Origin: a virus
Lineage: Duplodnaviria; Caudoviricetes
Direction: 5' to 3' (one strand)
Length of the DNA stretch: 64,000 nucleotides
IMG/VR virus record: IMGVR_UViG_3300028833_005988
Coordinates: 1-64,000 of that record
The notes below the pieces were generated by a model. That model did not search any database and had not been told where the DNA came from. It was given only the letters and a program-made list of their open reading frames with translations. The position numbers and the translations under genes were made by a program. Below are positions 1 to 64,000 of the stretch, piece after piece; positions within the stretch are counted from its first letter, which is position 1; every line of letters starts with the position of its first letter.

Positions 1-492
1 CTAAAGATCTTCAAACAGGTCATCCTTAAACTCTGATACTTCACCCGTAATAAACGAAATGATCCGGCTTGACTTTTGATTAATCGTCTTCAGAAACTGA
101 CGATCTTCCCTTGATGCCGTGACAATTCCATAATCAGGGTGCGAATGGATGATAAGCCGAAACTTCTTTGTTTTCAGCAAATCAATCAGTGCATCGTCAA
201 AAATACAGCGATAAGGTTCACCATGCAAGAGGATATCTTTTTCTCTTCCTCTTAACAGTGCAAACTCATGACACACCGCAGCAGAAACATAAGCAACGTC
301 ATGATCAGAAACGCTTTCCAACGGCAAAGCAACCCAATCTCCAATTTGCGGGACGCGTGAAAGCAGATTCCTTCGATGCTGGTTTAACCCTGCCTCACCG
401 TTACGAATCATTTCCAGTGAAATGGCCATGGAATTAGTCGAAGCCAATTCCAATGTTTTTACTTCCATCAACGTCAACACCAATACGAACAA
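1..492 (-). CDS. JAB/MPN-domain metalloprotease-like protein (AT-rich moron)
   Basis: Motif HSHPDYGIVTASRED fits JAMM H-x-H...S-x-x-D. Start uncertain (internal ATGs); TAG at 1-3 sits on the window edge. Confidence 0.65.
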   Translation of the reverse strand: MFVLVLTLMEVKTLELASTNSMAISLEMIRNGEAGLNQHRRNLLSRVPQIGDWVALPLESVSDHDVAYVSAAVCHEFALLRGREKDILLHGEPYRCIFDDALIDLLKTKKFRLIIHSHPDYGIVTASREDRQFLKTINQKSSRIISFITGEVSEFKDDLFEDL

Positions 493-848
493 ATCAGTGG
501 AATAGTCTGCCCACTATTCCACTTATATTTTACGCAATAATGGCAGGCTTGTCAATGGAAATTTCAAGAAGAAAATGCACCCACAATTTCAGAGAAATCG
601 AGCTATTCTTATACGGAGGTAGATCGCGCTTATATTGGGAAGTACTCGCATACAATCGCCCTCTGTGAAACACATCGCAAAAAGAACAACCACCACTCTG
701 CCAAGTGACGGCCGCCTTTGTGATCGCGAGATCACAATGTAAAGTTGTCGATTGACGAGCAACCGCGTGCGTGGTTCACTCTTTGTATATTATTATACCT
801 TTTTTCTGTTTTGGCAACATTGCGATGCTTCCGTTTATAAAAAGCACA

Positions 849-1415
849 TTACGCTTCCTTTTTTGCAAATTGTAAGGGACCAACTGGAACGGGGCTTTTT
901 TGCACCGCTCCCAGCAGATCGATCAGTTTGGCGTTGAGTCCCTCTGCCTTGGCAATCGTAGCAGCGATATCCTCTGTGCCGAGCAGGGACTGGAAGGTCT
1001 TCAGGGTTTGGTATTCCAGGGAGTGTTCCCGTTCAAAGCCATGCCGGGCGGATGTGGATAGCTGCATGCTGATCATGTCCACCAGGGTCATATCATCCCG
1101 AACGATTTGCAGGATGTCTTGCCACAGCTCGTGGGTAGCTATGACATCATACAGTGTGTAATGGCCTTCGGGCGTATCGTATTCCGCTGTGTTCAGATCG
1201 GTATAGTGAACCAGGATCAGGAAAGCGCGGATGAGGTCGGCGTTGTAGCCTGTGTAGGCGATCCCTCTTTTCTCGTCGAACACCGTGGATGCGCTGACGA
1301 AATCCTATGCCATCTTTTCCTTCTCCGTGTAGGGGATCATGGAACGGACGTGGAATTCCTCGCCGTCCAGACTGAAAACATGGTTATATTCATATTTCGT
1401 GATATCCGCTGTCAT
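849..1415 (-). CDS. Phage hypothetical protein (1 in-frame TAG at 1305-1307)
   Basis: ATG at 1415 overlaps the upstream TGA (ATGA). Frame is open to TAA at 849 except for one TAG (EKMA*DFVS). Confidence 0.65.
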
Positions 1416-1738
1416 TTCGTTTTCCCTCCCAGTATTTTGATTGTGCTCCGGCCGAAGAAACCGGCTAGGTTATTCATGGCTTGGGAACCGCAGTGTTCCC
1501 GCATGTTGAAGGGATTGCTCTTTTCGATCATATCCCATGATTTTTCACAGAAGCTGTTTCCGGCGTAATGGCTGACGGCTTCAAAATTTAACTTGTAGCC
1601 CAGTTCCCGCAGCACGTCGTCGAAGAAAACGGCGCTCATATCGTTGATTCGCTCTTCGTCGATGACGCCCAGGTGGGCGGCGATCATGGCGACGGCACGC
1701 TCCAGCGTTATGCCTTGCGTGCCGTCTGCAGGTTTTTT
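1412..1738 (-). CDS. Tail assembly chaperone C-terminal extension (G-T type, reached by -1 frameshift)
   Basis: The -1 frame is open from the slippery site (KKPADGTQGITLERAVAMIAAHLG...) to TGA at 1412. Confidence 0.6.
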   Translation of the reverse strand, partial: KKPADGTQGITLERAVAMIAAHLGVIDEERINDMSAVFFDDVLRELGYKLNFEAVSHYAGNSFCEKSWDMIEKSNPFNMREHCGSQAMNNLAGFFGRSTIKILGGKTK

Positions 1739-2121
1739 TGTTTCTGCTCCTTTTCGTCAATGCGGTTGACCCGGCGGAAAATTTCAAGCAGTTGTTCAAT
1801 CAAGCCGGTATCCATGCTGTCGTAATTATCCAGGATCAGCTGTTCATCGTCCGTTACGGCGATCAGCCAGTCCATGACCGCCTTGTCTCCGTCACGGTTA
1901 TCGCCGAAGGAGCCAGCTTCCATGGCCAGAATATCCGCCAAAGGATAGATTTCCAGCATCCGATAAAATGCCGCTGTTCGGTTCCGTTGATAGCGCAGCT
2001 TGGTGGGCTTGATTTCAATGAGCTTCCCGCCGATGATCACGGAGTTTTCAGGGGTTCCTACCTGGGGAAGTTCCCGGCTGCTTTGTTCCGCATTCGGCTA
2101 TTCCTTATTCTGTTTGGCCAT
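1708..2121 (-). CDS. Tail assembly chaperone (1 in-frame TAG at 2098-2100)
   Basis: Follows the major tail gene; RBS plus ATG at 2121; MAKQNKE*PNAEQSSRELPQ; ends TAA. Confidence 0.7.
1732..1738 (-). other. -1 ribosomal frameshift slippery heptamer A AAA AAC
   Basis: Minus strand CAA AAA AAC near the chaperone 3' end matches X XXY YYZ; the -1 frame is open downstream. Confidence 0.65.
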
Positions 2122-2181
2122 CCGTATCCTCCTAAAGTTTTGCGGGAGGGAGCGTGGTTAATCACGCCCCCCTCCGAGCAC

Positions 2182-3018
2182 TTAGTTCCAGTTCACGTCA
2201 CCTGTGGTCGTGGTGACGATGTCCCCGTTGGCATCCAACGGTTCATAGGTCAGGTCGTACATTTTTTGGTCAGCGCGCTTGGGGTCAATGGCACTGAAGG
2301 TAACTGCATTGGTCGAGGCGTTCTTATAGCTGTTATCGAACCCCGGCAGGGCGGTCACGCGCACCCGGGGAATGAACAGGTGCAGATACCCCTTGACGGC
2401 GGACTCGGTGCAGTCCGTGCCGCTGGAGTATACGGGCCAATGGGCAAAGAGCGCACCCTTGGCGGTGGTGGAATTGGTTTTCACTGTCGCCACGGAAGCG
2501 CCGTTCACACGGCGGCGGTAGGCCACGCGCAAGGTATCGCCTACATTCACGTCACCTTCCGCAAAGGTGATCTCCGTCTTGGGCGCGCCTTCTCCGGAAG
2601 CGGTGATGGTTACGCTGAATTTCCCGACAGCTGCCTCTGTAGCTTCGGTAAAGCCGTTGATCTTGACAGATCCGGCCTTGACTTCATAAGGCAGGGTGAT
2701 CTTTCGCCCAGTTTCCACGTCGTATAGCTTGCTTTCCAGGGTGGATACGTCGCCCTGCTTCATTTTTACCGCGTTGGCCATGGCGAACATGTCCAGAGTA
2801 AACTGGGAGGAAGCGAAGGTAAATTCCTATCCCTTGTCCGTTTCAATGAAAGCCAAGGGATAATTGCCCTGGCCGCCGGTTACGGACTATGTGTTGTTGG
2901 TGGCGTTCATGTTGGCGGTGTTCACTTCATAGTAGGAGAACACCTGCCCGTCACAGCGCTCGAAATCCAGGTTCGGGTTATCGGCGATATATCCGCCGAT
3001 CTGATCAATGTATTGCAT
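2182..3018 (-). CDS. Major tail protein (in-frame TAG at 2827-2829 and 2887-2889)
   Basis: GGAGGG RBS and ATG at 3018; 279 codons; NNT*SVTGGQG and DKG*EFTF; position before the chaperones; ends TAA. Confidence 0.75.
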
Positions 3019-3046
3019 GGTTGAGCATCCCTCCGTTTCAGTTGGT

Positions 3047-3520
3047 TTACCAGGTGGTCACATAGGAAAGAACGAGATGGTATCGCCGGTAGCCAATAGT
3101 CTTGGCTCCCAAATGATATTCATCCTCGTAAAAAAAGCGCAGCCCGCAGACATGCTCCTTCCACAGCAGCTATTCCTTCAGCCGCTGGGCGATCAGCTTG
3201 TCCCGCCGTTTCAGGCGATCCGCGTCCGCGTTATACAGTACGTCGCTTTTCACATAAACGTCAAAGGCAAGATACTTCTTGGTCACATGGGGCGAACCGA
3301 GCTTTGTGCCTTCCGTTTCATAGTAGATCACACGCACTTCTTCATCTACCACCGGTTCGTCTGGCATGGCATCCTCAATGAAGTACCGATCCAAAAAGTC
3401 CCGGATGCTGCCTCGGTGGCATTCCGGGATACACATCAGGTCTTTCTATTCCACGTCAGTGAACAGTACGTCCCGAAGCACATTGTTCCAATTGTCCTGC
3501 CAGGTCTTTGTTTTCTTCAT
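3047..3520 (-). CDS. Putative tail completion/terminator protein (TAG at 3170-3172 and 3446-3448)
   Basis: ATGA overlap with the upstream gene; TDVE*KDLM and RLKE*LLWK; ends TAA. Function inferred from position. Confidence 0.6.
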
Positions 3521-4074
3521 CGTTTGCTCACCGTCACGTTTCCATAATAGGCGCTGTCCGGCACCGTGGAGAATACCAGCTCCGTGATCTCTCCATATTC
3601 CGTTTCCATCTCCCGCATCGCGTTCTCAATAAACTGATTTCCCTTTTGATTGAAAGCGCCGGGCAGATCATATTCGCTTTTTGCTTGAGAAGGATGTCTG
3701 CCGGAAAGTGCATCATCCCATACCTGCCTGCCCGGAGGGCCCGCGTGAATAGGCGCGCCGCCAACAGCGCTGCCGGAGCCTTCCTCCACGATCATGGCGT
3801 GCACCGTATCGGGCAGATCATCGGGAGAATAGCCAAAATCCATGGACACGCCGCCATCCGTGATAGAGGTGGAGATGTGTTCCAGGTTATCGCTGATAGC
3901 TCTTCGCCATCCAGGTTTGCCTGGTGCGCCGCCATGGGTAGTATGCTGGATTTCCCGCCGCATGTGCGTGACCTACCGCCTGCCCTCTAATTCTACGGCA
4001 TTGACAGATTCCCGCTGCAGGATGGCTATTAAGGCCGCTTCATTCAGTGATAGTTGGTTACAGGGATTCTTCAC
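3517..4074 (-). CDS. Putative neck/tail completion protein (TAG at 3973-3975)
   Basis: GTG start in a GTGA overlap with the upstream stop; one TAG; ends TGA. Confidence 0.55.
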
Positions 4075-4763
4075 GGTTCATCCTCCCCGGCGATCTTCCG
4101 CGCCATCAGGTTCAGTATGCCGTGTTCTTGGGATACGTCCTATTCTGTGCCCACAATGTCCACGATCCTGTACCGGGAATGGAGCAGCCGGAACTCGTCG
4201 CTGACGCGGAGCCGCTTTGTTCTATCGTTCCACTGTACCTGCACCGTCAGCAGATGATCCGCGCTGATGCCGGGGATGTTATAGCCCGCTGCGTAATCCG
4301 GCCTGCCCGCGTACTCCGAAAAGACACAGGGGATGGATGGCGCGATCTCATCGTCATAGGCTTCCCGAAGCAGCATCCCTCTGTTGTCCAATTCTTCGCT
4401 GACGTGGCGGGTAAAGGTGATCATGGCGTTGCACACGATGGCTTGGGTGGTCTGGTTGTTAGGCATATCCTGTACCTGCCAGTTCAGCATAAAAATTCGG
4501 CCATCCTCCCGGATCACGATGTCGCCTTTCTGGATGCGCACGTCATAACTGGTCTTAAAATTGGAATTGGCGTCCGAATTGCCGATCTTGGACTTCCAGT
4601 TGATGGAGAAGTATAGAGCACGCAGATAGATGGACTCATAGCCTTCCGCATCCTTGGCGTACCAATCCCGGATCAGTTCAAAGGTGTAGTTTGCATGAGC
4701 CACATCGGTATTCAGCCAATCCTTAAAGTCTTGTTCCTATGTGGGCGGTATATAGAACTTCAT
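4071..4763 (-). CDS. Putative head-closure/adaptor protein (TAG at 4140-4142 and 4737-4739)
   Basis: ATG at 4763; IPPT*EQDF and VGTE*DVSQ; ends TGA at 4071. Confidence 0.6.
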
Positions 4764-4773
4764 CCTGAAATCC

Positions 4774-5163
4774 TCACAGCAGGGTGAAGCGCACCATTTT
4801 GTAGTACAGGATGCGCTGCCGGTTTAGCAGTTCCGCGATGGTCTGGCTCAGGTTAGCATAGGGCTTATCCGCATTGGTAATGGTCATGGCGTCGGTGGAG
4901 TAGCCCACAATGCGGTTCACATCGCTCTGCACCTGCCGGTAGAAACCGATCTCCGCCGTGGTCAGCACATATTCGTACTCATCTGCGTTCAGGCCGATTT
5001 CTTCTGTCAGACTGTACTGGAAAGCACGGCCAGTCATGACGTAGAGATGCCTGACCGCCTGGCGGACAATCTCCTGATAGTCCTCGTCCGCCATTTCCAA
5101 AGGCGTCTGCTGCCATTCGGTGCGCTGCTTCTATTCGGCGGCCAATTGCTCAATCTCTGTCAT
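4774..5163 (-). CDS. Putative head-tail connector (TAG at 5131-5133)
   Basis: RBS plus ATG at 5163; LAAE*KQRT; ends TGA. Confidence 0.6.
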
Positions 5164-5174
5164 GACCTCTCACC

Positions 5175-5597
5175 TCACTCCGCTTTCAGGAATTCACGCT
5201 CCGGAAGCCGCTCCTGCAAAAGCTGCAGCTTGCTTGCGGGCAAGTCCATTTCAGCGGCTACGTCACAGATGGAATCCAACAGATAGCCTTCCTGGATCCC
5301 ATCCAGCCAGGCTTTCAGCTGCGCCGGACGCTGATTTAGTTTCTTTTGGATTTCTTCTTTGTTCAGTACCGGTTCATCGATGCTTTCAATGAAGCCCTAT
5401 TGAACCGCCAGATCTCGGTTTTCCAGGCGCAGCTGCTTTTCTCCTGCAAACAAGGCCGGGGCCAAGCTGGCGCAATATTCGATTTCATCCTGCGTCATGG
5501 GGGTAAAGGTGCCAGGATGGATCACCCGCTCCATGCCGCTTTGCAGGATAAGGCCGATGTCATATTTGCGGTCATTGTATACTCTGATTTTATCCAT
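5175..5597 (-). CDS. Phage head-associated hypothetical protein (TAG at 5397-5399)
   Basis: MDKIRVYN...LAVQ*GFIES; frame read through by eye to TGA at 5175. Confidence 0.65.
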
Positions 5598-5644
5598 GTA
5601 ACATCCTTTCCGGGGGACGGCGCGGGGCCGCCCCCCCTGCTTCA

Positions 5645-6646
5645 TCAGGTGGTACTGTCCTTGTACACGCTCATGGTGGGCGTCTTGCCGATCACGATGC
5701 CGGCGCCGAACCACTGGTCCAAACGCACTTCATAGGCTAGGTCGTCGATGTTGGTGGATTCGGTGGACTGCACATCGCCCTCGAACAGCACCTTCAGGGG
5801 GCGCATATCCGCGGAAGCAGCAGCGGGCAGGATATACAGTCGCTTTTCATCGATCACAGGGGTCACATTGTCCGCTTGGTAGGGGTTCACCAGGTTGATG
5901 ACCTTGGCACCATAGTAGGTGCCGATGAGCCCGGTGCGGTTGACCTCCTCAATAATGGAAGGCGCGAACTGCTGGGTGGCTGTAGCGGCGGTGAATCCGG
6001 TCTGCTCAGCCAGCTTACTGACGATATAAATATCACCCAGCAGAGCAACAGCGCCGGTGCGCATCCAATGCTGGATCATGGGATTCAGCACGGTCTTCAC
6101 AATACCCGCGCCGGTGCCATAGAAAGGCGTAGACCAGTTGTCCGCTGCGCCGTGCAGCACACTCTGGATGTACTCGATTTCCTTATCGGACATTTCATAG
6201 GCGGCGTCCCGGATCAGGTCGGCCATCTGTACCCTGCCGGTGCGCAATTCATACAGGTTGATCACAGGCCGGGCGGATACCGCGATGGTATCCAAGGTGA
6301 CCTGCTTGTGGGTGATCTTGCTGCGGGCGGGCGTGGCGGCCTTGGCCTGCAGGAACGCCTTGATGCCGTCGATCTTCACCCGGAAAGCGGCTTTTTCCCC
6401 GTAGTTCACGCGCTTGGTGTCCGCCACATGGTTCAGCCAATCGGTGGTGGGCTTCACCATTTCATTGACCGTAAAGCCCACCAGCTGGCCAATCAGATAC
6501 TTATTATGGGGCGTCGGATCAGAAGCCTATTCCGCGATCAGCTTCCCTGCTTTTTCCGCCTGGTCGCTGTCCACGCGCTCACCGTGGGCCTGGGCCACAA
6601 TCAGCTTGACCAGCTTGGAATCATTTCGGATTTCAATGGGAATCAT
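5645..6646 (-). CDS. Major capsid protein (TAG at 6527-6529)
   Basis: 334 codons after the scaffold and decoration genes; LIAE*ASDP; followed by a GC-rich hairpin; ends TGA. Confidence 0.75.
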
Positions 6647-6657
6647 ACTGTATCACC

Positions 6658-7089
6658 TCAGTTCGTTTTCTTGGCGACAGTACCGCCGGAAGCAGGCTGC
6701 ACAGTATCGCCTTCAGCCAAAGTGGAAAACAGAGTGTTCTCAACGGTCATGATGACCTGCTCGCCGGGAACCAGCCGTTTCATACGCACATACTTGCCTG
6801 TGGGCAGGGTGTAATCCGCTTCGTTCCACTCGGCGTTCTCGTCCACTTCCCATTCGTTTTCCACGAAGTACACTTCATCTGTGCCCACGCCCGTCACGTT
6901 CTACCGCAAAGCAGGATTGCCCCACAGCTCGGTCTTTTCCTCCACCCGCATCAAGGTATCCTTGGCGGCGGTGATTTTCTTGACGCCGTTTGCCGTGATC
7001 TCCGCAAACACGCCGTTGGGCAGCGTTTCGCCGGAAAGATTGGCGCCATCGTATACGTGGCCTACCAGTTTGGTTACATATCCAGCCAT
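6658..7089 (-). CDS. Putative capsid decoration protein (TAG at 6901-6903)
   Basis: Two track fragments join in frame across PALR*NVTG; lies between scaffold and capsid genes. Confidence 0.6.
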
Positions 7090-7112
7090 TTCACATTCCT
7101 CCTTTGAGACGA

Positions 7113-8261
7113 TCAAGCCTTGCCCAGCAGATCGTCATATTCGCCCTTGGCGCTGATACCGCCCAGGACATAGTTCGCAACAACAGCCTTAGGCGCACCG
7201 GGCTGCTTTTTATTTGCTTCCGTGATCAGGGCGGCATAGTCCACCTGGGCGATGGCGTTTTTTACCACCTCCGTTTCGGTATCCAAGCCCTGAACCTCTG
7301 CAAAGTGCTGAAGCTCCTGCCGCTTGGCGGCGAGTACAGCGGCTTCCTTTTCCTGCTGCAGCGTTTCCGCCTGCGTCTTATAGGGCGTCAGTTCAGCCAC
7401 TTGAGCTTCCAGTTCTGCAATGCGGGCATCCTTGACCACAAGGGCGGCGTCACGTTCAGCGATTACGGCGTCCTTTTCGGAAAGCTGGGCTTGGACAGCC
7501 GTCAGATCGGCTTCTGCCTGCTGGCATTTTGCCTGGGCCTGCTCCAACTCCTGATTCTTGCCGCGCAGTTCTTCATCCTTCTTGCGCAATTCTTCATCGT
7601 TTTCACTCTTCTGCTCTGCCAGCATCAGCTTGGCCTCCAGTTCAGCGACCTTTTTCTGGTTTTCATCCATCGCTTCATCATCCTCTCTTTTCTGTTGTTC
7701 AGCGACCAGCCGCAGGGCCGTCGCTTCCGGATACGCCGGCACAGAGACCATGGCCATGCCGATCAACTCGTTTCCGTCCTCCGCGTCGATCAGGCAAACG
7801 CCGTTCATCTCTTTGAGACGGCTTACCAAAATCTCAAAAGAAAAATTCAGGCAGCCCTTCTGGTACAAGGTCTGGATCGTTTCGCACAGAACTGGATTCC
7901 GCTTGGGGATCCGTGCCTCGCCGATCAGGCTGACGCCAAACTCATCCTGCGCTTTGGCAAAAGAAAAGAACGAGCCGATCTGCTCGCTCTCAAATAAGCC
8001 TGTTTCCAGATCCTGCATGTGAGTCTATCCCTGCTCCACGCCCAAACGCAGACGGTTTGCGTCCGCGCACTATGGCAGGCAGGTGTATTTGGGGGCATTG
8101 ACAATGATTCTGTCAATAAAAGCCTCCGTGACCGCAAAGCCGTTACGGTTGACGCGGGTGGAAAACATCCGAATGAGCACAGACATATAAATCTCATTGG
8201 ACTGCACTTCGCTCAATTCCACCTGCGACGCTTGGAATACGATTTTCTGGATGGGCATCAT
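7113..8261 (-). CDS. Prohead protease/scaffold protein with coiled-coil C-terminus (TAG at 8025-8027 and 8070-8072)
   Basis: Fragments join via TCLP*CADA and EQG*THM; E/K/A/Q-rich helical C-terminal half; ends TGA. Confidence 0.7.
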
Positions 8262-8287
8262 CTCCTTGCTTTTTTCACAGATCGTCG

Positions 8288-9832
8288 TTATAAGCTGCCT
8301 TCAGGATTTGAGGGCTTAGGCTGCTTCCCAGTTAAGCCCTTGGCAGGATCAGACTTTTTCTCGCTGTCGTCCAAAGCTGGGCGGCCAGTTTTCTTTTCTC
8401 CATCCGAAGGAGCGGTCTGCTCTTTGTTGGATGGGGTTTCCCTCTTGGGCTCGTTTTTCATCCGTTCCTGCTCCTGCTCCATATCGTACCCATGGTTTTG
8501 GAGCATGGTCTTGGTGGATACCACGCCTTTTTCCCATAGTCCGCGGCAGACTTCCTGGAATTTCTGACTCCCTGCCAGATCAACGGGCGGGAAGGTGAAC
8601 AGCGGCACGTTGTCCGGCCTGCTGTGGGTCACGCCTTTTCTGCCAGCTCCGTTGAGCCGGAGATTGATTCTGTTCATGAGCTCGCAGAAATTATCCCGCG
8701 CCTGCTTGATGCGGATGGCCGCGGTTTGCATCGAAACCTGTGCGGACGCGAAATTGCTTCCGTCTTCCGCGCGCCCGCTGACGATAATGCCGGAAATGCC
8801 ACCCGCCGAAAGGATCTCAGCGTTTACGTCTCGATACTTATCATCGTCGAACATTTCCTTGGTGTCCGGCTGGATCACGGTCGCTTTGCACAGATGATTG
8901 GTCGTAGCCAGCGCGGAGCCAGTCATCGCTCGCCGGAACAAAGCGTTTACCGCGTTCAGAGCGGTAATATCCGGCATAATATCCGATTTTGAATCGCCGT
9001 AGGTCACATGCACGAAGCTATGCGCCCCCAAATTCAGCAATGCGGATTCATACTGAGCAATCAGCGCCTTTCGCTTAAAAGCGGTCAGGCAGGTGGCCAC
9101 CATAGGCACTGCGTACCGCGCCCAATCCTCCTTCACATCCTGGAGCACGAAGGTGTTTTCCGGGTTCTATTGCACCCAGTCGTTTCCCTTTTTCAGCGCA
9201 TCCGCAACTTCAGGGGGAAAGCCTTCCAGACGGACTTGCAGATCTTCATCCTCTAAATAATCCTTCTGGGCTTTGGTGCTTTGCTGTTTCATGTCGTCCC
9301 GGACGCTTTTGCAGTTGAACTCCTACACCGGTTCTCCGCCGATCATGACATTGGCGATGCGAATCAGGTGAACGGGGAAGGTGATTAGACTGCCATCCTC
9401 CATAAGGTAAATATATACGTTGGCGTATTTGAAATACTGGAGAAAAATGCTCCGCATCCGATCCTTGAGGCCGATCCGGTTATAGTATTCCTCATACTTT
9501 TGCTTGGTCTGTTCATTGGCTCCGATCTACCGCCAGTCGTCCGCTAGGGCGAAAGGTGTATAAACGCCCTTTACGATCCCACGGAAAAGAGGGTCCTCGT
9601 CCACAAAATAATCGCTCTACTCGTATAGGCTGTTAATGTACCGCTGCTTGTCCCGCAGGATACTGTCGTAATCATAGCTGGCCAGATCGCCGGAAAAGGT
9701 AATGGATTTATCGTTATACGTCATCGTGGCGTGTCCATCGTCCTTCGCGCCTACCGCTATTTCCTTGGGCTGCTATGGCGCGGGTTCATCCCTGGGCTGC
9801 ACGACGCTCCGCTATCTTTGAAACCATCTCAT
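8288..9832 (-). CDS. Portal protein (6 in-frame TAG: 9167, 9323, 9527, 9617, 9773, 9812)
   Basis: 515 codons directly after the terminase; N-terminal half read codon by codon with no TAA/TGA; ends TAA. Confidence 0.8.
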
Positions 9833-9847
9833 GTGCTTTCCCTCCCG

Positions 9848-11506
9848 TTACAGAATGCTGACCACGCCGATGCAGACGTCCTTGGGCTGCATCAGGCGCC
9901 GTTTTCTTTGTTCTTCCATTTCGGCGATATACCGAACCGCCATGGCCTAAGCGGAGTAGCGGTCCTTATGCTGATTGGTTCTGGCAACGTCATATAAAAC
10001 CGTGCTGCCCGCGCTCTGCCGCATGACGATATTGCCCATCTCGATTTGTAATGCATCCGCCTCCAGGAAGATACTCTTTTCTTCCATGGTCAGCTTTTTT
10101 CGCTTGGACTGATCTTCCGAGCTTTCCTACTCTTCCTCTCCGTTTTGTTCCGCGTAGCGGGAATTGACAGGCAGTTCAATGGAGCGCTGCTCCAATGCCA
10201 CCCGCAGGCAGGAAACTAGCTGCTGGTTGATCTGCGCGCTGGCTTTCACGCTGCGCAAAATAGGCACCGCGTTATGGATAATGGTCCTTTCATCATCCAG
10301 CGTCCAGGGCGGGTATTCCTTGCCCGTGCCGGGGTGCGTCCAGGGCTGAGCCAGGAACTGCGGAAATGCGTCGCCCAAGCCCCGATGATCGAACACGATG
10401 CGGGTGATGTGAGGAAAGCGCGCATAGGTTTTTCGCACTTCTTCCGCCAGCGCATCCAGTCGTTTTCCGTGATAGGTGCGCATATACACCTATTTTTTCA
10501 GGAACAGGCTATTTTCCATTTCCACCAGCTTGATCACACAGATCACCGCGTTGTCCGCCTCCCGATCCGAGGATGTGGCTAAGTCCACGCCCATCACGTA
10601 ATCTGACGTGCTGCCGGTGGGCTGGGCGTATTCCACCTGGCGCAGGGTGCGGCATGTTTCCGTCAGGCTATAGGGGAAGGTGCTTCCCGCCTCCGCGCCG
10701 ACAAAAATGCTGCCGTATTCCATGGCAAACTTGGCTTCCGGCATTTTCTTCTGTTCCTTCAAAAAGAACTCCATATCCGTTATGCCCACCCTGGCCGCGC
10801 TGTGATAGTCCTAAGCGCAGGCAAAGGTGGTTGGATTGCCATGGGCAAAGTCCCGCAGCGCCTGCATGAACATGGCGTAATAGTAATTGCTTTTGAGGCA
10901 GGCAGACGTGATGGAAACGGTCTTGCTGGGATAATCCGTGATATTCCGCTGGTGGCAGATATCCCGTTTCGTATTCTTAACAGGCGCGATCACAGCATCC
11001 AGATCGTCCGCCTTGACCTCCGGACTTTCATCGATCACAACGATTTTCGCGCGGTTGCCGCGCATGGTGCCCACCGAAAAGCTTTCGATTTTGGAGCCGT
11101 TCTTCAAGGTGCATATGCCTTTATTCCGAGAAAGCTGCACCGCCCGGTGCCCGTCCGTCTGCACCTCCCGCATGATATCCGGGTTGCGGATGAAATAATC
11201 CTGAATCTTTTTGACGATCTATGTGGCCTGCTCCGCCGTGCCGGATACCACGGCGATCAGGCTGCCGGGATACTACACGCCGACAGCGATGCAGCATAAA
11301 GCCACCAGCCAGGTCTTTCCGTAACCGCGGGATTTGACAACCATCTATGTATCACAGCGTCCGAACTGCCGGGCGACCACCTTCTGCGTATCCTTCTACC
11401 GGATATTAAAGTACCGTTCGATGAAAATATCCAGGTGATCCCGCCAGAATAAGATTTGCTTGGCCCATAGCTTCAGGTTCTTTACATCCCGTACCTGAGT
11501 GATCAT
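9848..11506 (-). CDS. terL: Terminase large subunit (8 in-frame TAG: 9947, 10127, 10490, 10811, 11219, 11273, 11345, 11396)
   Basis: Walker A KSRGYGKTW, Walker B IVVIDE, nuclease GVDLA and HKDRYSA; 553 codons; ends TAA. Confidence 0.9.
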
Positions 11507-12432
11507 GCGTTCATCCCATCCTATCCGATGGCTGCCGTAATGTGGCGGAAATCGTCAATGATGCGGTCAATATGATCCTTGGGAAAGGTTACCTTGGGTG
11601 TATCCTATTCGCCGGACTGTTCAATCTTTGCCACAATAGCCCCAAGCGATCCCAACCCCGCCATATCGCCAGGTTTTCGTTTACAGGCGGCAAAGTTGGC
11701 GCTTTTGGAAAGGTTATCAAAGATGGCCTGCGCTTTTTCCCATTCAGCCACTCCCACTTGGCCCTGCCGCATGCGGTTGTATTTGATGTCCGCGTCCAGG
11801 GAAGCCTTGGCGGCTTTTCGAGCATAGTCCTCGATATTCTGATTGTCCAGCACGAAGCCCTCTTCCAGGCGGGCATAATAATCGTTCAGGTAATCCTATT
11901 CCCGCTGGGTATAATAACCGTTCCATTCCCGGGAGAAAACAAGCTCCTCCTGAGGCTCCTGGCTCTTTTCCGGTTCCTGCATCGCGCTGTCCGCAGCGGC
12001 AGGATCGAACACCTTCTGCGCACCGTCGTCGGTAATATTGGGTTCAAAGTAATACTTGTTAGAAAGATTCATGATACTGAAAAAGGAGCGGACGATGGCG
12101 CGGTTTTCTGCGGCCAGCCGCTTTTCCTCCGGCGCGTTCACATCCAGATAAATGGGATCATTGGCCAGCGTGTACCGCGCCTTCTTCGCGGCCTCCTCAT
12201 ACAGCTTTTCCGACCAGCGGCGGTTATTATAAAAGCAATAAGCCCGCAGGGTATCGTGATCCACGCAGCTTTTCATAGCACAATCCCGGCACCAAGCGTC
12301 ATGAAAGGATTGGCTGGCCCACTCCTTGTTGGTATAGAAGGCGTTCAGCGGCTTGATTTTATTGCAGTATACGCACAGCTTGGAGGTGATCAGCTTTTCC
12401 TTCCGCCTGGAGCGGGCGCTAAATTCAGCCAT
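11503..12432 (-). CDS. Zn-finger protein upstream of terL, possible small terminase (TAG at 11521, 11605, 11896)
   Basis: CVYC...CRDC motif; read-through ends at a TGA overlapping the terL ATG (ATGA). Confidence 0.6.
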
Positions 12433-13594
12433 CCGCGTCCTCCGTATCCTTCAGCAGGATAGGATAAACGCACCGTCTGCCATATCCCCGCTCCAGTACC
12501 ATGGCGGTGGCGCCCGGCTGGCCGCCGTAGCCCAAACGCTGGGCGTAGTCGTCCATGCCGCAGATACTGGGGATCCGAAGGATGAGGGAATTGCCGGATG
12601 CAGTGTAGCCGGAAATCAGCTCCCGTTCCCGGTGCTTATGGCCACACACCATGAAGTCGATCCGCTCATTATATAGCAGCATAGCCTGCTTGGCCGCGTT
12701 TTCCAGGGAGGGAGTATCGGTATCATGGGAGAGCAGGATAGCAAAGCCCTGCACATGCACAAGTTTCCGCCGTTCCACCTGCTCGTCCACCTGCACGGTC
12801 TGAATCCCGCGCAGACGTTCCGCCATATGCCAGAGGATGATCTTCTCCAGGTTCTCGTTTTCGAATTCCCCTTTTTTACTGCCCAGCGGGCGGATCTCCG
12901 AATGATTCCCGTCTACGCCGTATACTTCAATATCCGCGTGAAGAGCTAGGATGCTGACCCAACGCGCCATGTATTCCGCATACCGCATGCAGCTTTCCAC
13001 CACACCCCAGCGCAGACGCATCTATTGGCTGCTGCGAAGCATCCCGTCCAGGGCGTCCCCGCAAAGCAGCAGCACCACATGCCCGATGCTTTCCTTTTCC
13101 AGGATCGCTATGATCTCCCGAAGCAGCAGCGCCATGCGGCGCTTGAAGATTTCCGGGCTGTAAGCGTTCAGCGTTTCATCCCGAAGCCCTTTGATATCCC
13201 ATTCGGCGCCGTAATGACAGTCCGCCACGCAAACGACCAGCGAACGATCCGCATCGTCGCCCGCTGGCACGCAATAAGGGATTTTGATTTCAGGCAGCTT
13301 GGCAGCAGCCTCCGTCACGGCTTGCCGCAGCGCTTCACTACGGTTCTGGGCTCGGTACGCTTCATTGATCTCCCGGCGCAGGTCCCGGAGTTTTTGTTCA
13401 TCATCAGTGGAAGGGAGCGCGCTTCCTGCCATCATTCCGGCATCCGCAGCCAGCCGGATGCCCGCACCCATTTTGCGCTACTGGTCCGGATGCTATCCGC
13501 AGCTGTGCTTTTCGTTGATTTCGCCCCAATCCTAATCTGAAACGCCTGTTACCTTGTCCTATATATCCTGCACCAATGCCTTCTTATCCGCCAT
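12425..13594 (-). CDS. Calcineurin-like metallophosphoesterase (TAG at 13022, 13478, 13493, 13532, 13559)
   Basis: Motifs ADCHYG, GDALDG, DGNH, CGHKH; N-terminus VSD*DWGEI...G*HPDQ*RK. Confidence 0.75.
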
Positions 13595-13598
13595 GGCC

Positions 13599-14336
13599 TC
13601 ACCTCTCAATCTTTGTAACCATCCCTGCATCCAACAAATAACCATCCTGATCCGCAAAAGCTTTGCTACCGTTAGGCAGCAGGATAACCAGGATGCGGTC
13701 CATATCGTACTGATCCCCATACCGCGTTTTGTGTGGCGCATACTTACCGCAAGTGCTATCTACGCAGTATTGCTCATTATCATACTGAAAATCTCCGTTC
13801 ACATCCACCCTACAAAGCCGTATTTGACAGCCGGGGTATTGCTTATGGATCGCCTGCAGCCGCTCAAATCTGGTTGAAGGATGAGCTTTTTCTTTTCGCT
13901 TTCTTGGCTTTTTAAGCACCTGTTCCCATTCACTCAACTGATCCAGAAAGGTATTCAGGCTCTGATTCTCCGTATCACACAGGCTTTGCTGTGTAATCTC
14001 ACTTCCCTCCAGCAAAGAGGAAACGCTCGGAGGACAGTCGGAAGCGTTGATTTCCCGCAAGCGGATCATGGATTCCTTGTAGCTCGTCAGGGTATCCTGG
14101 CTGTCCTCCGGCACATCCCGGAGAAGAAGTGTTCCGCACCGATCCAGCAGCCATTTCACCTTTTTTTCGGGTGAATATGGCGCATCTGGATGTTCACTTA
14201 GCCAGTTTCTGAGACAATAACCTGTCCACGGCTCCAGGATCTATTTGCTGATCAGGTCAGCTTTGTCCTGCTCTTGTGAATAATACAGCGTGAATTTCAC
14301 ACCGTTTGGCAAAGTGATGTTATACCTTGATGCCAT
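13599..14336 (-). CDS. Phage hypothetical protein (TAG at 14241-14243)
   Basis: GGAGGG RBS and ATG at 14336; two track ORFs join in frame across ISK*ILEPW. Confidence 0.6.
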
Positions 14337-14511
14337 CTTTTCTCCCTCCATAAATATTACTTCCGACATGAAGCGCTTTTTCGCGCATTTTTCGAAAAAC
14401 TTTTTCGTGCTCCGAAGCAGTGCTTTGAAAAGAAGACTGCTGCCTATGGACATGTACTTCCGCTATAGACTTTCCTTTCGTCCATAGTATATTTGTCGCG
14501 GTTTTTAAGAA

Positions 14512-14859
14512 TCAATGTTTGCATCTTTTTGTTCCATGAATAACCAGCCATTGCTTTTCGTGCTGGCGGGTAATCCGAGATACCATATTTCTAAAACTCC
14601 GCTCCACTCGCTCTCCGCTTTCTCCATCCTCTTCTGCAATATCCGCAAGCTTCGCGCCTTGCATCTACTGACGCAAAAGGCGAAGCTGAGGAATTGTAAA
14701 CTTACAGTCAGCAATCAGTTGATCCAAGTCCATATAAGTGCAAAGAACCGTCTCCGCAAGATCATAACTCCCATTTGACTCAAATAAATTGCAATTGCTT
14801 TGTTTTGCTAGGTAGGCGGCATCTAATCTGCTTCGTTCTTTGATTAGTTTCGCTACCAC
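14512..14859 (-). CDS. Small regulator with sigma region-4-like HTH (TAG at 14665-14667)
   Basis: IPQLRLLRQ*MQGAKLADIAEEDGESGERV pattern; GGAGG RBS; ends TGA. Confidence 0.5.
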
Positions 14860-15234
14860 CCGTTCCTCCCCCTAAGGAAGATAGATCCAATCCGCATCAT
14901 TTCGCATTTATACTCCTCCTTATATATCTTCTTTTTTATATAGTACAAAATTATTAATGAATTAACCGTTATTATAATATATTATATAATATAAATAATA
15001 AAAGAAATGCATTATTATAGAATAAAATTATGGTACATATGATTATTACTATATATTTATTCTAATATGGGTATGCTCCTTGTTTTCACCTCCTGATAGA
15101 TAAAATGCTGTTTCAAATATAAGAGATGCTTTCTTTCTGTTTTCTTGTATTATAGGAAAATAACTTGTGCCAAACATCGGATTTACGCACTATATGTTGT
15201 GGAAAACTATTTTATTAAAATCCACGAGGTTGAT

Positions 15235-16593
15235 ATGGCAAAACAATTTCTGAAAGAAGAACTGGTTTTATTGCAATATTCGAAGATTATTCACGACTAT
15301 CCTGTCCTTAAAAAAATCATCACTGAACGCCCTGATTTAGATAAATCTGAAGTTCCCTATCTCCCAGATGAAGAAAAGCGGTACTTTACTACAAGTGAAT
15401 ATCAAAGAATTATGGGGGCTGCGGAGCTTGAATGGCACTCTGCGGACTTCAGTCAGGATCCCCCTATTAATGTAAGAGAAAGCGATGAATTCGATAGATG
15501 CGAACTATGCGGTAATACACTTTGCGATACCTTGTATCCAGTGCTTAATTACAATGAGTCAAAAAAACTATATGTTGGCAGTTCATGTATCAATAGATTT
15601 CTTAACAATCTAAGTACAAAAGTAAATGATGCAGAGAAGAGACGGAAACTGGTCCTCAAATATTCGCGCTTGTTAGATTATTTTCCTGGAACAGTTGAAA
15701 AATTTATTTCCTCTGCATTATCCTGTGCGGAGAACCGTGCTTACTTAGTGGTTAATCCATTGTATTCACAGTGCAAAACATGCTTTCAGAATATCCGAAA
15801 TCTATGTAATAAGCATCAGGCAGCTGATGAAGATGAATTACCAGAAATCAATCAACAGATCAAAGAAGCATTGGATAAATATGCTCAGTTAGAAGAAAGA
15901 ACAAATGAATACCTTATAAAAGCGGCAAATGACCCAAGAATTCCAGACAGTAACGTTGTAAATGATCTTCGCGCAAGAAAAAAGAATATAATAGCTATGA
16001 TTCGCAATAAAGGAGGGATTACTGCATCAACAATAAAATACATTGCGGATCTGGATTTTCTGACCAAGAATTATTTGCCCACAATAAAGAGAATAACCGC
16101 TGGTCTATCAGTCCATATAAATCGACTTGATGAGAGAAATGGCGCTGTTGGATATCTTGCTACAACCTCTTCTAACAATACCGTATTCATTCCTCACTAT
16201 ACTTTCGCAGGGGAATTTGGAGAAAACATCATACAAGGCAGAAGAATAGAGAGAGAAAAAACTTTGCTGAAGAGTTGTAGACTTTGTGCTGAAACGGACG
16301 TCTACGATTTCATTGAGCAAAATGCTCGACGTCTTAGTTTCTACAAGATCACCCCTATTGCCATTCGCGACGATACAGAAGAAATCTACTTTAGACTGGA
16401 TTCGGAGAATGTATATAGCCGAGTATCTATAAGAGAAACAATTAATGATAACATGGCTTTCTTCATCAATTCTGGAATAGCCAATCCAGATACGCTCTGT
16501 CAAGTAGTTCGACTCAAGGATCATATGATTACCAAGGAGACTTGGGCAGAGATTAAGAATGATCATAATAATGAGTTGGAATATTTTCAATGA
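15235..16593 (+). CDS. AT-rich hypothetical protein with a CxxC...GxxC Zn-binding motif
   Basis: Long ORF; likely start MAKQFL after GAGG; CELCGNT...YVGSSC. Confidence 0.7.
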   Translation: MAKQFLKEELVLLQYSKIIHDYPVLKKIITERPDLDKSEVPYLPDEEKRYFTTSEYQRIMGAAELEWHSADFSQDPPINVRESDEFDRCELCGNTLCDTLYPVLNYNESKKLYVGSSCINRFLNNLSTKVNDAEKRRKLVLKYSRLLDYFPGTVEKFISSALSCAENRAYLVVNPLYSQCKTCFQNIRNLCNKHQAADEDELPEINQQIKEALDKYAQLEERTNEYLIKAANDPRIPDSNVVNDLRARKKNIIAMIRNKGGITASTIKYIADLDFLTKNYLPTIKRITAGLSVHINRLDERNGAVGYLATTSSNNTVFIPHYTFAGEFGENIIQGRRIEREKTLLKSCRLCAETDVYDFIEQNARRLSFYKITPIAIRDDTEEIYFRLDSENVYSRVSIRETINDNMAFFINSGIANPDTLCQVVRLKDHMITKETWAEIKNDHNNELEYFQ

Positions 16594-16649
16594 GGATAAC
16601 AGAAACACTTGTTTGCTGAATTTCCAAAAAACAAAAGGGAGAAAGAAAA

Positions 16650-17330
16650 ATGGAAGATATGATTTTATTGCTGTTATTTACATATCCCGGATCGGTAGTC
16701 GAATGGGTATACGGCTTCCTGTGTAAGCCCTATGATTATTATACTCCTTTAGAAGGAGTGCAACAGGCAGCACGCTATTTTGTGTTGAGTGTGATTTGCA
16801 CTTCACTTTCCATGTTGATGCTTCCTTTTTTCTTTCCCAATAAAATACAGTTCACAATCTCATCTGTGATAAATGCACTAAAGAATACAGAAATGATTTT
16901 AATATATATTCCGCTTTCTATTGCGGTAAGCATATTACTCGGAGGAATATTATTTGTTTTCCGTCATTTTGTTGTTACCCCAATTTGCAATTCGGTTGCC
17001 AGGAAGAAAAATAAATATACTGATTCCGGATTGAAAGACGTCTGGGCGGAGTTATTCAACCATCCAAAAGATTTCGATCTATGGAAATGCGCTATGATTT
17101 TGAAGAAAAACGGAAAAATTATCGGGTGCGGTATGCCTTATTCTATGCATGTAAAAAAACGTAATGTTGAATATTCGTTAATGTACTGTGACATTGTCCT
17201 AAAAGAAATAAAAAAAGGGAACAATAGCGACTTGATTGAAAATCATGTACTCACATATTATGATGCCCAAAACGATTTGGTTTGTGAATTCTGGAAAGCA
17301 GATGGTATTTTGGAATACATGAAAAATTGA
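16650..17330 (+). CDS. Membrane protein (2-3 hydrophobic segments, soluble C-terminus)
   Basis: Hydrophobic N-terminal helices; GGGAG RBS. Confidence 0.7.
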   Translation: MEDMILLLLFTYPGSVVEWVYGFLCKPYDYYTPLEGVQQAARYFVLSVICTSLSMLMLPFFFPNKIQFTISSVINALKNTEMILIYIPLSIAVSILLGGILFVFRHFVVTPICNSVARKKNKYTDSGLKDVWAELFNHPKDFDLWKCAMILKKNGKIIGCGMPYSMHVKKRNVEYSLMYCDIVLKEIKKGNNSDLIENHVLTYYDAQNDLVCEFWKADGILEYMKN

Positions 17331-17800
17331 AATATAGCTTCGACTCATTGCTGCGTGACATTATAATGTGGCTTATGCTTGTAACCTGAGTATAAGATTC
17401 TTTAATTCTTTTCCGATCTTTTCTGATTTTATGTTCGTGCAAATACAACCTTTCATTTTGTTTTATATGATTCTTCAGTATATATTTATATAGCCATGAC
17501 ATTTGGGTTCCGTTTTTATGGAATCAGTTTTATCATGTCTTTGAAACAATACTTAATCGCATACACGGTAAGGCTTCAAATTATGCTGCAGGAGATTAAT
17601 TATTTTGTTATATTTCCATTATATGCTTCTCTATAATAAAATTCTTCCTCGAGCCTTATTGTACTTTGTATCTTCCAAGTACAAAGAAATTCTGGTATAA
17701 TACAATGGCTGATCAAAAAACAAGGTAACTTGATCAGTTTCTTCGTTATACCCCGCAATACAGTTTAGTTAAATTGAGAATTAATCCAAAGGGCAGTAAA

Positions 17801-18640
17801 ATGAGTCGAATAAAGATGTTCACTATCTTCATCGTTTTGCTTGTTTTGTTTAATTTCTCATCTGCTTCATCTGAGGCTGCACAGGATTCTGATTTACATA
17901 TATATTTTTTAGATGTGGGGCAAGGAGACGCTGCCGTCGTTTTGTGCGAAGGTTATGCTATGATTATTGATGGTGGTGATTCTCAGCGCTCCGCTTACAT
18001 TTACTCATTTTTACATAATACAATAGAGGTTAATCACATTGATGTAATGATCGCCAGCCATCCGCATATGGACCATGTTGGCGGATTAGCGGCAGCCCTA
18101 AATGCTTGTTATGTCGATCTCATCTATTCGCCAGTTTTAGATTACGATACAAATGCATGGAATTCTGTGAAGAAATATGCTGAAATTCTGGGGACGCCTA
18201 TTGTCGTTCCAGACGCAGGGGATGAATTTGATTTGGGAGAAGTGCATGTTCAAATTCTTGGACCTCTTCACTGCTATGTAGATATGAATAATATGTCATT
18301 GATCATAAAGATAACTTTTGGAAATACAAGCTTTCTATTCACTGGGGATGCAGAATGGGAAGCCGAGCATGATCTACTAAACGCGGGAGTAGATCTGTCG
18401 GCTGATGTACTAAAAGTTGGACATCATGGAAGTGAATCAAGTACAAGCTATTGGTTTTTAAGAGAAGTTTCTCCCTCATATGCTGTTATAAGTGTTGGAA
18501 AGGAAAATCAATATGGGCACCCTTCTGAAAACACTATAAGAAAATTACAGGATGCAGATGTTAACATTATTCGCACTGACCTCTCCGGATTGGTTGAGTG
18601 CGTAAGCGATGGAGAACAAGTGGCCTTCATAATAGAGTAA
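17801..18640 (+). CDS. ComEC/Rec2-like metallo-beta-lactamase-fold hydrolase, secreted
   Basis: LDVGQGD, SHPHMDHVGG, TGDAE, KVGHHGS motifs; signal peptide. Confidence 0.85.
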   Translation: MSRIKMFTIFIVLLVLFNFSSASSEAAQDSDLHIYFLDVGQGDAAVVLCEGYAMIIDGGDSQRSAYIYSFLHNTIEVNHIDVMIASHPHMDHVGGLAAALNACYVDLIYSPVLDYDTNAWNSVKKYAEILGTPIVVPDAGDEFDLGEVHVQILGPLHCYVDMNNMSLIIKITFGNTSFLFTGDAEWEAEHDLLNAGVDLSADVLKVGHHGSESSTSYWFLREVSPSYAVISVGKENQYGHPSENTIRKLQDADVNIIRTDLSGLVECVSDGEQVAFIIE

Positions 18641-18784
18641 AGATTGCCGAGATAAACTATTTATTGCTTGCATATTATCAAATATATTTATGGCTTAATT
18701 AGAACATTCAAATATGCTGATTATGTATTTTGTGAAGATTTCGAGAATCATTCCTGAGAAATTCACGAATTTTTTTAACCTTAA

Positions 18785-18817
18785 GTGTACAAATCCGGCT
18801 TTCCATCCGTCTTAATT
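18785..18817 (+). promoter_or_regulatory. ECF-type promoter motif GTGTACAA-N15-CGTCTTAATT (copy 1)
   Basis: Directly upstream of the ECF sigma RBS; same bipartite motif and spacing at 22161 and 26282. Confidence 0.65.
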
Positions 18818-18840
18818 AGTGAAGGAAGGAGGTGATCGGT

Positions 18841-19362
18841 ATGGAGCGTGCTGCGGTACCCAGCATGACCCGAGAGCAGATATTGGAAGCATGGGTTCAC
18901 ACCTATGCGGGAGCGATCCTAAAAACCTGCTTTATTTATTTGGCCGATCATGATCTTGCACAAGACGCGATGCAAGATACGTTTATGAAAGCATGGAAAT
19001 ATATGGGGAACACAAATCATTCAGTCATTCAGAATGAAAAAGCGTGGCTGATGCGGGTAGCGATGAATACTTGCCGGGATTATCGCCGGACGCAATGGTT
19101 CAAGCACATTGATTTCAAAAAGAGCCTGGATGAATTGCCACTCAGCTATATTTCCGTGCCGGAGGAGGATCGCGACTTGGTGATCGAGGTCAGTAATTTG
19201 CCGGATAAATACAAGCAGCTTGTGTTGTTGTATTACTATTCCAACATGACCTTGCAGGACACGGCGGAGGCGTTGGGTATTCCCAAGTCCACCGCCAGCA
19301 AGCGATTAAAACGGGCGGAAGAAATGCTCAAACGCAGTTTGACGGGAGGTGAAGCACAATGA
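18841..19362 (+). CDS. ECF RNA polymerase sigma factor
   Basis: AQDAMQDTF, WLMRVAMNTCRD, region-4 HTH (ETAEALGIPKSTASKRL). Confidence 0.9.
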   Translation: MERAAVPSMTREQILEAWVHTYAGAILKTCFIYLADHDLAQDAMQDTFMKAWKYMGNTNHSVIQNEKAWLMRVAMNTCRDYRRTQWFKHIDFKKSLDELPLSYISVPEEDRDLVIEVSNLPDKYKQLVLLYYYSNMTLQDTAEALGIPKSTASKRLKRAEEMLKRSLTGGEAQ

Positions 19363-21182
19363 AGGATATGGAACTGCAAAAGCGCATTGAAAACGCTGTT
19401 GATACTACGTTGGCTTCTCTTGATCCTTCTGCCCGGCAATGCGATCTGCTGATCGAAAACATTAAGGGAGGAAAGAAAAGCGTTATGGGGAAAAAAGTAT
19501 CTATTACGTTTGTATTTGCAATTGTGATGATGATTGCTTGCATCGGTACCGCAGTTGCGCTATCTTATACGTTTATTCAAAAAGCGGTGCAAAACCAACA
19601 GGAAAGCGGCCCGCTTGAAAAGTGGTCGATCGAGGAAAAGCAGTCTGTAATCGACGCCATGGTCGAAGATGGTTTGGCAGTAGATGAGATCAAGTATGCT
19701 GCTATGAAAAACGCATCAACGAATGAGCAAAAACAGCGTATCGCTAATGAAATATTGCTGGAAAGCAAGCTGGCAAGAGAAGAATTGATAAATCATTACG
19801 GATTCACGGATGATTCTTTCCAGCTCTTTGATAAGACAGTTTTGATTGATGGAGAAGCTGGGACGTGGAATGTAGCCTATATGCCGACTCAATATTCGGA
19901 AAGAATAGGACAATATGTTGTTGTTCTGGATGCAATCACAGGGAATGTGGTGAGTAGCACATGGAGCTATGACCATGCACTGCTTGAAGATACGCTGCCA
20001 GATACCTGGGATTCAAAAATCTGGTCAATGGAAAAAGTCAATCGTCTATTACGCTTTGATGCGGAGCGCATGGAAGAGCTGGAAAAACTGGAGGCGGAGA
20101 AAGGCGAATTTGATTATTGGTCAATTCAAGATAAAGCCGCCTTTGATGAAGAAATAATATCGCTTGGTTATCCGCGCAATGACTTTGTTGTGAACGTCCT
20201 TCCGCAGGCGGATGATGTGGACGAACAAAAGGCATTTAGCTTGGCCGAAGGGATCGTTCGTGAGCGACTGGGCGAATCCTCTTTGCCGATCCAGCCCATC
20301 ACCATTTCCTTCTATCTGCTTGCAGATGATACAAAAGAATGGATGGTCGTCGTTACGGCAGGTGATAATTCAGAGGTTACCTATACCGTTGAAATCGCTT
20401 CGCCTTCCGGCGAGATACTGTCTTGCTCTGCGCCTCTGTTGATTTCTGAAAAGCAGGATGATCAGGCTACTGACCAGCTTTCCTATCAAGAGAATGAAAT
20501 TCTTGATCTTGCTTGGGATGCGATGAGGGCTGAATTCAGTTTCAATGACAATACCCATATCTATTTTAACACAGCTGTCGTTCAATTAGATGACGCATAT
20601 GAGGTCATCTTCAAGTCCAATAACTATAATCCTGCAAAGGTTGGCATATATACAGTTAAACTGAATATGGCGGAAAAAGAAATACTTTCTATTGATTGGA
20701 GTTTACAGCATGAGTATGAGCAGCAAGGCCCAAAAAAGCCGTGGAAAGCTGCGGAACTGTGGAGTTCGTATGAGTATAACGAATATGCCACCTTACGAGA
20801 AAATGGGAAAGCCGTTATGAAAGAAGCAGGCTCTGATATTTCTTGGGGAATGGATTTTGAACATCAAGCGGCTTATGATACACTTTATCGTGAAGCAGGG
20901 TTTGATCGTACACAATATTACCATGCGCTTCCCAGCACACTTGACCTGTCAAAGGAAGAGGCCATTGCATTGGCGATCAATACGATTGCACAAAAGTATA
21001 TTCTGCAAAAAGAAGTACTGGAAAACGATGATATTCTTTATGAATTTGACGTGTCGGAAGAGGATCGTCCACTTTGGAGGATTTCCATCCTTGATGAAGC
21101 AACTGATTCCGTGTATATTGTTGAGATTCAGTCAATAAACAATAATATTATAAAGGCAATAAAAAGAGAGTTATCAAACTAA
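19359..21182 (+). CDS. Membrane-anchored anti-sigma-like protein with repeated PepSY-like extracellular domains
   Basis: ATGA-coupled to the sigma gene; one TM near residue 45-70; repeated 'EEAI..A...W...V.IDA..GE' units. Confidence 0.65.
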   Translation: MKDMELQKRIENAVDTTLASLDPSARQCDLLIENIKGGKKSVMGKKVSITFVFAIVMMIACIGTAVALSYTFIQKAVQNQQESGPLEKWSIEEKQSVIDAMVEDGLAVDEIKYAAMKNASTNEQKQRIANEILLESKLAREELINHYGFTDDSFQLFDKTVLIDGEAGTWNVAYMPTQYSERIGQYVVVLDAITGNVVSSTWSYDHALLEDTLPDTWDSKIWSMEKVNRLLRFDAERMEELEKLEAEKGEFDYWSIQDKAAFDEEIISLGYPRNDFVVNVLPQADDVDEQKAFSLAEGIVRERLGESSLPIQPITISFYLLADDTKEWMVVVTAGDNSEVTYTVEIASPSGEILSCSAPLLISEKQDDQATDQLSYQENEILDLAWDAMRAEFSFNDNTHIYFNTAVVQLDDAYEVIFKSNNYNPAKVGIYTVKLNMAEKEILSIDWSLQHEYEQQGPKKPWKAAELWSSYEYNEYATLRENGKAVMKEAGSDISWGMDFEHQAAYDTLYREAGFDRTQYYHALPSTLDLSKEEAIALAINTIAQKYILQKEVLENDDILYEFDVSEEDRPLWRISILDEATDSVYIVEIQSINNNIIKAIKRELSN

Positions 21183-21225
21183 AAAACGCTGTCACCTAAT
21201 TCTGCTTGGTTTCTTTTTAGACCAA

Positions 21226-21251
21226 GGGGGCGCTGTCGATGCAGCGCCCCC
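21226..21251. terminator. Hairpin between convergent genes
   Basis: GGGGGCGCTG / CAGCGCCCCC perfect 10-bp inverted repeat. Confidence 0.7.
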
Positions 21252-21258
21252 AAATGGA

Positions 21259-21795
21259 TTAATGAGCTTCATTATACAGAGCATTCTTCGTCAAGGGACC
21301 ACTAATGCCATCAACACCAAGACCTTGATCAGTTTGGAAATTCCGTACTGCAGTACGAGTGGCAGAACCATATTTTCCATCAACATTACCACTCAAATAT
21401 CCAAGTGTCTTAAGATCTTGCTGCAAGTATCTCACATAGCGATTATTGCTACCCAGGTTAAGTTCCGTAGTTCCGTAGAAAATTTCCCATTCTCGTCCAG
21501 CCACACGAACATATTGCCGCATAACATAGTAAGTGGTGCCATTTTTAACGAAGGAATACCAATGAGCATTAACCGGGGTTACATTTACGCTGGAAGTATT
21601 GGAGAGAGTCCCTTTTTTGGTTAGACCACTATTAGAAGCGGTAGTATTGTAACCGCTATAATAGTTAACGGTACCATAAGGGGTAGCACCATGGCTGGTA
21701 TCAACCGTGCCGCTTTCGGCAAACGCAGGAATGGCAATAGTCATGATGGACATGATCGCCAGAACCAGAGCAAGGATCTTCTTGATATTCTTCAT
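21259..21795 (-). CDS. Secreted peptidoglycan-binding domain protein
   Basis: Signal peptide MKNIKKILALV...AFA; C-terminal LQQDLKTLGY...VDGKYGSATRTAVRNFQ...VDGISGPLT. Confidence 0.8.
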   Translation of the reverse strand: MKNIKKILALVLAIMSIMTIAIPAFAESGTVDTSHGATPYGTVNYYSGYNTTASNSGLTKKGTLSNTSSVNVTPVNAHWYSFVKNGTTYYVMRQYVRVAGREWEIFYGTTELNLGSNNRYVRYLQQDLKTLGYLSGNVDGKYGSATRTAVRNFQTDQGLGVDGISGPLTKNALYNEAH

Positions 21796-21802
21796 TGTTT
21801 TC

Positions 21803-22144
21803 ACTTTCCTTTCATTTGGGCGCACGAAATACATCGAAGTGCTGCCCTTCGTTTTTTGATTTTGGTATTCTGAAATATGGGGTTATATCAGATGAAAGCA
21901 CTTTTTTCATTCTGCGCTGCTGCGTGCTATGATTCCTTGTAGAACATCCATCCCCATCTCTTTGAGGATGGCAGCGGCCAAGCTCGTTTTACAGAATCAT
22001 CCACGCCGTGAATCAGATCAATGGAATCACCACTTTCTTTGTTTTGCTGCCGTGGGTTTCATTCCCTCAGCGCAGTTATAGTATAAGGCATATCCGGGGT
22101 TTTGAAAATTGAAGAGGTTGAGCAGTTTCCGAGAAGATTTCAAG
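21803..22144. repeat. About 343-bp upstream module, copy 1
   Basis: Near-identical to 25911-26253 and 30171-30513 by visual alignment. Confidence 0.9.
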
Positions 22145-22160
22145 CAAAAATTTTGAAAGA

Positions 22161-22193
22161 GTGTACAAATGCTATATTTTTTTCGTCTTAATT
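22161..22193 (+). promoter_or_regulatory. ECF-type promoter motif, copy 2
   Basis: GTGTACAA-N15-CGTCTTAATT. Confidence 0.6.
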
Positions 22194-22646
22194 AATGTGA
22201 GAGTACTATTATCAAGATTTCTCTTGGTAAAGCGTTCTATATAAACATAGGGAGGAGAAACGATAGCCATAGAAAAAAATATATAATTTGGTATAAGAAT
22301 GATACTAGCCTTGTAGTTTAAGAAAGTAATGAGGAGAAACAAGAAATGGAAAAAGCATTAATCCGTGGTTTCATGATCGCCTTGATAGTGCTTTTGATGA
22401 CTGCCTCTGTTTTAGCAGAATCAACGAATCAAGCAATCAGTATTCGTCCACGAAAGACTCATGCAGTATGCTCGTGGATGTCTCAGTAGTCCTTGTCGGA
22501 CAGGATGCTTATTCAAGTGTATTTATAGGGAGTGACGAACGTTGGAAACTGTTTGAAAATTATATGTTTTGAGGTGACATTCAGCGTATTTTATGATATA
22601 ATGAAATTCAATATACAACTTTAGTTAAATCTTAGGAGGGTAACCC

Positions 22647-23474
22647 ATGAAAAGAATTCTTAGCATTTTTCTGCTTTTGTGCTCCGTTTTTGCCAGTGCA
22701 CACGCTGAGGAAAATGAGACTTGGATTGGAGAAAAGAAAGCGAGAGAATTGGCATCCATTTATTTTTCTGAGAAAAGCGGATTAAATGAAGAAGAAATAA
22801 AAACATATCATTTCAGTGAACTATCCTCGAAGTGGCTTGAAGATGGAACGCCTGCGTTTATCGCTATATTCTTTGGTGATATCGATGATCCGCGTTATGC
22901 GACAAATTCCTATAGTGTGTATATCAATAGCCATAATGGAGACCTCATTCGGATCACGTATCCTCAAGCATGGCACCCTGTCGATTTGGAATATAGGCGT
23001 TTGGAAAAAGAACGGGGAGCATTGGTGGATTGGACGATCGAACAAAAATATGAACTAAAGATATTGTCTATTGCTGCTTACGAAGAATACCTTGAGCATC
23101 CGAAAGAAAAGAACTATCTTCCATTGACTCGGTATGCGCAGCAATTCATGAGTTATGACTATCGTTTGCCAGATGAATTATGTATTTCTGAGGATACGGC
23201 AAAGCAGCTTGCCATGGATGCTCTCAAAAAAACAGAATCTTTTGATGATGAATATGTCCAAACACAATTTCGGATCAGTTCTTCCTTCCTTTTTTCCAAA
23301 CAATTTTTTCCCGAAGGGCGGCTGGTATGGAAAATTTTCTTTCTTCCCTTATATGATACCAAATATTACGACTATGGGTATTATGTTGAAATTGGCGCGG
23401 AAGATGGAACGGCACTGGGCATTGTTCATCAACTGTATACAGACAACACTTCACTTGTTGACCATTATGAATGA
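22647..23474 (+). CDS. Secreted protein with PepSY-like repeats
   Basis: Signal peptide; similar repeated pattern to 19359-21182 and 26501-27685. Confidence 0.7.
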   Translation: MKRILSIFLLLCSVFASAHAEENETWIGEKKARELASIYFSEKSGLNEEEIKTYHFSELSSKWLEDGTPAFIAIFFGDIDDPRYATNSYSVYINSHNGDLIRITYPQAWHPVDLEYRRLEKERGALVDWTIEQKYELKILSIAAYEEYLEHPKEKNYLPLTRYAQQFMSYDYRLPDELCISEDTAKQLAMDALKKTESFDDEYVQTQFRISSSFLFSKQFFPEGRLVWKIFFLPLYDTKYYDYGYYVEIGAEDGTALGIVHQLYTDNTSLVDHYE

Positions 23475-23509
23475 TGCTGATATATCGCACGGCTTTCAAT
23501 TTTATTAAA

Positions 23510-24166
23510 ATCGGGTAGGAGGGGGTGGCTAACCCCCGTCCTCCCACATCAGCGCTCATGCGGGCCCGCAAGCGGCGGTTCAGTTGCTGGCACTTGGCAG
23601 CATGTTTGATCGGAAATCGTGACGTTCAGCGATTCTGCCATACCTTCGGTCGCCCACCTATCCTCTGGCAGATATCCTCTATCGAGCAACTGCTTTCAAC
23701 ACGTCCGGTTCCTGACATACTGTATTATCAGCAACCGCCAGGCCCTTCCCTCCATCGTCTTTCACCGACTTCTCTGGTACTATGGCCCAGACTGACTTCT
23801 GGATGTTCAGCCATGCCTCGTTTCCTTGTGCATGGGTTACTCCGCGTGACCGGAGCTTATCATCCAGACCTCCCCGGTTAAGGTGCAACAACCTTCATTC
23901 CATGCAGCCGCCGCATTTACGTGACAGAATCCGGGTAGTATTGGACTTCGGCTTGTGTTGCAGTCTCGTCCGTTCTGCCCCGCCTTTTATGAAGTTTCTG
24001 TTCGTTGGCTCGGAACTTTGCCCGTCAGGGTTGATCATTTCCCCCTGGCATCCGGCTTCCTTCAGATTCCACCTCGCGATGGACACCCTTGCCTTCGGCT
24101 AACGCTTCCTACTACCAAGCGTGTAGTGGACTTTCACCACCAAGTTGTTGCCCATGCCGGGCGTAC
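23510..24166 (-). mobile_element. ORF-less group IIC intron (minus strand)
   Basis: 5' GTACGCCCGGCATGG...GCAAGGGTGTCC...GGAATCTGAAGGAAGC; 3' domain V/VI GAACCGCCG...GGAGGACGGGGGTTAGCCACCCCCTCCTACCCGAT; no RT ORF. Confidence 0.85.
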
Positions 24167-24172
24167 AACGTG

Positions 24173-24210
24173 AAAGACCAACAGACTATTTTTTTAGCCT
24201 GTTGGTCTTT
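24173..24210. terminator. Bidirectional stem-loop serving as target of both introns
   Basis: AAAGACCAACAG / CTGTTGGTCTTT perfect 12-bp inverted repeat. Confidence 0.75.
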
Positions 24211-24214
24211 AATG

Positions 24215-24820
24215 GTGTTCCGGGCATGGTGCAATTCTCGCGGGTGAAAGCCTCGCCACCGGTGGCTACCGCCAAGTGTAGCGAACCGCAAGCCGTTATC
24301 AGCAACGTTAACTGGGGAGGAAGCGGTGTAGCAAAATCGACGAGTCTACGGAAAGAAACTGGATACAAGGCCAAACGGCGGGCAAGGTTGCCACAGAAGC
24401 CGAAGCCTGAAAGGTAGCTGTAAAACCGAAACAGTAAATCCAGAGGTTGTGCGGTGAAAGAATTGTGGCTTATCCCGGGAGGCCTAGTCAGCGAGGTGAA
24501 AACCGAATGTGAAAAAAGCGAGTGACCGGGAGTCAACTGAGGCCATGGTAGGGACTTTGTCCTGAAGATCCTATTGTCGTGGTATTGCAGATCACTGTAA
24601 GTAAGTCAATGATTGCCCGAACATGCAGCGAATGCCAAGGCAAAGGGATCGTAACCCGGAGTGGCAGGAGAGGCGGAGATGCTTTCTTCATTGATTTTGT
24701 AAACAGAATGCGAAGCAACAGGCAGAAAATGTCTGGTATTACACAACGATGTAGCGCCGCATACCTGACCGGTATGTACGGTGCAATAGGAGGGAGGGGA
24801 TTAACCCCTCTCTACCCTAT
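24215..24820 (+). mobile_element. ORF-less group IIC-like intron (plus strand)
   Basis: 5' GTGTTCCGGGCATGG...GGTGAAAG; 3' domain V/VI AGCGCCGCATACCTGACCGGTATGTACGGTGC...GGGGATTAACCCCTCTCTACCCTAT; no RT ORF. Confidence 0.8.
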
Positions 24821-24866
24821 TGAGCGTTTACTTATTCAGTTTATTCAAAAGAATAATCGTATTATA

Positions 24867-25598
24867 TTACTTATTTGCAAAATAGTTTTCTATTGAAATT
24901 CCTTCATATCGATTATTACTTACCGTCCATAAGTAGAATTTATAAAGTTCCGCTTTTGTTGCAGGGCCACATACTCCATCCATCGCAAGAGAAACCCCTG
25001 CAATACACTCACATTGCTGGAAGCTATGGATAGCAGTTTCTGTTTTATTACCCATATATCCGTCAGCTTTGAACTTTGACATGCACACTTTGCCGCTTAT
25101 GTCGCCATATAAGCCCGATTGCTTATCATCCGGACGATATATCTGATGATATTTATGATAGTGCATAAGATCAATTTGAACATTGCGCAATCCTTGGTAA
25201 AAACCTGTAGTCTTTCCGTTCTTATATGTCGTAGTACCGTAACGTCCCTCCCAATCGTTTGAGGATGATCCTGAGCCAGAATCAGATCCGGATCCTGTAT
25301 TGGGTTTAGTTTCAGTTAAATACTTGGTCAGCATGTATCCCTTGTACACTTTTCCCGCAGCAGTAGTATACTTCACCTTATGCCATGTATTGTTATACTT
25401 ATCTGCCTTTACTTCTGTGCCGTGAGGTACATTAACAAGTATATTGTTGTCCACCGAAGTGTCTCGAGTTGACCGGAGACGCACAGTTTGACCCGGCTCT
25501 ATATTGACATACATTGTCGAGTTATATTCTGCAAAAGCAGGGATTGTCAAAGAGAACAAAGAAACAATCGCCAAGAGAATAGAGATAAATTTTTTCAT
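24867..25598 (-). CDS. Secreted SH3b plus PG-binding-like protein
   Basis: Signal peptide; VRLRS...VPHGTEV...WHKVKY...GYM; C-terminal DGYMGNKTETAIHSFQ...MDGVCGPAT. Confidence 0.75.
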   Translation of the reverse strand: MKKFISILLAIVSLFSLTIPAFAEYNSTMYVNIEPGQTVRLRSTRDTSVDNNILVNVPHGTEVKADKYNNTWHKVKYTTAAGKVYKGYMLTKYLTETKPNTGSGSDSGSGSSSNDWEGRYGTTTYKNGKTTGFYQGLRNVQIDLMHYHKYHQIYRPDDKQSGLYGDISGKVCMSKFKADGYMGNKTETAIHSFQQCECIAGVSLAMDGVCGPATKAELYKFYLWTVSNNRYEGISIENYFANK

Positions 25599-25699
25599 TA
25601 CAATCTCTCCTTTTATAAATTTATTGGATTTGGATTGCGGGGGGGGGTGGATATGTTGCCACCTTGCGAAGTCTCATACCATATGTCATTAGACATTGT

Positions 25700-25903
25700 C
25701 ATAATTGACGGTCAATTCCATTGGAGATTTTCTTTAACACAGTTGCAGACGAGCTTTTCGTCTTACGCAGATTTAGAGTGCCACTGTTTGTGGACGATGT
25801 ATCAACATAAGTGGTTTTAGATGTTGCTGCGAAAGCAGGAATAGCAATAGCCATGATGGTCATGATCGTCAGAGCCAAGGCGATGACCTGCTTGATTTTT
25901 CAT
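25700..25903 (-). pseudogene. Frameshifted, truncated paralog of 29546-30163
   Basis: ATGAAAAATCAAG lacks 2 nt versus ATGAAAAATATCAAG; the shifted frame gives IKQVIALAL...LNLRKTKSS then stops. Confidence 0.7.
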
Positions 25904-25910
25904 TCTCTTT

Positions 25911-26253
25911 ACTTTCCTTTCAATTTGGGCGCACGAAATACATCGAAGTGCTGCCCTTCGTTTTTTGATTTTGGTATTCTGAAATATGGGGTTATAACTG
26001 ATGAAAGCACTTTTTTCATTCTGTGCTGTTGCGTGCTATGATTCCTTGTAGAACATCCATCCCCATCTCTTTGAGGATGGCAGCGGCCAAGCTCGTTTTA
26101 CAGAATCATCCACGCCATAGATCAGATCAATGGAATCACCGCTCTCTTTGCTTTGCTGCCGTGGGTTTCATTCCCTCAGCGCAGTTATAGTATAAGGTAT
26201 ATCCGGTGTTTTGAAAATTGAAGAGGTCGAGCAGTTTCCGAGAAGATTTCAAG
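25911..26253. repeat. About 343-bp upstream module, copy 2
   Basis: Visual alignment with copies 1 and 3. Confidence 0.9.
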
Positions 26254-26281
26254 TAAAAAAATTTTTGAAATTTTTGAAAGC

Positions 26282-26314
26282 GTGTACAATTCTTATGTTT
26301 TTTTCGTCTTAATT
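26282..26314 (+). promoter_or_regulatory. ECF-type promoter motif, copy 3
   Basis: GTGTACAA-N15-CGTCTTAATT followed by AAGGAAGGAGGTGAT as upstream of the sigma gene. Confidence 0.6.
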
Positions 26315-26500
26315 TGTGTAAGGAAGGAGGTGATTCGATTTGGCTGCATCAATGAAAAGGCGGCAATAGGAGGCGCCTTATCTATGCACGGCAAACGCAA
26401 ACATTGGATCAAGACATAATAACGTATGACTAAAAAACGGTTGCGTAAAGTTTGTGCATATTTCAATCTCATTTCAATATTAGAATCAGGGAGGTTCAAT

Positions 26501-27685
26501 ATGAAGGCTATGTTAAAAAAAGGATTCCAATATCTCTTGCTTACGGTCATTCTTCTTTCATCTGCTTTACCTCATGCATTGGCAGATTACAATCCCAAAT
26601 ATGATACACCTCCTATCCTTAACGCAGGTGATATGCAGCAAAACGATGCGCTTGAAAAAGCGGCAGAAGTTGTTGAAGAAAAATTCGGTGTAAATTCTCA
26701 AGAGCTTCTGCAATCTTGGAATCCAGTAGCAAAATTTGACTGGAATAGTCTTCTGTATGAAGATGATGGCGTATGGACTGTGGTCTTTCATATGGAAACG
26801 CCGAAGATATGGCAGTATGAAGTAATTTTCTCTCGAAGCGGAGAATTGCTTTGGGTAAAAGGATGGGATACGATTTTTTACAAACCCAATTTTAATGTAC
26901 TTGATGATGCCAAGATCGCAACTCCAACTCAAAATGATGCAACAGAGGAACAGGTAATTGCAACTGCTCGGCTCAATTTGCCAGAGCTGTCTGAATATAC
27001 AGCGAAAGAAGCTGACAGTTTGAATGTAAAAACATATTTTATTTATCATGTGGCATTTTGCATGGGGAATGCTCCCGTTTGGTATGTTCAATTCTTCGAT
27101 CATGAAACAATGGTGCATGAAATGCTGCTGTCCTATGATGGCGAGGTAATGGACAGTCTTCCTAAAGCCGGAATGTTGTTTTATAATGTCCAGCTTCCAG
27201 AAGAAAATATGGGGGATACTCTTGGTATCAATTTTGTCACTTCTGGTTTTTGGGAAGCAAGCGTAGAGGAAAAAGCAAAACTGTATAATGAATGGAAACC
27301 CTTGGTTGATGCCTATTTGCGTGATCACCCCTATTTGAATAAGAACAATTTGTTGTATGCTGCAACAGATCATGTTTATAGCGTACCTGGTGACAATCAT
27401 ATCACTATGGAGCAAGCAACAAAGATTGCAAGAGAAGCCGCAATAGCGCTTGGAGCGGATGAAGGGACATTTGAAAAACGGAATATCGAATACTTTTTCG
27501 ATGCTACCGATCCACTTACTCCTGTGTGGAAATTGGTGATTTTCTATGCGAAAGTGCCTATAGAAGAGCTTGGAGAAAATCATAATTTGGCAAACTATCG
27601 AGTAATTATTGACGCAGAGACGGGCGAGGTGCAGGAAGCATTCGAAGTTCCTGATGATATGCGTTTGGTTAATTGGCGCTTTTAA
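26501..27685 (+). CDS. Secreted protein with PepSY-like repeats
   Basis: GGAGG RBS; signal peptide; three 'A...A...W.V.F' repeats ending VIIDAETGEV. Confidence 0.7.
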   Translation: MKAMLKKGFQYLLLTVILLSSALPHALADYNPKYDTPPILNAGDMQQNDALEKAAEVVEEKFGVNSQELLQSWNPVAKFDWNSLLYEDDGVWTVVFHMETPKIWQYEVIFSRSGELLWVKGWDTIFYKPNFNVLDDAKIATPTQNDATEEQVIATARLNLPELSEYTAKEADSLNVKTYFIYHVAFCMGNAPVWYVQFFDHETMVHEMLLSYDGEVMDSLPKAGMLFYNVQLPEENMGDTLGINFVTSGFWEASVEEKAKLYNEWKPLVDAYLRDHPYLNKNNLLYAATDHVYSVPGDNHITMEQATKIAREAAIALGADEGTFEKRNIEYFFDATDPLTPVWKLVIFYAKVPIEELGENHNLANYRVIIDAETGEVQEAFEVPDDMRLVNWRF

Positions 27686-27697
27686 GAATAAAGATAT

Positions 27698-29535
27698 GGG
27701 GCTGTTGCACTAAGGCGCAACAAAAAAACGGAGAAGTTCGAGAGAACAACTCCGTTTTTTGCTGTATAATGTAACTGTCATGAAACAATATCAGCAAAGA
27801 AATTATACAGCAAAAGAAACGGCGGTGCAAGTGGTTTTGCCGCTGGATGTGGAGACCATCATCCCGGAAGATGATTCGGTGCGGACGCTCATGAGGATAG
27901 CGGAAAGGATAGATTACACAAAGCTGTCCGGAGCGTACGAGCGGGAGAACCCGCGGGAAGCCACACCGAAGCAGCTGTTCCTGCTGGTGGTCTTGGGATA
28001 CATGGAAGGAAAGTATTCCACGCGCAAAATAGAGAAAGCCTGCAGGACAGATACCTGGTTCATGTGGATTCTGGGTGGAAAGGCTGTGCCGGATCATACG
28101 CGTATATCGCGTTTTTTGCAGCGGATCAGCGGAGAGATTCTGGAGGAACTGTTTTACCAAGTGATCCACCTGCTGCATGAAGATGGAGAAATCGAATATG
28201 AGCACTTGTTTGTGGATGGCACGAAGATCGAAGCCAACGCGAACCGGTATACGTTTGTGTGGCGGAAACGGGTGGAAAAAGGAAGAACCAAGCTGGCCGC
28301 GAAGGAAGAGAAACTGGCGGTTGAACTGAGAACGCGGTATGCCTTTGAACTGGAAAACACGAAAGCACCGGAAGAAATGCTGTCCCGGCTGCAAAGGCTG
28401 GCAGAAGAGCGGAAAGTCGTTTTTGTGCACGGCATCGGCAAGCGAAAAACCCAATTGCAGCGGGATATAGAGGCATTGGAAGCGCTGCTGGATAAAGAGC
28501 TGGAATATACAGCGCATATGGAGATTCTTGGAGAACGGAACAGCTATTCCAAGACGGATCACAGCGCCACGTTCATGCGGATGGAAGACGACCATATGCA
28601 GAACGGGCAGCTGAAGCCTGGATATAACATACAGTTAGGGATCGAGGCGGAATACATCGTAGGCGTGGATGTATCCGGTAATCTGAATGATACACATGCC
28701 TTGCTTCCATTAGTGAAACGCATGGAGGAAAAGGGAAGGATCAAACACTGGGACGAAACAACTGACTCCGGATATGAAACGGAGGAAACATACAGCGGCA
28801 TGGCAGAACGGAAACAGCTGGCGTATATCAAACCCCAAAACTACGAAACAAGCAAAAAACGGAGCTTCCGCCAGAACGCGTATTTATGGGAAAACATGCC
28901 GTATGACGCAGAAAAGAACTGCTTTACCTGTCCGGCGGGGAAAGAGCTGCGATTCATCAGCGATCGAAAACGAAAAACCAAGAGCGGATATGAGCAGACG
29001 GTAAGCATATATCAGGCGGAGAGCTGCACAGGCTGCCCATGCAAGGAGCATTGCACTAAAGCAAAAGAAAACAGGACGGTCCAAGTCAATTGGGCATTCG
29101 AGGCGGCCCGGGCAGCCTCCCGGGAGAGGATCACCAGCGAGAAGGGCATCCTGCTGCGGATCAACCGAACTATCCAATCGGAAGGAGCCTTCGGAGTGCT
29201 GAAAGAGAATCGGCACTTCCGGCGGCTGAGGCGGAGGGGACTGCAGGGAGTATTTGCTGAGATCCTGCTGTACGCGATCGCTTTCAACATAGAAAAACTG
29301 CACGCCAAAGAACGAGCCGACAGGCTGAAAACCATGCTGTTCTATCCTGATTCTGCATAAGTTTCAGAAAACTGAATCATTCTGGCTTTTTCGATCCTTG
29401 AAAGCCAGGCTGAAAATCGTGACAGTCTTATTTGCGCCCCCGAAAATCCACAATTTTCCTCATTTTCCGGGCACTATACTGCTTGACCGGTTGCAAAAAG
29501 GGACTGCTGCACTTTTTTCTTAGTGCAACAGCCCC
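27698..29535 (+). mobile_element. IS1182-family insertion sequence
   Basis: 17-bp terminal inverted repeats GGGGCTGTTGCACTAAG / CTTAGTGCAACAGCCCC enclose the transposase; no target duplication recognised. Confidence 0.85.
27780..29360 (+). CDS. IS1182-family DDE transposase
   Basis: PDHTRISRF, FVDGTKIEANANRYTFVW, YSKTDHSATFMRM, Zn-ribbon CPAG...CTGCPCKEHC, IQSEGAFG. Confidence 0.9.
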   Translation: MKQYQQRNYTAKETAVQVVLPLDVETIIPEDDSVRTLMRIAERIDYTKLSGAYERENPREATPKQLFLLVVLGYMEGKYSTRKIEKACRTDTWFMWILGGKAVPDHTRISRFLQRISGEILEELFYQVIHLLHEDGEIEYEHLFVDGTKIEANANRYTFVWRKRVEKGRTKLAAKEEKLAVELRTRYAFELENTKAPEEMLSRLQRLAEERKVVFVHGIGKRKTQLQRDIEALEALLDKELEYTAHMEILGERNSYSKTDHSATFMRMEDDHMQNGQLKPGYNIQLGIEAEYIVGVDVSGNLNDTHALLPLVKRMEEKGRIKHWDETTDSGYETEETYSGMAERKQLAYIKPQNYETSKKRSFRQNAYLWENMPYDAEKNCFTCPAGKELRFISDRKRKTKSGYEQTVSIYQAESCTGCPCKEHCTKAKENRTVQVNWAFEAARAASRERITSEKGILLRINRTIQSEGAFGVLKENRHFRRLRRRGLQGVFAEILLYAIAFNIEKLHAKERADRLKTMLFYPDSA

Positions 29536-29545
29536 AATCATTTCC

Positions 29546-30163
29546 TTATTTATAACCTTCTGCTTTCAGTTGCGTTTTATAACGATTCCAGAGAGAGGTC
29601 TTCGTTTTAGAGCCGACAACCCCATCGGGGGTGCCACATTCGCTCTTATACTTTTTCTGATAAGCAAAAACTGCAGCTTCAGTATCATCACCAAATACAC
29701 CGTCAATATCACTTCTGCTCATATAGCCAGCATAATACATGCAAAGCTGAATGTTGCGGACGCTGTTGCCCTGATGGCCGTTTTTAATATTATTGATATT
29801 GTCACAATTGAAAGCTTCGCCCTGGCTTTGCGGATGGTCAGACGAAGAAGGACCACCATAGGTTCCATCGGAGAACCTCATAAACTTTCCCATAACATAT
29901 CCAGTTTTATTGCCGTAGGTAGTTTTATACCAAATATCTGTTTTGTAGGTATAAGCGACAGTAAGAACTGTGTTGTTAGGAATAGTCTGAATGACTTTAG
30001 CGCCGGAACTGGCAGTTTTACGCATGTTTAAAGAACCACCATTCCCGCGCGGAGAATAGGTATCAACAGTAGCGGTACTCGTGGCAGCCATAGCTGGGAT
30101 GGCAATAGCCATAATGGATATGATCGCCAGAATCAGAGCGACGATCTTCTTGATATTTTTCAT
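29546..30163 (-). CDS. Secreted SH3b plus PG-binding protein
   Basis: SLNMRKTASS...WYKTTY..KTGYVM; C-terminal IDGVFGDDTEAAVFAYQ...PDGVVGSKT. Confidence 0.8.
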   Translation of the reverse strand: MKNIKKIVALILAIISIMAIAIPAMAATSTATVDTYSPRGNGGSLNMRKTASSGAKVIQTIPNNTVLTVAYTYKTDIWYKTTYGNKTGYVMGKFMRFSDGTYGGPSSSDHPQSQGEAFNCDNINNIKNGHQGNSVRNIQLCMYYAGYMSRSDIDGVFGDDTEAAVFAYQKKYKSECGTPDGVVGSKTKTSLWNRYKTQLKAEGYK

Positions 30164-30170
30164 TGTCTTT

Positions 30171-30513
30171 AATTTCCTTTCATTTTGGGCGTACGAAATA
30201 CATCGAAGTGCAGCCCTTTGTTTTTTTGATTTTGAAGTTTTGTAATTTGGGGTTATACTGATGAAAGCACTTTTTTCATTCTGTGCTGTTGCGTGCTATG
30301 ATTCCTTGTAGAACATCCATCCCCATCTCTTTGAGGATGGCAGCGGCCAAGCTCGTTTTACAGAATCATCCACGCCGTGGATCAGATCAATGGAATCACC
30401 ACTTTCTTCGTTTTGCTGCCGTGGGTTTCATTCCCTCAGCGCAGTTATAGTATAAGGCATATCCAGCAGTTTGAAAATTGAAGAGGTTGAGCAGTTTCCG
30501 AGAAGATTTCAAG
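30171..30513. repeat. About 343-bp upstream module, copy 3
   Basis: Visual alignment with copies 1 and 2. Confidence 0.9.
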
Positions 30514-30578
30514 CAATTTCAATAGCAAACGAATAAAAAAACCACCCTTTGAATTGGGGTGGCAGACAAGAAGAATTG

Positions 30579-30986
30579 TCAATCGTTATCATCTTCAGGC
30601 GGTAGCGGTTCCAGATCGCCAAAGAGCGAAAGAATCAAATCCCGATGGCTTTCACAGAAATAGACGATCTTTTTCAGAGCCGTAGCCTGATATTTTACCA
30701 ATGTGCGCTGACTTCGTGTAAACATCCCTTTCCATCGCTCTTCAAACACAAACTCGACACGAGGCCATTCTAATTCATCTATCAGATGCTTTTGGATAAC
30801 AAATGCTTCATCTGCGTTGAGTAGCTTCAGCCAGCTTTGAATGGTGGTGATTTTCATTTGGTCGATTGCCAATGCATCCCGCATATCATCATTTTTCTTA
30901 TATGCGAGCCATTTTTCAAAAAGCTCTGTTTCTGAAACATAGGCATTGTATTGGTGCAATGCCGCACGAACTAATCCTTCCATCAT
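30579..30986 (-). CDS. ArpU-like / sigma region-4-like transcriptional regulator
   Basis: IQSWLKLLNADEAFVIQKHLIDELEW; paralog of 31295-31696; start at RBS-preceded ATG. Confidence 0.55.
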   Translation of the reverse strand: MMEGLVRAALHQYNAYVSETELFEKWLAYKKNDDMRDALAIDQMKITTIQSWLKLLNADEAFVIQKHLIDELEWPRVEFVFEERWKGMFTRSQRTLVKYQATALKKIVYFCESHRDLILSLFGDLEPLPPEDDND

Positions 30987-31075
30987 TTCCCTCCGTTCTT
31001 TATTATCCTGGTAGCAGCGGGCGAGAAAACGATAGAGCTTTACACATGGAATGAACTGTGTTATACTATCATTGT

Positions 31076-31129
31076 CCTTGTAGAACAACCATCTTTTTGA
31101 AGATGGCAGCGGCCAAGCTCGTTTTACAG
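31076..31129. repeat. 54-bp core of the triplicated module (fourth copy)
   Basis: CCTTGTAGAACA...GATGGCAGCGGCCAAGCTCGTTTTACAG shared with the three modules. Confidence 0.8.
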
Positions 31130-31294
31130 GGACTTTTTTTCTCGCTTGTTTTTCGTATTTCCCAAGCATCTTTCTCTCTTTCCTCCTCTCCGATGGTGTT
31201 GGGATTGATTACGCAATCATTATAGCTGAACCAGCATTGAATTGAGAACGGCAAAGGCATGACAATAGATCGCTCATTCCACGACAAAGAGGTG

Positions 31295-31696
31295 TCAATT
31301 TGCAGACTTCTCATTTTCTACTAGGAAATCCAAACTGCTTCCAAACGATTTGTTCATAAGAGCGCTAATATTTTGAATAGCTCTAGCCTGCTGGCGTTGC
31401 AACGTCCTTTCATCACAGGGGATCGTGCTATTGGATTCCATGTCAATCTGATTGGCGATATATGACCACGGCTTGTTCTGGATCAGATGAAGTTGAACGA
31501 CATTTCTCTCCTCCGGTGATAAATAATTCAGCCAATGGTCAACAAGCGCCATTCGCCGTTTCAGCAAGGAAAAGTGCATGGCCTGCTCTGCGGATGCAGC
31601 GTCATGGAGTTCATCAGAACAGTCACGAATAATGGATAACTCCGCTTCACATTGCCGCTTCTGCTGGAAAAGTTGAATAATGTTTTGTTCCGTCAT
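31295..31696 (-). CDS. ArpU-like / sigma region-4-like regulator
   Basis: VDHWLNYLSPEERNVVQLHLIQNKPWSYIA...ERTLQRQQARAI. Confidence 0.55.
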   Translation of the reverse strand: MTEQNIIQLFQQKRQCEAELSIIRDCSDELHDAASAEQAMHFSLLKRRMALVDHWLNYLSPEERNVVQLHLIQNKPWSYIANQIDMESNSTIPCDERTLQRQQARAIQNISALMNKSFGSSLDFLVENEKSAN

Positions 31697-31884
31697 AATT
31701 TACTCCTTAACCTTTGCAGCTTAATGGATAGATGATGCTTTTTTAAATTCTTTTGAAAAGATCCTCTTTTTGGCAGTAAAAAATAGAGAACAGCAGAAAT
31801 ACTTATCCATACTTCTGCCGCTCCCATGATCCCGCATAGCCTGCTATCGTCGAGCCATGGCACATCTGTTGTATTTTGTATTGG

Positions 31885-32409
31885 TTAGCTGTCGGCTTGC
31901 GAATCAAGCAGAACACGAATACGCCTTTTTGCCTTAAACCAATACTTGCGAACAGTACCTGGAGCAATATTCATTATTGTCGCAATGCTGTTTGTTGAAT
32001 GCATCTCAAATTTCAGCTTTAGGACTTGTGCTTCTCGCGGCGGCAAGAAAGAGAGACCCAACATTATGATTGAACTGTCAATTCCCGGGCTGTTCCAATC
32101 ATATTCATCGCCAATTTGTGATAGATATAAGGATCTCATCTCATTTTGGTGTTCGTAACATGAATATCTTTTTTGGCGACGTATGTAGTCTATGGAGCAA
32201 TTATGAACACATCGCATAATATATGCTTTGATAGCATAGTCCTCCAATTTTTGTAATGTGTCCATGTGCCTGATAATTGAAAGCCAACAATCGCTAGCAA
32301 CATCTTCGGCGTCCTGTGAATTCCGAACATAGCGATATGCAGCGCTGACCATTAGCGGATGAAAGTTGGAGAATATATTTATTATTAATCTATTCACTTC
32401 ATCATTCAT
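31885..32409 (-). CDS. ECF sigma factor
   Basis: DAEDVASDCW, YIMRCVHNCSIDYIR, IATIMNIAPGTVRK. Confidence 0.85.
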   Translation of the reverse strand: MNDEVNRLIINIFSNFHPLMVSAAYRYVRNSQDAEDVASDCWLSIIRHMDTLQKLEDYAIKAYIMRCVHNCSIDYIRRQKRYSCYEHQNEMRSLYLSQIGDEYDWNSPGIDSSIIMLGLSFLPPREAQVLKLKFEMHSTNSIATIMNIAPGTVRKYWFKAKRRIRVLLDSQADS

Positions 32410-32410
32410 A

Positions 32411-32809
32411 TCAGTATGTGATAGTGCCCGTGTATTTAGTAGTGGATTCTAACGATTTCCCATTCTCATCACTCACATTGATAATGGCAGACATACGATA
32501 TTTCCCTGAAGATGCTGGAATATCAATTGTTGAATATGAACTTCTTTCAAATACAAGAGCTTCGGTCCTGACGGTTGTCCATCCTCCGTTTGAATTCTGT
32601 TTCTGCAGTTTCAAAGTAATGGTGGCCTTATCACCAGGGGTTAAGTTGACTCTCACGCTTCCCTGGATAGAACTCCCATTTATTAGTATTTTGACCTGGA
32701 ATCCACCGCCTGAGTATGCGTTGACAGAGTATGCATCTGCAACGGACGATGACATTGTGATGGTCGCCAAGAGGGTTACAGTTACAAGTAAAGCCAAGAT
32801 TTTTTTCAT
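32411..32809 (-). CDS. Small secreted beta-rich protein
   Basis: Signal peptide MKKILALLVT; GGAGG RBS. Confidence 0.7.
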   Translation of the reverse strand: MKKILALLVTVTLLATITMSSSVADAYSVNAYSGGGFQVKILINGSSIQGSVRVNLTPGDKATITLKLQKQNSNGGWTTVRTEALVFERSSYSTIDIPASSGKYRMSAIINVSDENGKSLESTTKYTGTITY

Positions 32810-32882
32810 GAGAAAACCTCCTTAATTTGTGTTCCACATATATACACAAATCAGCAGGCACTTTTGTGACACATTTTTCAAA

Positions 32883-33659
32883 TTATTTTTTTATCATCCT
32901 AACTGATTCTGCAATTCGTATAGCTTCGCCTGTTTCAATTCCATAAGTTACAAGGTCAAACCAGTTGTTATCTAATGCCCAGACGATTGTCACGTTATGG
33001 ATGTTGTTATGATATCCATCAATAATAGTAGCTTCTGCACCACGAATAACTGTCGTACTGATGACAGCGTTTTCTGTTCCTCGCATTTCAGTTGTTTCTT
33101 CATCCAGTTCAGAGAACAGAATTGTTTTATTATCATCTGCCGCCAGTTCGATACTATGAAATAAGTCAACATAATCTATAACTTCAAAGTCACTTGGAAT
33201 ATATGATGGGTAATACATTCCGGTCCATACTTCTGGAACAGAAAATGAAGATTCAGCATCTTCCTCAAATGAGAAATGGGCTTCTTGATTTTCATTGTCT
33301 ATCTCCGCCAGTAATTGCATCACTCTTGAACGAAAATAGGCAGAATTTGCTAATGCAATCGGCGTAGCGATTCCTGCAATCAATATGATGCTGGCCGCAA
33401 CTTGAACGAATTTGGGCACTACCTTTTTCGCAGCAGAAGAAAACTGGATGATCTTCTTTCTACGTTCTTTCTTCTCTGACTTATCAATAGCCACCTGGAA
33501 TATCCGCTTGGCTTCTTCCTCTTCCTCGGGTGACAGTGTTGGATCTGGTGTATCAAGGATCTTCTGAATTTCCTCTTCTTCTTCCTTCATAAATGCTAAT
33601 TGGATCATCATATCCAGGTGCCGATCCTGCAATGTTCTCCTATCTGATTGCTGGCTCAT
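32883..33659 (-). CDS. Anti-sigma-like membrane protein (DUF4367-like C-terminus)
   Basis: Single TM; YPSYIPSDFE...W motif; coupled to the upstream sigma gene. Confidence 0.65.
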   Translation of the reverse strand: MSQQSDRRTLQDRHLDMMIQLAFMKEEEEEIQKILDTPDPTLSPEEEEEAKRIFQVAIDKSEKKERRKKIIQFSSAAKKVVPKFVQVAASIILIAGIATPIALANSAYFRSRVMQLLAEIDNENQEAHFSFEEDAESSFSVPEVWTGMYYPSYIPSDFEVIDYVDLFHSIELAADDNKTILFSELDEETTEMRGTENAVISTTVIRGAEATIIDGYHNNIHNVTIVWALDNNWFDLVTYGIETGEAIRIAESVRMIKK

Positions 33660-33661
33660 TG

Positions 33662-34219
33662 CTATGCTCCTTCGTAGATGGTCACTTTAAGATGCTTTCT
33701 TGCACGTTCAATATACTTGCGAACGCTGCTTTCAGCCAAGCCGACAATTTCGGCGATTTCTTTATCGGACTGCCCCTCAAAGTATTTGAGATGTAATATC
33801 TCTCTTTCTTTTTCGGGCAAGTGATGAATTGCCTGTCTTACGGTGTCTATTTCAGCATCGAATGCGATTTTTCCCTCCGTTGTTTCTTTTTCAGGCATTT
33901 GTTCCATCACCTCGTTATCAATATGCTGGAACCTTGCATTTTCCCGTTGCTTTTTTCTCCAATGGTTAATTGCGGTGTTCCTAACAATATTGACGATATA
34001 CGAGCGCATTTCGTGGTCTTCCATGGTGCGTAATTTTTGTAAATTATCAATCATGGAAACGCAGCTATCTGAAACAATATCTTCTACTTCTGCTTTTACT
34101 CTGGTGAATGACCAGGCCACCTTTAGCATTAAAGTGTGGTATTTGATATATATGTCAGTCATGTATGACCGATCTTCTTCAGAGTTAATAGCCATAATAA
34201 CTGCCGGAATTACTATCAT
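33662..34219 (-). CDS. ECF sigma factor
   Basis: EVEDIVSDS, YIVNIVRNTAINHWR, EIAEIVGLAESSVRKYI; ends in TAG. Confidence 0.85.
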   Translation of the reverse strand: MIVIPAVIMAINSEEDRSYMTDIYIKYHTLMLKVAWSFTRVKAEVEDIVSDSCVSMIDNLQKLRTMEDHEMRSYIVNIVRNTAINHWRKKQRENARFQHIDNEVMEQMPEKETTEGKIAFDAEIDTVRQAIHHLPEKEREILHLKYFEGQSDKEIAEIVGLAESSVRKYIERARKHLKVTIYEGA

Positions 34220-34395
34220 TCTTTTTAGCCCTCCAAATGTGTTCTCAATGTTAATACCTGCATGCACGATTGGGGGTTGAAACTCTGTTTAGAGCCACAT
34301 CCATTATAAACTATAGACAGGTATTATCAAGTGAATAATAATCTTTCAAATTGTAGTTAACGAGTATACTATCAAGAATTATAATAAGTTGGCTA

Positions 34396-34653
34396 TTAAA
34401 TAGATTGATACGGAAGAGGAGGAAAAAGATCTGAGATATTCACTTGTAATGCTTGAGCAATGATAAACAAATCTGAATCTGAAACAGCAATTTGTCTGCC
34501 TTCAATTCTTGACAATTTGGATTGAGAGATATCTGCATTTAACAGTTGAATTTTGATAATAAGTTCACCTTGTCCAATGCCTTTTGCCTTTCTAATTTGA
34601 CTGATGCGATCGCCAACAATGTTGCAATCGCCACATTTTGATCTGCGACGCAT
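34396..34653 (-). CDS. XRE-family HTH regulator
   Basis: GDRISQIRKAKGIGQGEL...SQSKLSRIEG. Confidence 0.8.
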   Translation of the reverse strand: MRRRSKCGDCNIVGDRISQIRKAKGIGQGELIIKIQLLNADISQSKLSRIEGRQIAVSDSDLFIIAQALQVNISDLFPPLPYQSI

Positions 34654-36330
34654 CGTTTTCTCCCTTCTCGAAACTTCAATGTAATTATAAATTGTAAAAA
34701 CGTGTCCTTTTTGCACCTGGTGCATATACAGAAACTATTTTGCACCGCATGCATTTAGCCGCAGAGAAAAAGGCCTTATTTTACCATAAGACATATAAGT
34801 AATAGTACAATTTGAAACTCCTTATCATTCATGTTCGTCAAACATAAGTAGAGACAACAAAAAACATGAATCGAAAAAGCGGAAAATATAACGAGAAAAA
34901 TGGAACTCTCGAAGACGAATTATCTGCTTTCAGCACAAGTATTTTTGATCTCACAATGATTTCTCGATATGGTCTCGTATTATTTGCAATAATCAATTTC
35001 TTTTATTTTTTGACCCGTATTGAATTCTGAACATATCTGAACAAGTTTAATATGTAAATTACCTTCAGAAACTGAAGCGTACAGAACAATTCAGTGTTAG
35101 ATATGGTGGGATGGCTCTTCCGCAAGGAAACGCAAAGAGCTATATATAATAGTAGAAACTGAAATTCAGGATGTCATATGACAGGGACAGGGGTTTTTCT
35201 GGCCGCGGTTCGTTTTCGGACGTAAACGGGACATAATATAGCATTATGACGCCATTTTTCCGGGGCTTTTCCCCGGTTCATCCTGGACCCGGACGGGGCT
35301 TTTTTGTGCGCTTTTCCTGGGCCTCTATTCGCTGCACGGCGGGACGATTTCCGCCTGCTTGTGTTGTCCTGGTATCCATCCCCGCCATTTTTGCCCCGCT
35401 TTCCTGGCCCCGGACGGGGTGAAAATTTGCCCCATTCCTGCCCCGTCTGGCGGGGAGAATAGGGCCATTTTTTCGCTTTTGCGCATAGATTGAAAGAATT
35501 TTGCGTCAAAAAATCCTGTCAACTCGGAAAAAAGGCTAAAGTTTTTTAAAAATCTTTGTGCATATTTCACATTTTGAAAAATGGCCGAAAATTATTTTGT
35601 TTCTAAAGACCGCGAAAAAACGCGAATCACCCCGGCGGCAAAATGGACGGGGCGGCGAAAAAAACGGGGCTTATACTGGCGGTGCTGAAAGGTGGCGGGC
35701 GAAAATCCCCCGCTGGACGGTGACAAGCTCGAAAGGGGTGATGCCTGGGAAAGCGGTCACGGCTGATTGTGACACCTGCAAACATGGTCAACTGTTTGGG
35801 CAACATGGGCCAATCATGGCGCGTCAAGTGGGAGGCTTGACGGGTGACGCCTTATAGTCTGCACTGTGATTCCCATAGGCGGCGAATAAGCGGGAAAGCG
35901 CGAAAAAAGGCCAGTTTTGTGGGCACAGGGAAAAAAGCGAATAGCACAAGGCGGGCAAGCGGCACGGCGTGCAGGAATCTTTTCAGGTTCGACATAGGTT
36001 GCATGGCGGCTGTATTCTTGGCTTGCGGCAGGGCCCAGGGCTACCCATCTGTTTGGATGGGCTGGAGAATGCCGCGGAAAAGCTGGGCTTATAGCTTGGT
36101 GGGAATTATGTCAATGCGAGTGCCTTTATGTCCTGCGATTGGTGACGGAATCAGCCTATCTCTGTTTGGATTTAGGAATCAGTCTCCGCTTGTCTGTTTT
36201 GTGTGTAGACTTGCCCGCGTCGTACAAAGGGCGCGGGCTGTCTGTCCCCACGGTAAAAGTCCGTGGGCTGACGATGGCATGACGCCGAAACAGACAACAC
36301 ACAGGAACAAAAAAAGAAAGGGGTATCACT

Positions 36331-36909
36331 ATGTCCAAGAAGAACACCGGCAACACCACCACCATGGAGAACACCGCTGTCACCACCAACACCACCACCA
36401 GCAACAAAAAGGAGGATACCACTATGAAGAACACTACCACCACCAGCACCGCGAACAACAATACCAGCACCATGTCCGCCCAGGAGTTCAAGCAGAAGTC
36501 CTATGATGCCTACCTGGCCTATGTCGCTTTCATTGAAGGCCAGAAGTCTATCTCCGAAACCATGGAAGCCCTGTCCCCGCTCATGTCCGCCTATGGCTTC
36601 ACCCTGACCGTGGACAACCTGGCCAACCTGCTGACCGTCAAGATGACCGCCTTCGGTAAGGACAAGGGCGAGCAGGCCAAGAAGGTGAAGTCCATCTCTA
36701 CCTTCCGGGCTTTCGTGAAGGGCGGCTGGCAGGATGTGGCTGCGGCTCCCGTACACTCCAACGCCGGCAAGAACCCCGCCGATGTGAAGCAGACCACCAA
36801 GGCCAAGGGCCCCACCAAGGCTGAACTGGAAGAAAAGAACGCCGCCCTGCTGGCTGAACTGGAAGCCCTCCGCGCCGCCGCTGCCGCTAAAGAAGCGAAG
36901 GCCGCCTGA
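36331..36909 (+). CDS. First gene of the plus-strand block; T/N-rich N-terminus, A/K/E-rich C-terminus
   Basis: RBS plus ATG; strongly biased codons (ACC, AAG, GCC); second in-frame RBS/ATG at 36411-36426. Confidence 0.8.
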   Translation: MSKKNTGNTTTMENTAVTTNTTTSNKKEDTTMKNTTTTSTANNNTSTMSAQEFKQKSYDAYLAYVAFIEGQKSISETMEALSPLMSAYGFTLTVDNLANLLTVKMTAFGKDKGEQAKKVKSISTFRAFVKGGWQDVAAAPVHSNAGKNPADVKQTTKAKGPTKAELEEKNAALLAELEALRAAAAAKEAKAA

Positions 36910-36928
36910 TTCCCTGCCCCTCTGTCCT

Positions 36929-36964
36929 GCGGCGGTTCTGCTATACTGTGGAACCGCCGCTTTT
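36929..36964 (+). terminator. Intrinsic terminator
   Basis: GCGGCGGTTC / GAACCGCCGC followed by TTTT. Confidence 0.75.
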
Positions 36965-37356
36965 CAAACCGCCTGACGAGTCTTTGCAAATTAAGACGAA
37001 ACACCTGCGTCCGCAGGTGTCGCGGTATCCCCATCGAAAAAGGAAAGGAGGTATCATCATGAAGCGGGCTATCGCGATCCTTCTGGCCGTATGTATTGCG
37101 GCCTTCTGCGGCTTTGCCTTCACGATTCATTGGGCAATGTCGAACGTGGAGATATGCTGGAATCCATACGGGATATCCCTATATCTCTGCGGGCACGAGT
37201 GGGTACATTTAATTGATAGCGGAATTTCCGAAGTGGTTCAGGAATGAATCTATGGCGGAAAATTGCGCTGTCTTTTTTATTTACCCAAATGTTTAGTAAT
37301 ACTAAGTATATTATTTAGTATTGCGGAAAATCTGCAAATTGGGAAGGAGAACACAC

Positions 37357-37560
37357 ATGGCACAGCGTATGCTCATCACGGTTCGCAACCGGGCAATTCA
37401 GGCCTATCTCAACGGAAAAAGGGAAATCCGTATTTTCGGCATCACCATCCAGATTCAGCACGCTCATACCAACCAGTACCAGGTTATTCTGCCTGACGGT
37501 TCGGAAATCTTCCGTATCGTGGATCAGGGCAACCGGAAGCTGCAAGTCTACACAGTGTAA
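37357..37560 (+). CDS. Hypothetical protein
   Basis: AGGAG RBS plus ATG; co-oriented. Confidence 0.6.
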   Translation: MAQRMLITVRNRAIQAYLNGKREIRIFGITIQIQHAHTNQYQVILPDGSEIFRIVDQGNRKLQVYTV

Positions 37561-37647
37561 GACAATTTTTTCCGCCATGCAAAAAACGGCGAAAACTGCA
37601 TCTCTTGTATCTTGTATATAGAGGGTTTTTGAAGGGAGGGAACGCGG

Positions 37648-38307
37648 ATGGGTTGCAAAGGCGGAAACCGGAAATATGACGATCTCCGGGACGGCATCCG
37701 CAAGCACATCCTGGTGAAGGTGGAAACAGACGGGAATTACCTGTCCTTCGCCACCTTTTCCCCGGAATGGGGAAGCCATGGACGCTTCCTGATTCAAGTG
37801 GACAAGGTTCGGGAACTGGTGGAGGAGAAGGTGTACAACCTTTGTGATATGGATTGCGGAAATCATATCTACATTTGGAATCACAAGGGCATTCTGTACT
37901 TCACCTTTGACTGGCTGTCTGAGTACGGAAATGGGACGCTCAAGGGCATTCGGCAGCACCTGGAACTGTCCGCGGAAAAGCTCATTTCCGTTCTGGTTAC
38001 GGGGAAACCGCTTCATACCGTCTACCGGCCAGACAGCAGCCAAGCGCGTATTCTTTCCGAACGCGTGGTCAAAGTCATTCGGGAAATTTTGAAGGACAAA
38101 TGGAAAAAGCGGGCTTTCTGCAAAGCCATGCGGGACTGCTTTCAATGGCGGGGCGATACGGTGTCCTTGTACCCGGACAGCAGATATTCCTTCTATTTCT
38201 GCACATCCAGCGGCTTTCCCGGCAATGGCGGACTGATCCTGCATGAGGGAAGCGCCCGTGTGGGAAACCGGGAATATTCCAAGCTGTACTACAGCGTTCA
38301 TACCTGA
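37648..38307 (+). CDS. Hypothetical protein
   Basis: GGAGG RBS; 219 aa. Confidence 0.75.
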   Translation: MGCKGGNRKYDDLRDGIRKHILVKVETDGNYLSFATFSPEWGSHGRFLIQVDKVRELVEEKVYNLCDMDCGNHIYIWNHKGILYFTFDWLSEYGNGTLKGIRQHLELSAEKLISVLVTGKPLHTVYRPDSSQARILSERVVKVIREILKDKWKKRAFCKAMRDCFQWRGDTVSLYPDSRYSFYFCTSSGFPGNGGLILHEGSARVGNREYSKLYYSVHT

Positions 38308-38490
38308 AAGGGGGATCGGCATGGAAATCTCGTTTTACTGGGATGACCTGACGCCTGAAAAGCAGGCGGAAATCCTGAAAAAGCTGGGCGATAACCAGAA
38401 CTGGGATGTAATCCCGTTTTGCACGCTGGAAATCGAGAATGACGATGAGGACGACTGACCGTCCGTGAAACACAATTCAGCATTCTGGAG

Positions 38491-38826
38491 GTGCGGAATC
38501 ATGATGTTCAGGAAAAACAAAATGCGGTCAAGCTCGAAATTGGCTTGCCCGACGGCTCACGCATCGTTGCTATGCTGAGCGGTTATGTGGAGCCTGGTGG
38601 GGAAGATTGCGGCTGGGCCGGTGTCAATGTGGACATGGTATCCACGGATGGCGCTCACTACATGCTGTGCAGTGCTGAATATGTGGAGGATGTTCGCAAG
38701 GTTCGAGTGTTCGGCAGCAGCGGCAGGATCAATGAACTGGAAGTAGGCAACTGTGCGGATCAGGCCATGCGGAAAAACAGGAAAACGACTTACAGAGCTG
38801 CCGGAATCCGCCTGGGCGTTGCATAG
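38491..38826 (+). CDS. Hypothetical protein
   Basis: Co-oriented ORF; start uncertain; ends in TAG. Confidence 0.55.
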   Translation: MRNHDVQEKQNAVKLEIGLPDGSRIVAMLSGYVEPGGEDCGWAGVNVDMVSTDGAHYMLCSAEYVEDVRKVRVFGSSGRINELEVGNCADQAMRKNRKTTYRAAGIRLGVA

Positions 38827-38883
38827 GCGGATTCCTGCTAAAGAAGTCAGCATAACCTCGACAAGATTGGAAGAGGTACATCC

Positions 38884-39678
38884 ATGAGCAAGCGTATCGA
38901 ACAGCACATCCCCATCACCGGCAGAGATAAAGGCATGGCCAAAAATCCTTCGGGCTGTGTGAGCAATCCCACTCACATCACGCTGTCCCTGTACTATTCC
39001 CTGGGCGGAATCAACTACTTCACCGGAAAAACGGAACTCCGCGGATACTATATTTCCGCAAATGTGGAGCAGCGCGGCGCGCTGGATATTGGCAGCAGCG
39101 TCTGCTGTCTACTGGGTTCCGGCGTGAAGCAGTGCGTACTGGAAGTGAACCGACAGTCCGACAAGCAGCAGGAGATCGCAGCGACCCTAGCGGCTAATAT
39201 GGGCAGCGCCATACTGGCCTGGTGCCGTAACGAATATGGCGTGCTGTATGACGAACCTGCGGAATACTTCCCCGGTGTGAAGAAGCGCCCCGTACCGGCG
39301 CAGCTTCCCAAGGTGAAAAAGCTGGAAGAACTGGAAAAGCCCATCTCGCCCATGCGAGGTATGAAACTGCTCACAGCGGAAATCATCAAAAAGCTGAAAA
39401 AGCACCCTTTCGGTTCCCAGGAAGGAAAACTGGATGATGCGGAAGTACTGGTCAAGTTCTTCGGCGGCGGCGCCTGCACCTGGTTGGTGACGGAAGGCGA
39501 AAAGCAAGAGGACGGCGATTGGGAGTTCTTCGGCAAGGTGACCCTGGGCGATGAATGGGAGTGGGGCTATTTCCGGCTTTCGGAGCTGGCGGAAATGAAG
39601 TTTCCGCCCTTTAACCTGGGTGTGGAGCGGGATATGTATCCCGGCAGCAAAAAGACGGTCAGGGATTTGGCCGCATAA
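38884..39678 (+). CDS. Two-domain protein with a DUF2958-like C-terminus
   Basis: VLVKFFGGGACTWLVTEGE...FFGKVTLGDEWEWGYFRLSEL...VERDMY. Confidence 0.7.
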   Translation: MSKRIEQHIPITGRDKGMAKNPSGCVSNPTHITLSLYYSLGGINYFTGKTELRGYYISANVEQRGALDIGSSVCCLLGSGVKQCVLEVNRQSDKQQEIAATLAANMGSAILAWCRNEYGVLYDEPAEYFPGVKKRPVPAQLPKVKKLEELEKPISPMRGMKLLTAEIIKKLKKHPFGSQEGKLDDAEVLVKFFGGGACTWLVTEGEKQEDGDWEFFGKVTLGDEWEWGYFRLSELAEMKFPPFNLGVERDMYPGSKKTVRDLAA

Positions 39679-39696
39679 CAAAGGAGGGCGTGAACC

Positions 39697-40935
39697 GTGG
39701 ATTTTTTTGACGATAAGCTGAACCTGTTCTTCGACAAGGAAATGCTTCAGCGGACGGTCAACGCCTGCGTGGATAAGGGCATCGACCTGGCGGAAATCCG
39801 CTGGTTCACGCAGCCGGAACACCGCATCACTCTGGCCAAGCAAATGCTTGCGGGACAATACCATATCGCCCCGCCGCACATCATTCAGATTCCCAAGCGG
39901 GATTCCACGGAAATGCGGAAAGTGTACTGCAACGAAGCCATGGATCGCTTCATCTGCGCACAGATTGGCAAGGTATATGAGCGGATGTACCATGACCGGA
40001 TTCATCCCTGCTGTGTTTCCTATCAGCACGGTATCGGCGTGGGAAAGATAGTGCGGGAAATATCCGCCTTTCTCGCTTCCCATCCCGGCATGAAAGGCCG
40101 GAAGTACGATATTCACCACTATTTCGATGAAATCAGCGAGGAAACACGGGATCAGGGATTGCGGGAACTGGACTCCGGTTCCTGCATTGACCGGGTCGTG
40201 TGGGAATACCTGCATGACGATCAGGTGATTGATGAGAATGGCGAATTGCAGCATGTTTATAAAGGCATCGCCCAGGGCTTTGCTGTCAGTCCCTTCCTAG
40301 CGAATTACCTGCTCCGTGATGTGGATGAAGCCATCAGCAAGCTGGACGTTCTCTATTACCGGTATTCCGATGACATTCTGATCCTGGGCAGCGACGTGGA
40401 GAAAGCTGAAGCCATCCTCTTCTCAAAGCTGGCGGAGAAAGGGCTGACCATCAACCCCAAAAAGGTGACGGACATTGACGCGGATACCGCGTTCACCTTT
40501 CTGGGCTTCAAAATCCGTGGCGCGGAGATCACCTTTTCCAAAGATACGATCGACCGGCTGAAAAAGAGCATCCGCAGCCTGACCAAAACCAGGAAAGGCC
40601 AGCCCTTGAAAAGTGAAGCCGTTCTGCGGAAAGCGATCCGACAGATCAACCATGATCTGTATATGGCCTATTTGCTCAACGACCGGGAATTTGGCTGGGC
40701 GGAGTATATGTTCGGTACGGTCAATGTTCTGGAGAATGTGCGTATGCTGGATTTCTACATCAAAGATCATCTGCGGCACCTGTACACCGGAAAGTGGAAT
40801 TCCTATGGGAACTACCAGAAGGTGCCCAATGATATGCTGCGGCGGTGCGGATATATCAGCATGGTGCATCTGTACAAGCTCTACAAAATCTCCAAATCCC
40901 TATACAGAAATGAGGTGAGGATGCAGTGCGCATGA
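39697..40935 (+). CDS. Stand-alone reverse transcriptase (412 aa)
   Basis: IPK, DR, YDIHHYFD, GIAQG..VSPFLANYL, YYRYSDDIL, GLTINPKK, FTFLGF motifs and a thumb region; GGAGGG RBS plus GTG. Confidence 0.92.
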   Translation: MDFFDDKLNLFFDKEMLQRTVNACVDKGIDLAEIRWFTQPEHRITLAKQMLAGQYHIAPPHIIQIPKRDSTEMRKVYCNEAMDRFICAQIGKVYERMYHDRIHPCCVSYQHGIGVGKIVREISAFLASHPGMKGRKYDIHHYFDEISEETRDQGLRELDSGSCIDRVVWEYLHDDQVIDENGELQHVYKGIAQGFAVSPFLANYLLRDVDEAISKLDVLYYRYSDDILILGSDVEKAEAILFSKLAEKGLTINPKKVTDIDADTAFTFLGFKIRGAEITFSKDTIDRLKKSIRSLTKTRKGQPLKSEAVLRKAIRQINHDLYMAYLLNDREFGWAEYMFGTVNVLENVRMLDFYIKDHLRHLYTGKWNSYGNYQKVPNDMLRRCGYISMVHLYKLYKISKSLYRNEVRMQCA

Positions 40936-42785
40936 AGTGACGTGCAAAATCAGTCTGGCCGATCAGGACGGCAGGGTTAAACCTCAAATCCGTCTTCTTC
41001 ATCACGCAGGCCAATTCCGCGAAGCGCTGCATGGCCAACGTGCCCAGAAGACCGATCATCGTAAAGCCGTACAGTCAAGACCCATCCCTGAATCCTGATC
41101 ACTCCCTTTTATGGCGCTGCCAGCGCTTTGAGCAGCAGACAGGCACAATCACCGCGAGATACCGCCTCCTGAGGCCCATCTCATCTCGAAGCGGATGAGA
41201 TGCCCCTCCTGAGGAGGTATCCCTTGATCCTAAAGTCATGAAGTAATGGCCCGGCTTGGAAGCTGCTCTAATAAATGAAGAAGGTAACGCCAGTTATCCC
41301 GGCGCAGGGAAACAGCGGTACGTCCGTACACCAATCATGCACGAGCTCCGGATCCTTGTCGTTCGACACGTCGTCAACGCGACGTTTCCTCCGGTCTCTC
41401 TTTCAGGATCCGGAGCTCATTCTTCTATCGTAAAGCTTCTGAAGCATTGCGCAAAAGGAACCGCTGCTGTTTTATGCATCCGGTACAGGAATGCCGCATC
41501 ATGTCCGTATCCTTCACACAGCCGGCTTTCGATCCGCTGAGGCAGTGGATCGCGCAGACCGGCTTTACATCGTAAACCCATGAAGAAATGTACAAAGCGG
41601 AAACGGTGCGGAAATCGCCCGGCGCAGGGCGGCAATGCAATATCCGCAAACATCAGCTTCTGAAATTCCGATCGACATCGCCAGCTCTGGTGCCCAGAAC
41701 CTGATCGGAAGCCTCCCTTTGGTTCTGGGCACATTCGCGGCGATGTCATCCGAATTCAGAACATCGTAAACACTTTCAGTTATGCGCAAGGCGGATGCGT
41801 ATTGCCAGAATCACTCCAGCGCAGGAGCAGCAATGGAGCCGCTGATTTTCAATGAGCTCTTCTGCAGTACGTCGTCTTCTTCAGGGTTTCGAGCTGCCGC
41901 TCGGAGACCTCTCTTACAGCTCGAACCCCATGAAGCAACGACGTACTGCAGAAGAGTAATATCGTAAACCCTTGCAGTCATGCGCCAAACAGCGGAAAAA
42001 TTGCTTCATTATATAGCGCAGGCGCGTGCGTATGCGACGCTATGCCCTTTTTTCAGCATGTCAGTGCGAGTCATTCGCTTCTGCTCAGTGCGCTCTGCGG
42101 AGGCCGCGTCACACACTGAGCTTTGCTCCGATTCACACTGCCCGCATCGTAAAACTGTGAAGAAAACGCGAACAGAGGGCCCGGCGTTGCTGTTCTTTTT
42201 TTCTCCGGCACAGGAGAATGCCGCCATGTCCGCGCCATCAGGCATCCTGCCTTCTGAAGCGCGCGTCACATGAGGAGGTGCCCAGGCCATCGCGAAGGAA
42301 ACCTTCTTATAGTCTGGAGCACCTCCCAGTATCGCGCGCTCAGAAGGCAGGCTACATCGTAAACCTCTGAAGAAACGTGCAAGGCGGAAACGGCGGCAGC
42401 ATCCCATCCGTACAGATGGCTTTTCCCCAGTTTCGAGCTTTATGCGGCATTCGGAGGCGCAAGCGCCTCCTGCTGACCGACGCCTGTATGCCGGCATCGA
42501 GCGACTGGGATGACGGGCATCCCAGTCACCATTTTCCGTCATACAGGCTCCATCAAGCTCGCAACATCGTAAAGAGATGCAGTTCTGTACCGTGCAGGCA
42601 GGTGGATATATCAGATACACGTTTGCACAGACGATTTTGACAGCCGATCCCATTTCTTCAGTTCGGCAGCCGCTCCGGCCGTCGGCAGGCGCCTTTCCAT
42701 TCCGGACACCTTCATTCCAGGCGCCTCGCCGTCGGCCGGATTGGCTGCCTACATCGTAAAGCGGTTGCAGTTATGTGCCAATCGG
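40931..42785 (+). repeat. RT-adjacent array of about 35-nt degenerate repeats separated by unique hairpin-forming spacers (putative ncRNA array)
   Basis: ATCGTAAA at 41058, 41227 (ATCCTAAA), 41427, 41569, 41763, 41961, 42146, 42356, 42566, 42753; spacing 142-210 nt; an inverted repeat precedes each motif. Confidence 0.88.
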
Positions 42786-42812
42786 GATGGCTGTTTCAAA
42801 GGAGGTATCGCC

Positions 42813-43370
42813 ATGACTGTATATGAGTTTCTGGTACACGCTTCGCAAACCTATTCTGCCGTCGTGGGCGGAGGAAAGACAGAAGATATTATGCTTGACC
42901 TGAAAAGCAGGAGCATCCGAAGCAGGAAACGCTTGATTCTCCAAAATGGAATCATCGTCCGGCCTGCCGTCTATTTGGAAAACGGCGAAAAGCTGGAGCT
43001 GAATGGTCTCATCGACTTTTCCGGCGATCCATACGCGGAGATCGAAAGGCTCTATGCTCAGTTCAAGCATTCCGTACCCAATCGCCATGTCCGGCTGAAC
43101 AAAGGATATTTCAAAGCGCTTTCCAGCGATTCGTTGACCATGCAGGAGTTGACGGATAACATGCCCCGTCCCCAGGCGCGACTGGAATTGGAGGGCTTTA
43201 TCCTTCTGGCTTCCGCTGCGGGGCTGATCCCGTGGCATGTGCCCGAGCATTTCTTCTGGCAAAGCGCGAATGATCCCGACTGCATCGTGTACCGGGAATG
43301 GATCATGGGAAAGGAGGAGGATGCGGTATGTAGGAGCGATCATGCCGGTGGCAGACCGACAGCAGCGTGA
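42813..43370 (+). CDS. Hypothetical protein immediately after the array (candidate RT partner)
   Basis: GGAGG RBS at about 42801 plus ATG; 185 aa. Confidence 0.75.
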   Translation: MTVYEFLVHASQTYSAVVGGGKTEDIMLDLKSRSIRSRKRLILQNGIIVRPAVYLENGEKLELNGLIDFSGDPYAEIERLYAQFKHSVPNRHVRLNKGYFKALSSDSLTMQELTDNMPRPQARLELEGFILLASAAGLIPWHVPEHFFWQSANDPDCIVYREWIMGKEEDAVCRSDHAGGRPTAA

Positions 43371-43419
43371 AAACAGAAGTATTCCAGTCAAACAAATGAG
43401 ACAATGAGGAGGAACACCC

Positions 43420-44313
43420 ATGAGCAAGAAACACCAGTACATTCTTCGAAAGAACGGCATCGACTCTGACCGGTATCTGTCCATGCGCATCGACAAGGAA
43501 AGCATCCCCGACGGCGCGGAGGTGGTGATCCAGATCAAGGACAAGGACACCGGCGAATTGCGCACCGTTCCCATGAGCATGGCCTTTGATGGCTATTTCG
43601 GGAAAAACTCCCGCTTCTATATGCAGGTCATGAACGACGGCCACGTGTTCAATCCCTATATCCACCGCCGCTTCCTTCCCGCCCAGTTCCAGCGGAACAT
43701 CCGGGCAGCCGGGTATAACGGCATCCACAATTATATGCGGGAGCAGTACAACTGGAACTATGTCGTGCGCTTCCTGAAGGAAGAGTGCGCGAAGCTGGCT
43801 ATGCTTCAGCGCCGTGACCCGGAAGCCTTCCAGGAACGCAGCCAATTCTTTACCCTGCACGATATGCAGAATATCTTCTGCGATTACTGCATGACGGTCA
43901 AAAATGTGCTGACCACGGCGGAAACCAATGTATACAGGAATCGCAGGCCGCTGCAGAGGAGAGAGGAAATGTGCGTGTTCATCAAAGGCATCGGTATAAT
44001 TCGGGCTGATCATATCCGTCCCATGAAGTACCGTTTTGATAAGTTTATCAGCGCTGTGCAGAATACCCATTCCTATAAGCAGCTTTCCGATTTGCTGGAG
44101 GGATTTGATTTCTGCAAGCTGGATCCGAAGATTCACTCCAATGACCTGTTTGCCCGCCGGTTCGTGGAATCCGGCGCGTTCTACACGCTCAAGCAGAAGA
44201 TCATGTTTGAGGGTTTTTCCCTGGGTGGCCGTGATGTGATGGACGACCTTCATCTGCTGAAGGAACGCGGGCGGAACGGTTATATGAACCTGTACCGCGC
44301 AGTCAATGCCTGA
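43420..44313 (+). CDS. Hypothetical protein
   Basis: GAGGAGG RBS; 297 aa. Confidence 0.75.
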   Translation: MSKKHQYILRKNGIDSDRYLSMRIDKESIPDGAEVVIQIKDKDTGELRTVPMSMAFDGYFGKNSRFYMQVMNDGHVFNPYIHRRFLPAQFQRNIRAAGYNGIHNYMREQYNWNYVVRFLKEECAKLAMLQRRDPEAFQERSQFFTLHDMQNIFCDYCMTVKNVLTTAETNVYRNRRPLQRREEMCVFIKGIGIIRADHIRPMKYRFDKFISAVQNTHSYKQLSDLLEGFDFCKLDPKIHSNDLFARRFVESGAFYTLKQKIMFEGFSLGGRDVMDDLHLLKERGRNGYMNLYRAVNA

Positions 44314-44370
44314 TGAATACATTGCTGCAGGGCTCTGCTTCGGCATCCCCGCAGCGAAAGGAGGGGTCAT

Positions 44371-44544
44371 ATGTACACGGTGATCTGGATCGACGCGCAT
44401 GGTAATGACCGGTGGGATCGGTGCGATTCCAGCGAGGAAGTGAACGCTCTGCTGGACAGGGAGGACGCCCGGAACGGCGATACCTGGATTTTCCTGCCCG
44501 ATGCGGACGACTGTGCCATCACCGGTATTGACTTTGACAGGTAA
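44371..44544 (+). CDS. Small acidic hypothetical protein
   Basis: GGAGG RBS plus ATG; 57 aa; below the track length cut-off. Confidence 0.55.
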   Translation: MYTVIWIDAHGNDRWDRCDSSEEVNALLDREDARNGDTWIFLPDADDCAITGIDFDR

Positions 44545-44549
44545 GTACC

Positions 44550-45035
44550 ATGCGAACCTATGAGATATGGGGCGTCATCGACGTCAACATGTATAACTCC
44601 CTGCTTTCTCCTGAGTTTACGCTGGAAACGGACGAGGATACTGAAATGAACGCGGAGCGGGAGCAGCTCTGGCAGCGGTTCGATGTAAAGAAATATGCTG
44701 ATCTCATACGTGACCGGGCAGTGATCGAACTGAAAGAACTGCTGAAACAACTCCCCAGCAATATGCGCGTTCGGTATGTGGAGGGAAGCGCGGAAATCTA
44801 TTCTCCGCCTTGGTACAACGATGGCGGCGACGAGTTGGTCTTCAAAATCCGGGCACTAAGCCGCCGTTCTCAGAAAGGGATGCAGCGGTATCTGGATCGG
44901 TTCTTTTCGGATGAATGGAACGCGGAGTTCGGCCCTGATTACCGCATCTATGAGTATATCCGTGAAAACATGGGGCTGGAAGACTTTCTGATAGAGGAGG
45001 ACGAGCATGTACAATCTCCTGACATGGAAGGATGA
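44550..45035 (+). CDS. Hypothetical protein
   Basis: Tightly packed co-oriented ORF. Confidence 0.7.
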   Translation: MRTYEIWGVIDVNMYNSLLSPEFTLETDEDTEMNAEREQLWQRFDVKKYADLIRDRAVIELKELLKQLPSNMRVRYVEGSAEIYSPPWYNDGGDELVFKIRALSRRSQKGMQRYLDRFFSDEWNAEFGPDYRIYEYIRENMGLEDFLIEEDEHVQSPDMEG

Positions 45036-45495
45036 AAACGGCGTTGTCACGACCCGTGCAACGAAGGCTAAGCTGACCGAACGGCTCTTCGTGTTGGAAT
45101 CCTTTCTCCAACAATTGACCGCTTATGAAATAAGCAAGTATCGGCTCGGCCAAACCGCACGCTTTCTGAAACATCCAGTGGGAACCGCGGATGAAAGCTA
45201 TTTCACTTTTTTCCGAAACCTGCTCAGCAAGGAAATCGCGCAGCACAAAGCTGTGCGGGACCGCATCCGCCGGATGTATGCAAGGCTGACGAAAGAGACG
45301 ATGGTGCAGCCGGGTGATTTCGAGCGGGAAACGATGCCGGTACGCCCTATCAATCAAGAACATGCCCGAAGGCTTATGAAAGTCCTGGAGGATAATGGCA
45401 TCGAAGCAGACGAATGCGAAACGGTGGCAGAAGCCATCTGCTTTGTGCTTGATCTGGATGCTTCCTTATTTCAGCAACAGGAGGTACGAACATGA
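45007..45495 (+). CDS. Hypothetical protein
   Basis: RBS; overlaps neighbours. Confidence 0.7.
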   Translation: MYNLLTWKDENGVVTTRATKAKLTERLFVLESFLQQLTAYEISKYRLGQTARFLKHPVGTADESYFTFFRNLLSKEIAQHKAVRDRIRRMYARLTKETMVQPGDFERETMPVRPINQEHARRLMKVLEDNGIEADECETVAEAICFVLDLDASLFQQQEVRT

Positions 45496-45863
45496 ATCAA
45501 AAGCCGATCCTGTTATCTCGTGAATGTATTCGTGACACACTGATGGTCAAACGGGAAAACCTGCTTCATGGGCTGGCGGGGAGTCTGTATGTGCTCAACA
45601 TTCAAACGCTGCGCAGGGGCCAGCTTGCACCCTATCGGGAGACGATGACGGCCAACCGCTACCTGAACCGCCAAGCGCTGAAACGCGCTGCGCCGGATAT
45701 CGTCATCACGGTACGAGGCGGTATGGTACAGGAGGTACGCTCTACCAATCCCTATGCCACCGTGTATATCGCGGATTATGACGTGGATTCTCCGGATGAA
45801 AACGCCACAACCGAGGATGCGGAGGAACGCGCTGCCTGGGGAGATATGCACGTCGTTTACTGA
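45492..45863 (+). CDS. Hypothetical protein
   Basis: ATGA overlap with the upstream gene. Confidence 0.7.
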   Translation: MNQKPILLSRECIRDTLMVKRENLLHGLAGSLYVLNIQTLRRGQLAPYRETMTANRYLNRQALKRAAPDIVITVRGGMVQEVRSTNPYATVYIADYDVDSPDENATTEDAEERAAWGDMHVVY

Positions 45864-45874
45864 GGAGGCAAGCC

Positions 45875-46090
45875 GTGGAAATCAAAAGCATCCAGAAGCT
45901 GCTGGCCATGAAACCCGGCCTGTACATCGGCGTGGATGATGAAGGCCGCAGGGTTGCCGTATCCAAGAACAGCACGGGCTTTCGTCTGCATGTGGAATCA
46001 GGAAATCAGCGGTATAAGGTTCTCCAGTTTGATCCGAATGGTACGCTGCTTTCCTCCAGCGATAAGGAAGTAAAGGGGGACGCGGTATGA
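45875..46090 (+). CDS. Hypothetical protein
   Basis: GAGGAGG RBS plus GTG. Confidence 0.6.
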   Translation: MEIKSIQKLLAMKPGLYIGVDDEGRRVAVSKNSTGFRLHVESGNQRYKVLQFDPNGTLLSSSDKEVKGDAV

Positions 46091-46503
46091 ATACGGATTA
46101 TCATGTGAAAGCTGCCCTGCCGGGCCAGGAAGAATTGTTTTATTCCGACAGCAGTCAGGAAGAAAACTGCATCGGCCACCTTCGCGGTGACTTTGGCCAT
46201 GGCGGTAACGAATTCTGGACATCCTGGTGGCCTCACGCGACAGAGCATAAGAAAACGACTGGTTTCCGGCAGGATTTCAACGAATTGGTAGGCTTTCTCC
46301 GGCAGGATTTACTCAAAAACCGCAGGGAGATGGCGCGCTATCTTCAAGCGTATCCCGGCCTGGTCTTGGCGTGCAGTGATAAAGGAACCATGGGTTATAC
46401 GGTGTCTAAATCCTCTTATCTTTTCTGTATCCGCTGTATGCCCGCTCCCGGTAACTATGATTTCTATATTTACGCTTATATGACAGAGGAGGCGATGCGG
46501 TGA
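46087..46503 (+). CDS. Hypothetical protein
   Basis: ATGA overlap; IGHLRGDFG...FWTSWW motif. Confidence 0.7.
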   Translation: MNTDYHVKAALPGQEELFYSDSSQEENCIGHLRGDFGHGGNEFWTSWWPHATEHKKTTGFRQDFNELVGFLRQDLLKNRREMARYLQAYPGLVLACSDKGTMGYTVSKSSYLFCIRCMPAPGNYDFYIYAYMTEEAMR

Positions 46504-46883
46504 GCAGGCAGATCCCGGTGACCTATGTTTCCGTTTGGGACAATGGCATGGCAATTCCGACCACCGCCCTTTTTGACGAAGAAACCGGCATCATCAGCGA
46601 TATTCAGCAGGCTGATCTGCCGGAAAGCGTACTGGAATCGCTGGACATCCTGGTAGATCAGTATGTGATGGTCCGAGACAAAAAGTATGAGCTCCAGGAA
46701 AATGGCGATGGCACTTTTACCGTCCTTCGGAACTATGGCGTGTTCTTCTCCCACAGCGGATATGCGGAGATCAAAGCGGTCTCTGCGGATGAGGCGATGC
46801 GGATTGCGGACGAAACCTTGAAGGTGGACGATGTTTCCTGGGATGAAGACTGGCATCCCACTAATGCGCAGTTGGAAGAATAA
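46500..46883 (+). CDS. Hypothetical protein
   Basis: GTGA overlap. Confidence 0.7.
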   Translation: MSRQIPVTYVSVWDNGMAIPTTALFDEETGIISDIQQADLPESVLESLDILVDQYVMVRDKKYELQENGDGTFTVLRNYGVFFSHSGYAEIKAVSADEAMRIADETLKVDDVSWDEDWHPTNAQLEE

Positions 46884-47135
46884 AAAGCTTTCACGCAAGG
46901 GAGGTGAAGTAATGATAATCAAGCTGCCCGTTTCCTGGGAAGTATGCGGCTTTGTGGAAGTGGAGGCCGACTCCATTGACGACGCGATGGATATTTTTCA
47001 AGAAACCTCCGATCACATCCCTCTTCCAACCGATTCGGAATATGTATATGGTTCCTTTGATCTGACCTGCTATGACCCGGAAAGCATTCAAGCCTACAAT
47101 CCCGGCGTGCCGCTGAGATCAAACGACGGGGAGGA

Positions 47136-47594
47136 ATGAGCATGGCAAATTACTATGGTATCACCCGCACGAACTATTTCCATGTAAAGGATGAAGCCGC
47201 TTTCCGGGATTTCATGTCTAAAGCGGTTGGTGATGAGGATGGCATCGACCTGTGGGACGATGAAAAGGACGATCATGGGAATACTCTCTTCGGTTTCGGC
47301 CTTTATGGCTGCATTGCCGGGATTCTTGTTCCTGTGTTGGATGATAATGGTGAAGACACCGGGGAAACGGAAAATAATTTTGACGCCTTCACTGATGGCC
47401 TTCAGCAGCATGTAGCTGAGGATGACGCCATTATCATTTTTGAAGCAGGACATGAAAAACTGCGCTATGTGGGCGGCGGAGCAACGATCATTACCGCTAA
47501 AGACATCATGTACATTGATCTCCAAACCGCCGCCTGCAAAAAAGCGGCGGAGCTTCTCCATAACGACAAATGGATGACCCGATGTGAAGAGTAA
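47136..47594 (+). CDS. Hypothetical protein
   Basis: ATGA overlap; acidic; MANY.G.TRTNYF.VKD start. Confidence 0.7.
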   Translation: MSMANYYGITRTNYFHVKDEAAFRDFMSKAVGDEDGIDLWDDEKDDHGNTLFGFGLYGCIAGILVPVLDDNGEDTGETENNFDAFTDGLQQHVAEDDAIIIFEAGHEKLRYVGGGATIITAKDIMYIDLQTAACKKAAELLHNDKWMTRCEE

Positions 47595-47744
47595 AAGGGG
47601 TGATTCCATGTTCCGTCCCCATGGGTATCTGACGAATCAGGGGTATATCGGCTTTCTGCCCGACGGCAGGCATATGCTCTTTTCCACGGAAAAAGAGTAC
47701 ATGGAATATCTTTCGGAAATCAATGAACAGGCGGCGTAAGGAGG

Positions 47745-48704
47745 ATGCGCATGGAGAAAACCTGGAAGTATATGAATCTTTCGCTCAACCCGGAAGAATT
47801 GCTCACCAAAGATGAACTGATCGAAATGATTCGGAACGGCGGCGGGACTGACGCAGCGCTTGCAGTACTGCGTGAAAAACAGCATGAACAGTACGGGAAC
47901 GAGCTGATCTGGCGTTATCCCATCAGCACGGGCGAATCGGCGGGTGGTTTCATTATGCCCGTGCGGAAAGGCATCCTCTGGATTCCGTATGATGAAATGG
48001 ATAAGGAGGAAGGAGAAATCCTCCTGGTGGACAATGCGGAATTGCTTTCCGAGGATGTCTGCGAAATCATGGCAGAGGATTATATGTCTTACGCAAAAGA
48101 ACTCTGCGATGTGCTGAACCAATCCGCTGCCATCACCCATCAGGTGCAGCTGGCTCAGATCGTCCGTGAAACGATGGAGCTGGGCTCCTTTGAAATGGTT
48201 TCCGGTAAGCTGGCTGTTTCTGATCCCTGCTATGATCCGGATGTGTGGTGCCGCGGAGAGCTCACCAATGCCGCGAATGGCATCTGGAATGCCTCAATCG
48301 TTACACATAACTGCGGAGAATGGGGGCAGCGCGTCGCCAAACTGACCATTGCACATGAATCGTATGATGAATCGCAGAACCTGACCCGGCAGAAAGCGCC
48401 CTTTGAGGTTGGCGTTGACAGCGGCCAGGCCGGGTTCTTTGATGTCGCGCACTATCAGGATTCCTCCGTCATTCCCGACGCGAAGCCTGTCCCTGCGGAC
48501 GATCCGTCCGAGCCGTGGTACCTATTTTGCTGCGATATTACGCTTTCATCCATTCGCGCCGGGGTACTGCCTTTTGGTGTGGTCTCCTCCAGCGGATACG
48601 GCGATGGCGGCTACGACTGCTTCTATTATACCAATGACGCCGGCGTCATCGTCAAGGCGGAAATCGTGTTTCTGCCGGAAGAAGAGGAGCTTTGCCATGA
48701 GTAA
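47745..48704 (+). CDS. Protein with a DUF4241-like C-terminal domain
   Basis: SGKLAVSDPCY, VGVDSGQAGFFD, SSGYGDGGY motifs. Confidence 0.65.
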   Translation: MRMEKTWKYMNLSLNPEELLTKDELIEMIRNGGGTDAALAVLREKQHEQYGNELIWRYPISTGESAGGFIMPVRKGILWIPYDEMDKEEGEILLVDNAELLSEDVCEIMAEDYMSYAKELCDVLNQSAAITHQVQLAQIVRETMELGSFEMVSGKLAVSDPCYDPDVWCRGELTNAANGIWNASIVTHNCGEWGQRVAKLTIAHESYDESQNLTRQKAPFEVGVDSGQAGFFDVAHYQDSSVIPDAKPVPADDPSEPWYLFCCDITLSSIRAGVLPFGVVSSSGYGDGGYDCFYYTNDAGVIVKAEIVFLPEEEELCHE

Positions 48705-48996
48705 TATCGTTTCAGTACAGTTTACCCGCTTTCAGGATCTGGACAGCGATGGAAACCCGGATGGAAAGCCTACCCTGGGCTACCGCATCTATGATGATTA
48801 CGGCGTTGACTATAACAACTGCTATGACTCCATCGAAGAAATGCACGAAGCCGGTCTGACGCCGGAGGGCATCTTCCGGTTCATTGACGAGAATCATGAT
48901 CCCTTCTGTATGACCGCACTGGAGCGCGGTGTACTCTTGAATGGGCAGTATATTTCGCCCAAGGAAACTGGGAATCAGGAGGTGCCGCCTTGCTGA
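48697..48996 (+). CDS. Hypothetical protein
   Basis: GAGGAG RBS plus ATG overlapping the upstream stop. Confidence 0.6.
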   Translation: MSNIVSVQFTRFQDLDSDGNPDGKPTLGYRIYDDYGVDYNNCYDSIEEMHEAGLTPEGIFRFIDENHDPFCMTALERGVLLNGQYISPKETGNQEVPPC

Positions 48997-49734
48997 CTGT
49001 GAAACAGTTGCTCTCGCTGTTCGATCCTAACAACGATCTGCAAATCAATCTGGTGAGAAATGATAACAGCACGGTATTCGTTCCCTTTTCACACTTTATG
49101 CTGGAACGAAAAGGCTTTGATTTTTACCTGAATGCCACAGTCAAAGCGCTGAAAATGGAGCAGCATGAAGTGGACGGAAGGGCAATCCCCCTGCTGATCA
49201 TTGAATGCCGATTTGGAAAGCACTGTCCATATGAAACGGGCGGAAGTGGACAATATGCCTGTTTATTATGCCGTTCAGGTTGAGCAAGCTCAGATGGACG
49301 TCATGGCTTTACCCTGTTGATCAAGCTGTATTCTATAGAAGGTGGCTGAACCGAAGATGAGATTAAACAGATCATGCCCACCTTCAAATTCTATGATGAA
49401 ATAAGAGAGCCGCTTCGAATTCATGAGATACTTGGGCAGAAAAAGTTAGCGATGGCTGGCAGGACGACGAAGATGGGAATCGCTACAAGGAAATTGAGTA
49501 TCAGATGACCACTCTGAAAAATCTATCTGTGTTGGTTTATTCTACGCCTGATATAACCAGTGACACTACAGAACCTCTTTGGAAGGACTCCATTGTGTTG
49601 TTTTCCGATGATCCAGCCGATATGACTGATAAAAAACAATACAAGGAGACATCGGTTCACACAAGCCCATGTCTCCATATTTTAGCAGAAAATAATCAAT
49701 GTATAAATAAAGAAATATTGAATCTGCGCCTTGG

Positions 49735-50292
49735 TTAAAAATCCTGCTTTACGTTTGTTGATAATAATACTGATGCAAGACGAAAGTGCTTTTTTTTACT
49801 CAATGGTCGACATTCAACAATTTGTACATAATCACCAATCCTTGCAACCTCATTTTCATCATGTACAAGATAGTTTTTTGATCTTTTAATTTGTTTATTA
49901 TACTTTGGATGGGTAAGGTAGTATCCGTTTTTCACCTTTATTGTCTTCTCCCCTGAAATATTTACAACAAGTCCTTCAAGCACTTTTCTCTTGTTTCTAA
50001 TCTTTAAAGTAAACTCTGCTCCTGGAAGAGGAAGAGTGGGTACATGAATTATCACTGAATGAAAGGCAAGATAATCAATCCATGTTTTTACCATGCGATC
50101 CAGTTCATAATATTCATTTTGAGAAAGCCTATCATATTGATTATAAAAACTTACTGTGTTAAAAAAATTAGCTATTTCGGGAACCATTATCTTTTTTCTA
50201 TCCTCGATGTTAAGGCTGACAAGCGATTTAGCCTTATGTAATAGACGTCTATGAATAAGGCTAAAATCTTTAAAACCCATAAAGCACCTCAC
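49735..50292 (-). CDS. Fusion protein: unknown N-terminal domain plus ribosomal uS17-like C-terminal domain
   Basis: RKVLEGLVV...KTIKV...HPKYNKQIKRSKNYLVHDENEVARIGDYVQIVECRPLSKKKHFRL matches the uS17 signature. Confidence 0.8.
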   Translation of the reverse strand: MRCFMGFKDFSLIHRRLLHKAKSLVSLNIEDRKKIMVPEIANFFNTVSFYNQYDRLSQNEYYELDRMVKTWIDYLAFHSVIIHVPTLPLPGAEFTLKIRNKRKVLEGLVVNISGEKTIKVKNGYYLTHPKYNKQIKRSKNYLVHDENEVARIGDYVQIVECRPLSKKKHFRLASVLLSTNVKQDF

Positions 50293-50999
50293 TTTACTCT
50301 TTGTTCTATTTCCGAAACAATACGAATATAAATATCCAATAAGGCCATTACAGCTCCATCAGAGTATGTCAACATATTGTCAACTGCATTCACATATAGT
50401 GGACGATTTTCAACAATAAAGTGAACGCTTTTAGCATCCCACAAATTCTTTGTATTATACTCTTCAATTGTATCAAAAAATTCGCAAAATCTTTGATGGA
50501 GGCTTAAAGCGTTATCAAGTGCGTTATTTATTGTTCGACAATGCAAAGACAGTTCACTGAAAATCCCTCCTTTGCTATTTAGCTCTTCATAATCAGCTTT
50601 TGTAGCTTTTCTTCTTTCGGAAATGGTTTTAAGTGTGTCTGTTGCCGTCTCTAAACGTTGCTCTATATCTGTTAAAGCTGACATCATTGTCGGTTCCTGA
50701 AATAATTGTTTTAAAGTACCAGGCGCAATGTTATCTTCAGGCTTTTGATGACCATTTCCGTCAGAAACAGTTTCATATAGTCTTAAAAATGGAGTGTGTA
50801 AAGAAGAATACACCATATGCAAATCTTTCCAGGCTTTAGCTGGATTTCTTATAAATATTAGAGATTGAAAAGTATTATTTATCTCCTGTATTTCCTTGCG
50901 ATTTGCGGATACTATTCTTTTATTTACAATATCAATTGTCTGCAGGGAGAATCCTAATATTGATGCAACTGAACCAACAGCGTTAATGAGCCCATTCAT
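50289..50999 (-). CDS. AT-rich helical hypothetical protein with a hydrophobic N-terminus
   Basis: GGAG RBS; 4-nt overlap couples it to the uS17-fusion gene. Confidence 0.75.
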   Translation of the reverse strand: MNGLINAVGSVASILGFSLQTIDIVNKRIVSANRKEIQEINNTFQSLIFIRNPAKAWKDLHMVYSSLHTPFLRLYETVSDGNGHQKPEDNIAPGTLKQLFQEPTMMSALTDIEQRLETATDTLKTISERRKATKADYEELNSKGGIFSELSLHCRTINNALDNALSLHQRFCEFFDTIEEYNTKNLWDAKSVHFIVENRPLYVNAVDNMLTYSDGAVMALLDIYIRIVSEIEQRVK

Positions 51000-51226
51000 A
51001 AAGGTCGTCTCCTTTTTTTATAGAAAAATTTGCTTTTCCGATTAATATAGTGCGAATAAATACAAAATGGCACTAAATTTGAAAAAAAAGAATTGATGGG
51101 AGTACATTTTGAGTACACTTTACATGCAAGCTACAAAAAACAGAGAAAACTGCAAATAAACAATCAAAATATGGCGGATGCACTATTTAATATGTGGGTA
51201 TCAGAAACATTTTTTGAGATGGAGGG

Positions 51227-51841
51227 ATGAATATGGGGAAACGGACAAGCTATGAGTTATTCGGCTGGGCACCTTCCGGCAGCGGGTTGCCCACCGATGA
51301 GAAAGAAGCATTGCAGGATCGCGTTATTGATCTTGGTTTTGAAGAATGGGCCAGCAACTGTGACGAGAGCGAAACCTATATTGTAGGTTTTTCCCATGAA
51401 AGCGATTATGCCTACAGTGAAATCCGTGAGGCGCTGTCCCAATATGCTATGCAGCACCCAGAATATCTGCTGGAGCTGCAATATGAGTGCGAGGATGATG
51501 AAGATCATCACCGCATTCGCTTTATGGACTCCGATATGGAAGAATACGATCAGATTTCCGTTTTTCCGCCCTTTACGCGGTTGACACATTCCAGCGAAAA
51601 CGATGAACTGCCTGTGTTGGCGTTTCATTTCGTCGAAATGGATGGAATGCCGGAAGCCCGTATCCTGGTGCTGACGGAACGGCGGCTGAAGGAACAGGAG
51701 ATCGGCGAGCTGGAGGATTCCATTTCATCATATATGGAGAGCACAGCAGCGGTTGACTATGAGCTAGCCGTTCGGGATGTGATGAACGCCACGGATATTG
51801 GCTACTGGCTGCTCACGCCGCAGACGACCTTTTATATCTGA
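51227..51841 (+). CDS. Acidic hypothetical protein
   Basis: GGAGGG RBS; 204 aa. Confidence 0.7.
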   Translation: MNMGKRTSYELFGWAPSGSGLPTDEKEALQDRVIDLGFEEWASNCDESETYIVGFSHESDYAYSEIREALSQYAMQHPEYLLELQYECEDDEDHHRIRFMDSDMEEYDQISVFPPFTRLTHSSENDELPVLAFHFVEMDGMPEARILVLTERRLKEQEIGELEDSISSYMESTAAVDYELAVRDVMNATDIGYWLLTPQTTFYI

Positions 51842-51859
51842 TTCCAGGGCGGGAGATAT

Positions 51860-52162
51860 ATGCGATGCAGCTGCGGCAGCACATGGTTTATCGGGCATCA
51901 GCTGATCCGGGCGGACGTGGTGGTGGATGGGAACGGCGAATTTCTGGAGAACTGTGAGCCATTTCTGGAAGCCGCCATCTATGACGCGGAAAAGCCTTAC
52001 GGCCCCTTTACCTGTACTGTGTGCGGAAAAGAGTATGAAGAACTGACGGTGGAAAAGGAGGCGTGCCATTGCTTCCGGAGAGCATCATTCCTTCACTATC
52101 GGGGAGCTTCCGATAAAGCCGGACTGACAATCACAGAAGGAGGGATCGCGCATGGGCGCTAA
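51860..52162 (+). CDS. Small Zn-ribbon protein
   Basis: CSCG...CTVCG motifs. Confidence 0.6.
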   Translation: MRCSCGSTWFIGHQLIRADVVVDGNGEFLENCEPFLEAAIYDAEKPYGPFTCTVCGKEYEELTVEKEACHCFRRASFLHYRGASDKAGLTITEGGIAHGR

Positions 52163-53021
52163 TGTGCATCAGATCGTCACGGATCGCATCCTGGAGGAAT
52201 TGAAAAAGGGCCAAATTCCCTGGAAGAAACCCTGGACAGGCGTGCGAACCGGCGCTTACAGCCGTTCGACAGGCAGACCGTATTCAGTGCTGAATCAGCT
52301 TCTGTTGTTCAAGCCTGGGGAATATCTCACTTTCAAACAGGCGATGGAAGCGGGTGGCAGCATCCGCAAGGGAGAAAAGGCCAGCTTTGTGGTCTTTTGG
52401 AAACCACTTCCTGTGAAGGAGACGAATAAGGACGGCAAGGAAGTCACGAAAATTGTTCCCCTGCTGCGTTACTACCATGTGTTTCACATCGATCAATGTG
52501 AAAATGTGAAGCCCAAATATACCGAACCCAAGCTGACCTTCGCCGATCCGATCAAAGAAGCCGAGGCCGTGTTGGCTGAATACAGCGGGCGTTCCGGCTG
52601 CCGGATCTATCACCAAAAGCAGGATCGCGCTTACTATTCTCCCGGACTGGACGAAATCCACTTGCCGTTGCGGGAACAGTTTCCCGATATCCGGGAATAT
52701 TATTCCACCGCTTTCCACGAATGCACCCACTCCACCGGCCATGAAAAGCGCCTGAACCGCCTGACTAAAGGCACATTCTTTGGAGACAGCGATTATTCCA
52801 AAGAGGAACTGGTGGCGGAGATCGGTTCCGCTATCCTGATGAACGATCTGGGCATTGAATCGCCCGCCACCTTCCACAACAGCGCCGCCTATATTCAGAA
52901 CTGGCTGTCGGCGCTTAAGAACGACAACCGCCTGATCGTTTCTGCCGCGGGCAAAGCGGAAAAGGCAGCCAGATTGATCCTGAATCTGGACACCGACGAA
53001 CAGCAGCAGGCAGCCGCCTAA
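52152..53021 (+). CDS. ardC: ArdC-family antirestriction / ssDNA-binding protein with a zincin-like domain
   Basis: VTDRILEELKKGQIPWKKPW, YSVLNQLLL, TFKQA, HECTHSTGH, YSKEELVAEIGSA. Confidence 0.85.
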   Translation: MGANVHQIVTDRILEELKKGQIPWKKPWTGVRTGAYSRSTGRPYSVLNQLLLFKPGEYLTFKQAMEAGGSIRKGEKASFVVFWKPLPVKETNKDGKEVTKIVPLLRYYHVFHIDQCENVKPKYTEPKLTFADPIKEAEAVLAEYSGRSGCRIYHQKQDRAYYSPGLDEIHLPLREQFPDIREYYSTAFHECTHSTGHEKRLNRLTKGTFFGDSDYSKEELVAEIGSAILMNDLGIESPATFHNSAAYIQNWLSALKNDNRLIVSAAGKAEKAARLILNLDTDEQQQAAA

Positions 53022-53040
53022 CTGAAGGGGATGATGAACA

Positions 53041-53898
53041 ATGTTGGCTGCGCATGAAGCACCCTATACGCTTTTCGTAGAGCAGGATGACTTTCCCATC
53101 AATCCCAGGAAAGACTGGGAGCCTTTCGGGAAAATGGTTTGCTGGCATAGGCGTTACAGTTTGGGCGACAAGCATGAATATGGGGATCCAGAGGATTTTC
53201 TGCGCGATCTGTATCGCAAAACGGAAGGCGATCATGGTAAACGTCTGATCTCTTTCCTGAAATCTGGCAAAGCGCGCGGGGCCAGGCTGGAATACAATCG
53301 ACGCACCCACGAATGGGAATTGTATACCTATTGGTGCCTTCGCACGATCATTGGGGATTCCCAGCCAAGATGGGATCTGGAAAGCTCCGCGCCAAAGAGC
53401 CAACTGAATGACAATGGCTGGTTCTATGATGATATGCTGAACGCCCTGACCATTGACGATCTGAAGGAACTGCTGGGAGAACGGGAGGACCTGGTCATCC
53501 TCCCGCTTTTTCTCTTTGACCACAGCGGAATTACCATGTCAACCCACGACTTTGGGGATAGGTGGGATTCCGGGCAGGTGGGCTGGATATATGCCGACCG
53601 TGAAATGATAGAAAAGAACTACGGAGCCGTAAACAAAGAAACCGTCAAAAAAGCGGAAGAACTCCTGGAAGGAGAGGTCAAAAGCTACGATATGTATCTC
53701 CGGGGCGAGTGCTACGGGTTCCGCTTGTACAAGGATGATAAGGAGGAGGACTCCTGCTGGGGTTTCCTGTGCGATGTAGACGATATGCTCAAGGAACTTC
53801 CCTCCTACCTGCCGGATCAATGCGCTGGCTTGATTGATAGGCTGGAGGACTGTGACGACAGTGAAGACGATTATCTGTCGGAGCATTTGTCTGCCTGA
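53041..53898 (+). CDS. Hypothetical phage protein
   Basis: LPLFLFDHSGITMST...WDSGQVGWIY...YLRGECYGF motifs. Confidence 0.75.
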   Translation: MLAAHEAPYTLFVEQDDFPINPRKDWEPFGKMVCWHRRYSLGDKHEYGDPEDFLRDLYRKTEGDHGKRLISFLKSGKARGARLEYNRRTHEWELYTYWCLRTIIGDSQPRWDLESSAPKSQLNDNGWFYDDMLNALTIDDLKELLGEREDLVILPLFLFDHSGITMSTHDFGDRWDSGQVGWIYADREMIEKNYGAVNKETVKKAEELLEGEVKSYDMYLRGECYGFRLYKDDKEEDSCWGFLCDVDDMLKELPSYLPDQCAGLIDRLEDCDDSEDDYLSEHLSA

Positions 53899-53928
53899 TT
53901 GAGCCGAAACAACACGAAGGAGGTGCCT

Positions 53929-56094
53929 ATGAAGCTTAACCTTTGTCTCGCTGCCGGAAAGTGCAGCGCTTATGAGGAGCAATTTAACATCCCATTGTTC
54001 AACGCGGCTGTGCGACTGGCGATTACCACTACAGAAGCGCCCAAACAGGTCTCGCAGGTTCAGGATACTTTATCCGAACTTCCCTGGTACGAGAAGGCGG
54101 ACAGCGCGTCGTTCTTTGAGCCTTACAGCATCCGCTATGTGGGAGAACTGCTGGAACGGTACGGAGAAAAACTGGGCGATACGATAGAAAACACCCGTGC
54201 CTTGGCCTTAGCGCTGGCATGGACAGCCCCGATCCTGACGCCCAATATGTTTGTGGGCAAGCAGCGGGCCAGTTTTATGAAGGCAGTCCTGAAGAAAGAA
54301 AAGAATGACATCTATATTGCCGTTTCCCTGTACCTGCTTTCGGAGGGAGAAGAGAAGGAGGAGAGGCTTCAGGCATTGCTGAACCGAACCTACCATCAGA
54401 CGGAAGAACTGATCTTCTCCCTTTGTTCTCTGGAACGTATCGAGCCGCATTACGAACAATTCCTTCCGCTTCTGACTGCGCTGTTGGGGAAAGACAGGAC
54501 GCTGACAGCAGCGGACAACGGCGGTATCTTCGGCTGGCTGCTGGAACGCTGTGCCAAAGCGATCAAAGGCTGCCGTAAAAAGGACAACGCGCTCATGCGA
54601 GCGCTTTTTGCGCTTGCCAAGGGCTATGTGCGTGAAAAGGACGCTGCCCACACTGCGCTGCTTCAAGCAGGGTATTTCAAGCTGGAAATCCTGTATCTCA
54701 ATTCGCTATTCGTGTGGGACAGGAAGCTTCGGTATTATCATGTGATGCCGGATTCTATTCCGGCGGAAAAGCTGGCAGCCACTTTTGTGCTCTCCTGCAT
54801 GAACGCAGCGGAAAAGCCGGACGAACCTTTGCTGGAGTACGCGGCCTGGCTGCTGGAACGCTATCAGACCTTTGAAATCAAATATGAGGCCAACACTGGC
54901 ATCCGCATGGCGCTGGCCAGAGTGGTTCATATCGTATGCCCGGAGACCATGATCTGGATGATCCGGGATCTGGAATGGGAAAAAAGCCTTCCCTTTGACG
55001 CGCTGGATGATCGCTGGGATGTATTAGCCAAGGAACTGCCTAAGGAAAAATACCATGAGTTATTCAAGGAGCAGCTGGAGCATCAAAAGGAGCTTACAGC
55101 GGAAACCTTCCGTGCATGGCTTCAAAAATATGAGGCTTTAACCGGCGGCAGTTATCTGGACACATTCCGGCAGTTTTCATACCAGGAGGAAGATATCTTT
55201 GACGACTGCGTGCGGTTCGGCGCTGTGAACTTGTGGGATTTCTTCAATGAACACAAGGATGAGCAAGACACCAGATACCAGTATTCGCCCTTACGGTATG
55301 TCTGGAATATGGTCTCCGGCGTTAAGAACCGTCCTGCCTTTGATTTCTGGCAGACGTTCTTTTCAACGTTCGATATGCGGCAGCTTCGTGCCTTCTTTCA
55401 GGACAAATCCTTCCATGAAGGTTTCTCGTCCGCAGCTCGGGGCATTTATGGGTATTCCAGCCACCAGAAGGAGGCCCGCTATCAGCGGGCTTTCCTTACC
55501 CGGGAAGAAAACCGCAGGTTGTATGAATGGATCGATGAATCGGTTTTCCTGTTCACCCCTTCAGAGTATGACGATATGGTGTTAGCCTTCCTGACCGCCC
55601 CGGAAACCCTGGAACTGTATGACCGGGCTGAATTGCGGCCCATTTTTGACGCCATTCAGGAAAGAAAACCGAATCATTCGGATATCCCCGCTCTGAAAAG
55701 GGTCTTTCTTTCCGCTGAGGAACTGGAAGCGGAGCGTCAGGCGGAGGAGGAGAGAAAACAGCGAAAAAAGCTGGCTGATGCCGAAGCGGAAAAAATCAAA
55801 ACCTGCAATGAAATGGATGAGCGCTTTGACGGTACGCTGGAATCTATCGTCAAGTATCTGGACCGCTGCTATTATTCCAGCGCCAAGCGCTACGCTGTCC
55901 AACACGCCGTATATCTTTTAGACGGTATTCTCATGAAGCAGCGCGCATTCACCAAAAAAGAATTCGGAATGCTGCTGGAATTGATGGGCACGCTCGTTCA
56001 GTATGACGAAATGAAACGGGAGGTTGTGCTGAAAACCCTGAACGATGTGACAGTCTCGGAAGAGGAGGATGCGAACCATGCTGATGATGACTGA
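53929..56094 (+). CDS. Large helical hypothetical protein
   Basis: AGGAGG RBS before MKLNL; about 720 aa with no internal stop. Confidence 0.8.
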   Translation: MKLNLCLAAGKCSAYEEQFNIPLFNAAVRLAITTTEAPKQVSQVQDTLSELPWYEKADSASFFEPYSIRYVGELLERYGEKLGDTIENTRALALALAWTAPILTPNMFVGKQRASFMKAVLKKEKNDIYIAVSLYLLSEGEEKEERLQALLNRTYHQTEELIFSLCSLERIEPHYEQFLPLLTALLGKDRTLTAADNGGIFGWLLERCAKAIKGCRKKDNALMRALFALAKGYVREKDAAHTALLQAGYFKLEILYLNSLFVWDRKLRYYHVMPDSIPAEKLAATFVLSCMNAAEKPDEPLLEYAAWLLERYQTFEIKYEANTGIRMALARVVHIVCPETMIWMIRDLEWEKSLPFDALDDRWDVLAKELPKEKYHELFKEQLEHQKELTAETFRAWLQKYEALTGGSYLDTFRQFSYQEEDIFDDCVRFGAVNLWDFFNEHKDEQDTRYQYSPLRYVWNMVSGVKNRPAFDFWQTFFSTFDMRQLRAFFQDKSFHEGFSSAARGIYGYSSHQKEARYQRAFLTREENRRLYEWIDESVFLFTPSEYDDMVLAFLTAPETLELYDRAELRPIFDAIQERKPNHSDIPALKRVFLSAEELEAERQAEEERKQRKKLADAEAEKIKTCNEMDERFDGTLESIVKYLDRCYYSSAKRYAVQHAVYLLDGILMKQRAFTKKEFGMLLELMGTLVQYDEMKREVVLKTLNDVTVSEEEDANHADDD

Positions 56095-58504
56095 ACGGAT
56101 GAAAACCCTCGGCCAAATGGAACAGAACGGCCTAGCTCTCAAGATGACAGCGGAGTATACAGAGCAGCAAATCAATGCCTGCTGTGGTCAGCTTGAGGAT
56201 GGCACGCTTGATAAAAACGCCTATCAGAACTGCTTCTCCATTCAAGCTGCTCTGATCACCACTCCCGGTTTCCCTGAAAGGCTGCGTTTTCTCTTGGGGA
56301 ACGGTGTTTCAGCTCACCAGGTCGATCAATGGCTTTCGACGGCGAAGGAAACAGGCTGCGGGATCATGGATTATTCCTGCCAGGAATTGATCCGCCTGTT
56401 TTCCATGCGTCTGGCCGACATGCGCGGCAAGCAGGAATTTGCCCAGTATTTTTTGCATAGGGGCTGGCCAGAAGATGCGCTTCAGGCCGCAGCGGATAAT
56501 GTGATCGCCTGCTATCAAGAGTTAGAGGGCGGGTTGGCCGCATTATCGGAGGAGGAACAGGAATTGTTTTCCCATCCGTGTCTGGGAGAATATATCAATG
56601 GCGCGGCCTTTTCCGAAGTGCTGCCCAGGCTTGCTGCCCATCCCATCTGCCTATCTCTTCTGGATGCCTTGTGCGCCGATAGGATCGAGATTTCCCTGGA
56701 TGAAGCGGACTGGGCAAATCTGTATACTCTCACAGCGGAAATGAAGGAAAAGCTCGAAACGATCCATGCCATCCTTGGCGCCGATGGAGACCGAACGGGC
56801 ATCTTCTTCCGGTACTGGCTGGATAACGGCGCCATAGCGGAAGAATTGGAAGCCTTTATCCGCTGGGCTCGGAACAAAACACTAGAGGAAATCGACGCGG
56901 CGCTGGATACCTATCTGGCCTATTTGAATGCGCTGTACGGCAGCTTTGGAAGAGGCATTCCCTTCCGGGAGTTGCACGGCGGCGCGTTTCAACTACTGGC
57001 CTATGCTTTAACGCATAAGCAGAAAGCCTTCCTGCGCCTGGTTGAAAAAAACTTCGCGCTCTTCCAATCCATTTCTGACCGCTCCATGCTTTTCTATCAT
57101 GATTTCTATTCCAGAACGTGGCTGAACGCCCTGAACCTCAATAATCTTACTGAATGCCAGAAAATCATCGGCGGTAAAAAGAACGGGAACAGGCTGAACC
57201 TGCTCAGCCGGAAGATGTTCACCTTTGATGAACTGAAAACGCTGTTTCAGGCGGAAGAATGTTATATACGGCTGTATGACCTGCTGGACATTGCCCGGAC
57301 AGATGATCGGTTGCTGGCCATCCGGCAGCTGCTCAAGCACGATTTGCTGGATGATGAGATGAACGACGATCAGATCAGCCAACTGGCCCGCCGCCTCTCC
57401 GAAAAGAATCTGATGGACTGGCGGGATCGAGAGTTTGCGCATATCAAGGGACTAACGCTGCGCCTTTGCGTCCGCATCTTGTCCGTATACGATCATGTTA
57501 AGCGGTTCATGCCGGATATACATACCAGCGAAGAAGCGGATTTTATGATTCGCCAGTATGAATCCCTGAAATCATACCAGACATGGGCGGATGTGCTGAA
57601 GGATATTCAACGCCTGGACAGCGATTGGGCCGTGCTGCGGGAAGCGCTCCAGTTGGATCATGATTTTGTGAACGAACATGAACAGGAGATTATTTCCTTT
57701 CTCTGCAAAGAAGGCGCTGCCATCGCTATGGACTATTCCCGGGGCATCCATGATCCAAAGGGCTTTTATCGGATTGTGCGTGCGCTGCTCATGGGACAGT
57801 ATGAACAGGTGAAATATCACAGCGACGATCTCCAGCGGGAACTGTCCTTTTCTATCACGGAGCAGCAGAAGCAGCGGTGGATGGAGAACACGGAAGTCAC
57901 GCAGGGAAAAATCCGTGTGGAGGAAAGGGATGATTTCTTTTCCACCATGCGGATCGGCCAGCTTCCCCAGCGCACCTGCCTGAACTATAAAGATGGTGCT
58001 TACCGCCATTGCCTGCTGGCCTGCTTCGACAGCAACAAAAAAATCCTCTACGCAACCATGGGCGGTAAGCCCGTGGCCAGGGCCATGCTGCGCTTGACCA
58101 AAGGCAGCTTTACCGCGCCGGGAGGAAAGGCAGTCAAATCCCTGGAATTTGCGGACATTCTCCATCCTGACGCAGAAGAGCAGCCGGAAAAGAAAAGCGA
58201 AGAGTTGGTCGTTTTCCTGGAGCGCCTGTACACCAATGGCATTGACGAATTGGCCAAACAGACCGTGCAGAAGCTGTTCGCTGAACTGGCAGCGGAGAAA
58301 GCAAAGGAAATGGGCGCCCGCGTTGTGCTGAGCCATGATTACCGGCCTGTTGCTGCCGATATGTCCTTTACCGCCATGAACTACTATCTCTATATCTCCA
58401 AATCCAAAGCGGGCGAACAGTATCTGGACAGCTTGGGCGGTTCCCAGGGAACCAGCAAAGAAGGCAGCTATTATAATAATATTTTCATGCTGCAAGCAGC
58501 GTAA
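56069..58504 (+). CDS. Large hypothetical protein, possible PcfJ-like C-terminus
   Basis: 811 aa; RTCLNYKDGAYRHCL...VARAMLRL. The domain call is weak. Confidence 0.7.
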   Translation: MRTMLMMTERMKTLGQMEQNGLALKMTAEYTEQQINACCGQLEDGTLDKNAYQNCFSIQAALITTPGFPERLRFLLGNGVSAHQVDQWLSTAKETGCGIMDYSCQELIRLFSMRLADMRGKQEFAQYFLHRGWPEDALQAAADNVIACYQELEGGLAALSEEEQELFSHPCLGEYINGAAFSEVLPRLAAHPICLSLLDALCADRIEISLDEADWANLYTLTAEMKEKLETIHAILGADGDRTGIFFRYWLDNGAIAEELEAFIRWARNKTLEEIDAALDTYLAYLNALYGSFGRGIPFRELHGGAFQLLAYALTHKQKAFLRLVEKNFALFQSISDRSMLFYHDFYSRTWLNALNLNNLTECQKIIGGKKNGNRLNLLSRKMFTFDELKTLFQAEECYIRLYDLLDIARTDDRLLAIRQLLKHDLLDDEMNDDQISQLARRLSEKNLMDWRDREFAHIKGLTLRLCVRILSVYDHVKRFMPDIHTSEEADFMIRQYESLKSYQTWADVLKDIQRLDSDWAVLREALQLDHDFVNEHEQEIISFLCKEGAAIAMDYSRGIHDPKGFYRIVRALLMGQYEQVKYHSDDLQRELSFSITEQQKQRWMENTEVTQGKIRVEERDDFFSTMRIGQLPQRTCLNYKDGAYRHCLLACFDSNKKILYATMGGKPVARAMLRLTKGSFTAPGGKAVKSLEFADILHPDAEEQPEKKSEELVVFLERLYTNGIDELAKQTVQKLFAELAAEKAKEMGARVVLSHDYRPVAADMSFTAMNYYLYISKSKAGEQYLDSLGGSQGTSKEGSYYNNIFMLQAA

Positions 58505-58899
58505 AAGAGGACGAAAGAACAAATGAAACACGAAGATTTTCCAAAAGCATTGAGCAATATTCTGGTTAAGGATGCTTTTAGTATTTAATATGCGCGATGT
58601 CAAGAAAACAATCTATGACGTTTTTTATGGTGATGCTGAATTTCCTGATGAATCAAGTGTTTCAGCTTATCATTGAGAATTTTCGCTTATCTCTATTAAG
58701 CGTAATCCGACAAGAAAAATAGTGTTTCCGATAGGGATACTCAAGGTAGTTGTAACCGCTTTCGGGTTTGCTTCTTGAATTTGCTCTGACATTATTCTCT
58801 CCTATGATGTTTTGCGATTTCGCTTTCCTCGGAACAAATTTCATATTGACGGATGGTCGGTCAACCGATATAATGAGATTATGGAAGGAAGGGATGACC

Positions 58900-59361
58900 A
58901 TGAATTTGCAATCCATGTTGCAGGAGCGCAATATGTCCATGTATCACTTGTCGCGGATCAGTGGTATACCCAAGACAACCGTGATTGATATTTGTTCCGG
59001 GAAAAGCGCCATTGAAGGCTGCACCGCGAAAACGGTTTGGCGTTTATCGCAGGCGTTGGGATGCACGATGGAAGATTTGATGAAAATAGACACAGCACAT
59101 TATGATCCAAAGAGCGGTTTGCCAAAAAGTGACGCTTATCTGGAAAGGGGTCTGCCCGACTATCTTCAAAAATCCATTGCGGCCATGAAAGAATCCTGGC
59201 GGTTGATTGATCAGGGCAAGCAGGATTTACATTGGGATATTTGCTGGAGCGATTTGAATGCTGATATTAACAGCGCAGAAATAGAACAGGAAATATCCGC
59301 AGATCAAGCCTGGTATCTGCGCAGGAAGTATTTGCGAATGGAAAAGGATGATGAAACATGA
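58900..59361 (+). CDS. XRE-HTH protein, candidate antitoxin
   Basis: LQERNMSMYHLSRISGIPKTTVIDIC; ATGA-coupled to the kinase gene; start approximate. Confidence 0.7.
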   Translation: MNLQSMLQERNMSMYHLSRISGIPKTTVIDICSGKSAIEGCTAKTVWRLSQALGCTMEDLMKIDTAHYDPKSGLPKSDAYLERGLPDYLQKSIAAMKESWRLIDQGKQDLHWDICWSDLNADINSAEIEQEISADQAWYLRRKYLRMEKDDET

Positions 59362-60248
59362 TTGACTTCACCAATCTTCCCCGGCGTAACAAGACATATT
59401 CTGGGGCCAATGGTAGCAAGATCGCGGTTCTGTACGAAGGGGAGCAATATATGCTCAAATTCCCTGCCATTGCCCGGAAGAATAAGTATTTAAGCTACGC
59501 AAATGGCTGCGTGTGCGAATACCTGGGCTGTCATATATTTGAGATCGTGGGAATCCCGGTTCAGAAAACGATCCTTGGCACATTCTCCAGAAATGGTAAA
59601 GAAAAGCTCGTAGTAGCTTGCAAGGATTTCACCGTTCCCGATTATGTCATTCAGGACTTTGCCTCTCTGAAAAACACAATTATTGATTCTGAACACAACG
59701 GATACGGCACGGAACTGTCCGATATTTTGACGGCTATTGATGAACAGCAGGCCGTTGATCCCGTCGTGCTAAAGCGGCGCTTTTGGGATATGTTCATTGT
59801 TGATGCCCTGATTGGGAATTGGGATCGGCACAATGGCAATTGGGGTTTTCTGTACAGCAGCAAAACAGACGAGTTGACATTGGCCCCGGTGTTTGACTGC
59901 GGGAGCAGTCTGTTTCCCCAGGCTGATGAAAATATCATGCGAGCCGTGTTGAATGACCGTTCGGAGCGTGACCTTCGTATTTTCAAAATCCCGCTTTCCG
60001 GCATCCGGGAGAATGGACAAAAAATCAACTATTTCGACTTTATCCATTCTCTCAAGGATACCGGCTGCAATGAAGCTCTGGAGCGCGTCGTTCCACTGAT
60101 GGATATGCAGAAAATCCGGTTGATGGTTGACAACACCGATTATCTGGATGATCTGCAAAAGCAGTTTTATAAAACGATGCTGGAAGAAAGAAAAGAAAAA
60201 ATCTTGGATGCTTCTCTTTCAAAACTGCAAAAGAAAAAGAAGAAGTAA
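59358..60248 (+). CDS. HipA-like Ser/Thr kinase
   Basis: YMLKFP, EYLGCHIF, DALIGNWDRHNGNWG, APVFDCGSSL. Confidence 0.85.
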   Translation: MIDFTNLPRRNKTYSGANGSKIAVLYEGEQYMLKFPAIARKNKYLSYANGCVCEYLGCHIFEIVGIPVQKTILGTFSRNGKEKLVVACKDFTVPDYVIQDFASLKNTIIDSEHNGYGTELSDILTAIDEQQAVDPVVLKRRFWDMFIVDALIGNWDRHNGNWGFLYSSKTDELTLAPVFDCGSSLFPQADENIMRAVLNDRSERDLRIFKIPLSGIRENGQKINYFDFIHSLKDTGCNEALERVVPLMDMQKIRLMVDNTDYLDDLQKQFYKTMLEERKEKILDASLSKLQKKKKK

Positions 60249-60937
60249 GATAGCTTCTTAAGGCTGGCCCAATGCGCGGTCAGCCTTTTTGATTAGGACA
60301 ATTCACTCTTTAGCGCATTTTCCCACCTCCTTCTTTGATGAATTGCTCCTGCTTTCCCGTTCTTCCTGCTACCGGATTGCTTCTTTAGTTGACCGTGCCA
60401 AAAGCTGCTCCAATTCCTTTTTCGGCGCTTTCAAGCTGTTCCTCGATGGACTGCTTTCCATCTGCTGCTTTTGTTTTTAACGCATCGTGTATGACCTTTC
60501 GCACCCAATAGCGAATCAACATTAACATGGACAAATGCAGCTATTTTCCACTTCTGGCCTACAAGGATTCAGAGAATCCGCCTTCCGCGCAAACGCTGCG
60601 GGATGCTGTGGATGTGCTGACATTGTAAAGAAAAGAGACGAACTGCATGGATTTGATCAACGACGGCATTCTGTGGCAGCATATTGTTCAGCAGATTTAA
60701 AACGGCTGTACCGCAGGCCACGGAGCAAAGTTTCACATCTGGACGGACGGCGATATGCTGCTAGTGGACGATGAATGCGCCGCTGAGACCATTGCGGATT
60801 TTCTGGAGATCATGGGTTTCGACACCTGCACCAGATACTATGATCCGAAGGAAGATCGGGAAAGCGGCACAGTCAATGAGTATACCAGCTGGCACTATAT
60901 CAATATTGAATAAATCGCCAAGAAAGGAGGAAGGCAA

Positions 60938-61240
60938 ATGCCCATCACACAGGCACAATTATGGAAGCTCAGACTGGAGATCGTGCTGAACTCTCTTTAC
61001 TATAGCGACTACGAAAACTCCCTGGGACTGAATCGCAGGATCGTCTCCGTGTTCTTCTATGGATTCCTGGAGTTTGTGGACGAAGAAATGAAGGAGGATA
61101 TTGCCGGCTTTACGGACAACGACTTTTTCCGCCATCTTCCGGCCTATGATAATTCAGAATACCTGTGGCAGTATTTCTGCGGCTTTGAGGAAGTGCTGCC
61201 CGGCTGCTATCCGGCAGGGGAGGAAGAATCGGCAGCATAA
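60938..61240 (+). CDS. Hypothetical protein
   Basis: AGGAGG RBS. Confidence 0.7.
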   Translation: MPITQAQLWKLRLEIVLNSLYYSDYENSLGLNRRIVSVFFYGFLEFVDEEMKEDIAGFTDNDFFRHLPAYDNSEYLWQYFCGFEEVLPGCYPAGEEESAA

Positions 61241-61316
61241 CTTCTCCTTTTGCAGACACACACCGCACACGCGGCTCTCAACCATGGGAGCCGCTTTTTC
61301 GCGCAAAGGAGGCAGT

Positions 61317-61931
61317 ATGGTTCACGATCATGTGCATATTTCCTATGGCGTTTCCAAGCTGGGTGCGGATATTCCTTCCGTCAATTTACCTGTGGGCTGC
61401 ACCTGCCGGAAGGACGCGCCGTGCTTCAAGAAATGTTATGCCCGCCGGGGACGGTTCAGCTTTCAGCGGAACCGCGCTCACCTGCAAACCAACCTGGAGC
61501 TTTGGTACTGCAATCCTCAATTTTTCGAGCAGGAGGTGACCATCGCCGCATTCCGTTCCCGTTTCTTCCGCTGGCACTCCTCCGGCGACATCCCGGACGC
61601 GGATTATCTGGCCATGATGGTACGGATCGCCCGGAACCTGCATAACACCCGGTTTCTGTGCTTTACCAAAAAATATGAACTTGTAAATGCTTATATTTCG
61701 GAGCATGGCTCATTCCCCGATAACCTGACCGTCGTTCTCAGCGTTTGGGGCACTTTTCAGCCGGAAAACCCTTATCATCTTCCTCTGGCGCATATCCAAT
61801 TTCGGAAGGAAGATGCAACTATCCCGGAAAACGCCCGCCCTTGCCCATCCTACTGTGGCGATTGCGTTGCCACTGGCATGAGCTGCTGGGATTTAAAACG
61901 CGAAGAAGCAGTTGTATTCCATGAACATTAA
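61317..61931 (+). CDS. Gp88-like phage protein (Cys-rich)
   Basis: SKLG..IPSVNLP.G.TC...C.KKCYA, FFRWHSSGDIPD, CPSYCGDC. Confidence 0.7.
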   Translation: MVHDHVHISYGVSKLGADIPSVNLPVGCTCRKDAPCFKKCYARRGRFSFQRNRAHLQTNLELWYCNPQFFEQEVTIAAFRSRFFRWHSSGDIPDADYLAMMVRIARNLHNTRFLCFTKKYELVNAYISEHGSFPDNLTVVLSVWGTFQPENPYHLPLAHIQFRKEDATIPENARPCPSYCGDCVATGMSCWDLKREEAVVFHEH

Positions 61932-62132
61932 CGAAAGAGAGATGCCAATGAATAAAAACGTTCTTGTGACCTCGGACCGGTATCTGGAGCAGTTCTTCTA
62001 TGCGCACCGGATTTCTTTTATCCGGCAATATTACGAGAAGGGCCTCACGCACTGGGTATATCCAGCCACACTGCGGTTGCTTGATGTTCTTCGGGAGTAT
62101 CTGCAGCTCTCGCAGGTAGAAGGAGGCGCGGT

Positions 62133-63083
62133 ATGACCGTTCAGGATTTGATTGCGTTCTTTGAAGCACATGTGGCAGCGGAAGAAGGGCGGCCTGCCAC
62201 TATAGAGCAGTACGGTTCATTTCTGCGGCGATTTGACCGCTATTTACAGGATCAGCATAAGCTGAGCCTGAAGCCGGAGGATATCGGCCGCATCAAGGGC
62301 CTGCACCTTTCAGCCTATTTGCAGGAATTGGCTGCCAAAGACAGGGCGGTCAGCACCCGGAACAACTATATCGTCATTTTGAAACGTTTCTTTTTCTACA
62401 TGAAAGGAATCGGCGTGATAAAAAAAGATCCCTCCCAGGTTCTCCACTGTGTGAAAGAAAAAAAGACACCGGAAGTCCTCGAAAAGCAGGCTCAGAAGCG
62501 CTACACCGCTGAAGAAATCAAAACGCTGATCGAGGCAGTATCCGGTCCACACCCTAAGCATAATGATTTGCGTGACGCCGCTATTATCGCCCTGATCCTG
62601 GGCAGCGGCCTGCGAGCATTTGAGGTCTGTGCCTTGAACATCGGCCAAATGGAGGAAATACGGCAGGGCGACCTGTTCTGCCTACGCAAAAGGGGCAACT
62701 GGGCGCACGTCAGCGTCGCGGACTTCGTGGCTCCTTGCATTGACCGGTATCTGGCCGGACGGAAGGACACGAAGCCGGATGATCCGCTGTTCCTGTCCCA
62801 AAAAGGAAACCGGCTGGATCGGAAAACACTGTGGAAATCTCTTGCGGTCAAGCAGCAGCGTCTGAACCTGAAAACAGGAGTGCATATCTTTCGCCATACC
62901 CTGCTGACCGCTGTAGATCAGGTGGGCGGCTCCGCCATGGCTCGTGACATTGGTGGACATTCTACCGTATATGTCACCAACCGTTATGTTCATACCAGCA
63001 TGGAAGAGAGGCAGCAGGCCGTCAATGATACGTCCTTTGCGGAAACGATTATGGAGTCGCTTCCGAAGAAACGGGCTTCATGA
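62133..63083 (+). CDS. Tyrosine recombinase/integrase
   Basis: Catalytic residues in SGLRAFE, HIFRHT, GGHST and NRYVH; N-terminal SAM-like domain. Confidence 0.9.
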   Translation: MTVQDLIAFFEAHVAAEEGRPATIEQYGSFLRRFDRYLQDQHKLSLKPEDIGRIKGLHLSAYLQELAAKDRAVSTRNNYIVILKRFFFYMKGIGVIKKDPSQVLHCVKEKKTPEVLEKQAQKRYTAEEIKTLIEAVSGPHPKHNDLRDAAIIALILGSGLRAFEVCALNIGQMEEIRQGDLFCLRKRGNWAHVSVADFVAPCIDRYLAGRKDTKPDDPLFLSQKGNRLDRKTLWKSLAVKQQRLNLKTGVHIFRHTLLTAVDQVGGSAMARDIGGHSTVYVTNRYVHTSMEERQQAVNDTSFAETIMESLPKKRAS

Positions 63084-63146
63084 TAGGAAAATGAACGAAC
63101 CGCCGCAGATATTCTTTCTGCGGCGGCACTTTGATTGATCATGATG

Positions 63147-63698
63147 TCACTGCTTCAGCTTCAAACCGTCATGAAATGCTTTTCCGACGATTTCGCCTAC
63201 CACTCGGTATGCGTTGGCGGCAGGGTCGAAGATAATGGGACGCAGTTTGCCCAGATCCACCTTGCCGTCGTTGAGGATAGATTCGTCCGCTTGGGAGGCC
63301 ACGATCTCGCCGATGAGATAGCCCGTTTCCGGATTCCAGGAACGCACCTTGCACTCCAGGGTCAGCGGATATTCCTCAATGATCGGCGCATTGACATAAG
63401 CGCTCTTGTGAACATGACAACCGGCTTTTTCAATCTTATTGATCTTTTTTCCAGTTTCCACACCAAAGTAGTCGGAAATCAAGACGGTGTCTGCTGTGCC
63501 AAATGCAACGGTGAACGCCCCGGTTTTTTCAAAGTTTTCGGTAGTCTTGTGTTTAGACAGCATCAGGGTGATTTCACCCATGTCGCTCTGCATACCCCAG
63601 GCCGCATTCATGGCGTTGGGAGTACCGTTTTCATCATATGTGCCAATAATGAAAACGCCTTCTGGGGTAATGATGGCATGCTTTCCTTCGATTTCCAT
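63147..63698 (-). CDS. Flavin reductase family protein
   Basis: IIGTYDENGTPNAMNAAWG, APIIEEYPLTLEC, YLIGEIV. Confidence 0.85.
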   Translation of the reverse strand: MEIEGKHAIITPEGVFIIGTYDENGTPNAMNAAWGMQSDMGEITLMLSKHKTTENFEKTGAFTVAFGTADTVLISDYFGVETGKKINKIEKAGCHVHKSAYVNAPIIEEYPLTLECKVRSWNPETGYLIGEIVASQADESILNDGKVDLGKLRPIIFDPAANAYRVVGEIVGKAFHDGLKLKQ

Positions 63699-63711
63699 GA
63701 ATCTGGCTCCT

Positions 63712-63990
63712 TTACTTTTTTTCTACAGCGTCTTTCATGGCTTTGCCAGGCTTGAATGCAGGAGCTTTCTTCGCGGCGATCTTGATTTTTTCGCCAGTGC
63801 GGGGATTGCGCGCTTCGCGGGCGGTCTTACTCCGTACCTCAAAGGAACCAAAACCGGGAATGATGACTTTACCTTCTTTGACAAGTCCTTCAATGATGGC
63901 ATCCAGGGTCGCGTTGACGACCGAGTCAGCTTCTTTCTTAGTGATTTCCGCTTTGGAGGATACCGTTTCGATGAGTTCCCGTTTGTTCAT
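63712..63990 (-). CDS. hup: HU DNA-binding protein
   Basis: MNKRELI...GFGSFEVR...ARNPRTGE.IKI.AKKAPAFKPGK. Confidence 0.95.
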   Translation of the reverse strand: MNKRELIETVSSKAEITKKEADSVVNATLDAIIEGLVKEGKVIIPGFGSFEVRSKTAREARNPRTGEKIKIAAKKAPAFKPGKAMKDAVEKK

Positions 63991-64000
63991 GGAGATACCC

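Follow-up and report, generated by a model that had tools for sequence, protein, structure and literature searches.

The window, a 64,000-nt stretch of viral DNA, comes from a source record that is a ~80-kb provirus with a transposase-containing cargo region, on a contig ~69% complete. On its minus strand, 18 consecutive ORFs (14907 to 849; 4,515 codons) are open once TAG is treated as a sense codon, and their read-through translations give full-length matches to terminase, portal, capsid-type, tail and nuclease families. The features are listed below, together with those that the contig carries outside the window.

14512-14907, minus strand: first late-operon gene, weakly sigma-factor-like (PHROG 5767/3512, E 8e-5 and 8e-4); TAG at codons 12 and 81
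13599-14336, minus strand: conserved unknown gene; TAG at codon 32
12425-13594, minus strand: metallophosphoesterase/exonuclease, homolog of SPbeta YonJ (PHROG 284, E 5e-42; YonJ, E 1e-40); 5 TAG
11503-12432, minus strand: gene preceding the terminase, in the YonG position, possibly the small terminase (PHROG 3314; gene order); 3 TAG
9848-11506, minus strand: terminase large subunit, YonF-like; 8 TAG
8288-9832, minus strand: portal protein (PHROG 2739, E 9e-25); 6 TAG
7113-8261, minus strand: probable protease/scaffold, YonD position (gene order); 2 TAG
6658-7089, minus strand: putative head accessory gene, YonC position (PHROG 4147); 1 TAG
5645-6646, minus strand: major capsid protein, YonB family in relatives (PHROG 4088; PF27364 YonB on orthologs); 1 TAG, at codon 40
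3047-5597, minus strand: five head-tail joining genes (5175-5597, 4774-5163, 4071-4763, 3517-4074 and 3047-3520; YomX_C and YomW Pfam matches on orthologs); 7 TAG
2182-3018, minus strand: tail tube protein, YomU family in relatives (PHROG 2729; PF27173 on ortholog); 2 TAG
849-2121, minus strand: three probable tail chaperones after the tube gene (1708-2121, 1412-1687 and 849-1415; position only); 2 TAG
36331-63083, plus strand: early-type block of 30 genes, readable in the standard code; 0 TAG among 623 Leu codons
64800-77797, plus strand, beyond the window: recoded replication operon
72501-72585 (L001:12498-12582), plus strand, beyond the window: CUA tRNA
78032-79609, plus strand, beyond the window: serine integrase ending in TAG

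The ATG of the first late gene, at 14907, is preceded by a GGAGG site, and this gene carries 1-5 TAGs in close relatives. The early TAG of the gene at 13599-14336 is kept even in low-TAG relatives, and four of the five TAGs of the metallophosphoesterase/exonuclease gene fall inside its first 39 codons. Searches of Pfam and PHROGs left most of the small late genes unnamed, as well as early proteins of 721 and 808 aa.

In-frame stops across the 18 late genes comprised 40 TAG codons and no internal TAA or TGA; the genes ended in TGA (12) or TAA (6), never in TAG, and 17 of them contained at least one TAG, the sole exception being the gene at 1412-1687. Off-frame, the same genes held 281 TGA, 79 TAA and 34 TAG triplets. 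As TAG is the rarest stop triplet off-frame yet the only one in frame, the in-frame TAGs are not due to chance. Under code 11, just 755 of 4,533 late-operon codons precede the first TAG. An earlier sequence-only reading had placed 39 TAGs in 17 genes between 849 and 14859; this count is exact for that range, but the operon starts at 14907, comprises 18 genes and holds a 40th TAG, at 14874 (the twelfth codon of its first gene). Its statements that no TAA or TGA interrupts the genes and that each ends in one of these held across all 18 ORFs, and the coupled junctions that it described were found as ATGA at 1412, 3517 and 11503 and GTGA at 4071.

In-frame TAGs could represent nonsense mutations in a dead prophage, as might be expected of a provirus record with a transposase-containing cargo region, or they could be assembly errors. 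Decay of this kind is difficult to reconcile with 40 TAGs against zero TAA or TGA codons, and T>A was among the rarest synonymous changes, with none of the T-to-A excess that a mutator would leave. Furthermore, dN/dS downstream of the first TAG was 0.059-0.125, and the same TAG sites recurred in independent samples, as in an independently assembled locus with 84% nucleotide identity (L012) in which TAG occupies 12 identical positions. Because dN/dS is low past the first TAG, the late genes are, judging from their substitution pattern, alive and under purifying selection, and we give decay or misassembly a negligible probability.

In an attempt to identify the residue inserted at TAG, we aligned the late proteins with those of relatives; a set of approximately 25 related loci, of human and ruminant gut origin, has the same code, and some of them lie on contigs of 274 kb and 474 kb. 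The consensus at the window's TAG columns was Leu in 28 cases, Ile in 3, Tyr in 1, ambiguous in 7 and Gln in none. The relatives' residues at these columns were 73% Leu, compared with 72% at ordinary Leu columns, and only 1 of 400 was Gln. Across all loci, the 368 TAG consensus calls included 272 L, 26 I and 13 Q, and Leu came out on top in 24 of the 27 other loci having two or more TAGs, although relatives are not independent samples in either tally. Since some "full-length" database homologs turned out to be TAG=Q translations, the independent test was limited to low-TAG loci and cultured phages as reference. With low-TAG outgroups only, the log-likelihoods were +51.7 for Leu, +10.3 for Ile and -51.7 for Gln, and the terminase TAG columns in cultured standard-code phages held hydrophobic residues and no Gln. 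TAG columns of the replication operon gave 44 L and 1 Q, and in ThyX, alignment to solved structures places the TAG on the Leu of their V-L-P-N motif. The preference for Leu over Gln proposed from local sequence contexts is therefore borne out by the column tallies and the likelihoods. The accompanying suggestion of a route from TTG to TAG left no sign: TTG made up 15 of 176 Leu codons at TAG columns (8.5%) and 8.6% overall, in a comparison where synonymous sites are near saturation.

Glutamine (code 15) would be the expected assignment by precedent: proteomics has proven it in crAss-like phages (PMC9523058), and it is the sole meaning of TAG reported by Borges et al. (bioRxiv 10.1101/2021.08.26.457843), who state that they see no reassignments other than TAG to Gln and TGA to Trp among phages that do not share their host's code. 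Public gene calls for one relative, P0023, likewise render TAG as Q. However, code-15 calls of relatives put Q onto conserved Leu columns, the log-likelihood is 103 units higher under Leu, and the phage tRNA described below has a long arm and a leucine D-loop, so that glutamine, the residue used by crAss-like and Lak phages, is scarcely credible here. TAG might instead be read ambiguously, with Leu accompanied by a share of Gln or of termination, or it might stand for a residue close to Leu, for instance Ile or Met; the 26 Ile- and 13 Gln-consensus calls (the latter in relatives, from about four variable columns with CAG one step away), together with the expected competition from RF1, are what such a reading would predict. 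Nevertheless, Ile and Met were as frequent at TAG columns as at ordinary Leu columns, only one tRNA was found on the contig (~69% complete), and the 8 TAGs in terminase and primase-helicase call for read-through to be efficient. We consider ambiguous decoding very unlikely.

Recoding was not uniform along the genome. Sense TAG accounted for 7.5-10% of Leu codons in the two lytic operons but for 0 of 623 in the early block; the replication operon, with genes for replication and dNTP supply, is recoded as well. The integrase stops at TAG where its homolog ends in TGA. Because TAG is still a true stop there, this is, as read from its genes, a two-code genome, with TAG as leucine in the lytic operons and as stop in the integrase, and NCBI table 16 as a genome-wide code is ruled out. 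A single type of in-frame stop thus occurs in many conserved genes of a phage that encodes its own suppressor tRNA, and the recoded late genes coexist with standard-code early and integrase genes.

The 64-kb window contained no tRNA in our scan. On the contig (~69% complete) there was one, at 72.5 kb, and it is the CUA tRNA with a long variable arm that the sequence-only reading had predicted. It is 85 nt long with a type II leucine body, sits inside the recoded replication operon adjoining a divergent repressor gene, and is kept 3′ of dnaE in relatives. ARAGORN labelled it tRNA-Pyl from the anticodon alone. tRNA-Pyl has a short variable loop, a small D-loop and G73, and this assignment is ruled out by the long arm and A73; a Gln-type short-arm CUA tRNA is ruled out by the 85-nt length, the long arm and the leucine D-loop. 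Its cloverleaf and alignment show U8, A14, A15, U48, G18G19, A20a and A73, the same elements that form the leucine identity set of E. coli (U8-A14, A15-U48, G18G19, A20a, A73; PMC9976931). The C2-G71 pair that acts against SerRS in E. coli is missing and is replaced by G2-C71; host tRNA-Ser has G15 and G73, and host tRNA-Tyr has G15. Aquifex tRNA-Leu with an A35U change retained 82% leucylation (PMC2377443). These features indicate leucine identity, and we predict that the phage tRNA is a substrate of LeuRS.

Could the host itself read TAG as Leu? Related operons were binned in 8 Clostridia MAGs, a host link that comes from binning alone. Intact RF1 is present in five of these MAGs, a crude count put TAG at the end of 20 of 129 long host ORFs, and the phage integrase itself stops at TAG, all of which argue against a recoded host. 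Likewise, the CUA tRNA had no match in the MAGs carrying relatives, which are incomplete genomes. A recoded host is thus highly improbable. A search for the integrase in five MAGs at E 1e-60 gave no match, and hence neither an integration site nor flanking host sequence.

TAGs were also unevenly placed within genes. In the window, 17 of 40 fell in the first 45 codons, compared with 6.9 expected (0 of 20,000 shuffles), and in relatives 44% of TAGs were early as opposed to 13-19% of other Leu codons. The capsid gene had an early TAG, at position 36 or 40, in all 19 recoded loci. TTA was similarly 5′-biased in the window (6 of 15), a bias absent in relatives. This clustering at gene starts suggests a gate on lytic translation, which we regard as rather probable. 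Alternatively, TAG may be no more than an extra, seventh Leu codon, tolerated and spread by drift after the suppressor tRNA arose, and may regulate nothing. Drift would account for the turnover of many TAG sites and for the several genes that are TAG-free in most relatives; possession of at least one TAG per late gene was not above chance (17 of 18, p=0.15), and partial read-through that makes early stops cheaper could generate a 5′ bias. The absence of TAG from the early block speaks against drift, although plain constraint could explain it; so do the TAG-specificity of the 5′ bias in relatives and the survival of the early capsid TAG despite a change of site. We consider drift a serious but unlikely alternative. 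Promoter and terminator scans revealed nothing clearly above shuffles.

Taken together, we propose that the provirus is a temperate, SPbeta-like phage that infects gut Clostridia and uses two genetic codes, with TAG encoding leucine in the lytic operons, and assign this reading a probability of about 0.9. The sequence shows that TAG occupies leucine positions throughout virion and replication operons that are under purifying selection, that the early block avoids sense TAG and that the integrase uses it as a stop. The single phage tRNA, a CUA anticodon on a leucine-tRNA body, would be charged by the host leucyl-tRNA synthetase, because recognition by bacterial LeuRS depends on A73 and the tRNA core and not on the anticodon. 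Up to this point we hold the scheme, as a whole, to be very probable. The charged tRNA would then outcompete host RF1 at UAG, no release factor gene having been found on the contig (~69% complete). Since the tRNA lies inside the replication operon beside the divergent repressor gene, it may be made only when the lytic programme is transcribed, and leaky late mRNA in a lysogen would yield short abortive peptides.

More broadly, we favor, somewhat tentatively, an SPbeta-like phage family that is widespread in the gut Clostridia of humans and ruminants and would constitute a natural TAG=Leu code outside eukaryotes. A leucine amber tRNA switch would license DNA replication and virion assembly, and distant members, which have a few N-terminal TAGs and distinct CUA tRNAs, may represent stages between a gate in the first genes of the operon and the recoding of whole operons. 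The terminase tree was a quick one with long outgroup branches, and the order of events is not drawn from it.

These results contradict the published view that code-differing phages reassign TAG solely to Gln, as well as the reason offered for it, namely that GlnRS and TrpRS are especially promiscuous; because LeuRS ignores the anticodon, no new enzyme is required for a leucine suppressor. They also point to a systematic annotation error, in which relatives are fragmented or are translated with Gln at Leu sites: among the best 120 matches, 88 were one and the same terminase fragment of 383 aa, cut off immediately ahead of a conserved Leu. Coding density is blind to the difference between TAG=Leu and TAG=Gln. 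For the proposed recoding switch, the system offers a model that consists of one gene and can be tested directly; it also provides a family of naturally occurring leucine amber suppressors, which would have evolved to compete with RF1.

The E. coli amber suppressor supP is a tRNA-Leu with a CUA anticodon, charged by the host LeuRS. It is a laboratory mutant on which no genes depend, whereas here ~66 codons in essential genes depend on the tRNA. UAG=Leu is reported for chlorophycean and chytrid mitochondria (table 16) and phyllopharyngean ciliates (PMC11687900, PMC6551751, PMC6131824); as here, other stops remain, but those codes are genome-wide and constitutive rather than confined to the lytic operons of a virus in what is probably a standard-code cell. 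Huge phages labelled "code 16" by Al-Shayeb et al. (PMC7162821) also read through TAG, and the label is that of the NCBI table with TAG=Leu, but the residue was left unresolved (TAG to X) and leucine is unmentioned. The sequence-only reading knew of no TAG=Leu phage, and our search likewise found no report in a literature that mostly excluded subscription journals.

Among SPbeta-like phages (SPbeta, phi3T, Tsamsa-like, Clostridium c-st, C. difficile LIBA2945), terminases are 25-29% identical, YonJ/F/B and YomX/W/U homologs occur in the same order, and a serine integrase is likewise present; DnaE is ~41% identical to that of Tsamsa-like phages. Membership in genus Spbetavirus is ruled out, as tblastn matched just two late proteins at 26-28%. 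The phage carries an SPbeta-like module, and it is distant, uncultured and Clostridia-associated, while cultured relatives are annotated as standard-code. The closest parallel is with the recoded gut phages (crAss-like, Lak, Agate, Sapphire, Garnet, Topaz; Borges et al.; Peters et al., PMC9523058), which also combine a standard-code host (a probable one here), a suppressor tRNA, recoded structural genes, a TAG-free integrase and a proposed lysogeny/lysis switch. The TAG-recoded Firmicutes phages of Borges et al., whose named clades include Agate and Sapphire, may harbour this clade. The recoded gut phages use code 15 (TAG=Gln) or code 4 (TGA=Trp), in contrast to the leucine assignment, type II leucine tRNA and additionally recoded replication operon described here; stop-codon recoding in phages was already known, and the assignment to leucine is what is new.

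The window covers bases 1-64,000 of a record of 80,003 bases, which IMG/VR classes as a provirus and which is about 69% complete. When TAG is read through, it carries 18 consecutive minus-strand genes from 14907 to 849, amounting to 4,515 codons. This late operon holds 40 in-frame TAG codons and no internal TAA or TGA, and each gene ends in TGA or TAA. The sequence-only reading had counted 39 in-frame TAGs, which is exact for the coordinates it used, since the 40th, at codon 12 of the first gene, falls outside them; its description of the four coupled junctions also holds. In the off-frames TAG is the rarest stop triplet (34, versus 79 TAA and 281 TGA), yet it is the only one in frame, a pattern not expected from random nonsense mutation. 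The products match terminase, portal, nuclease and structural families, Pfam YonB, YomX, YomW and YomU domains are present on orthologs, and the gene order is that of SPbeta. Judging from these similarities, the operon represents a head and tail module of SPbeta type that is distant from all cultured members; the nearest cultured matches (Clostridium c-st, Tsamsa-like phages and SPbeta) reach 25-29%. The operon stops at 849, with insert-like genes past that end (1-848), and the contig presumably breaks off before the tape measure and lysis genes. In relatives, Fic and RelB/PIN modules are inserted within the late operon.

In-frame TAGs could alternatively reflect a dead prophage, a mutator or an assembly artefact. 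However, comparison with six relatives gives dN/dS values of 0.059-0.125 past each gene's first TAG, few kinds of synonymous change are rarer than T>A, and a relative from a sheep sample (L012, 84% nucleotide identity) has 12 TAG sites in common with the window. These comparisons appear to exclude all three explanations, and by the same measures the late-operon genes are alive.

Alignments were used to determine the residue at TAG. Among the first ten relatives, window TAG columns were mostly Leu, and the relatives' own TAGs were aligned with a window Leu in 66 cases and with a window Gln in 9. Across 19 loci, the residues at window TAG columns comprised 73% Leu, 8% Ile and 4% Met, with Gln in 1/400; this is the profile of ordinary Leu columns (72, 6 and 4%) and unlike that of Gln columns, which are 57% Gln. 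In multiple alignments the column consensus for the window's 39 scored TAGs was Leu at 28, Ile at 3, Tyr at 1, unclear at 7 and Gln at 0, and for 368 TAGs from all loci it was Leu at 272, Ile at 26 and Gln at 13. The Gln exceptions trace to roughly four variable columns, at which a single change separates CAG from TAG. To avoid circularity, log-likelihoods were scored solely against loci with nearly no TAG, giving +51.7 for Leu, +10.3 for Ile and -51.7 for Gln. At the terminase TAG sites, cultured standard-code phages never have Gln; their residues there are hydrophobic. Database entries for more distant relatives (about 60%) render TAG as Q, and these Qs sit on conserved Leu columns; the TAGs of one relative (L047) likewise score as Leu. 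The column tally and the log-likelihoods thus bear out the initial preference for Leu over Gln, and at the level of alignment the codon meaning TAG = Leu is established.

Features outside the late operon (numbering continues from the window; L001, contig stretch beyond it)
36331-63083, + strand: early block, 30 genes, no TAG among 623 Leu codons
64800-77797 (L001:4797-17794), + strand: recoded replication operon (AAA ATPase, SSB, primase-helicase, nuclease, DnaE, RemA-like protein, ThyX, NrdD, NUDIX, RuvC)
72501-72585 (L001:12498-12582), + strand: CUA tRNA just 3′ of dnaE, 85 nt, long variable arm, encoded CCA
72627-72941 (L001:12624-12938): RemA-like gene directly 3′ of the tRNA, kept in relatives with 1-3 TAGs
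78032-79609 (L001:18029-19606), + strand: serine integrase without sense TAG, its stop being TAG where a homolog has TGA

The replication and dNTP operon contains at least 26 TAGs, and relatives have Leu in 44/50 non-TAG positions at these sites. The two lytic operons have TAG shares, relative to Leu codons, of 10% and 7.5%, versus 0/623 in the early block, whose homologs contain a single TAG across all alignments. The integrase stops at TAG and the lytic operons read it as sense; both meanings therefore occur within one genome, which, as read from these genes, demonstrates a two-code layout.

Several other elements lie in the window. An intact reverse transcriptase gene (Pfam RVT_1), whose homologs in relatives are 71% identical, is followed by non-coding repeat DNA with nine exact copies of ATCGTAAA spaced about 140-370 nt apart, so that 39697-42785 looks like a reverse transcriptase with an adjoining repeat array. 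At 49735-50292 (minus strand) a ribosomal protein S17 domain (Pfam E 7e-26) is fused to a 106-aa N-terminal part; this fusion had no match in any fetched locus and is therefore probably dispensable for recoding. Two long early proteins of 721 and 808 aa (53929-58504, + strand) matched nothing in Pfam or PHROG, and an HTH-like gene beside a HipA_C-domain gene (58894-60248, + strand, early block) is a likely toxin-antitoxin pair. About 21 kb of low-GC cargo (15000-36300) separates the late operon from the early block, versus about 3.5-5 kb in relatives. It encodes ECF-sigma-like, anti-sigma-like and secreted proteins, a metallo-beta-lactamase-fold (ComEC-like) protein and a DDE transposase, and includes a 300-nt repeat in three copies and a 24-nt inverted repeat at 24165-24218 (within 23510-24820).

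A long-variable-arm tRNA-CUA, which the sequence-only reading had proposed seeking on the full contig, is present at 72501-72585; at default thresholds no other tRNA was detected on the contig. ARAGORN's "Pyl" label for it reflects the anticodon alone. It carries U8, A14, A15, U48, G18G19, A20a and A73, the E. coli leucine identity set, in which the anticodon is not read (PMC9976931); an Aquifex tRNA with an A35U change retained 82% of leucylation (PMC2377443). Its nearest non-CUA matches are tRNA-Leu, and host Ser and Tyr tRNAs differ from it at the leucine identity positions. Three relatives keep the gene in this position, and a pattern built from it matched in 21 metagenome contigs. No release factor gene was found on the contig, a record about 69% complete. 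We put the probability that TAG means Leu and is decoded through the phage's CUA tRNA at roughly 0.92. Other CUA tRNAs occur in distant relatives: a 74-nt short-arm one unlike tRNA-Leu (L010:5790-5863; 56% terminase, only two in-frame TAGs), and ones of 92, 77 and 83 nt in L046, L048 and L050, which also have short-arm tRNA-Leu genes. In a rough tree the latter three do not cluster with the CUA tRNA of this phage, which may point to repeated origins of amber tRNAs.

Eight Clostridia MAGs (Aristaeellaceae, Ca. Faecivicinus) from sheep and human gut include close relatives among their binned contigs, a host link by binning and not proof of host. RF1 is intact in 5/5 MAGs tested, and TAG terminates 20/129 long ORFs of these putative hosts by a crude count. 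Among the best 120 terminase matches, 88 are the same truncated product of 383 aa, which breaks off immediately ahead of a Leu column. The clade is, on such sequence matches, common.

Such an arrangement could withhold lytic genes in the lysogen. Host LeuRS would charge the CUA tRNA, which would compete with RF1 and would be produced only on transcription of the replication operon; the start of this operon adjoins a divergent XRE-type repressor gene. We consider such a gate fairly probable given the position of the TAGs, although the samples behind these statistics are related to one another: 17/40 late TAGs occur within 45 codons of the gene start (6.9 expected), 44% of TAGs in relatives are early versus 13-19% of other Leu codons, and recoded capsid genes have a TAG at position 36 or 40 in 19/19. 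Low-TAG relatives have CUA tRNAs of their own, and the TAGs they retain sit at the starts of the first genes of the operon. However, genes with at least one TAG are no more frequent than chance predicts, and several genes lack TAG in relatives, both of which count against a gate.

Recoding via phage suppressor tRNAs and the idea of a switch are already known. UAG=Leu is reported in eukaryotic codes (PMC11687900, PMC6551751 and PMC6131824). Al-Shayeb et al. (PMC7162821) applied the label "code 16" and left the residue unresolved; in a search of mostly non-subscription literature we found no published phage with TAG=Leu. Borges et al. (bioRxiv 10.1101/2021.08.26.457843), screening with codes 4, 11 and 15, saw no reassignments other than TAG to Gln and TGA to Trp among phages whose code departs from that of the host. 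Whereas TAG is Gln in those recoded phages, and was proved to be Gln in crAss-like phages by Peters et al. (PMC9523058), in the phage described here it is Leu, as known from sequence.
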